Of a stretch of 34,641 nucleotides of DNA, positions 1 through 34,641 are shown one piece after another. The position numbers and the translations under genes were made by a program. Source of the stretch: Eubacteriales bacterium (GTDB lineage Bacteria; Bacillota; Clostridia; Oscillospirales; CAG-272); NCBI GenBank assembly GCA_045632325.1, contig JAZQWK010000188.1:1-34641 (forward strand). The letters are read 5' to 3'. The notes beneath the pieces were generated by a model. It was not told the origin of the DNA, ran no database searches, and saw only the letters and a list, made by a program, of their open reading frames with translations. The first letter of the stretch is position 1; every line of letters starts with the position of its first letter.

Positions 1-869
1 GGTGCTTCGTCGCTCCAAAGCTGGGGATCGTCGATGTGGAAGGTGATTACCGCGTTGCCGTCAGCATCGGCTTCGACTGCACCTGCACCGATCTCACAGC
101 CGCATCCGCAGACTGCCTTCCATTCGATCGGAAGTGCGCCGTTTGCGGTGACAGCGATCTTGACGTCTGCCGCGGAGAAATCGTCGGCAATGTCTTCGGT
201 GACCTTGAAGTCAACGATGTGCGCCTTATCGCGGTACAGAAGGTACACTTCGCGGAACAGACCGGACATTCTCCACATATCCTGATCTTCCAGATAAGAG
301 CCGTCGCTCCACTTGAAGACGAGCACGCGGATGTCGTTGTCGCCTGCGTTGAGATACTTGGAAACCGCAAATTCGCTGGTCATATGTGCGACCTGGGAAT
401 AACCGACAAACTGACCGTTGATATACAGATAGAAGCAGGAATCCACGCCTTCAAAGTTGAGGTAGATCTCCTTTTCGTCAAGGACGGATGCTTCAACCGT
501 AAAGGTACGCTGATACAGTGCACAGGGATTTTCATCGGGCACGTAGGGTGCATCCTGCGGGTAAGGATAATTGACGTTGGTATAGTTGGGAACGTCATAA
601 CCGGCATCGAGCTTTGCCTGCCAGTTCATCGGCACGGTCATCGTATCGGTAAATTCAATACCGCCAGCCCAGAAAGGTTCAATTTCGGTTTCATTGTGAT
701 AGAATTTGAAATTCCATTCGCCGCACAGGGACTTGAAATATGCGGACATACCGCGCTCTCCCTGCTTTGCCTTGCAAGCGGCATCATACGGAATATAATA
801 CGCGCGCGGTACCTCGGTACCGACGTGCAGCGTATGCGGGTCTTCATGATAATGCGGCAGCTTTGCCAT
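1..869 (-). CDS. lacZ: Beta-galactosidase, GH2 family (LacZ/EbgA-like), N-terminal part; continues past the left window edge
   Basis: Manual translation from ATG at 869: MAKLPHYHEDPHTLHVGTEVPRAYYIPY...SLCGEWNFKFY...PNYTNVNYPYP...FEGVDSCFYLYINGQFVGYSQVAHMTSEF...KWSDGSYLEDQDMWRMSGLFREVYL...PQLWSDEAP. These are hallmark GH2 sugar-binding-domain motifs. An in-frame TTG at 896 is an alternative start. Not in the ORF track because no stop falls within the window. Confidence 0.93.
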   Translation of the reverse strand, partial: MAKLPHYHEDPHTLHVGTEVPRAYYIPYDAACKAKQGERGMSAYFKSLCGEWNFKFYHNETEIEPFWAGGIEFTDTMTVPMNWQAKLDAGYDVPNYTNVNYPYPQDAPYVPDENPCALYQRTFTVEASVLDEKEIYLNFEGVDSCFYLYINGQFVGYSQVAHMTSEFAVSKYLNAGDNDIRVLVFKWSDGSYLEDQDMWRMSGLFREVYLLYRDKAHIVDFKVTEDIADDFSAADVKIAVTANGALPIEWKAVCGCGCEIGAGAVEADADGNAVITFHIDDPQLWSDEA

Positions 870-937
870 AATCGGAATTACCTTATCGTCAGCCAAAAAC
901 GGCGTCGGATTCCTTTCTTGATAATACGGAAATCAAA

Positions 938-1663
938 TCAAACGAGAGCCTTGCGGTAGTCGCACTGGTGCATCGGGGAGCCGAAATCGTTGGGTGCTGC
1001 CCACTTGACACCGTTGTACAGGATCTTCTGTACGTATTCGTTATAGAAGGAACGGCATGCTTCATGACCGGGCTGGAAGTAGAAGACCTTACCGCGTCCG
1101 CGATGATAGGTACAGCCGGAGCGGAAGACGTAGCCGTGTTCGAACCAGGAGATAAACAGCAGCTCATCAGGCTGGGGAATCATGAAGGGCTCGCCGTACA
1201 TTTCCTCGGTACCAAGGTCAACGTATTCGGGAATACCTGCGGTGATCGGGTGGGACGGAAGAACGTTCCACAGAATTTCGTGCTGATCGTCACCCCACAG
1301 CAGCTTACCGGAGGTACCGACGATCTCACGGAACGGCTTGGACATATGTGCGGAGTGCATGGCAACGAAGCCCATACCGTCGTCGTAAACGCGCTTCTTG
1401 ATTCTCTGAACCAGCGCATCGTCAACGTCACCGTGTGCCATATGACCCCACCACATGAGGACGTCGGTGTTGTTCAGAACGTCATCCGGCAGACCCTGAT
1501 CGGGATCGTCGAGTGCCGCGATGCGAACCTCAAGGTCGTCGTACTGATCGAGGAAATCCTTGACGCAGCCATGGATACCCTTGGGGTAGATTTCACGGAT
1601 GAATTCCTCGGATTTTTCGTGTCTGTATTCGTTCCAGACCGTTACGCGAATCTTATTTGCCAT
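938..1663 (-). CDS. thuA: ThuA-family (trehalose utilisation-like) protein
   Basis: IRVTVWNEYRHE, YPKGIHG, DVLMWWGHMAHGDV, GFVAMHSAHMSKPF, EEMYGEPF, FRSGCTY.RGRGKVFYFQPGHE are characteristic of ThuA. AAAGGA RBS upstream. Confidence 0.92.
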   Translation of the reverse strand: MANKIRVTVWNEYRHEKSEEFIREIYPKGIHGCVKDFLDQYDDLEVRIAALDDPDQGLPDDVLNNTDVLMWWGHMAHGDVDDALVQRIKKRVYDDGMGFVAMHSAHMSKPFREIVGTSGKLLWGDDQHEILWNVLPSHPITAGIPEYVDLGTEEMYGEPFMIPQPDELLFISWFEHGYVFRSGCTYHRGRGKVFYFQPGHEACRSFYNEYVQKILYNGVKWAAPNDFGSPMHQCDYRKALV

Positions 1664-1708
1664 TGTATATACCTATCCTTTCCAAAAAAGAAAATTACTG
1701 TTATCTAT

Positions 1709-1737
1709 ATTATGTCATATTCCGCCATCAAAGTCAA
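1709..1737 (-). promoter_or_regulatory. Putative sigmaA promoter for thuA-lacZ
   Basis: Minus strand TTGACT (1737-1732), 17-bp spacer, TGa-CATAAT (extended -10; hexamer 1714-1709). Confidence 0.7.
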
Positions 1738-1744
1738 GTGCTTT

Positions 1745-1768
1745 TTTGAAAATATCGAAATTTTCAAA
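1745..1768. promoter_or_regulatory. 24-bp near-perfect palindrome, candidate operator upstream of the thuA promoter
   Basis: TTTGAAAAT-A-TCGA-A-ATTTTCAAA: 11 of 12 symmetric pairs match; lies 7 bp upstream of the -35 hexamer. Confidence 0.5.
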
Positions 1769-1782
1769 CAGATCGCCGTGCG

Positions 1783-4700
1783 TTATCCCTTGATTTTATA
1801 ATAATCCATTGCAGATTCGAAGATCCGCATTTCCTTGGATCCGGGAACGTTGATGCACAGCGAATCATCCACACGATCCGGGTGCGTCATACGTCCCATC
1901 ACGCGTCCGTCACGGGAGAAAACACCTTCGACCGCATAGTCAGACGCAAACGGATTCCACGCAGGATCCATCGTCGGATTGTGATCGGCATCGACGTACT
2001 GCCCTGCGATCTGTCCGTGCGCGCCCATTTCGAGAACGAGTTCACCGGGAATCAGACACCGTCCCGCTTTGGATGCCACGGGAAGCGTATAGATCTCTCC
2101 GGATTCACAGAAGCGCATCCACGGTGAATCGACCGACATGACCCGTACGCGCACGGGCTTTGCAATCAGATGACCGCACGGATTTTCGCCAAGCGTCATC
2201 CGATCTTCTTCCATATGCACTTCGTCTGCCAGCAGAGGAGACGCCAGCAGCATACGGAAGCCCTCGCCCAGTCCGAGTGTCAGCGTTTCCCTGCGTTCAC
2301 GGAAACGGCACAGCGCATCGTTCAAATGCGGCTGCGCAAAGACAGCCTGTGCAAACCGCGCAGCAGGATCGGTAACGGCAGCGGGAATACTGCCGTAGTC
2401 GGGATAACTGCCGCCCGGAAACGCCAATATTTGCGTTTCATCCAACAAGGATGCAAATTGGAGGCACGCCTGACGAAACGCATCGCGGGAACGGCACGAA
2501 AACAGCATACGGATCGGTTCAAAGCCTGCACGGGCGAATCTCGCGGCAAGCACGTCCTCACCGGTAATATACGGAAGAACCGGAAGCAGGACACGCGGTT
2601 TCGGAAGACTGATATGCGGATGCGCAATGCTGTGCTTCGGCATTGGGAAAGCAGGCACAATGGCACTTCCTCTGACTTCTGCTTGTTCCGAGCCGTATAG
2701 CTTTTCTTCCGGCTTCTGCCAGACCGATGACAAAACGGACAGCGGAATACTCGTACCGCCGATCAGAATGTTGGCGGTATCCTTCGTATATCCAAGCAAT
2801 ACCCCGCGCAGTTCCCTGTCGGTTTCCACGAGAAACGCGCCGGGCTTGTCTTCAAACAGCATTTTAACGGGCGGCACGGTTTCGTAGTTGAAGCCGATGC
2901 GGTTGCCAAAGCACATCATGGCAACGGTCGCCGCAATACCGCCCGATCCGATCGGGCTGCAGGACGAGATCGCGCCCTCGTTGTACAGCTGGTGCAGATA
3001 CCGCAATAATCCGCGTTCCTCCTCCGCGATCGGCAGATGATCGTCCGTATAGTTCGGCGTCAGAAGATACACGCGTGAGCCTGCTTTTTTAAATTCGGGC
3101 GTGATCAGCTCCTCTTGCTCACGAACGGCGGCGCCGAACGCGATCACGGTCGGAGGAACGTCTCCCTGCGATGAGGTTCCGTTCATGGAATCCTTGCCGC
3201 CGATCGCCGCGACCTCATAATCCATCTGTGCGCGGAATGCACCGAGCATGGCCGCCATGGGAACGCCGAAGCGGATCGGATCTTCTCCGACACACGGAAA
3301 ATATTCCTGCAGTGACAGCACGATATCCGACGTGGAAACGCCTGCCGCCGCAAAACGGCAGATCACCTGCAAAACGGCAAGGTACGCGCCGTGATACGGG
3401 CTCTGTACCGCGTAACGCGGCAGATATCCGGCGCAGAACACCGCCGTTGTATGCGTTTCTCCCATTCCCATGCTGACCGACGGGAATCGGTACGCCATAT
3501 ATCCGGTCGGCGTCAGCATGGTCTTTCCACCCAGCGGAAGCATAACTGTTCTGCCGCCTGCCGTCGTATCAAACCGTTCCGACAGCAGCTTCTGCGATGC
3601 GACCTCAGGATGCATCATCACGCGGAGATATCGCTCGGTTAAATCTTCGCCGACCAGACGGTCCGATATCGCCCGATACATATTTTCCGTATCCGCACGG
3701 GGAATGTGCGCACTGACGCGGCGCTCCGCACCTGTGGAATCCAGAAAATCACGCGACAGCGACAGCAAGCTGCGATCCCACCAGCGCATACGGAAGCGTC
3801 GTTCTGCGGTCACCGTGCCGATCAGCGTCGCCTCAAGATCCTCCAGTGCCGCAATACGCGTCACCTCTGCCAGTTGGGTCGACGGAATGACGAGGAGCAT
3901 ACGCGCCTGGGTTTCCGAAAACGCAATCTCGTACGGTCCCATAATGCGTCCCGTACTGATACGGTCAGACACCGTCGTCGGAACGCGGTCGAGGTCGATT
4001 CGCACGCCTTCCGCAAGCTCTGCCGCCGCAACGGCAAGACCGCCCGATGAAATATCCTCCGCGCGTTTGATCAGCTTCATCAAATCCCGACGGCGCATCA
4101 GACGAACCAATGCCCGCGCAGCCTGCGGATCGCCCATTTGTGACGTATACGTCTGACGCTCTCCGCGGCGGGATTGCAGCACGGACTCTGAACGACCCGC
4201 AGAAGCCGATAAGCCGCCGCCCAGACCGTCACGTCCCGTTCTTGCACCGACCAGCACGATCACGTCGCCCGGAAGCGGTTTTTCGGATACGTACCCGTCT
4301 GCAGGTGCAGCTGCTGCCGAAAAACAAACCTCCATGTGCTTTGCGGCGAAATCGGGATGATAATACTCGTAAACGAGTCCCGTCGGAATACCGCTTTGAA
4401 CACCGTACGCGGCAAAGCCGTCAGCAGCTTCCACACCGTGGCGCAGTGCCGCAGCCTGACGGTCAGCCGCTTCTGCATTTTGGAGCTCTGCATGCGGCAA
4501 AATCCGCGCAGCTCCGCCTGCGACGCGCATTGCGGCAAATACCTCTGCCCGTGCGGACAGCGGATCGGCAATGGTCGCACCGAAACTGGAAAAAGCACCG
4601 AAATACGGATCTTTTTCCGTTGAATGGTTATGTGTTTCATTTTTGAAATGCAGCAGCCACGGAACGCGTTCCGTTTCCGTCTTTTGTGTCTTCGGATCGG

Positions 4701-5658
4701 TTCTCTGTTCCTCCACGACTGCGCGGACGGTGAACGCATTCCGCTCTCCCGTCTCTGCAATGCGCGGCAGCTTTCCTTCACGACCGAGATATTTTTCCGC
4801 AACCGTTGCAATATCCATCAGCGTGATATTTTTCGGGCGTGTGCCGTACAAGGCTTCCCGTACGTCCAGATACTGCTCAAAGGCTGCCGCAATTTCGGGA
4901 TCATCAATAGAAAGGTCCTGAACCGCCGTCAAAAACGAGATATGGCGGCAATGGTCGGACCAATACGTGTCGATCATGCGCAGTTCAAACCGTCCCGGAT
5001 CCCGCTTCTCCTCCACGCGAAAATAGCTTTGGATAAATAAAAGGTCATCCGTCGACATACGGAAATTTTCTTCTACCGCAAACATGGTCAGTTCTTCTGC
5101 ACCCATATTTCGGAATTCACGGATCGGCATCCAATCGTCGTCGGTCTGCTGTGACAGCGGCGGCAGTGTTCCCGTTGTAAACAGCGGGAGCTCTGCAGTG
5201 CTTGCGGGATTGATCAGAAGCCGTTTCAGACGCGCACGCTCTTCTTCCCGCAGTTCACCGTCGATCAAAAAGACGTCCGCCTGTCTGAAGTACAACCGAT
5301 CCTCCGAAAGCGCATCCTGCATTTCACCGTGGTCCTGCATATACGTCATGCGCAGTGCACGTTCCGTTAATTGCTCTGCAGGACGGCGAAACAGCGGAAT
5401 GACACAATAACAGGTACAATCCTTCCGCTGTACCTGTGCTCGAACGGCGTCTTCTTCAACGATCCGTTCCGTTGCACTGTCAAGCAAAAGATGTTTTGGT
5501 ATCCCCGGAAGCTCGTCTGCAAGATCGACGATCATACACCGTAAGATCCGTACCTCATTTACCGTATGCATCCCGTAGTGCTCGGTCAGATGACGGTAAA
5601 GCCGCCGCGCGGCGTAGGCATATTCCGTTTTCTTTTCAATAAAAATATGCTGCCGCAT
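1783..5658 (-). CDS. purL: Large-type phosphoribosylformylglycinamidine synthase (PurL) homologue, divergent, with a degenerate glutaminase domain
   Basis: 1291 aa. DTYWSDHCRH, KNETHNH, GARTGRDGLGG and GGKDSMNG motifs of fused clostridial PurL. The C-terminal GATase domain has LGLGEGF in place of LGICNGF. GGAGG RBS. Confidence 0.88.
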   Translation of the reverse strand: MRQHIFIEKKTEYAYAARRLYRHLTEHYGMHTVNEVRILRCMIVDLADELPGIPKHLLLDSATERIVEEDAVRAQVQRKDCTCYCVIPLFRRPAEQLTERALRMTYMQDHGEMQDALSEDRLYFRQADVFLIDGELREEERARLKRLLINPASTAELPLFTTGTLPPLSQQTDDDWMPIREFRNMGAEELTMFAVEENFRMSTDDLLFIQSYFRVEEKRDPGRFELRMIDTYWSDHCRHISFLTAVQDLSIDDPEIAAAFEQYLDVREALYGTRPKNITLMDIATVAEKYLGREGKLPRIAETGERNAFTVRAVVEEQRTDPKTQKTETERVPWLLHFKNETHNHSTEKDPYFGAFSSFGATIADPLSARAEVFAAMRVAGGAARILPHAELQNAEAADRQAAALRHGVEAADGFAAYGVQSGIPTGLVYEYYHPDFAAKHMEVCFSAAAAPADGYVSEKPLPGDVIVLVGARTGRDGLGGGLSASAGRSESVLQSRRGERQTYTSQMGDPQAARALVRLMRRRDLMKLIKRAEDISSGGLAVAAAELAEGVRIDLDRVPTTVSDRISTGRIMGPYEIAFSETQARMLLVIPSTQLAEVTRIAALEDLEATLIGTVTAERRFRMRWWDRSLLSLSRDFLDSTGAERRVSAHIPRADTENMYRAISDRLVGEDLTERYLRVMMHPEVASQKLLSERFDTTAGGRTVMLPLGGKTMLTPTGYMAYRFPSVSMGMGETHTTAVFCAGYLPRYAVQSPYHGAYLAVLQVICRFAAAGVSTSDIVLSLQEYFPCVGEDPIRFGVPMAAMLGAFRAQMDYEVAAIGGKDSMNGTSSQGDVPPTVIAFGAAVREQEELITPEFKKAGSRVYLLTPNYTDDHLPIAEEERGLLRYLHQLYNEGAISSCSPIGSGGIAATVAMMCFGNRIGFNYETVPPVKMLFEDKPGAFLVETDRELRGVLLGYTKDTANILIGGTSIPLSVLSSVWQKPEEKLYGSEQAEVRGSAIVPAFPMPKHSIAHPHISLPKPRVLLPVLPYITGEDVLAARFARAGFEPIRMLFSCRSRDAFRQACLQFASLLDETQILAFPGGSYPDYGSIPAAVTDPAARFAQAVFAQPHLNDALCRFRERRETLTLGLGEGFRMLLASPLLADEVHMEEDRMTLGENPCGHLIAKPVRVRVMSVDSPWMRFCESGEIYTLPVASKAGRCLIPGELVLEMGAHGQIAGQYVDADHNPTMDPAWNPFASDYAVEGVFSRDGRVMGRMTHPDRVDDSLCINVPGSKEMRIFESAMDYYKIKG

Positions 5659-5673
5659 TGGCTGCCTCCATGT

Positions 5674-7050
5674 TTAAATCAATTCACCGATCAAAGCAGT
5701 CTGTTCTGCACTGATGATTCGAATTTCTCTGATTTCCCGATCTACGGGCATTTCGCTTTGAATATGCACCTCAAGAAACGTATCCGTATGCCCCGTTACG
5801 ATGCCATCCTTATACGTCTCTGCCAAGAACATGACCGTTTTTCCGCTCTCAGATAAGCGTTCAGCCATCTCACGGTAAATATCGGCCTCGATCTCATTCT
5901 GCAAAGCGATCAACGCGTTGGCGCGTCGGTTTTTCTCTGCATTTTCAAGCTGCCCCGACATCTTATCCGCCGGCGTATTCTTTCGCTTGGAATACGGGAA
6001 AACGTGAATGTGCAGAAGGCGCGCTTCCTTGGCAAACGTCATCGTTTCCTCAAATTCCATATCCGTCTCCTGCGGGAAACCCGTCATGATATCCGTCGTA
6101 AATTGCACGTCCGGTATTTTTTCTCTGATATCGGCAAGGATCTCCCTGACCTGCTTCATATTGTATTTTCGCTTCATGCGCTGCAGGACCGTATCCGATC
6201 CGCTTTGCAGCGACAAATGGAAATGGTGCGTCAGAAGTTTGAGCGACGCCATACGCGCAACCGTTTCCGGCTTCATATACGTCGGCTCCAGAGAACCGAG
6301 TCTGATACGGATCGGCTCTCCCGCAAACGTCGCCTCAACGTCCTCTAAAAGATCGATCAAGCGGTACGTCTGCAATTCGGGATCCCCGCCACGTTTCCAA
6401 TCTACGCCGTAGGAGGCGGTTTCAATACCGGTCAGAACGATCTCACGGTAACCGTTCTTCACAAGATCACGGATCTCCGAAATGACGGCTTCGGGACGCT
6501 TGGATACAACAAGACCACGCGCGTTCGGAATCGCACAGTAGGTACAGCGGTTTTCACATCCGTCCTCGATCTTGATATAGGCACGGGTTCTCTCAAGTCC
6601 CGTATGCTGCAGGGACATCGGCTCCATGCCAAGCGATTCGAGCGGCGGAACGTTGGTCTTCTGATACGCAGATTCCATTCTTTGCACGTGCGCAACCGCC
6701 ACATCAACGCAGGAAAGCTTATTTCGCGAACCGCAGACGTAGGTCACACCTTCGATTTCTGCTGCTCGTTCGGGCTGGGTCTGAGCCATACAGCCTGTGA
6801 CGAGGATCGCGGGTGCGCGTTCTCTGCCTTTTCCGCGTTTTATAGCTCGACGTATCATCTGACACGCCTTTCTGTCCGATTCAGCCGTTACCGTGCAGGT
6901 GTTGACGATATATACGTCTGCATCCTCATCAAACGGCACGATTTTGAAATTTTTCTTTTCCAGAGCTTCTGCGATTGCTTCGCTCTCATACTGATTGACC
7001 TTGCAGCCAAGCGTCATAATCGCAGCTTTCCATATTTGATTCTGATTCAT
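5674..7050 (-). CDS. mtaB: tRNA t6A37 methylthiotransferase MtaB (radical SAM)
   Basis: TLGCKVNQYESE, VNTCTVTAESDRK, VTGCMAQ, radical-SAM CENRCTYC, HFHLSLQSGSDTVLQRMKRKY, IHVFPYSKRKNTPA. Start placed at ATG 7050 behind AAAGGA; the track's 7083 start overlaps the upstream gene. Confidence 0.93.
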   Translation of the reverse strand: MNQNQIWKAAIMTLGCKVNQYESEAIAEALEKKNFKIVPFDEDADVYIVNTCTVTAESDRKACQMIRRAIKRGKGRERAPAILVTGCMAQTQPERAAEIEGVTYVCGSRNKLSCVDVAVAHVQRMESAYQKTNVPPLESLGMEPMSLQHTGLERTRAYIKIEDGCENRCTYCAIPNARGLVVSKRPEAVISEIRDLVKNGYREIVLTGIETASYGVDWKRGGDPELQTYRLIDLLEDVEATFAGEPIRIRLGSLEPTYMKPETVARMASLKLLTHHFHLSLQSGSDTVLQRMKRKYNMKQVREILADIREKIPDVQFTTDIMTGFPQETDMEFEETMTFAKEARLLHIHVFPYSKRKNTPADKMSGQLENAEKNRRANALIALQNEIEADIYREMAERLSESGKTVMFLAETYKDGIVTGHTDTFLEVHIQSEMPVDREIREIRIISAEQTALIGELI

Positions 7051-7063
7051 TCTCTGATATCCT

Positions 7064-8311
7064 TTATTCCTGTTCGTTTCCAACCAATGCGGTCACGATA
7101 TATCCGTCAATATTGTTGCCGGAGATCTCATACGACCTTGCCGTTTTGGGGATGGGAAGCTTTTGACCGTCTTTTCCGCTCGACTTTACATAATACAAAC
7201 AATACAAATCACCGTTGTCTGCCGTAATGTAATATCGTGTTCCGTTATAACTGTAATCGCGGATAAAATTGATATATTCTTCAAGCGCAAGACCCATGTT
7301 CTTGATGGCGAGCGCATTGCCGATACCGACGTAACGGTAGTGCCACGATTCATACGAGATCTTCGTTACGTCCTCTTTGCTGGCGGAATAACGAAGGATA
7401 AAGCCGTACTGTGCACAATTCTGATCGACCCAAAAGTATTCGTTTTTACCGTCGAACGTCCACATTGCTTCATCGCCTTCAACGTCCAGATCGCCTTCAT
7501 CGTAAACGGCAAGGTCCATGGCGTATCCGGTGTGGTGCTCGCTATATCCAGGCTTCTGCACGTATTTTTCCGCATATTCTGCACCGTTTAACTGCAGCTT
7601 GCTGTCGTATACTTCCTGCTGCTGCTTCGCATTACGGAAACCGCTGTTGACCATGATGTTTCTGTTTTCCGTTTCTTCATAGAAATCATCCATCATAGCG
7701 TTCATTGCCTGGATCATCTCCATGCGCAAAAAAACACTGCCGCTTGTTACTTTATAGCTTTTCGACTTATTTTTATAAACGGAATAAACGTCTTCCTCAT
7801 CTTCAAATACATAGGGGACGTCAAAATTGACAAGGATACACGAGCCGCGATGGATATCATCCGCATTAACCGTGACGTACTTCGTCAGATATCCGTCACG
7901 CTCCTGCTCGGTGATATACGGACCGTACACAAGGTTATCGGGATTGGAAAACGGCATTCTCGTCTTGTCAGAAAAGACGTATTCCCAATCTATGCTTCTG
8001 ACGATCAACAGTGACAGCGACACGAAGATCATGACAACCAGCACAACGGCAAGTCCGGAAACTGCACCTTTGCGCCTTTTGAGTCTTCTTTTCGTTCGGT
8101 TCTGATGCGGATGATTGGTTTTTGTCACGATTTGGGAATATCGGGCAGTGTGCATTGCATTCGCATGAGAACGCGGGTCGGGATTTCCCATCTGACGAGC
8201 CGTTCCGTTTACGCGCTGTGCCCGTGTTTGATTCGCAGCAGTTCCCTGCGCTTGACGTCTTTGCTGCGCTGACGGATTCGTATTATGTTTCGCTTGATTC
8301 TGATTCTGCAT
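7064..8311 (-). CDS. Membrane-anchored M15B (VanY/LdcB-like) Zn peptidoglycan carboxypeptidase
   Basis: Basic low-complexity N-terminus, one TM helix (LAVVLVVMIFVSLSLLIV), SGFR, SEHHTGYAMD and ESWHYRYVG Zn-binding motifs. ATG 8311 has an AGGAG RBS; GTG 8344 is the alternative. Confidence 0.88.
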   Translation of the reverse strand: MQNQNQAKHNTNPSAQQRRQAQGTAANQTRAQRVNGTARQMGNPDPRSHANAMHTARYSQIVTKTNHPHQNRTKRRLKRRKGAVSGLAVVLVVMIFVSLSLLIVRSIDWEYVFSDKTRMPFSNPDNLVYGPYITEQERDGYLTKYVTVNADDIHRGSCILVNFDVPYVFEDEEDVYSVYKNKSKSYKVTSGSVFLRMEMIQAMNAMMDDFYEETENRNIMVNSGFRNAKQQQEVYDSKLQLNGAEYAEKYVQKPGYSEHHTGYAMDLAVYDEGDLDVEGDEAMWTFDGKNEYFWVDQNCAQYGFILRYSASKEDVTKISYESWHYRYVGIGNALAIKNMGLALEEYINFIRDYSYNGTRYYITADNGDLYCLYYVKSSGKDGQKLPIPKTARSYEISGNNIDGYIVTALVGNEQE

Positions 8312-8369
8312 GGGTTTCTCCTGTTTATTTGGATCGGAGATCACTTTTATATGAAATAATATTGATTAC

Positions 8370-8378
8370 ATTATAGCA
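8370..8378 (-). promoter_or_regulatory. Extended -10 promoter element for the M15B-mtaB-purL unit
   Basis: TGCTATAAT on the minus strand in an AT-rich intergenic region; no recognisable -35. Confidence 0.5.
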
Positions 8379-8438
8379 TATTTCAAAGCAAAAAAAAAGG
8401 TCTATTCTTTAAATTTTTATCAAAACTGAAAATTTATC

Positions 8439-8471
8439 AAAAAAAAGAGTGCCGCATATGCGACACTCTTT
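8439..8471 (-). terminator. Rho-independent terminator of the carbohydrate-uptake operon
   Basis: Minus strand AAAGAGTGTCGC-ATAT-GCGGCACTCTTT running into a T8 tract, about 10 nt after the last permease stop codon. Confidence 0.88.
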
Positions 8472-8480
8472 GTGTTTTGA

Positions 8481-9530
8481 TTAACCGACGATACCGGATC
8501 TTTCGATACCCTGTACCAGGAATCTCTGACCGAAGAGGTAAACGACGATCAGGGGAGCCATAACCAGCAGACCGCAGGTATTTCTGATAGCGGAGATATA
8601 CAGGTCACCTGCCGCAAAGTCTGTATCGAGAGACTTGGGCGTCATGATGATATCGGGCATCAGCTTCATACCGGAGCTGGTGAAGAATACGGTGGTATAG
8701 AAGTCATCGGTCCACTGCCAGCAGAAGCCGAACAGGAAGATGGTAACCATCATCGGGACAGACAGCGGAATGATGATTCTGAAGAACGTCATGAACGTAC
8801 CGCAGCCGTCGAGATAAGCGGATTCTTCGAGTTCGTCCGGGACACCGCGATAGAACTGTCTCATCATGAAGATGTACAGACCGTTTCTGTAAGCCAGACC
8901 GGTGATGGAAAGCAGTGCCAAAGGCCAGTAGGAGTTGTTGAGGTTAATGGAAGTGAACGGGATCAGCTCAAGGCTTTCGGTTAAGCCGCCGCCCAGAAGG
9001 TTGAATACGCCGAGGATATCGAAGTATCTGAACTTCATGAACATGGACAGCTGCAGCGTCTGGTGCGGGATGACCATCGTCAGGACGACCAGTAAGAACA
9101 GGAGCATGGAGCCCTTGAACTTGAACTTTGCAAAACCGTAACCAATGAGAGAGCAGATAAAGGTCTGGGTAACACCGCAGAACAGAGAGAGTGCCAGCGT
9201 GTTGATAAACGCGGTACCGTACTTGGATTCAGCGATGATTGCCTTATACGTATCCAGCGTGGGGTACTTGGGAATGTACTTGACCGTAACGTCAATGAAG
9301 TCTTCCGGGCTCATGAAAGAACCGGTGATCTTAGAGAAGAACGGCATCAGAACGACGTAAGCAAGACCAAGCAGGATGATAAAGCGGAAGATCCACCATA
9401 CAACGGAGACGACAAAGTTTCCGGAAAGATACTTGATACGCATTCTTTCCTTCTTGGAGGTACGTTCGAAGTCTACTCTGATGGAATTTTTGGTTTCTTT
9501 TGTTACCTTAGGTGCATTTTGAGCATTCAT
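8481..9530 (-). CDS. Carbohydrate ABC transporter permease (MalG-like), second pair
   Basis: Multiple TM segments; GYGFAKFKF; EAA loop ELEESAYLDGCG..TFFRIIIPL. Confidence 0.92.
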   Translation of the reverse strand: MNAQNAPKVTKETKNSIRVDFERTSKKERMRIKYLSGNFVVSVVWWIFRFIILLGLAYVVLMPFFSKITGSFMSPEDFIDVTVKYIPKYPTLDTYKAIIAESKYGTAFINTLALSLFCGVTQTFICSLIGYGFAKFKFKGSMLLFLLVVLTMVIPHQTLQLSMFMKFRYFDILGVFNLLGGGLTESLELIPFTSINLNNSYWPLALLSITGLAYRNGLYIFMMRQFYRGVPDELEESAYLDGCGTFMTFFRIIIPLSVPMMVTIFLFGFCWQWTDDFYTTVFFTSSGMKLMPDIIMTPKSLDTDFAAGDLYISAIRNTCGLLVMAPLIVVYLFGQRFLVQGIERSGIVG

Positions 9531-9548
9531 CTTATGTTCCTCCTTTCT

Positions 9549-10532
9549 TTATCTTTCCTGACGCTGATAGAAGGTGTACGCAGAGAGGACACCCGCAACA
9601 GCGGCGATGATGAGCATAACGAGAATGAAGTACATCCAGGACATTGCGGAAGACAGAACGTTACCGCTGGGCTGGTCGTAGACCTGATCGATGTAGGTCA
9701 TAACCTGGTTGTCTGCGGATGTAAAGGAGTCGATAACCGTGTAGACAGTGTTAACGAGGATCATCGGGGAGATCATCGGAAGCGTAATCTTCCAGAAGGT
9801 TTCCCAAGTGGTCGCACCGTCGATCTGGCAGGACTCGTAAATTGCGGGGGAGATGGACTGCAGTGCAGAGAGGAAGATCAGCATCTGGACACCGGAGCGG
9901 TTAACGATATCATAGATATCGTTAACGAGTCCGACGACGTAGTTAAGCAGTTCTTCACCGATGACCATGTTACGGAACAGCTTCTGGACGTCCATCGCAG
10001 AAATAATCTGCGCAGACTGTTCAGCGCCGCCGTCACCCATGTCCATGGAAGAGGTGTTTTCCATGTACTGGAGCATCTGGTTCTGCTGGTCGATCTTATC
10101 GATAAGACCGGTAGACAGAATAACCGGGATAAAGAAGATCGCACGGAATGCTGCACGACCAACCATCTTTTCGTTCATCATGACAGCCATGAAGAGCGAG
10201 AAGATAACGATTGCGGGGATATCAAAGATCAGCTGCTGGATACCTGCAGTCAGCGTCTGAACGAACGTAGCATCGACGAACAGTGCTTCCTGGTAGTTAT
10301 CAAGACCGACCCATGTCAGACGGAAACCACCGCCGGTGACAATGTTGATTTTCGTAAAGGAGTACAGGATGGAATCGTAAACGATCGGAGCGTAAATAAT
10401 TACAAAGCCGATAATGAACGGAAGTACAAAGAGCCAACCTGCTCTGGATTTACGAGCGTCAAGAGAAGAGGCTTTTTTCTTCTTTTTCGGTGCTGCATTG
10501 ATTTTCTGCGGCGCCTGTTGAACGTTATTCAT
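9549..10532 (-). CDS. Carbohydrate ABC transporter permease (MalF-like), second pair
   Basis: GWLFVLPFIIGF, VGLDNY, FRAIFFIPVIL, EAA loop IYESCQIDGATTWETFWKITLP. Confidence 0.92.
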   Translation of the reverse strand: MNNVQQAPQKINAAPKKKKKASSLDARKSRAGWLFVLPFIIGFVIIYAPIVYDSILYSFTKINIVTGGGFRLTWVGLDNYQEALFVDATFVQTLTAGIQQLIFDIPAIVIFSLFMAVMMNEKMVGRAAFRAIFFIPVILSTGLIDKIDQQNQMLQYMENTSSMDMGDGGAEQSAQIISAMDVQKLFRNMVIGEELLNYVVGLVNDIYDIVNRSGVQMLIFLSALQSISPAIYESCQIDGATTWETFWKITLPMISPMILVNTVYTVIDSFTSADNQVMTYIDQVYDQPSGNVLSSAMSWMYFILVMLIIAAVAGVLSAYTFYQRQER

Positions 10533-10550
10533 TCATTACACCTCTCATTC

Positions 10551-13500
10551 TTAGTTGATTCTGATAAAGCTGAGTGCCTCAACCGTAACGGTCGGGTCAT
10601 CAGTCGTATCATCTTCGGTTCCGTTATCGCCCGTGGCAACGGTTACAGGGAAGTTATTGTAGTTGAGGTAGAATACGGTGCCGCCTTCGTATTCAACGCG
10701 GACGGTCTTACCGTTATCAACAAGCGTTCTGGACGCGATGTCGATAACTTCTTCTTCCTTAACTTCATCGAGTTCTTCTTCTTCCTCGGTTTCTTCGCCT
10801 TCAGTTGCTTCTTCTTCAACTTCACCTTCTGCTGCTTCGCCTTCAGCCTTATCTTCGGGCTTTGCGAATGCATCAGCTGCTGCCTGCTTTTCCTTTTCGA
10901 GTTCTGCAAGGCGTTCTTCCTCGAGTCTCTTTTCCTCGAGTTCAGCCTTCAGGACTTCGATTTCGGCTTCGAGTTCAGCAAGTTCTTCTGCATTGAGGAC
11001 GCGGTGAGCCTGAACGAATTCGTGACCGACGATCAGCTTGGTCTGCAGATCTGCGATTGCATCGTTGAGCTTGTTGTAAGCTGCAACAAGGTCTTCAAAC
11101 CAAATATCAAAGTCGATGGAGTAGTACTTGGAGAAGTCACCGTTGGTCTTGAGCTTTTCGGTGTTCTGATAGGAAAGCTGGAAGTACATACCTGCACCGT
11201 TTTCGATTGCCTTCAGGATCTGATAGTTCATATCACCGGCGTTGTTCATTGCCATACCGGCAAAGTTGACGTAGCCGTGGAGAACCATACCCATGAACGG
11301 AATCGTTTCGGAGGTGTTAAGGTATTCAGAAGAGTCAAGCGGAACGTTGAGGATGTGGTTGACGTAAGGCAGGGAGTAATAGTTACCTGCATCGGTCATG
11401 ACATCGCCGTATTCTTCCTTGATTCTTGCGAGGAGTTCGACGGTGTAATCCTTGTTGTCTTCGCGGTTGTACGGATCCTTCTTATCGAAGTCGGAGTTGA
11501 GGTACTCACCGAGCGTAGAAACAGAGATACCGGTCGGGTTGAGAGCCTTGAAGTTCTCGGTAAAGGTGTCATAGAAGTGTTCGAAGTATGCGGGAGTGAT
11601 TGCGAGCATGTAGGATCTCATGTACTGCTGGTACAGCGGATCGTACTCTCTCATGTTTGCATACTTGGTGTTCATCGTCTTGATGAGGTGCTGACGTCTG
11701 TTCAGACCATCGAAGACGGTGTTTTCAGCTGCGTCTGCCCAGACGAAGTCAAAGTCCGGATAAACGCCGATGCCCTTGGAGGATGCATAAGACAGGAAGT
11801 CCTGATAACCTTCTGCACCGCCAACGTTCTTTTCAACTTCTACGTTGTAGGGGAGGGTTGCCCAAAGACCGCCGTTAAAGAAACCGGTCAGTCTGTAGTT
11901 GATGTTTTCAATACCTTCGGCATTGAGCTGTTCGGTCATTGCCTTGAGGTCTTCAAACGTGGTAAGAGGAGTCTGAACTTCTACGGGGAAGGAGAGGATC
12001 TTTTCCTGGGTCGTAGCAGTACCGAACGCTTCGATGTACAGCGGAATGTCTTCCTGTACGTCGTCCTTGGTCAGTCTGGTGAGGATGCCCTTTTCTTCCA
12101 TGTAGTCACGGCAAGCGTTGACCATGCCCATGTAGCTGGTATCATAGTAAGAAGCGTTGCCGACGTCAATGTTGTTTTCTTCAGCATACTTCATGGAGTT
12201 GAGCATGGTGAAGCGGAGAGTGTAGTTACCGGTGTACTTACGCTTGGAGGTAACCGTCCACATTGCGGAGCCTGCGCCGCTGATCGCGTCAGCAATATCG
12301 TAGGTATCGCGCTGTCTGGGCGTAATGGTGGTCTTTACGTTGTCGTAGTTACAAGTACGACCGCCGGTTTCGGTAGAAATGCTTGCGAGAGCTTCGCCTT
12401 CTTCAATGATTGCGAAGAAGCCTCTGTCCTCATATGCGTAGGTCTTCTTAACTTCACGCTTCATTTCGTAATCGATGTAGTTACCGAAGATATCGTAGTA
12501 AGGATCAACGGGCGTGTTTACGATTTCCTGCGTGACGTTTGCGTAATTTTCGATGATACCGTAAACAGGAAGTCTAACGGATTCCTGATGTTCACCGGAA
12601 ATTTCATAGAATGCGTAGTCCTGACCGTAAACCTTACCGGTGACAGTCTTACCGGAGAGAGCCGCAAAGTCTTCAAAGCGGACGATCGTACCGGAACCGT
12701 CGGGAAGGAGCAGGTAACCGTCAAAGTTGTAGGAACCGCATCCGAAATAGGGGAGAATTTCAATGGAGGTCAGCTGATAAGCTGTGTCGTCAAAACGGAG
12801 ACCGTTGACGGGGAATCTGACGCGGAGAGTTCCGTCTTCCAGATAGTATTCCAGAGCCATCTTGAAGAGTGCGGGTGCCGTATTGGTACCTTCGTACTCC
12901 GTCATTTCATGGTCCTTGTCGAGTTCATCGTAGGTATACAGCGGGCAGTTTTCGAGGATGTAGCTTTCGATGAGGTTGAGTTCTCGGTCGGTAGCGTACG
13001 GGTCGAAGACGTAAACCGCCATCTTCTGCGTGATCGGGAAGGTTGCCATCATTTCCTTGACACCGCGGTCCGTCAGAGAAGGATCGTCGGGGTCCTTAAG
13101 GGAGTAGAATGCGTTCATCTTCTTGAGCGCGAATTCGTTACCCTGAAGGTTAGCAAGAATCTGTTCTTCGAAACGGGACTTTTCGATCTGTCTCGGAACC
13201 AGCTTACGAGTTTCTTCACGACCGATGGAGTATTCCACACGGACACCGTTCTTGATGTTCTTGACCTTGATCTGTTCTCTTTCTGCAGCTTCTTCAAAGC
13301 TGTAGTAGGTAGATTCCTTATCGTTGTCAAGATACTTGACGATGACCTGGGACAGCAGCTTGTTCTTAGTATCTTCAGAGGAAGTCTTGGATACGTCGTT
13401 GATGTTGTAGGGGTTGGAGAAAAGGGACTGCTGGAAAACATTGTCGCGGTACGCAATTTCTCCGGAGTACTTATCAACGTAGATAGAGTATCTGCCGTCT

Positions 13501-13694
13501 GCAGAGGTGACCATTTCGGTCATCGTAGCCAGCTTTTCTTCTGCAGTCTTGAAAACTTCCTGCAGATAATTGATGGTACTGGTTTCTTCAGCCTCTTCTT
13601 CCTTTGCGTCTGCCGCAGCAACGGGCAGAACGGTGAAGGTGCTGATGAGCATCAGGAATGCCAGAATTCCGGAAAGTAATCTGAATTTTTTCAT
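10551..13694 (-). CDS. Large secreted DUF5696-like protein with a putative glycoside-hydrolase-like TIM barrel
   Basis: Sec signal peptide. ILPYFG, GYLLLPDGSG, RLPVYGI, PLTTF, GFFNGG, GIGVYPDFDF, IPFMGMVLHG resemble the DUF5696 family as recalled, and the operon context is typical. Acidic coiled-coil insert near the C-terminus. Confidence 0.75.
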   Translation of the reverse strand: MKKFRLLSGILAFLMLISTFTVLPVAAADAKEEEAEETSTINYLQEVFKTAEEKLATMTEMVTSADGRYSIYVDKYSGEIAYRDNVFQQSLFSNPYNINDVSKTSSEDTKNKLLSQVIVKYLDNDKESTYYSFEEAAEREQIKVKNIKNGVRVEYSIGREETRKLVPRQIEKSRFEEQILANLQGNEFALKKMNAFYSLKDPDDPSLTDRGVKEMMATFPITQKMAVYVFDPYATDRELNLIESYILENCPLYTYDELDKDHEMTEYEGTNTAPALFKMALEYYLEDGTLRVRFPVNGLRFDDTAYQLTSIEILPYFGCGSYNFDGYLLLPDGSGTIVRFEDFAALSGKTVTGKVYGQDYAFYEISGEHQESVRLPVYGIIENYANVTQEIVNTPVDPYYDIFGNYIDYEMKREVKKTYAYEDRGFFAIIEEGEALASISTETGGRTCNYDNVKTTITPRQRDTYDIADAISGAGSAMWTVTSKRKYTGNYTLRFTMLNSMKYAEENNIDVGNASYYDTSYMGMVNACRDYMEEKGILTRLTKDDVQEDIPLYIEAFGTATTQEKILSFPVEVQTPLTTFEDLKAMTEQLNAEGIENINYRLTGFFNGGLWATLPYNVEVEKNVGGAEGYQDFLSYASSKGIGVYPDFDFVWADAAENTVFDGLNRRQHLIKTMNTKYANMREYDPLYQQYMRSYMLAITPAYFEHFYDTFTENFKALNPTGISVSTLGEYLNSDFDKKDPYNREDNKDYTVELLARIKEEYGDVMTDAGNYYSLPYVNHILNVPLDSSEYLNTSETIPFMGMVLHGYVNFAGMAMNNAGDMNYQILKAIENGAGMYFQLSYQNTEKLKTNGDFSKYYSIDFDIWFEDLVAAYNKLNDAIADLQTKLIVGHEFVQAHRVLNAEELAELEAEIEVLKAELEEKRLEEERLAELEKEKQAAADAFAKPEDKAEGEAAEGEVEEEATEGEETEEEEELDEVKEEEVIDIASRTLVDNGKTVRVEYEGGTVFYLNYNNFPVTVATGDNGTEDDTTDDPTVTVEALSFIRIN

Positions 13695-13713
13695 TATTTA
13701 GCTCCTTTCCGAA

Positions 13714-15852
13714 TTAAATACGGTACGAAATTTCGATGACGATTGCGGTAACGAAAGACACGATGTTGTTAGCAAGACCGGAGAAGAGGACTGCGACGAA
13801 CATGATGAACGCCATACCGACGATCGTGCATACGCACATGATGAGGTTCTTACCGAAGGTATAGTCGTGAGTGACCATGGAACCGAACACGATCAGCAGA
13901 CCGACCCAGATGAAGGAGAAGGTCAGGAGCAGGTTCAGGATGGAAACTTCAGCAAGCGTCAGGAAGTGCGTGCAAATGGTAACGGGGAACATGAACAGCG
14001 GGATCGGAACGAGTGCATAACCGGTCGCGATGAAGATATCCTTGAAGGAGCCTTCGCCGTCGAACAGGGTGGTCAGACACCAGTTAGCGGATGCCCACAG
14101 CATGAACGGAACCATAATGGAGGTAATGGTTGCGAGGATGTTCATGTAAGAGTTGTAGGGATTGACGAGGTAGGAAGAACCGACAGACTTGTAAGTAAAT
14201 GCCAGGATCGTCATGCCGATGTAGAAGAACGCACCGCGAACGGAACCGCGCTTTTCGTGCTTCAGATCCCAGAAACCGTCGAACGGATGGAAGATTACCC
14301 AGAAGCCGTACATGATTTCTTCCCAGAAGGTACGCTTACCAACCTTGGTGTGACCCTTGACGTTGATAATGCCTGCGTACTTGAAGAAGAGGGAGTAGCC
14401 AACGATTGCAACGACGATAACAACGATTACAACCAGGACATACTTCTTGACCCATTCCTGACGCCACATAGCAAACGCTGCGGAGTAGTTCTCGGTATCG
14501 TACGCGGACTTGTAGTAATCCATTGCTTCTTCGTATTCACCGGATCTGTAAAGAGCCTTACCGATACCGATGTATGCTTCGTCGAAGTTGGAGTTTCTCT
14601 GGAGGATGTTTGTCCAGTCTTCCTGAGAAAGGTCATACTGTCTTTCTCTGTTGTGCTGGATAGCAGTCAGCAGAAGGTCGCCGTATTCGGTTCTCTTGTA
14701 AACCGTGATGTTGTTCGCGGTCTTGTCGAGAACGAGAATGTCGTTACCCTTGTAAGCAACTGCCTGGATGGAGGAAAGGTTACCGGTCTGCATACCGGAG
14801 TCGCCGAAGATGAACAGGAGCTTACCTTCTTCGTCGTAGGTGTAGATCTTCTGTCTCTTTTCGTCGATGATGGACCAAGTACCCTGCGGGCCGAGTGCAA
14901 CGTCGATGATCTTGGACGGACCGCCGATATCGTTGTTGGACGCGCCTGTGTTCATGACGGAAACTTCACCGCCGGGAGCGAAGAAGCCGTTTCTCTTCAG
15001 AATGTCGGAACCTGCGGTGTTCAGCTTCTTAACGGGAGCGTTACCTGCATCCTTGGAGCGGATAGCAGCCTGCTGAGCAGCTTCGTCGATAGAAGAGGTG
15101 GTGACGTAGATGAAGCCATCTTCGTCAATGGTGATGTTGTTAAATTCGGTGGAGACGTACTGGGTGGAGGTTTCACGCTGTTCCTTGGTCTGAATCTTTC
15201 TCCACAGAATATCGATTGCGGAGATGTTGACCTGCTGAGCACCGATAAAGCCCTGGAATTCTCCGTCGGGAGCGATGGAGATGACACCCATGTAGGTGGT
15301 GGAAGAAACGATGTACATTCTGCCCGCAGCGTCTACTGCCAGCGCAACCGGCTTGTAGATGGAGTTTTCCGGGAAGACGTCAGATCTCGGTTCTTCGATG
15401 GTATCGACGTATTCGCCTTCGAGGTCGAACAGAACGATACGGTTGTTATCGGTATCTGCAACGTAGATGTACTCATCGGTAACGAACACACCCTGCGGGT
15501 TCTTCAGGCTGTCCGGAACACCCTGATTGTTCGTGAATTCCTTGATTTCAAACGTATACTGAATGTAACGGTTGCAGACGATGATTCTGTTGTTGGTTGC
15601 ATCCGCGATGTAGATCTTGTTGTTCTTGTCAACGAAAAGGTCACGGGGAGAGTCCATCGGAAGAGCTTCGTCAAGACCCATTGCTGCGGAGTCAACAATC
15701 ATATCAGGAGTATAAGCGTCGGGGGATGCTGCGTACATACCATCGATATCGTAGGTGTAGGTGGAGTACGGCGTGATTGCCATAACGGACAGGGAGCCGA
15801 ACACCATCAGACAAACCATAACGAGGGTAATCAGTCTTAAAATATTCTTCAT
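13714..15852 (-). CDS. NHL-repeat beta-propeller + TPR-like + Yip1-like multi-pass membrane protein
   Basis: Signal peptide; NHL repeats (PRDLFVD..IYIADATNNRI, PQGVFVT..IYVADTDNNRI, PVALAVD.AGRMYI); TPR-like AYIGIGKALYRSGEYEEAMDYY; TM helix; HPFDGFWDLK followed by about five TM segments. Confidence 0.85.
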   Translation of the reverse strand: MKNILRLITLVMVCLMVFGSLSVMAITPYSTYTYDIDGMYAASPDAYTPDMIVDSAAMGLDEALPMDSPRDLFVDKNNKIYIADATNNRIIVCNRYIQYTFEIKEFTNNQGVPDSLKNPQGVFVTDEYIYVADTDNNRIVLFDLEGEYVDTIEEPRSDVFPENSIYKPVALAVDAAGRMYIVSSTTYMGVISIAPDGEFQGFIGAQQVNISAIDILWRKIQTKEQRETSTQYVSTEFNNITIDEDGFIYVTTSSIDEAAQQAAIRSKDAGNAPVKKLNTAGSDILKRNGFFAPGGEVSVMNTGASNNDIGGPSKIIDVALGPQGTWSIIDEKRQKIYTYDEEGKLLFIFGDSGMQTGNLSSIQAVAYKGNDILVLDKTANNITVYKRTEYGDLLLTAIQHNRERQYDLSQEDWTNILQRNSNFDEAYIGIGKALYRSGEYEEAMDYYKSAYDTENYSAAFAMWRQEWVKKYVLVVIVVIVVAIVGYSLFFKYAGIINVKGHTKVGKRTFWEEIMYGFWVIFHPFDGFWDLKHEKRGSVRGAFFYIGMTILAFTYKSVGSSYLVNPYNSYMNILATITSIMVPFMLWASANWCLTTLFDGEGSFKDIFIATGYALVPIPLFMFPVTICTHFLTLAEVSILNLLLTFSFIWVGLLIVFGSMVTHDYTFGKNLIMCVCTIVGMAFIMFVAVLFSGLANNIVSFVTAIVIEISYRI

Positions 15853-15869
15853 GTTTTACCCTCCTTGGA

Positions 15870-16745
15870 TTAGTCTTTCATACCGGAAGATCCCATGGTT
15901 TCGATGATGTTGGACTGCGTGATGACGAAGACCGTGATCGGGACGATCATCATGATGACCGTAGAAGCGGCACCGGCACCTGCACGGACAATACCACCGG
16001 CAAGGATCTGGCTGATAGCGTAGTTGAACGTCTTGAGTTCCTCAGAATAGATGTAAATAGAAGTACCGGAGTTCCACAGACCCTGGAAGGAGTAAACGAT
16101 CAGGGTCAGCCACGCGGGCTTAACCATCGGCATTGCGATCGTTAAGAAGGTTCTGAATTCACTTGCACCGTCAAGACGGGAGGATTCGAGGACCGCGTCG
16201 GAGACAGAGGATTCCATGAACTGCTTCATGAGGTACAGACCCAGCGTAGAAGCGAAGGTCGGGATGATGATTGCGAGGTAGGTGTCAACCCAACCGAGAG
16301 CGGTCATAACGATGAAGTTACAGATACCGGTAACGGTGGAGTTGAACATCAGGGAGAGGACGATCGTCTGGAAGAAGAATTCACGTCCGGGGAACTTGAT
16401 CTTCGCGAGCGAGTAAGCTGCGAGAGAGGAGAGGATCAGGTTACCGGTTGTACCGACAACAGAGATCATAACGGTGTTGAAGATATAACGGGAGAACGGG
16501 ACCCAGGAGGTGCTCATCAGTCGGAAGAGGTCACCGAAGTTCTTCAGCGTCGGGTTGACAACGTAGAATCTCGGCGGGAAGATCCAAAGCTCATCAAGGG
16601 GCTTCAGCGCCTGCATGATCGCGTAGACCATGGGGAGGAACATGAATGCACCGAGGAGGACGAGCATGACCGTAATACCGGCGTCACCACCGGCGGAACG
16701 GTTGAGGACAACTTTATGATTTCTTGATCTTAACTTCTTGCTCAT
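15870..16745 (-). CDS. Carbohydrate ABC transporter permease (MalG-like), first pair
   Basis: ALKPLDEL, AAYSLAKIKFPG, EAA loop VLESSRLDGASEFRTFLTIAMP. Confidence 0.92.
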   Translation of the reverse strand: MSKKLRSRNHKVVLNRSAGGDAGITVMLVLLGAFMFLPMVYAIMQALKPLDELWIFPPRFYVVNPTLKNFGDLFRLMSTSWVPFSRYIFNTVMISVVGTTGNLILSSLAAYSLAKIKFPGREFFFQTIVLSLMFNSTVTGICNFIVMTALGWVDTYLAIIIPTFASTLGLYLMKQFMESSVSDAVLESSRLDGASEFRTFLTIAMPMVKPAWLTLIVYSFQGLWNSGTSIYIYSEELKTFNYAISQILAGGIVRAGAGAASTVIMMIVPITVFVITQSNIIETMGSSGMKD

Positions 16746-16746
16746 A

Positions 16747-17709
16747 TTACTGTCCCACCTTCGAAAGCAATTTCTTGATAAGGGCGTTAGCGCCGACCAT
16801 CATGAAGAACAGAATGGTAGCGATTGCGGAGGAGTAACCGACCTCAAAACGCTGTCCACCGTAGTCTTCCAGGTGGTGCATGATCGTATGTGCGGCATAG
16901 TCGACAGACGGGAAGCCGCAAAGTGCGGTAACGATACCACCGAAACCGAAGGAGCCGGTGATTGCCATGACAGCACCGAACATCAGCTGGGGCTTCATGA
17001 CAGGCAGGGTGATGTACCAAAGTTCCTGCCATCTGTTCTTGATACCGTCAACGGCAGCTGCTTCGTAAAGGCTCTTATCAACGGTCTGAAGACCTGCGAT
17101 AAAGGAAAGGAATGCAGTACCGAGGGAGGTCCAAAGTGCAACGACGATACACAGAGGCATAACGTAATCTGCATTCTGGAAGAACTGGATCGGTTCAGCG
17201 ATGAAGCCAAGCTGCATCAGCCAACCGTTGACCCAACCGTATGCGTCACCGGAGAACAGGGTTGCCCAAATGGTGTAAACCTGACCGGAGATGGACGGTG
17301 CGTAGAAGACCAGCGTGACGATTGCACGGATCTTCGGAGGAAGCTCGTTGATGAACCATGCAACGAGGAACGAAAGCAGGTACGAAACCGGACCTGTGAT
17401 CGCTGCAAAGATGAACGTATTCTTAACTGCGAGCAGGAAGATATCGTCATCGAGGAACAGGCGGATGTAGTTGTCAAGGAAGACAAATACCGGAGGTTCC
17501 AGCATGTTAAATGTCGTGAAGCTGAGGACAATCGACAGGACAACGGGCAGAATCGTAAAGGTAAGGAAGAGAATGTAGAACGGCGCCAGCATGACGTAAC
17601 CGATGTAGTTTCTCTTCATTTCCTTAATCGTCCATTGAGCCATCGTCATGTCCTTACGCGATACCGGCTTTTTGGATTCAGGGGTAGCAGCCGCGGTATT
17701 CTGAGACAT
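16747..17709 (-). CDS. Carbohydrate ABC transporter permease (MalF-like), first pair
   Basis: TM segments; FYAPSISG; EAA loop LYEAAAVDGIKNRWQELWYITLP. ATG 17709 follows TAAGGAG. Confidence 0.92.
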   Translation of the reverse strand: MSQNTAAATPESKKPVSRKDMTMAQWTIKEMKRNYIGYVMLAPFYILFLTFTILPVVLSIVLSFTTFNMLEPPVFVFLDNYIRLFLDDDIFLLAVKNTFIFAAITGPVSYLLSFLVAWFINELPPKIRAIVTLVFYAPSISGQVYTIWATLFSGDAYGWVNGWLMQLGFIAEPIQFFQNADYVMPLCIVVALWTSLGTAFLSFIAGLQTVDKSLYEAAAVDGIKNRWQELWYITLPVMKPQLMFGAVMAITGSFGFGGIVTALCGFPSVDYAAHTIMHHLEDYGGQRFEVGYSSAIATILFFMMVGANALIKKLLSKVGQ

Positions 17710-17777
17710 GTGATTCACTCCTTATTTTTCAGATTTTTGAAAACGAATTTGTTTGCACAATTGCTGATTGGAAGAAC

Positions 17778-20700
17778 TTATTCTGCTTCACCGGTTTCAG
17801 CGGCAGCTGCTTCTTCTGCTCTGCTTGCAAGAGTCTCACCGAGTTCAAGAACGTCGAGACCGAATTCCTGTCTCTTTCTGGTGATTTCCTTGTTGATGAA
17901 GATGTACTGAGAAAGCATTGCTTCAACGGGGTCAGCGTTGTTGTTGTACGCATCCAGGAATGCGAAGTCAACGTAACGGGTGATGATGTAAGAACCGGGA
18001 TACTCGGGCGTAGCTCTGAGCTTATTGAACTGTGCCATGAGCGTTTCGAGCTCGGTGGAGGACCAGTTCATGTTCATCATAGCTTCCATGTTCGCGGTCG
18101 GGTGAATCGTACCGTTACCGAGAAGTGCCGTGTATTCGTTACCGTATCTGGACTGTGCATCGGTAGAGGTGATCCAGTCGATGTACTTCCAAGCGTTTTC
18201 GGGGTTCTTTGCAGCAGCCATCATAACGAGACCGGAAACGGTGGTCGTTGCGGTGTTGTTGATGGAGCCGTCTTCCAGTTCATAACCGGGCAGCGGCATC
18301 ATAGCCCACAGACCTCTGATTTCGGTTGCGAATGCGTTCAGCTGCGTGTACATGGTGTAGTCAGCGATACCGAGCGGCATTTCACCGGTTCTGAAACGGT
18401 TAGCAAAGTCGTAAGTCAGCGGGAACTTGTACTGCGTGAACATGTCACAGAGTTCCTTGAAGGTATCAAGTGCGAGGTTGGAGTCGAGGTTGATTCTCAT
18501 ACCGCCGTCTGCATACAGCTCACCGTCTCTCTGATAGTAGAGAAGCGTGAAGCCTGCGAGCTTCTGGGGCATTGCGATTTCCATGTACTCAGACTGGAGA
18601 ACGGGGAGGATCGCCTTGAGGTCATCCCAAGTCTTGGGAACTTCGATTTCGAGGTCAGCGAAGATATCCTGACGGTAGAAGAGCATCGAGAAGGACTGGG
18701 TTTCCGGGATCGCGTAGACACCGGCAGCTGCGCCTTCGTCTTCTTCGGTTGCAGGGTTATCGGTGACGTCCAGGGTGAACGGAACGATTGCTTCTTCGGA
18801 GAATCTTGCGCAGACTTCGTCGAAGGTATCGAAGCCGTCGAGCTTCTGGATCGCGTTACGGATTGCGTAGTTGACAGGGTCGGAGCCGCCCATGTATGCG
18901 ATGTCGGGACCGTTGCCTGCGAGCGTTGCAGGAAGAAGCGTACCGCCTGCGACGAGCTTCAGTTCAACCGGAACACCGTACTGAGGAGTGAACATATCGT
19001 TGATCATCTGACGGACGATCTGAGACTGGTCACGACCGGTGGTAACCCAAACGGAGATGGATTCGCCTTCGCCGCCTTCTTCAGAACCGAGGGAGTTGTA
19101 GTCGGTAAAGAAGGATGCAACGAACTGGGACATTTCAAACATGAATGCCTGGAACGCATTTGCATTTGCCTTGGGCAGGGGTGCGTCGGGAGACTGTACG
19201 GAGAAGAAGTCTACCTGCAGCGGCTGCTTACGAGCGGTGTTCATCCAGGTACCGAGGGTACCGATGTTGGACTTGAACTTGGAAAGGTTCTTTGCAATTT
19301 CGTCTTCGTCGCGGCCCATACGGTCTGCGATACGAGCGATTTCGTTCAGGGTTGCACAGTTGGAACCGCGCTCGCCGGTGATTGCTTCCAGCTCTGCGGA
19401 GAACTCGTACAGGTTCTTGGATTCCTTGATGAGCATATTCAGTTCATCGGGAATCAGTTCGATGAAGTTGTAGTCACGGTACTGGTCAGGCGTTGCACCG
19501 GTGATCTGCTTGATCTTGAGGTAGATCTGGTTCAGGTTGACCAGAGATGCTTCAATTCTGGAGATCAGGGTTGCCATGTTACCGAGAACGACTTCAAAGC
19601 GGAGGGTGTATTCCTTGCCTGCTTCAAAGTAGAACTGGAATTCCGTGGTACCGTCGTTGAGCGGCTTGATCTGGAATTCGTCGTCGTATGCGAATTCAAG
19701 GCTGCCTGCTTCTGCGAACGGGAGCTCGCCGTTGATGTACAGCTTTCTGGAAACGAACATGTCAGGCTGTTCAGACTGCTGGAAACGCGGTACGATGTAG
19801 TACAGACCGGTTTCATTGACTGTCAGCGTGTATTCGACCCAGTCACCGACGGACTGCCATGTCGTGGTCTTACCGATCGTATTCAGACGGATTTTGGAAG
19901 CGTCCTGCGGTTCGGAAATCGCAGAGGATCTGTCATAAGTCGGATATACGGTCGATGTGGATGTTCTAACCGGGGTTTCAGCCTGGATCTTTACGGTCGC
20001 GTCACTACTCACGGCCTTATAGCCCTTGGATGCGTACTCGGCAGAAACCTCTTCATAAGATTTCGGTGCGTCGTAAGGCTTCAGCGTAATGCTGCCGATG
20101 GCAACGGATTCTCTCGTTGCTTCGAGCTCGAGAGTATGCGTACCTGCGGTCAGATAATACTGGAACGGTTCGTTGTAATAACCTGTTGCATCCTTGAATT
20201 CATAAGTCGCCCAATCAGGAGCTTCGATCGCCATGGGACGAACGTCGTTGCCCAGCGGGTCCTGCTCGAACGCTGTATCGGATTCACCGATATCGGACAG
20301 GTCGTCTTTCCAGATCTTCGTCATGGACAGGTATCTGGATTCCTTAAAGGGGATTTTTCCGTCAATACGGAGTGCACGTTCAATGTTGGATGCCTTGCCT
20401 GCGATCGGATAGTAATCCATCTCGATCATGTAAAGGCCATCCGAGGGAACGTCAACATTGTACACGACAGTACCGAGTTCAGGCGTATAGAGCGCCTTCT
20501 CTCCGCCGTAGGTATCAACGCTGACTTTTGCGTCGGTCTTTTCAGTGTCGTAATCGGTGCCGGCAATGGTAATTGCATTCTTGCCGAGCGCTTTTCCTTC
20601 GTGCGATACCTTGTATTCGGCATAGGTGGTCGCGTTCAGAAGTTCCATTACTTCGCTGATGCTTTGGCCGACATTCGATGAATCATTGCCGCTGCCTTTG

Positions 20701-20798
20701 TCCGTTTCCGCTGCTGCGGCCGTGACAGTAAATGTGCTCACGAGCATGAGACCCGAAAGCAACAAAGCAATCGGCTTTGTCAACTTGAGATTTTTCAT
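17778..20798 (-). CDS. Giant (1006 aa) extracellular solute-binding protein: two N-terminal CBM-like beta-sandwich modules, helical linker, C-terminal family-1 sugar SBP
   Basis: Sec signal peptide ending in AAA with no lipobox. Two repeats of V.Y.V.V...GLY.I...Y/F....R.L.I.G..PF.E. C-terminal GPDIA, YAIPETQ, LFYRQDI, VPKTWDD, AWKYIDW motifs of sugar SBPs. AGGAGG RBS. Confidence 0.9.
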   Translation of the reverse strand: MKNLKLTKPIALLLSGLMLVSTFTVTAAAAETDKGSGNDSSNVGQSISEVMELLNATTYAEYKVSHEGKALGKNAITIAGTDYDTEKTDAKVSVDTYGGEKALYTPELGTVVYNVDVPSDGLYMIEMDYYPIAGKASNIERALRIDGKIPFKESRYLSMTKIWKDDLSDIGESDTAFEQDPLGNDVRPMAIEAPDWATYEFKDATGYYNEPFQYYLTAGTHTLELEATRESVAIGSITLKPYDAPKSYEEVSAEYASKGYKAVSSDATVKIQAETPVRTSTSTVYPTYDRSSAISEPQDASKIRLNTIGKTTTWQSVGDWVEYTLTVNETGLYYIVPRFQQSEQPDMFVSRKLYINGELPFAEAGSLEFAYDDEFQIKPLNDGTTEFQFYFEAGKEYTLRFEVVLGNMATLISRIEASLVNLNQIYLKIKQITGATPDQYRDYNFIELIPDELNMLIKESKNLYEFSAELEAITGERGSNCATLNEIARIADRMGRDEDEIAKNLSKFKSNIGTLGTWMNTARKQPLQVDFFSVQSPDAPLPKANANAFQAFMFEMSQFVASFFTDYNSLGSEEGGEGESISVWVTTGRDQSQIVRQMINDMFTPQYGVPVELKLVAGGTLLPATLAGNGPDIAYMGGSDPVNYAIRNAIQKLDGFDTFDEVCARFSEEAIVPFTLDVTDNPATEEDEGAAAGVYAIPETQSFSMLFYRQDIFADLEIEVPKTWDDLKAILPVLQSEYMEIAMPQKLAGFTLLYYQRDGELYADGGMRINLDSNLALDTFKELCDMFTQYKFPLTYDFANRFRTGEMPLGIADYTMYTQLNAFATEIRGLWAMMPLPGYELEDGSINNTATTTVSGLVMMAAAKNPENAWKYIDWITSTDAQSRYGNEYTALLGNGTIHPTANMEAMMNMNWSSTELETLMAQFNKLRATPEYPGSYIITRYVDFAFLDAYNNNADPVEAMLSQYIFINKEITRKRQEFGLDVLELGETLASRAEEAAAAETGEAE

Positions 20799-20863
20799 TT
20801 ACATCTCTTCCTCCTACCAAGATTTGTTTGCTGTTGTGTAGTGACACTTTGGCTGAAACAACA

Positions 20864-20951
20864 CGTCCGCCGTATTCCGCGTGTCCGCCTTCCGTCTATC
20901 TGCGCATTTGCGTGCACATATATAAGGAAAGAAACAGCGGAAACGAGGACG
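20864..20951 (-). ncRNA. Putative structured cis-regulatory RNA (long bulged hairpin) in the operon leader
   Basis: Manual fold of the mRNA strand gives seven helices totalling 36 bp. All six non-Watson-Crick pairs are G-U on this strand only. No known family recognised. Confidence 0.6.
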
Positions 20952-21026
20952 AATGGCTGACATACAAAAATCAAAGGCAACTTGCCGGACATGGTAACGG
21001 CATAAGCCCTGAATTTTCATAGAATA

Positions 21027-21055
21027 ATGATACCATAAACAGCGTTTCTTGTCAA
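21027..21055 (-). promoter_or_regulatory. Putative sigmaA promoter of the uptake operon
   Basis: TTGACA (21055-21050), 17-bp spacer, TGg-TATCAT (hexamer 21032-21027); predicted +1 near 21020. Confidence 0.75.
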
Positions 21056-21190
21056 GTCTGCGTTTTTGTCATTAAATCGTAAAAATTTCTTCAGAATTCG
21101 TTTTCATATGGCTAACGGACACCTCGACGCGAGAAATCGCCGTTTTTTCTATTTATTAGAATTAAATTAATTTGTTTCTTTTTATTGATT

Positions 21191-21207
21191 TGTTATTGAT
21201 AATAACA
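21191..21207. promoter_or_regulatory. Palindrome, candidate transcription-factor site
   Basis: TGTTATT-GAT-AATAACA: perfect 7-bp arms in the AT-rich region upstream of the operon promoter. Confidence 0.35.
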
Positions 21208-21457
21208 TTTTAAAGCCTATTTACACGCTTTATACAGACTTTCTTTGAATGAAAATGAAATTATGCCAATTTACGTTACAATCAATTACCATCCACCGGG
21301 TGCCGTCGCATCGGTTTTATTGTTTGTTTTACAAATCATAGTATGCTATTTGCACAAAATCGACCCTTAATTTTCTATGTGTCAGCATTTTGCACAAACT
21401 TTTGCTTTTTTGCCTTTTTCATGGTACTGAAAGCGCGTTTCACTTCATTTTTCGGTT

Positions 21458-22519
21458 TCAGCCCACGATTCTGCCGCCAAACAGCACGTCTCCCATACCG
21501 TCCGTATCATAGAAAACCGCGCTCTGTCCCGGCGTGATGGCACGCTGCGGCGCATCGAACTGCACCGTCATCCGATCTCCGTCGATTTCAGTGACGACCG
21601 CGCTTGCCGGCGGTGCCGCGTAACGGATCTTGACCCGAACCGTCATCCCGACAACGGCGTCCTCGGGCGCAAGCTTCTGATAATTCAGCGCCTCGACGGT
21701 AAACGCGCCGCCGTATTCCATACCGGCAGGAGCCAGATGCACGGTATTGTTGTCCGCATCGATCTTCGTGACAAATACGGGATGCCCGAGTGCAATGCCA
21801 AGTCCCTTTCTCTGTCCGACCGTATAGCGAATAATGCCCTCGTGCCGTCCGACCACGCGTCCCATCTCATCAAGGAAATCTCCGGGCGGAAACGGCTTGC
21901 CAAGCATCTGCTCCACGAACGAAACGTATCCGCCGTTTGGCAGAAAACAGATATCCTGGCTTTCCTTGGATGCAGCAGCAGAAAAGCCGAGCTCTGCCGC
22001 GTGTGCACGGACTTCCGTTTTATCAAGCTCTGCCATCGGAAGCTCAAGCATCGCAAGCATCCACTGCGGCAGCTGCCACAGAACGTAGCTCTGATCTTTT
22101 TTCTTATCCTCCGCCGCACGGACGAAATACCGTCCGCGCTCCTCATCCTGCAAAACGCGCGCATAATGCCCGGTGCTGACGCGCGCAATGCCGTTCTGAC
22201 GCGCATACTCGCAAAGCATTGCAACCTTGACGTACCGATTGCACTCCACGCACGGGTTCGGCGTCTGCCCCATAGCATAAGCATTGGCAAAATACTGCTT
22301 GACGTGATGCGCAAACGCATCCCTTGCATCGATGATCTCAAGCGGGATCCCTACCTGGTCTGCCGCCGTCTGTGCTGCCGCAACGTCCGTCTCATCCGAC
22401 ATGCGCAAAACGGCACCGTATACACGGTATCCCTGCGCCTTGTACCGATAAGCCGCGTACGTGCTGTCAAGCCCGCCGCTCATACCGACGAGAATTGACG
22501 GTATCTTCTGATTTTCCAT
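21458..22519 (-). CDS. mnmA: tRNA U34 2-thiouridylase MnmA
   Basis: PP-loop MSGGLDS, PNPCVECN, TGHYAR, KDQSYVL, ESQDICF, YTVGQRKGLG, TPGQSAVFY. Confidence 0.96.
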   Translation of the reverse strand: MENQKIPSILVGMSGGLDSTYAAYRYKAQGYRVYGAVLRMSDETDVAAAQTAADQVGIPLEIIDARDAFAHHVKQYFANAYAMGQTPNPCVECNRYVKVAMLCEYARQNGIARVSTGHYARVLQDEERGRYFVRAAEDKKKDQSYVLWQLPQWMLAMLELPMAELDKTEVRAHAAELGFSAAASKESQDICFLPNGGYVSFVEQMLGKPFPPGDFLDEMGRVVGRHEGIIRYTVGQRKGLGIALGHPVFVTKIDADNNTVHLAPAGMEYGGAFTVEALNYQKLAPEDAVVGMTVRVKIRYAAPPASAVVTEIDGDRMTVQFDAPQRAITPGQSAVFYDTDGMGDVLFGGRIVG

Positions 22520-22537
22520 TTTTCGTCCCCTCTCCTT

Positions 22538-23707
22538 TCATGTCACGCGATTTTCCGCATACAGCTGCGTGACGATTCTGCGCACTTGCGCGACGATATA
22601 TTCCATTTCTTCCATAGTGTTTCTCTGTCCAAGCGTAAAGCGCAGAGAGGACGACGCCGTTTCCCTGTCCCGCCCAATCGAGAGCAGAACGCGGGACGGC
22701 TCCGACACGCCTGCCGTGCAAGCCGATGCCGCCGAACAGCAGATACCCGCACGGTCAAGGTGCAGCACCATACTTTCCGCGTCGAGCCCCGGGAAGGATA
22801 CGTTGACGTTTCCGGGCAGACGCTGTCCCACCGCGAAGGTGCCGTTGGCAACACATCCGGGAATTGCGCAAAGCCCCCCAAGAAGACGGTTCCGCATCTG
22901 ACGGATCCGATCGACGTCGGGCAGGTCAGCGGCTTCCTCCAAGGCTTTTGCAAAGCCGACGATCGCCGCGACGTTTTCCGTTCCCGCACGCATCTGCATT
23001 TCCTGTCCGCCGCCGTCAAGAAGCGGTGTCAGCGGCGTTCCTTCTTTGACGTACAGAAACCCAATGCCCTTGGGTGCACCGATCTTGTGTCCCGACAGCG
23101 ACAGCAGATCCACACCAAGGTCTGATACGTTCACGGGAATCTGCCCCATCCCCTGCACCGCATCGCAAAACAGGACCGCTCCGCGCGCATGAACCGCACG
23201 GGCAATCTCCGCAATCGGCTGAACCGTACCGATTTCGTTATTGGCAAGCATGACCGCGGCAAGACGGGTATCGACCTGCAAGGATGCATCCACAGCATCC
23301 GCCGAAACGATGCCGTCGGAATTGGCGGGAATCTCGGTCGTTGTCATACCGAAACGACGGACGAACGCCGCAGCATGCAGCACCGCGTGATGCTCTATGG
23401 CACTGTACGCGATATTCCCACGCAGATCGTTTGCGAACGCACTGCCCTTGATCGCCCAGTTATCCGATTCCGTGCCGCCCGAAGTAAAGAAAATCTCCTT
23501 TGGGGAGCATCCGAGCACCGACGCGATTCTGCGCCGTGCGTCAAGAACGGCTCTCGATGCTGCACGTCCCGCTCCGTAGGCGGAAGACGGATTGCCGAAC
23601 GTCGTCGTCAAAAACGGTTCCATTGCCGCACGGACGGAATCGGTGATCGGCGTTGTTGCCGCATGGTCAACATAGACAAGCGGTTTCTTTTCGGGTTTCT
23701 TTTCCAT
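22538..23707 (-). CDS. iscS: Cysteine desulfurase (IscS/NifS group I)
   Basis: YVDHAATTP, GNPSS, FTSGGTESDN, ANNEIG, DAVQ, PLP lysine SLSGHKIG, RAGTEN, catalytic SAASAC. Start moved to ATG 23707, just after the rnhA stop. Confidence 0.93.
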   Translation of the reverse strand: MEKKPEKKPLVYVDHAATTPITDSVRAAMEPFLTTTFGNPSSAYGAGRAASRAVLDARRRIASVLGCSPKEIFFTSGGTESDNWAIKGSAFANDLRGNIAYSAIEHHAVLHAAAFVRRFGMTTTEIPANSDGIVSADAVDASLQVDTRLAAVMLANNEIGTVQPIAEIARAVHARGAVLFCDAVQGMGQIPVNVSDLGVDLLSLSGHKIGAPKGIGFLYVKEGTPLTPLLDGGGQEMQMRAGTENVAAIVGFAKALEEAADLPDVDRIRQMRNRLLGGLCAIPGCVANGTFAVGQRLPGNVNVSFPGLDAESMVLHLDRAGICCSAASACTAGVSEPSRVLLSIGRDRETASSSLRFTLGQRNTMEEMEYIVAQVRRIVTQLYAENRVT

Positions 23708-23712
23708 ATAAC

Positions 23713-24153
23713 TCACTCCGATGCCCGTTCCGCTGCCGCAACGGCAAGTCGATCGCAACGCTCGTTGTACGGATGCCCGTTGTGTCCGCGCACCCAGACC
23801 CATTCGATCGTATGCGGCTTCATCGCCTCGATCAGCCGTTTCCACAGATCGGCATTGGGCACGGGCGTATTTCCGCTTTTGATCCAGTTCTTCTTTACCC
23901 AGCCGTCAAGCCACTTTTTCGTGATCGAATTGATCACATAGGTAGAATCCGAGGTCAGCGTCACGGCACACGGTTCGCGCAAGGCCTCCAATCCCGAGAT
24001 GACCGCCATCAGCTCCATGCGGTTATTCGTGGTCATCACTTCCCCGCCCGACAGCTCTTTTTCATGTTCTCCGTATACAAGGATCGTTCCCCAGCCGCCG
24101 CGGCCGGGATTCCCCTTGCAGGCACCGTCTGTATAAATGTTGACTTTTTTCAT
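23713..24153 (-). CDS. rnhA: Ribonuclease HI
   Basis: IYTDGACKGNPGRGGWG, TTNNRMELMA, SDSTYV, NADLWKRL, WVRGHNGHPYNERCDRLA. Confidence 0.97.
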   Translation of the reverse strand: MKKVNIYTDGACKGNPGRGGWGTILVYGEHEKELSGGEVMTTNNRMELMAVISGLEALREPCAVTLTSDSTYVINSITKKWLDGWVKKNWIKSGNTPVPNADLWKRLIEAMKPHTIEWVWVRGHNGHPYNERCDRLAVAAAERASE

Positions 24154-24223
24154 AGTATTCCTTTCCGCGCACAGCGCGATACAAACAATCTGACGTTTAT
24201 TTTATCCGCAATATCCGAAACCC

Positions 24224-24252
24224 TTGACAAACTGCCTGTTTCATGCGATAAT
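24224..24252 (+). promoter_or_regulatory. Putative sigmaA promoter for tagA and downstream genes
   Basis: TTGACA (24224-24229), 17-bp spacer, TGc-GATAAT (hexamer 24247-24252). Confidence 0.75.
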
Positions 24253-24290
24253 ATATAATATATATAAATGAGAAAAAGGAGACGTCCATT

Positions 24291-25052
24291 ATGTCTGATT
24301 CCGTCTGTAAGAAAATTGATATCCGCGGCATTCCCGTCGACAACGTCAATCTCGACGAGGCATTTTCCGCTGTGCTTTCGTTTACCCAAACCGACGACTT
24401 CCACATGATCTGTACGCCCAATGCGGAGATCGTGCAGCTCTGCATTGAAGATCACGCTGTCGCCGATCTCATCCGCCGCTCCGATCTGATCATTCCCGAC
24501 GGTGCAGGCGTTGTTCTCGCATCGAAGATTCTCGGCACGCCGCTCAAGGCAAAAACGCCGGGATGTGAGCTTGGAGAGCGCATCGCAAAGGAAGCGGCCT
24601 CCAACGGTCTGCGCGTCTACTTCCTCGGCGGCAAACCGGGCATTGCAGAGCTTGCCGAGCAAAAACTGCGCGAAAAATATCCCGATTTCCAAACGGTCGG
24701 CACGCACGACGGCTACTTCAAAAAGGAAGGCGAAGAAAACGACGCCGTCATCGCCGCCATCAACGAAGCCGCACCGAACGTCCTCTTCGTCTGTCTCGGC
24801 GTTCCCGCGCAGGAAAAATGGATCGACGCCAACCGCGATAAGCTCCCGACGGTTCGTGCCGCTTTGGGGCTTGGCGGTTCTCTTGACAGCTATGCAGGCA
24901 CAATGAAGCGCGCACCGAAGATGTTTATCAAGCTGAATTTGGAATGGTTCTACCGTCTCTGCTGTCAGCCGTCCCGCATCGGACGCATGATGAAGCTGCC
25001 GAAGTTTGTCTTCGGTACGATGCTGTACCGTCTGACGGGCAAAAACAAGTAA
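24291..25052 (+). CDS. tagA: WecB/TagA/CpsF-family glycosyltransferase (GT26, N-acetylmannosaminyltransferase)
   Basis: TPNAEI, IPDGAGVV, YFLGGKPGIAE, HDGYF, LGVPAQEKWI, GLGGSLD, RAPK...LEWFYRL. Confidence 0.92.
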   Translation: MSDSVCKKIDIRGIPVDNVNLDEAFSAVLSFTQTDDFHMICTPNAEIVQLCIEDHAVADLIRRSDLIIPDGAGVVLASKILGTPLKAKTPGCELGERIAKEAASNGLRVYFLGGKPGIAELAEQKLREKYPDFQTVGTHDGYFKKEGEENDAVIAAINEAAPNVLFVCLGVPAQEKWIDANRDKLPTVRAALGLGGSLDSYAGTMKRAPKMFIKLNLEWFYRLCCQPSRIGRMMKLPKFVFGTMLYRLTGKNK

Positions 25053-25073
25053 ATCCTACCGATATCACACTAT

Positions 25074-25102
25074 ATTATACAGGAAAATCCCGTAATTTGC
25101 AA
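25074..25102 (-). promoter_or_regulatory. Candidate antisense sigmaA promoter facing tagA
   Basis: Minus strand TTGCAA (25102-25097), 17-bp spacer, TATAAT (25079-25074), located between two plus-strand genes. Confidence 0.5.
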
Positions 25103-25121
25103 CGGGTTGGACGAAATTCAC

Positions 25122-25604
25122 ATGAAAGAATCACCGAACAAAACCAACGTCATGCGAGCGCTCGACAAAGCGGGCATCGCTTATACACCGATGACTTACG
25201 AGGTCGACGAGGACAACCTCGCAGGCACGCACATCGCCGAGGAAATCGGTCTTCCCGCAGAAATGGTCTTCAAAACGCTCGTCGCACGCGGAGACAAAAA
25301 GGGACTTTGTGTCTTCTGTATTCCCGCACCTGCCGAGCTTGACTTAAAGGAAGCCGCCCGTCTGACAGGCAACAAGAAGATCGAAATGGTCGCCGTTAAG
25401 GAGCTGCTTGGTCTGACAGGATACATCCGCGGCGCATGCTCGCCGATCGGCATGAAAAAGAAATTCCCAACGTTCATTGATGAAACGTGCATCCTGCACG
25501 ACAAGATCACCATTTCCGCCGGCATCCGCGGGATTCAGCTTCTGCTTGACCCGGACGACTTAATCAAGCTCGTCGATGCACAGACCGCCGCACTCACCGT
25601 TTAA
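25122..25604 (+). CDS. ybaK: Cys-tRNA(Pro) deacylase YbaK/EbsC
   Basis: KTNVMRALD, VFKTLV, LDLK, TGYIRGACSPIGMKK, ISAGIRG. Start uncertain (ATG 25122 or TTG 25107). Confidence 0.93.
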   Translation: MKESPNKTNVMRALDKAGIAYTPMTYEVDEDNLAGTHIAEEIGLPAEMVFKTLVARGDKKGLCVFCIPAPAELDLKEAARLTGNKKIEMVAVKELLGLTGYIRGACSPIGMKKKFPTFIDETCILHDKITISAGIRGIQLLLDPDDLIKLVDAQTAALTV

Positions 25605-25631
25605 TTTCTCGTACTGAAAGGAATCACCGTT

Positions 25632-27005
25632 TTGCTGCAGAAAAATCAAACTTATACCGTTCAGATCACCGATCTCAACAACCTCGGCTTCGGCGTTGCC
25701 AAAATCGACGGCATCTCCGTCTTTGTTGCCGACACCGTAACCGGGGATGAAGCCGAGATCAAGATCATCAAAACCGCAAAAACGTATGCCGTCGGTATGC
25801 TCCTGCGTCTGATCACATCCTCTCCGATCCGCTGTGACGAGTGCGAGGTCTGTCCCGTCACGCGCCGATGCGGCGGCTGTGTCTATCAGCGCGTCTCCTA
25901 CGACAAGGAACTGGAATTAAAAAAGCAGTACGTCACATTTGCCATGAAGAAGGCAGGTGCATTCCCGATTACGGTAAACGACGTACTGTCGACAAAACAG
26001 GTCAGCGGATACCGCAATAAGGCGCAGTATCCCGTCGGACGAGAAACGGTCGACGGCAAGGAACGCACGGTCATCGGCTTCTATGCAGCAAAATCGCATA
26101 CGATCATCCCTGCTGACCGCTGTTCGCTGCAGCCGGATGTTTTCTCGGACATCGTTGGCTTCACGGCAGAATTCTGCGACCGATACGGAATTTCCGCCTA
26201 TGATGAAAAGACGGGAAAAGGACTTCTGCGGCATTTATATCTGCGCATGGGAGCAGCAACGGGACAGATCATGGTCTGCCTTGTCCTCAACGGCGACACA
26301 CTTCCGCAGGCGGATATCTTCTGCGAGGAGCTGACCGCACGCTTCCCCGCCGTTGTCAGTATTCAGATCAACGTCAACCGAAAAGCGACCAACGTGATTT
26401 TAGGCGAGGATTGCCGTGTTCTGTACGGAACGCCGTATATTGAGGACGTACTCTGCGGACGCACGTTCCGTATTTCCCCGCTGTCCTTCTATCAGGTCAA
26501 CCACGACGGCGCAGAGCTTCTTTACAACACCGCAAAGGACCTGCTCAAATTACAGCCGGGCGAAGCACTGCTCGACCTCTACTGTGGCATCGGCACCATC
26601 GGTATGTCGCTTGCAGAGGATGATACACCGCTTGTCGGTATTGAGATCGTTCCGCAGGCGATTGAAAACGCAAAGGAAAACGCCGCCCGCAACGGCATGA
26701 CAAACGCCCGCTTCTTCTGCGGTGATGCGTCGGACGCAGGCAAGATCCTCTCCGATTGCGGCATCCGCGCCGATGCGGTTGTCGTTGACCCGCCGCGCAA
26801 GGGTCTGACCCCCGAGGTCATTGCGTATCTTGCGGAGCTGAATCCGTCGAGAATCGTCTATATTTCCTGTGACGCCGATACGCTGGCGCGGGATATCGTC
26901 CGTTTCCGCGAGGTTGGGTACGATACGGATACGGTGCAGCCTGTAGATATGTTTTCACGCACCGGGCACGTAGAGTGCGTCACCCGCCTTACAAGAAAGG
27001 CTTGA
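25632..27005 (+). CDS. rlmD: 23S rRNA (uracil-5)-methyltransferase RlmD/RlmCD
   Basis: N-terminal TRAM domain, Fe-S motif C..C.....CGGC, YRNKAQYP, SFYQVN, DLYCGIGTIG, DPPRKG, YISC, DMFSRTGHVE. TTG start after GAAAGGA. Confidence 0.94.
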   Translation: MLQKNQTYTVQITDLNNLGFGVAKIDGISVFVADTVTGDEAEIKIIKTAKTYAVGMLLRLITSSPIRCDECEVCPVTRRCGGCVYQRVSYDKELELKKQYVTFAMKKAGAFPITVNDVLSTKQVSGYRNKAQYPVGRETVDGKERTVIGFYAAKSHTIIPADRCSLQPDVFSDIVGFTAEFCDRYGISAYDEKTGKGLLRHLYLRMGAATGQIMVCLVLNGDTLPQADIFCEELTARFPAVVSIQINVNRKATNVILGEDCRVLYGTPYIEDVLCGRTFRISPLSFYQVNHDGAELLYNTAKDLLKLQPGEALLDLYCGIGTIGMSLAEDDTPLVGIEIVPQAIENAKENAARNGMTNARFFCGDASDAGKILSDCGIRADAVVVDPPRKGLTPEVIAYLAELNPSRIVYISCDADTLARDIVRFREVGYDTDTVQPVDMFSRTGHVECVTRLTRKA

Positions 27006-27054
27006 CCGACACTCATTTTGACATGACACAAAACTCCCACAAGGAACCAATACC

Positions 27055-28254
27055 ATGAACAAGCTGAAATCCGTTTTCCAAGAAAACACCCCATTCAAAG
27101 TATTTCTTCTGTCGGTTCTGATCACCGGCATATCCTACGGTCTTTACAAAGGCATGCTCGACAATTTCATGGCAGAGATCGTCGGAATGAGCGAGGCAGA
27201 CCGCGGCGTTACCGAATTCTTCCGTGAGCTTCCGGGCGTTATGCTCGTTCTGATTTTGGCGGCATTTTATATGTTTTCGGTCGAAACGATGTACAAGGCA
27301 GGTGCGGTCGTTATGCTGATCGGTCTTGCCATGCATGCATCCCTTCCCGCAACAAAAGTATTCACCACGCTTGCCATCTGTATGTATGCGCTCGGCGAGC
27401 ATATCCAGCTCGGCCTGAAAAGCACCCTGACGCTCAAATACTCCAAGGGCGACAACGGCGGTACGGCACTCGGCGTGCAGAATGCGGTATCGCAGATCGG
27501 CACGCTGGTCGGCTATATCGTCATCATCGCCGCATTTTCTCTTGCATCCGCAAACCAGCCCTACACCGTATTCTTCATCTGCGCCGCGGCACTTGCGGCA
27601 TTGAGCATGCTCTTCTCGCTGAAAATCAGCGGCAGAAGCGAAACAGACGCAACAAAACGACGCTTTTATTTCAGCCGCAAGTACACAAAGTACTATATGC
27701 TGGAAATGTTTTACGGTGCGCGCAAGCAGGTCTTCATCACCTTCGGTCCGTACGTCCTCATCATGATGTACGGCGCGAGCACCGCGGTCATCAGCCTCTT
27801 GTTTGCAATTTCCGCCATCGCGTGCTTCTTTGCGTCCCCCATCGTCGGACGGATCATCGACCGCATCGGCTATAAGACCGTCATGGTTGCCGATACCCTC
27901 ATTCTTGTGATCGTCTGCTTCTTCTACGGCTTTGCGCATCATATCTTCCCACGCGATATCGCCTTTATCGTCTGCTGTATCAACTACGTACTGGATGCCG
28001 TGATCTCGCTCAGCGCTATGGCGTCGAACGTATACGTGAAGGACCTTGCAGACAATGCAGAAGAAGTCAAAGCGACCATATCGACCGGTGTTTCAATCAA
28101 CCACGTTATCACGGTCTTTATCGCACTGTTTGGCGGCTGGGTCTGGCAGACGCTCGGCATTGAGCTGTTGTTCATCGTATCTGCCGTGCTCGGTCTTCTC
28201 AACAGTGCTTATGCGGCAACGATCAAGGTTCCAAAGCGGGACAGCTCGTGTTGA
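27055..28254 (+). CDS. MFS transporter
   Basis: 399 aa, about 12 hydrophobic segments, motif-A-like GRIIDRIGYK. Confidence 0.87.
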   Translation: MNKLKSVFQENTPFKVFLLSVLITGISYGLYKGMLDNFMAEIVGMSEADRGVTEFFRELPGVMLVLILAAFYMFSVETMYKAGAVVMLIGLAMHASLPATKVFTTLAICMYALGEHIQLGLKSTLTLKYSKGDNGGTALGVQNAVSQIGTLVGYIVIIAAFSLASANQPYTVFFICAAALAALSMLFSLKISGRSETDATKRRFYFSRKYTKYYMLEMFYGARKQVFITFGPYVLIMMYGASTAVISLLFAISAIACFFASPIVGRIIDRIGYKTVMVADTLILVIVCFFYGFAHHIFPRDIAFIVCCINYVLDAVISLSAMASNVYVKDLADNAEEVKATISTGVSINHVITVFIALFGGWVWQTLGIELLFIVSAVLGLLNSAYAATIKVPKRDSSC

Positions 28255-28283
28255 AATGCCGCAATCAACCGAAAGGAATTATC

Positions 28284-28817
28284 ATGAACACCATCCCCGA
28301 ACTCCACCTCTCCCTCACCGATACTGAATGGCCCTATACCCACACCACCCACGACCGCAAAATCGTCCGAGCCATTGTCATCGACGATGACGAAAACTTC
28401 TACTTCGTCCGTGCCGAGCGTGATGACGCTTTCGGTCGCGCGACGATCATCGAGACCTCCGGCGGCGGTGTGGAAGCAGAGGAAGACCTTGACACCGCCA
28501 TCAAGCGCGAGCTTTCCGAAGAACTCGGTGCGGATGTGGTCATTCTCTGCAAATTAGGCGTTGTCAGTGATTACTACAATCTCATCCACCGCCACAACAT
28601 CAATCACTATTATCTCTGCCGTGTCAGATCGTTTGGAGAAAAACACCTGATGCCCGACGAGATCGAGCAGTTCCATCTCTCAACGCTGAAATTGACCTAT
28701 GAAGAAGCCGTCCGAGAATACGAGCTGCGCACCGAAACGCCGCTCGGACGACTGCTGGCACAGAGAGAACTGCCGATTCTGCGTCATGCACGGAAAGTGC
28801 TCGACGCGAACAAATAA
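28284..28817 (+). CDS. Nudix hydrolase
   Basis: Nudix box GGVEAEEDLDTAIKRELSEELG (GX5EX7REUXEEXG). ATG 28284 after GAAAGGA. Confidence 0.9.
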   Translation: MNTIPELHLSLTDTEWPYTHTTHDRKIVRAIVIDDDENFYFVRAERDDAFGRATIIETSGGGVEAEEDLDTAIKRELSEELGADVVILCKLGVVSDYYNLIHRHNINHYYLCRVRSFGEKHLMPDEIEQFHLSTLKLTYEEAVREYELRTETPLGRLLAQRELPILRHARKVLDANK

Positions 28818-28837
28818 GCAAAGAAAGGGAACTCGCC

Positions 28838-29176
28838 ATGGCTGACGTCATCATCCCCGCTTTCATTTTTTCCTACGTTGCTCTGATGATGATCATCATC
28901 GGCATCGTGCAGTACAAAAGCCAAAAACCAACCGGATTCTATACGGGCGAAACGCCGCCGAAAGCAGAACAGCTGACCGACGTCACCGCATGGAATCACC
29001 GCCACGGCATGATGTGGATCATCTACGGCGTCGTCATCATCGTATCGTTTTTCGCAGGAATTCTGATTCCGCATGAAGTGGTATCGGCGCTTCTGCCCAT
29101 CGTCATCCTTCTCGGCGCACTCCCCGTGATGATTTTATACCATCACAAGCTGAAACACAAATATTTCAAGGCATAA
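28838..29176 (+). CDS. Small hypothetical membrane protein (about 3 TM)
   Basis: Three hydrophobic stretches, AAAGGGA RBS, tight fit between neighbouring genes. Confidence 0.75.
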   Translation: MADVIIPAFIFSYVALMMIIIGIVQYKSQKPTGFYTGETPPKAEQLTDVTAWNHRHGMMWIIYGVVIIVSFFAGILIPHEVVSALLPIVILLGALPVMILYHHKLKHKYFKA

Positions 29177-29189
29177 AGGAGGGTTCCCC

Positions 29190-30302
29190 ATGACGCCCCA
29201 CCGCGGCACCATTGAAGTTTTGTCCCCGCACTTCTGCGATGTCATCACCGACGACACCGTCATCCGCCTGCACGTCACGCACGACATCGGTACGCTGACT
29301 GCATCCTGCGCAAACGCAAACGCCGCGCGTACCGACCACATCGATACTGTCCTTGAAAGCATCACGCCCGACCGTGACGGCAATGCGTCGTTTGTCTTCC
29401 CTGCCCGCGATTATCCGCACGGTCCGATCACCATCCGCATATCGGGCGGAGAGGGCGAGTGGCGCGACGTCTGCCACCTGCAGCTTTATAACGCCGTCGG
29501 CAAACCGTTTTTGGAATCTGCCGTCGATATACCGACACCGCCGTTGGCAGACGGAATGCGTCTTGTCTTCTGCGACGACTTTGATTCTCCCGATCTGTCG
29601 ATTTCCACGCATGATACATCCGCCCGTTATTACTGTCACAAGCCCGACGGCGGCGACTTCAGCCAGATTCCGTTTACAGATGCGGAAGCACCCGGTAATC
29701 CGTTTTCACAGATCGATACGTATCTGCGTATCCGCGCCGATAGGACAAAGAACTCGACAGGTCTGATCTCCTCGATTCACCGCGACGGCACGGGATTTGA
29801 GGTCAAGGCACCCTGCTATTTTGAATGTCGGATGCTGTGCCCCAATGCCATCGGCTCCTGGCCTGCGTTTTGGCTTCTGACCAATCGCAGACCGCCCGAC
29901 CTGCGCACACCGACCGACGAGCTTGACACCATTGAAGCTTACGGTCTTGAAGACCTCGATCATCAAAACCAATACGGCTACTACATGACCTCCCACCGCT
30001 GGAATCAGGACAAGCACGAAACGATCGATCCCGAATGTTATTACGATATGCGAAAGATCGGCAATGGGCTTGGCTGGGACGCCTGCTTCCACACCTACGG
30101 TACGCTGATTACCGAAGAAGAGACCGTCTATACCTGTGACAATATTCCGCTGTACCGCCATCCGACACAGCCGATTTCCAAAACCGATCCGTTTTTCTTT
30201 ATGCTGAACCTCGCTGTCGGCGGCAACGGCTGGCCCGTGGATATCAGCCGCTACGGCATGATTGATCTGTATGCCGATTATATCCGCGTTTACGCGAAAT
30301 GA
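29190..30302 (+). CDS. GH16-family glycoside hydrolase with N-terminal extension and no signal peptide
   Basis: LVFCDDFD, YFECRM, WPAFWLL, catalytic ELDTIE (ExDxxE), FHTYG, LNLAVGG..WP, DYIRVY. Confidence 0.88.
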   Translation: MTPHRGTIEVLSPHFCDVITDDTVIRLHVTHDIGTLTASCANANAARTDHIDTVLESITPDRDGNASFVFPARDYPHGPITIRISGGEGEWRDVCHLQLYNAVGKPFLESAVDIPTPPLADGMRLVFCDDFDSPDLSISTHDTSARYYCHKPDGGDFSQIPFTDAEAPGNPFSQIDTYLRIRADRTKNSTGLISSIHRDGTGFEVKAPCYFECRMLCPNAIGSWPAFWLLTNRRPPDLRTPTDELDTIEAYGLEDLDHQNQYGYYMTSHRWNQDKHETIDPECYYDMRKIGNGLGWDACFHTYGTLITEEETVYTCDNIPLYRHPTQPISKTDPFFFMLNLAVGGNGWPVDISRYGMIDLYADYIRVYAK

Positions 30303-30325
30303 CACGGAAAGAAAGGAATCCGACC

Positions 30326-31318
30326 ATGACACGATACGAACGCGTCAAAGCCGCAATGGCACACCAAACACCCGATCATACCCCGTCCTGTATTCACCTG
30401 GCGGGTGACGGTTTCACCGCGCACGCCGACAAGCTGTTCGACCGATACACCGATGACCGATTGAAAGCACTTGCTGCCGACAGCATCCTGTCCCGCACCC
30501 ACGCAATGTACTACGGCATGGGCAATCACGTTTTGACCGTAGGCTGTCCGTGGTGGGGCTGGTATGACGTTCCCGCGTCCTATTTTGCCGAAGAAGCCCC
30601 CGATTTCCTGCCGAAGACGATCGGCTACGGCAGCTATGAGGAATTTGCACGCACGGTACGGAACATCAAGGAAAACACCGACGCGTACGTTCTCGTCACC
30701 ATTTGGGGCAGCCACTTTGAAAAGGCAAACTTTGCACGCGGCATTGAAAATTTTCTTGCCGACATCGCGGGAGAACCCGAATTTGCACAAAGGCTGCTCG
30801 ACTTCATCATTCACAAGAACGTTGTCATGCTCGAAAATATCATTCACACACCGGGCATCGACGGCATCCTCCTCGGCTCCGATTGGGGCTCGCAGAAGGA
30901 TCTGATGATGTCCCCGACCGCCTGGAAAACGATGATCGCACCGGGTGAACAGCGTGAATACGACCTGATTCATTCCGCAGGCGTTGACGTTTGGGTGCAC
31001 TCCTGCGGCGATATCCGTCGGATTCTGCCTGATCTGACGACGATGGGCGTGGATGCGCTCAATCCCGTTCAGCCGGAATGTATGGATATTTACGAGCTGA
31101 AAGACAAGTACGGCGACCGCATCACGTTCTGGGGCGGTATCAGCACGCAGAAGACGCTTCCCTACGGCACTCCCGACGAGGTTGCCGCAGAGACCCGTGC
31201 CGTTGCCGCATATCTCGGTCAAAACGGTGGCTTCATCACAGCACCCGCGCAGGAAATTCAGGCAGACGTGCCGTTTGAGAATCTCTGTGCGCTGATCGAT
31301 ACGGCAAACAATCTCTGA
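30326..31318 (+). CDS. Uroporphyrinogen decarboxylase (URO-D)/MtaA-CmuA superfamily protein
   Basis: MTRYERVKAAMAHQTPDHTP, RGIENFL.D, SDWGSQKDLMMSP, WVHSCGDI, GVDALNPVQPECMD, FWGGISTQKTLPYGTPDEV. ATG 30326 after GAAAGGA. Confidence 0.88.
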   Translation: MTRYERVKAAMAHQTPDHTPSCIHLAGDGFTAHADKLFDRYTDDRLKALAADSILSRTHAMYYGMGNHVLTVGCPWWGWYDVPASYFAEEAPDFLPKTIGYGSYEEFARTVRNIKENTDAYVLVTIWGSHFEKANFARGIENFLADIAGEPEFAQRLLDFIIHKNVVMLENIIHTPGIDGILLGSDWGSQKDLMMSPTAWKTMIAPGEQREYDLIHSAGVDVWVHSCGDIRRILPDLTTMGVDALNPVQPECMDIYELKDKYGDRITFWGGISTQKTLPYGTPDEVAAETRAVAAYLGQNGGFITAPAQEIQADVPFENLCALIDTANNL

Positions 31319-31341
31319 ACCTTATCAGAAAGGACAACACT

Positions 31342-32133
31342 ATGCACACCCTCGGTATCAACCTCCATTCCATCCAAGGACTTTCCGACGACGACTATCT
31401 GCGCGAAATCTCCGCACTTGGCTTCAAAGCGACGTTCAGCGGCGTTAAGGACAGTGCAAGACAAGCCGCCATCGCCGATTCCTGCGCAAAATACGGCGTC
31501 ACATACGAAACACTCCACGCGCCGTTCTCTCATATCAACGACCTTTGGCGTGAAGACGACTGCGGTATGCTCGATGAGCTTCTGCACACCGTTGATCACT
31601 GCGTGCTGGCAGGTGTCGGCATTGCAGTCGTACATATTTCCTCCGGCAATACTCCGCCGCCGATGTGTGATCTCGGCTTTGCGCGGATTCATCGACTCGC
31701 AGACTATGCCGCATCGAAAAACGTCAAGCTCGCTTTTGAAAATGCACGGTTGGTTGCCAATCTTGCCTGGGCGATGGAAACGTTTTCTCCCGACGTTGCA
31801 GGCTTTTGCTGGGACTGCGGTCACGAATCGTGTTTCACGCCCGGCAGACACTACATGCCCTTGTACGGCGACCGTCTGATCTGCACCCATATTCACGACA
31901 ACACAGGTGCTTACAACGAAGACAAGCACTGGATTCCCTTTGACGGCAAAATGGACTTTACCTACATTGCAAAAGCCATCCGTGACAGCGGTTATCAAGA
32001 CTCTCTGATGCTGGAGCTTGGCAATTCCTCGCCGAACGGCAGCGGTGCGATGTATGACGGTGTCACGCCTGAAGCGTTCCTCAAAAAAGCGTATTCTGCG
32101 GCAGACACGCTGCGGAAAATGATTGAATCGTAA
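31342..32133 (+). CDS. Sugar-phosphate isomerase/epimerase family (xylose-isomerase-like TIM barrel)
   Basis: LHAPF, AVVH, LAFEN, CWDCGH, THIHDN, H..PFDG.MDF, LMLEL metal-binding pattern. Confidence 0.88.
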   Translation: MHTLGINLHSIQGLSDDDYLREISALGFKATFSGVKDSARQAAIADSCAKYGVTYETLHAPFSHINDLWREDDCGMLDELLHTVDHCVLAGVGIAVVHISSGNTPPPMCDLGFARIHRLADYAASKNVKLAFENARLVANLAWAMETFSPDVAGFCWDCGHESCFTPGRHYMPLYGDRLICTHIHDNTGAYNEDKHWIPFDGKMDFTYIAKAIRDSGYQDSLMLELGNSSPNGSGAMYDGVTPEAFLKKAYSAADTLRKMIES

Positions 32134-32150
32134 CATGCCGAGGTGATAAC

Positions 32151-32720
32151 ATGACGCTCCCCTATCCGATTCTCCCACTCGAAAAAACAAAATGGAAGGG
32201 GCATCCCCTTCCCATTGGCTATACAACGAATACCTATTATGACGTCACGGTGGACCGCACCGACAGCGGCTTTTCCGTCAACATGGTGCTGACCGATTGC
32301 TCCGATCATCCGATCACGCACACGCCCGAGGAATACGACTTCCCCGACAAGCTCTACGAGGACTATCGCCCCGATTCCCGTGCTTTTGGCATGGTCGATG
32401 ATGACGGATGTCTGATCGCGGCGATCGAGATCGAGCCCGAGGGCTGGTCAAACCGTCTGCGCGTCCATGAGCTGTGGATTGACGACCGTTATCACAAGCG
32501 CGGCATCGGTCGTGCGCTGATGAATCTTGCCAAGGACGAAGCACGCAAAAACGGACACCGCATGGTCATGCTCGAAACGCAATCCTGCAACACCAACGCC
32601 ATCGGATTTTATCTGCACGAAGGTTTTACGCTCATCGGATTTGATGCCTGCTGTTATGCAAACAATGATTTAGCGCGCAAGGAAGTGCGGATCGAGCTCG
32701 GATGGGATCCCACGAAATAA
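32151..32720 (+). CDS. GNAT N-acetyltransferase
   Basis: Acetyl-CoA motif LWIDDRYHKRGIGRALM; MLETQSCNTNAIGFY...GFTLIGFD. GAGGTG RBS. Confidence 0.88.
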   Translation: MTLPYPILPLEKTKWKGHPLPIGYTTNTYYDVTVDRTDSGFSVNMVLTDCSDHPITHTPEEYDFPDKLYEDYRPDSRAFGMVDDDGCLIAAIEIEPEGWSNRLRVHELWIDDRYHKRGIGRALMNLAKDEARKNGHRMVMLETQSCNTNAIGFYLHEGFTLIGFDACCYANNDLARKEVRIELGWDPTK

Positions 32721-32774
32721 GCCTCCCTCCCCGAGCAATACTGTCAACTTAAGCGCAGGCGATTGCAATTACAC

Positions 32775-32847
32775 TGTAGGGACAGGCGTCCCCGACTGTC
32801 CCCGGATGACATGAATATCGGGATAGTCGAGGACGCCTGTCCTTACA
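32775..32847. repeat. Inverted pair of GTAG-type REP sequences (REPIN-like non-autonomous element)
   Basis: Left TGTAGGGACAGGCGTCCCCGACTGTCCC; reverse complement of right TGTAAGGACAGGCGTCCTCGACTATCCC (3 differences in 28 nt). Each unit is GTAG/GTAA plus a GGACAG...CTGTCC-type hairpin. Lies between convergent genes. Confidence 0.75.
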
Positions 32848-32861
32848 ATTTCTTTGATAGA

Positions 32862-32916
32862 AAAGCAAAACACAACGCCGAAGTCCCGGATTTTCTCCGA
32901 AACTTCGGCGTATTTT
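32862..32916 (-). terminator. Rho-independent terminator of pheT (possibly bidirectional)
   Basis: Minus strand ACGCCGAAGTTTCGGA-GAAAA-TCCGGGACTTCGGCGT (16-bp stem with two G-U pairs) followed by TGTGTTTTGCTTTT. Confidence 0.82.
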
Positions 32917-32923
32917 CATTGTT

Positions 32924-34641
32924 TTATCTCAGTTCCGCACCGAGTGTGAATTCAAGTTTCTTCAGGGTCTTCTTGACGAACTTGTCAATTTCATCACCTG
33001 TAAATTCATGATCGTCGGGTGTGAAGACGACGTTGAACGCCATGGACTTCTTGCCTTCACCGATCTGCTGTCCGCGGTAAACGTCAAACAGCGTAACCTT
33101 GGTGATATACTTGCAGGAGGTTGCGATGGCATCCTCGATTGCCGCACAGGTCACGTCCTCTGCAACGACGAGCGCCAGGTCGCGAACTTCTTCTGCATAC
33201 TTGGAGATGGGCTTGTAGACCATCTTCTTGCCAAGGTACGGTACGAGTGCTTCGTAATCGAGCTCGCACAGGAAGACAGGCTTTTCGATTGCCAGCTCGT
33301 TGCAGACGTCATGCGCAACGCGGCCGATATAACCGATTTCCTTGCCATCAACGGAAATGACAGCCGTCATACCGGGATGCGTGAAGGAGGTCTCACCCTT
33401 TGCATAGTCCATCTTGAAGCCGAAGGTCTCGCAGAGTGCTTCCAGCGCGCCCTTGAGCGTGAAGAAGGTCTCGTTGTCACCGAAGGCTCCGATGCACAGA
33501 CGGCGAACTTCTGCAGGATATGCGGTCAGCGGCAGAGATTCTGCCTTGTATACGTTGGCAACTTCAAAGAATCTGCCAGCCATATTGCCGCGGCGCAGGT
33601 TGCGGACAACGGCGTTGAGCATGGATGCGGACAGCGTGGTGCGCATCAGGGACAGATCTTCACTGATCGGGTTGAGAATACGGATCGCGCGGCGTTCTTC
33701 TGCGTCTTCGGGGAAGCGAAGCATATCGAGATCCTTGGGTGAGAAGAAGGAGTAGAAGATCGATTCGGAATAGCCCTGTGCGCAGAGGGTCTTCTTGACG
33801 CGGAGCAGTTGCTTCTGTTCTTCGTTTCTGCCGCCTGCGGTAACGGTTGCTTCCTTTAAGAACGTCGGAACGATGTGTTCGTATCCGTAGGAGCGGATGA
33901 CTTCTTCTGCGATATCCTGCACGTGATCGTCGATATCATCGCGCCATGCAGGAACCATGACGTGCAGCTCGTCGCCGTCGATGGATGGAGCAAAGCCAAG
34001 TGCGTCAAGATGACGGATGATTTCCTCTGCAGGCACTTCAATGCCGAGGATCTGATTCATCTTCGCAACGGAAACCGTCAGCGGATGAGCTTCCGTGGAG
34101 TTGCCGGCAGATACTTCAATGTGAACTTTGGAAACCTTACCGCAGCCGAGCTCTTCCATCAGATGCAGAGCACGCTTCATACCGAGCTGGGTGGAATATT
34201 CGTCAACGCCCTTTTCAAAGCGGGAGGAAGAATCGGAGGACTGACCGAGTGCACGGGAGGTCTTACGGACGTTGTCGCGCGCAAACTTTGCTGCTTCAAA
34301 CAGAACGTCAGCGGTGGTGTCCTTGATTTCGGAGTTCAGACCACCCATGATACCTGCCAGCGCAACGGGCTTGTGACCGTCGCAGATGACGAGATTTTCG
34401 GGGTTCAGCTTGAATTCCTTTTCGTCCAGCGTGACAATCGTCTCGCCTTCCTTTGCACGGCGGACAACGATTTCGGTGTTTTCCAGATCGTTGAGATCAA
34501 ACGCGTGCATCGGCTGACCGAATTCTTTCAGAACATAGTTGGTGATATCCACGACATTGGAAATGGAGTTGATACCGACGAGGGACAGACGTCTTCTCAT
34601 CCATGCGGGAGCCGCACCGATCTTGACATCGGAGACATAAT
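32924..34641 (-). CDS. pheT: Phenylalanine--tRNA ligase beta subunit, 5' end outside the window
   Basis: SISNVVDITNYV...GQPMHAFD, ALAGIMGG..SE, SSRFEKG, DIAEEVIR.YGY, NPISEDLSLMRTTL, C-terminal RDLAL..LFDVY.G..KSMAF. Frame stays open from 34600 to the window edge (YVSDVKIGAAPAW). Confidence 0.97.
   Translation of the reverse strand, partial: YVSDVKIGAAPAWMRRRLSLVGINSISNVVDITNYVLKEFGQPMHAFDLNDLENTEIVVRRAKEGETIVTLDEKEFKLNPENLVICDGHKPVALAGIMGGLNSEIKDTTADVLFEAAKFARDNVRKTSRALGQSSDSSSRFEKGVDEYSTQLGMKRALHLMEELGCGKVSKVHIEVSAGNSTEAHPLTVSVAKMNQILGIEVPAEEIIRHLDALGFAPSIDGDELHVMVPAWRDDIDDHVQDIAEEVIRSYGYEHIVPTFLKEATVTAGGRNEEQKQLLRVKKTLCAQGYSESIFYSFFSPKDLDMLRFPEDAEERRAIRILNPISEDLSLMRTTLSASMLNAVVRNLRRGNMAGRFFEVANVYKAESLPLTAYPAEVRRLCIGAFGDNETFFTLKGALEALCETFGFKMDYAKGETSFTHPGMTAVISVDGKEIGYIGRVAHDVCNELAIEKPVFLCELDYEALVPYLGKKMVYKPISKYAEEVRDLALVVAEDVTCAAIEDAIATSCKYITKVTLFDVYRGQQIGEGKKSMAFNVVFTPDDHEFTGDEIDKFVKKTLKKLEFTLGAELR

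Follow-up and report, generated by a model that had tools for sequence, protein, structure and literature searches.

Why would a bacterium encode two pairs of sugar permeases, a single, giant substrate-binding protein (SBP) and two further proteins side by side in seven genes? The question is raised by a 34,641-nucleotide contig (the window; JAZQWK010000188.1) from an uncultured cattle-gut bacterium, in which the seven genes, at positions 8481-20798 on the minus strand, form one real operon (Table 1). An earlier note on this DNA had described them as tightly spaced and co-oriented, with one promoter and one terminator, and had proposed that their products form one surface complex that binds, cleaves and imports a glycan. 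ORF, Pfam, promoter and terminator analyses confirmed the description, and the interpretation as a whole is partly supported. We propose that the operon encodes, in one transcription unit, a twin oligosaccharide importer of the CUT1 ABC type into which three accessories, at the surface or in the membrane, are built, and we give this reading as a whole, the single transcription unit included, a probability of about one half.

Table 1. Genes and transcription signals of the operon, with window positions.
Feature	Position	Strand	Description
SBP	17778-20798	-	1006 aa; Pfam SBP_bac_1 confined to residues 595-882, E 1.8e-21
F1	16747-17718	-	MalF/UgpA-type permease, 323 aa; BPD_transp_1
G1	15870-16745	-	MalG/UgpE-type permease, 291 aa; BPD_transp_1 E 7.7e-10
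NHL-TPR-Yip1	13714-15852	-	membrane protein, 712 aa; Yip1 E 2e-13, NHL E 3.7e-10, TPR weak
DUF5696	10551-13694	-	1047 aa; PF18952 E 8.2e-135
F2	9549-10532	-	MalF-type permease, 327 aa; BPD_transp_1
G2	8481-9530	-	MalG-type permease, 349 aa; BPD_transp_1 E 2.7e-14
Promoter, sigma-70-type	21027..21055	-	TTGACA, 17-nt spacer, TG-extended TATCAT
5' leader, ~220 nt	20799..21026	-	conserved GTCACTACA motif upstream of ribosome-binding site (alignment)
Intrinsic terminator	8444..8471	-	12-bp stem, 6 G-C pairs, then U run

All seven ORFs were located where the note had placed them, every one on the minus strand, with gaps of 59, 1, 17, 19, 18 and 18 nt from the SBP gene to G2. A clear Shine-Dalgarno-like motif precedes six of the seven, and a weak one stands before the GTG taken as the start of F1. 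The promoter-like site matches 11 of 12 hexamer positions and has the TG extension; its -35 element, spacer end and -10 element are identical in all four same-genus loci. The whole scan returned nine such sites, fewer than in shuffled sequences (mean, 15), so that the promoter scan is no proof by itself. The folding energy of the terminator (-23.5 kcal/mol; z, -8.13) was equaled by none of 200 shuffles. No Rfam family matched the 5' leader at E ≤ 1, the four long antisense ORFs tested (390 to 1386 aa) gave no Pfam match and, as the note had stated, profile searches within the seven-gene unit found nothing that matched an ATPase, a regulator or any of the classical glycoside hydrolase families. 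Contigs from RNA libraries (four cattle-gut runs, three studies) cover the operon from 8.5 to 20.9 kb. They span the junctions G2/F2, NHL-Yip1/G1, G1/F1 and F1/SBP, and one of them (X19 record 8) extends to position 20936, inside the 5' leader. Most are 90 to 95% identical to the operon, indicating that most derive from relatives, and such contigs cannot prove a single transcript.

The unit also recurs in other genomes, as the note's reading demanded. Of the 61 loci examined, 54 have the whole set in one and the same order; among the others, six are interrupted by contig ends and one lacks G1 at its place. The set is complete at 37 of 41 loci from the same taxonomic order (four cut by contig ends) and at 17 of 20 from other orders of the class (two cut, one without G1 at its place). 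Within the same family, 35 of 36 genomes carry DUF5696; elsewhere in the order it occurs in 13 of the 24 other families, and at E ≤ 1e-20 it was found in 79 of 300 genomes from across the class.

We class the unit among the CUT1 ABC importers, with uncharacterized accessory subunits. In common with CUT1-family sugar importers that use a shared MsmX or MsmK (TC 3.A.1.1; MalEFGK2 and systems of B. subtilis and S. pneumoniae), it has EAA-loop permeases of the MalF/MalG type, a family-1 SBP and an ATPase gene located elsewhere. F1 matches the UgpA model (E = 3.1e-15), with an EAA-type loop and about six hydrophobic segments in its sequence, and G1 matches UgpE (E = 1.2e-20) and MalG (E = 2.6e-15). 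In F2, sequence and hydropathy indicate an outward-facing insertion of about 65 residues (about 146 to 212); BPD_transp_1 matches only residues 217 to 326, and the UgpA match is broken into two stretches. G2 has extended outward loops and matches the GlcU, MalG and UgpE models. An MsmX-type ATPase gene (ABC_tran plus OB_MalK) lies between unrelated genes on another contig of the genome (C445), which supports the view that the unit borrows an orphan ATPase encoded elsewhere. In contrast to those CUT1 systems, however, two permease pairs come with a single SBP here, that SBP is outsized, with CBM-like modules and no lipobox, the outward loops of the second pair are enlarged, and two constant components, NHL-TPR-Yip1 and DUF5696, are added.

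According to its structural model (pLDDT, 84.7), the giant SBP is composed of an N-terminal hydrophobic helix (residues 4 to 22), two CBM35-like beta-sandwiches (76 to 240 and 269 to 404), a helical bundle (408 to 523) and a MalE-type oligosaccharide-binding domain (528 to 1000). CUT1 oligosaccharide SBPs headed the fold search. Among solved structures, the one nearest in sequence to the SBP domain, with the same fold, is the beta-1,2-glucooligosaccharide-binding protein Lin1841 of Listeria innocua (5YSB; profile E = 8.2e-30); it has about 400 residues and lacks the 520-residue N-terminal extension, and the similarity is too low for its ligand to be transferred. Profile positions 311 to 409 matched 5x7g in its CBM35 region (E = 8e-7), and weak Pfam matches to Golvesin_C and CBM_35 were obtained for 11 and 4 of 32 orthologues, respectively. 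Inspection of the sequence revealed no Cys after the signal-like helix, arguing that the protein is not a lipoprotein.

In the DUF5696 protein (model pLDDT, 84.2), an N-terminal hydrophobic helix precedes a body of three domains that resembles GH129, and a coiled coil is inserted at residues 902 to 990. Foldseek matched the model to 5opq (E = 2.4e-25). The three-domain fold is shared with the alpha-N-acetylgalactosaminidase NagBb (5WZN) and the 3,6-anhydro-D-galactosidase ZgGH129 (5OPQ, 8RZK); the comparisons with GH129 structures gave Z scores of 31.2 (rmsd 4.1 Å, 586 aligned residues) and 29.9 (rmsd 4.5 Å, 574 aligned), whereas GH101 scored about 10 Z units lower. Homology to GH129 is detectable in the sequence as well, by hhalign with PF11308 proteins (probability 98.1%, E = 8.8e-14). 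By its predicted structure, then, DUF5696 is a relative of GH129 glycosidases over its whole length. Unlike them, it has no PF11308 match, is exported or anchored, carries the coiled-coil insertion and belongs to a transporter operon. Nor are the catalytic Asp and Glu positions kept, which we take to be Asp435 and Glu478 in NagBb: of 31 DUF5696 orthologues, 1 has an acidic residue in the nucleophile column and 14 have one in the acid/base column, as opposed to 7 of 8 for each in PF11308 proteins, with hhalign confidence near both positions only moderate. The window protein has Ser726 at the nucleophile-equivalent position. The likeness to GH129 therefore does not establish hydrolysis, and the cleavage step of the earlier note was not borne out. 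In 15 of 51 DUF5696 proteins, the nucleophile-equivalent column or an adjacent one does hold an acidic residue, so that a classical mechanism is possible in part of the family. Ten polar positions, conserved in 42 to 51 of the 51 proteins, make up a strongly conserved pocket (D332, D359, R529, D735, R744, N771, Y773, N817, E831 and H891). A literature search for "DUF5696" and "PF18952" returned no paper and no reported activity for any DUF5696 protein.

In the NHL-TPR-Yip1 protein, hydrophobic segments lie at residues 8 to 26 and 472 to 688, and Pfam places the Yip1 domain at 519 to 687 (51 bits; cutoff, 28.6). Profiles matched NHL propellers at about 54 to 204 (PknD sensor, 1rwi, E = 2.4e-17) and TPR at 399 to 455. 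NHL and Yip1, one protein in the window, are two ORFs at 7 of the 41 same-order loci and 12 of the 20 others; among the best 150 Yip1 relatives, 98 have at least 665 residues and match C-terminally, and 17 have 201 to 226. Because the two parts are fused in some relatives and split in others, the pattern suggests that they function jointly. Complex prediction of residues 470 to 712 with F2 and G2, the one pairing put to prediction, gave a median score of 0.64, versus 0.01 for the best of three controls, with at least 89% of contacts in agreement between runs and a partner pLDDT of at least 73. The modeled contacts involve residues 106 to 114, 180 to 206 and 243 to 251 of F2 and 48 to 59 and 82 to 88 of G2. 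In the calibration, which used pairs of single chains, 116 of 157 solved complexes reached the docking mark, as did 2 of 215 mismatched pairs; this run departs from it in having three chains and alignments of our own. None of the 60 PDB matches listed for the NHL-TPR-Yip1 profile covers the Yip1 part, and it is thus unlikely that the pass stems from a memorized solved complex. The model supports docking of the Yip1 domain onto F2/G2, so that one membrane contact within the proposed surface complex passes a controlled prediction. The B. subtilis protein YknW, also of the Yip1 family, is a membrane accessory that modulates the assembly of another ABC transporter (PMC4887032). YknWXYZ, however, is an exporter of the MacB type that includes a membrane fusion protein, whereas the window partner is a type I importer; the window Yip1 domain bears a propeller-TPR ectodomain, and its likeness to YknW is that of a common Pfam family.

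The only printed record of this gene layout that we found is an annotated, xylan-induced operon of Caldicellulosiruptor bescii, xloEFG-X-GH129-axoFGE (Athe_0174-0181; PMC8579813); no other version for which there are expression and genetic data was found. As in the window, its genes run from an SBP through two permeases to an NHL repeat protein (Athe_0177), a putative GH129 (Athe_0178) and two more permeases; the operon has no ATPase gene, and a shared MsmK, whose deletion led to poorer growth on oligo- and polysaccharides, powers the transporters. Athe_0177 and Athe_0178 were induced on xylan (log2 of about 4) and Avicel (about 3). The likeness to the window is one of published gene order and annotations. 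In contrast to the window, a further SBP (AxoE) and then xylanase genes follow the second permease pair in C. bescii. Since the second pair there has its own SBP and the GH129-like gene is nevertheless retained, DUF5696 is a constant part of the module and not, as the earlier note had suggested, a positional stand-in for the second SBP. The note had mentioned similar clusters in other Bacillota but no known mechanistic description; the layout has been annotated and transcript-profiled in C. bescii, but no mechanistic description of such a unit was found in print. The analogy that the note drew to Sus-like loci of Bacteroidota holds for the idea of encoding surface capture, processing and import jointly; envelope, transporter class and energy source all differ, and no SusC/SusD-type family is among the Pfam matches of the seven proteins.

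The C. bescii authors describe two separate transporters, XloEFG and AxoFGE, with an SBP each, and assign no function to either the NHL or the GH129 gene (PMC8579813). The window operon might likewise hold two ordinary, independent CUT1 importers, with F2/G2 served by an SBP from elsewhere and the accessories acting separately; that reading makes the NHL-Yip1 protein an adhesin or lectin and DUF5696 a secreted enzyme. EAA loops are normal in all four permeases, and the window genome has 31 SBP_bac_1-like matches for 16 permease matches, including many SBP-like ORFs of about 490 to 570 residues with no permease on the same contig, so F2/G2 could use one of these. Five other genomes of the family, however, have only one to four SBP_bac_1 matches each, the giant SBP being the sole match in one (G017), which argues that a spare SBP is not generally available. 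Together with the predicted Yip1 docking and the fact that the permease pairs and both accessory genes are inseparable in all 54 uncut, complete loci while flanking genes vary freely, this makes independent importers unlikely.

A possible, if doubtful, alternative, in line with the earlier note, is that DUF5696 is catalytically active outside the cell, as a glycosidase of a new family with relocated catalytic residues, so that binding, cleavage and import of a polymer would all fall to the unit. The fold and homology across the whole length, the exported or anchored topology, the acidic D332, D359, D735 and E831 among the conserved positions and the annotation of the C. bescii counterpart as an extracellular GH129 (PMC8579813) are in its favor; the lost catalytic columns, Ser726 and the lack of any printed activity speak against it. 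It is very improbable, finally, that the unit recovers or remodels envelope or capsule glycans of the cell itself rather than dietary ones. Its near-universal presence in the family would fit such a role, as would surroundings of housekeeping and cell-wall genes rather than CAZymes, with VanY beyond the terminator in the window and downstream in four same-genus loci. But neighboring genes differ from genus to genus, which makes the VanY link local, the SBP domain is closest to plant or microbial glucan oligosaccharide-binding proteins and comes with CBM35-like modules, and xylan and cellulose induce the C. bescii counterpart.

In the twin importer that we favor, the N-terminal helix would tether the giant SBP at the membrane, the two CBM35-like modules would catch the glycan and the MalE-like domain would bind an oligosaccharide. 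By family, F1/G1 and F2/G2 would form two separate type I importer channels, both driven by the orphan MsmX/MsmK-type ATPase. The Yip1 domain is predicted to pack against G2 at TM1 and against F2 at TM2 and the outward insertion, so that the propeller and TPR region would sit over the second channel. DUF5696, probably a surface-exposed sister of GH129 glycosidases whose conserved pocket lacks their catalytic pair, would by a slight preference serve as a glycan-binding or non-canonically processing station feeding that second channel, rather than as a classical retaining hydrolase.

All seven ORFs proposed in the earlier note were recovered at the same coordinates by an ORF check combined with a Pfam search, and all are co-oriented on the minus strand (see the table). 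We refer to the solute-binding protein as SBP and to the first and second MalF/MalG-type permease pairs as F1/G1 and F2/G2. The intergenic gaps measure 59, 1, 17, 19, 18 and 18 nt, and a clear Shine-Dalgarno-like motif precedes six of the seven starts, the presumed GTG start of F1 having a weak one. A promoter-like site (TTGACA-17-TG-TATCAT) is found 5′ of the unit; in an alignment of the corresponding DNA, all four same-genus loci share the same −35 and extended −10 elements within otherwise diverging sequence. On the 3′ side is a terminator with a 12-bp stem (−23.5 kcal/mol, z −8.1). As that note had also remarked, no ATPase, regulator or classical hydrolase was matched inside the unit with Pfam and curated models. 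Housekeeping genes for the tRNA thiolase MnmA and a cysteine desulfurase occupy one flank; on the other, the terminator after G2 is followed by VanY, and a MiaB-like enzyme and PurL are also encoded there.

Features of the window: the seven-gene unit, its leader motif, the antisense open frames and sugar-related genes outside the unit
Feature	Position	Strand	Size	Remarks
SBP	17778-20798	-	1006 aa	SBP_bac_1 confined to residues 595-882
F1	16747-17718	-	323 aa	BPD_transp_1
G1	15870-16745	-	291 aa	BPD_transp_1
NHL-TPR-Yip1	13714-15852	-	712 aa	NHL, weak TPR, Yip1 on 519-687
DUF5696	10551-13694	-	1047 aa	PF18952, E 8.2e-135
F2	9549-10532	-	327 aa	BPD_transp_1
G2	8481-9530	-	349 aa	BPD_transp_1
Leader motif	~20830-20845	-		
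Antisense open frame	9519-13679	+	1386 aa	
Antisense open frame	13867-15840	+	657 aa	
Antisense open frame	16738-17910	+	390 aa	
Antisense open frame	18102-20681	+	859 aa	
Sugar-related genes outside the unit	29190-32133	+		
Sugar-related genes outside the unit	938-1663	-		

Directly upstream of the SBP ribosome-binding site, the leader carries a motif, GTCACTACA, that is identical in all four same-genus loci, with variable adjoining leader sequence; no riboswitch or other RNA family was matched in the leader, this motif included, at an Rfam E value of 1 or below. We rejected as evidence a CcpA-type cre site at 21093-21107, upstream of the promoter; the consensus pattern matches three times in the window against 0.8 expected, a count reached by 5 of 100 shuffles, and the site is absent from two of three same-genus loci. 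The long antisense ORFs called the strand of the unit into question. None of the four tested had a Pfam match, so the minus-strand reading stands; these frames look like mirror frames arising from the codon usage of the real genes. The sign of the GC skew flips at the unit borders, which suggested a foreign or inverted segment. The third-position skew of the unit genes (−0.18 to −0.38) is instead that of most other window genes on both strands; the skew thus reflects codon usage, with no sign of transfer. The sugar-related genes elsewhere in the window comprise a weak GH16-like ORF (E 6.3e-5) and URO-D-like, xylose-isomerase-like barrel and ThuA-like genes.

Near-identical DNA was found in cattle-gut metagenomes, and 10 of the 22 sequencing runs listed are RNA libraries, from three studies. 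Contigs from four RNA runs, mapped on positions 7000-22600, span roughly 8.5 to 20.9 kb and cross four of the gene junctions (G2/F2, NHL-Yip1/G1, G1/F1 and F1/SBP); one extends 138 nt upstream of the SBP start. Most are 90 to 95% identical to the window and therefore come from relatives. Gut RNA libraries do contain the unit, as contigs that cannot prove a single transcript. Reading transcript ends from RNA depth was abandoned: in all four runs depth fell to zero or nearly so beyond 8.0-21.1 kb, and uncovered parts carry no meaning.

The module is widespread. Within the family, 35 of 36 genomes have a DUF5696 match; so do 13 of the 24 other families of the order and, at E ≤ 1e-20, 79 of 300 genomes in a sample of the class. 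Regions of about 20 kb spanning the DUF5696 match were taken from 40 genomes of the order and 20 of other orders, and the ORFs of these loci were searched with the window proteins or profiles made from them. Co-occurrence of the genes, on which the earlier note had staked its proposal, was borne out. All seven stand in the window's order in 37 of 41 loci of the same order (L004 counted among the 41), the other four being cut by a contig end and each holding the expected sub-series, and in 17 of 20 loci from other orders of the class, where two more are cut by a contig end. The last locus (L117; 13360-14304, 4662-5534) lacks G1 at its place between F1 and NHL-Yip1 and has a G1-like ORF beyond G2. 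Flanking genes change from genus to genus. NHL-TPR and Yip1, one protein in the window, are two adjacent ORFs in 7 of the 41 and 12 of the 20 loci. Searched against 1.84 billion cluster representatives, the Yip1 part alone matched 1066 at E ≤ 1e-10; among the best 150 of these, 98 are at least 665 aa long and carry the match at the C terminus, and 17 stand alone as proteins of 201 to 226 aa. This fused-or-split pattern argues that the propeller and Yip1 work as one unit.

No member of the SBP family was matched at E ≤ 1e-5 among the 41 ORFs downstream of the unit in 36 related loci; 13 of these ORFs matched nothing and may include a very divergent SBP. Three loci (L054:5408-6895, minus strand; L063:5202-7157, minus strand; L045:13693-17208, plus strand) have a co-oriented ORF of 496 to 1172 aa directly after G2. 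These ORFs had no Pfam match at E ≤ 1e-5, and an additional, highly divergent binding protein or enzyme may be among them. Relatives also carry DUF5696-like proteins of 570 to 650 aa outside the seven-gene unit.

In Gram-positive gut and rumen bacteria, an ABC sugar importer is usually taken to consist of an SBP, two permeases and a shared ATPase. The present unit has a single SBP for two permease pairs. The model of this protein (pLDDT 84.7) starts at the N terminus with a helix (residues 4-22) and then a disordered linker, after which come two beta-sandwiches (76-240, 269-404), a bundle of helices (408-523) and a binding domain (528-1000); its translation lacks a cysteine for lipid anchoring. 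A SBP_bac_1 match of 77.9 bits places it in family 1 (MalE-like) of the CUT1 binding proteins. The binding domain is nearest to Lin1841 (E 8.2e-30), whose ligands are beta-1,2-gluco-oligosaccharides, and to other oligosaccharide SBPs, with TM-scores of 0.71 to 0.80 to these targets; such relatives fix the ligand class, not its identity. A weak match (E 8e-7) links the second sandwich region to the CBM35 part of an enzyme of solved structure, and weak matches to CBM_35 and Golvesin_C occur in 4 and 11 of 32 SBP orthologues, respectively. All four permeases match BPD_transp_1 at or above the Pfam cut-off, as CUT1 (TC 3.A.1.1) membrane subunits do; their best curated models are UgpA/UgpE/MalG/GlcU, and an EAA-type loop motif is visible in each translation. 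In F2, about 65 extra aa separate the third hydrophobic segment from the fourth, and the outward loops of G2 are lengthened. The Pfam families of the seven proteins are SBP_bac_1, BPD_transp_1, Yip1, DUF5696 and NHL, with weaker SGL, SBBP and TPR; a SusC TonB-dependent transporter and a SusD lipoprotein, the marks of Sus-like loci, were not matched among them by Pfam.

The NHL-TPR-Yip1 protein combines a probable propeller with a membrane part. Its NHL match scores 39.8 bits against a cut-off of 20, and several stretches match solved NHL propellers (TRIM71, PknD and designed "Pizza" proteins). Yip1 (PF04893) scores 51 bits against a cut-off of 28.6 and is matched over model positions 3-172 of 173; the hydrophobic segments lie between residues 472 and 688. 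We predicted the complex of Yip1 residues 470-712 with F2 and G2 in three runs, using 25-row alignments for each. The median score was 0.64, the best of three controls reaching 0.01; of the single-chain pairs on which the mark for such scores was calibrated, with other alignments, 116 of 157 solved complexes attain it, as do 2 of 215 mismatched pairs. At least 89% of contacts recur between the three runs, with a partner pLDDT of at least 73. The modeled contact is made by the last Yip1 helices (677-711), which pack on residues 48-59 and 82-88 of G2 and, in F2, on 106-114, on 180-206 in the insertion and on 243-251. None of the 60 PDB matches listed for the NHL-TPR-Yip1 profile covers the Yip1 part, making it unlikely that the prediction passed through memory of a solved complex. 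Conservation of the interface (24 to 29% of contact residues conserved versus 16 to 23% overall) was too slight to count as support. The Yip1 part (13714-14445) holds polar and other residues that are invariant in 25 of 25 orthologues (H522, P523, R535, N590, W591, T595, G599, G601, E635, H662 and E707). They lie mostly outside the predicted F2/G2 contact, and the invariant polar residues exceed the needs of a passive anchor.

The DUF5696 protein matches its family model PF18952 at 451.1 bits (cut-off 25.6), the match being split by an insertion. Its model (pLDDT 84.2) superimposes along its entire length on the two GH129 structures 5opq (Z 31.2, rmsd 4.1 Å, 586 residues aligned) and 5wzn (Z 29.9, rmsd 4.5 Å, 574 residues), with GH101, GH36 and amylases trailing by about 10 Z units, and Foldseek returned GH129 at E 2.4e-25. 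Over residues 58-1047 the model has the N-terminal beta-sandwich, (beta/alpha)8 barrel and C-terminal beta domain of the GH129 fold. PF11308, the GH129 Pfam family, was not matched in the protein even at E ≤ 10. A profile of 31 DUF5696 orthologues finds the GH129 enzyme NagBb by sequence (E 2.2e-5), and profile-profile comparison with eight PF11308 proteins from class genomes gave a probability of 98.1% (E 8.8e-14). The catalytic pair of GH129 was placed through an alignment between a single PF11308 protein and 5wzn: an Asp in "hLD" after strand 4 (nucleophile) and a Glu in "GTE" (acid/base), which we take to be NagBb Asp435 and Glu478; each is present in seven of the eight PF11308 proteins. 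The pair maps, with moderate alignment confidence there, to Ser726 and Asp768 of the window protein. The nucleophile column is acidic in 1 of 31 orthologues and the acid/base column in 14; in a wider set of 51 proteins the counts are 8, plus 7 with an Asp in the next column, and 20. With both columns mostly non-acidic, the defining GH129 catalytic feature appears not to be retained, and least so in the clade of the window protein. Other polar positions are strongly conserved in the wider set (N817 in 51; R744, Y773, E831 and H891 in 49; R529 in 48; D332 in 47; D359 in 46; N771 in 43; D735 in 42, with Asn in 7 more), which makes a working pocket in DUF5696 likely.

The window forms contig C188 of its host, a metagenome-assembled genome of 3.1 Mb in 449 contigs, 89% complete. 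A relative, an "Eubacteriales bacterium" MAG, is 76% identical over the start of DUF5696. Pfam found no MalK/MsmX-type ATPase with a C-terminal OB domain inside the unit; two MalK-type genes lie elsewhere in the genome, one of which, on contig C445, encodes ABC_tran and OB_MalK and is an orphan between unrelated PGA_cap and Tex genes. The genome has 31 SBP_bac_1-like matches versus 16 permease matches. Many of the SBP-like ORFs (about 490 to 570 aa, tandem in some cases) are on contigs that lack a permease (e.g., L099:6067-9023, L101:3420-7925, L090:4086-5570 and L087:5246-6943); they adjoin genes for sugar enzymes, namely a BNR sialidase-like gene together with a DHDPS/NanA-like one, xylose-isomerase-like barrels, GH123 and GH28. 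One central translocon served by many orphan SBPs was rejected as a family trait, five other genomes of the family holding 1 to 4 SBP_bac_1 matches each; the abundance is at most a trait of the host genus. Contig C194 carries a second, shorter DUF5696-like ORF (L097:4345-5751; PF18952, E 1e-15), cut by the contig end, and an ORF of 491 aa that overlaps a weak SBP_bac_1 match (E 4.1e-5) and itself gave nothing at E ≤ 1e-6. An unusual cluster on contig C438 (L096, 243-9393) encodes, in this order, a sugar-type permease pair, HlyD_3-like and MacB_PCD-like proteins, an 804-aa protein with a weak SBP_bac_1 match in its frame, and a Big_14 protein.

The literature searched held no mention of "DUF5696" or "PF18952"; a search on the Yip1/SBP/ABC/GH combination returned nothing related, and one on NHL repeat/ABC/xylan/Ruminococcaceae listed no title on the module among its matches. 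The closest published system is the operon xloEFG-X-GH129-axoFGE (Athe_0174-0181) that opens the xylan degradation locus of Caldicellulosiruptor bescii (PMC8579813). Its authors read the operon as two CUT1 transporters and assign no role to Athe_0177, annotated as an NHL repeat protein, and Athe_0178, annotated as a putative GH129, which are both up on xylan (log2 ~4) and Avicel (~3); deletion of msmK, the shared ATPase gene, gave poorer growth on oligo- and polysaccharides. The window repeats the C. bescii order (SBP, F, G, NHL, GH129-like, F, G), a likeness of names and order rather than of compared sequences. In contrast, the C. bescii unit as described there has a second SBP after the second pair and adjoining xylanases, where the window has a terminator and VanY. 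YknW, a Yip1-family protein, is described as modulating the assembly of a different ABC transporter (PMC4887032).

We read the unit, with a probability of about 0.5 for the joint reading, as a twin CUT1 oligosaccharide importer with a Yip1 scaffold on its second channel and DUF5696 as a surface station. The seven genes would be co-transcribed and the ATPase supplied from elsewhere in the genome; the anchored giant SBP would capture the substrate, the NHL-TPR-Yip1 protein would be a membrane-docked scaffold on the second channel, and DUF5696 would be a GH129-derived surface station that binds the glycan or processes it non-canonically. This reading draws directly on the gene content, its conservation, the fold and homology assignments, the lost canonical catalytic pair and the presence in RNA libraries. 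Of the single surface complex that binds, cleaves and imports a glycan in the earlier note, the assembly is supported in part, by the predicted Yip1-F2/G2 contact; the flow of substrate through the unit is, at all its steps, something we infer.

The proposal of the earlier note that DUF5696 is a true new glycosidase differs from our reading in chemistry alone; the GH129 fold and the likely pocket are common to both, the mostly non-acidic catalytic columns speak for a departure from GH129 chemistry, and we regard a new glycosidase as less likely than not. Two independent importers that merely share an operon would match the way the C. bescii unit was read; set beside the constant order of all seven genes and the predicted docking of Yip1 on F2/G2, this seems rather unlikely. 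We also hold as rather unlikely a reading in which the seven proteins and MsmX form one obligate supercomplex whose second channel is fed by the docked propeller and GH129-like station, with no free SBP. If true, it would be a mode of substrate delivery not described for type I ABC importers and could explain why both channels stay together in evolution. Because the flanking genes are housekeeping and vary between genera, no substrate could be read from the neighbors; that the unit recovers the cell's own envelope glycans strikes us as very improbable.

The module is real and well conserved, and has been published as an annotated operon whose mechanism is unstudied; it represents CUT1 ABC importers with constant, uncharacterized accessory subunits. 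Its fixed set of two channels, Yip1-anchored propeller and GH129-like protein recurs class-wide, in 79 of the 300 sampled genomes, and the unit may be the main or only CUT1 system in parts of the family. If the accessory proteins are real subunits, they would define a new importer architecture and give a glycosidase fold a role it was not known to have, a genetically tractable model would be at hand in the C. bescii operon, and the annotation of such operons in fiber-degrading bacteria would change.
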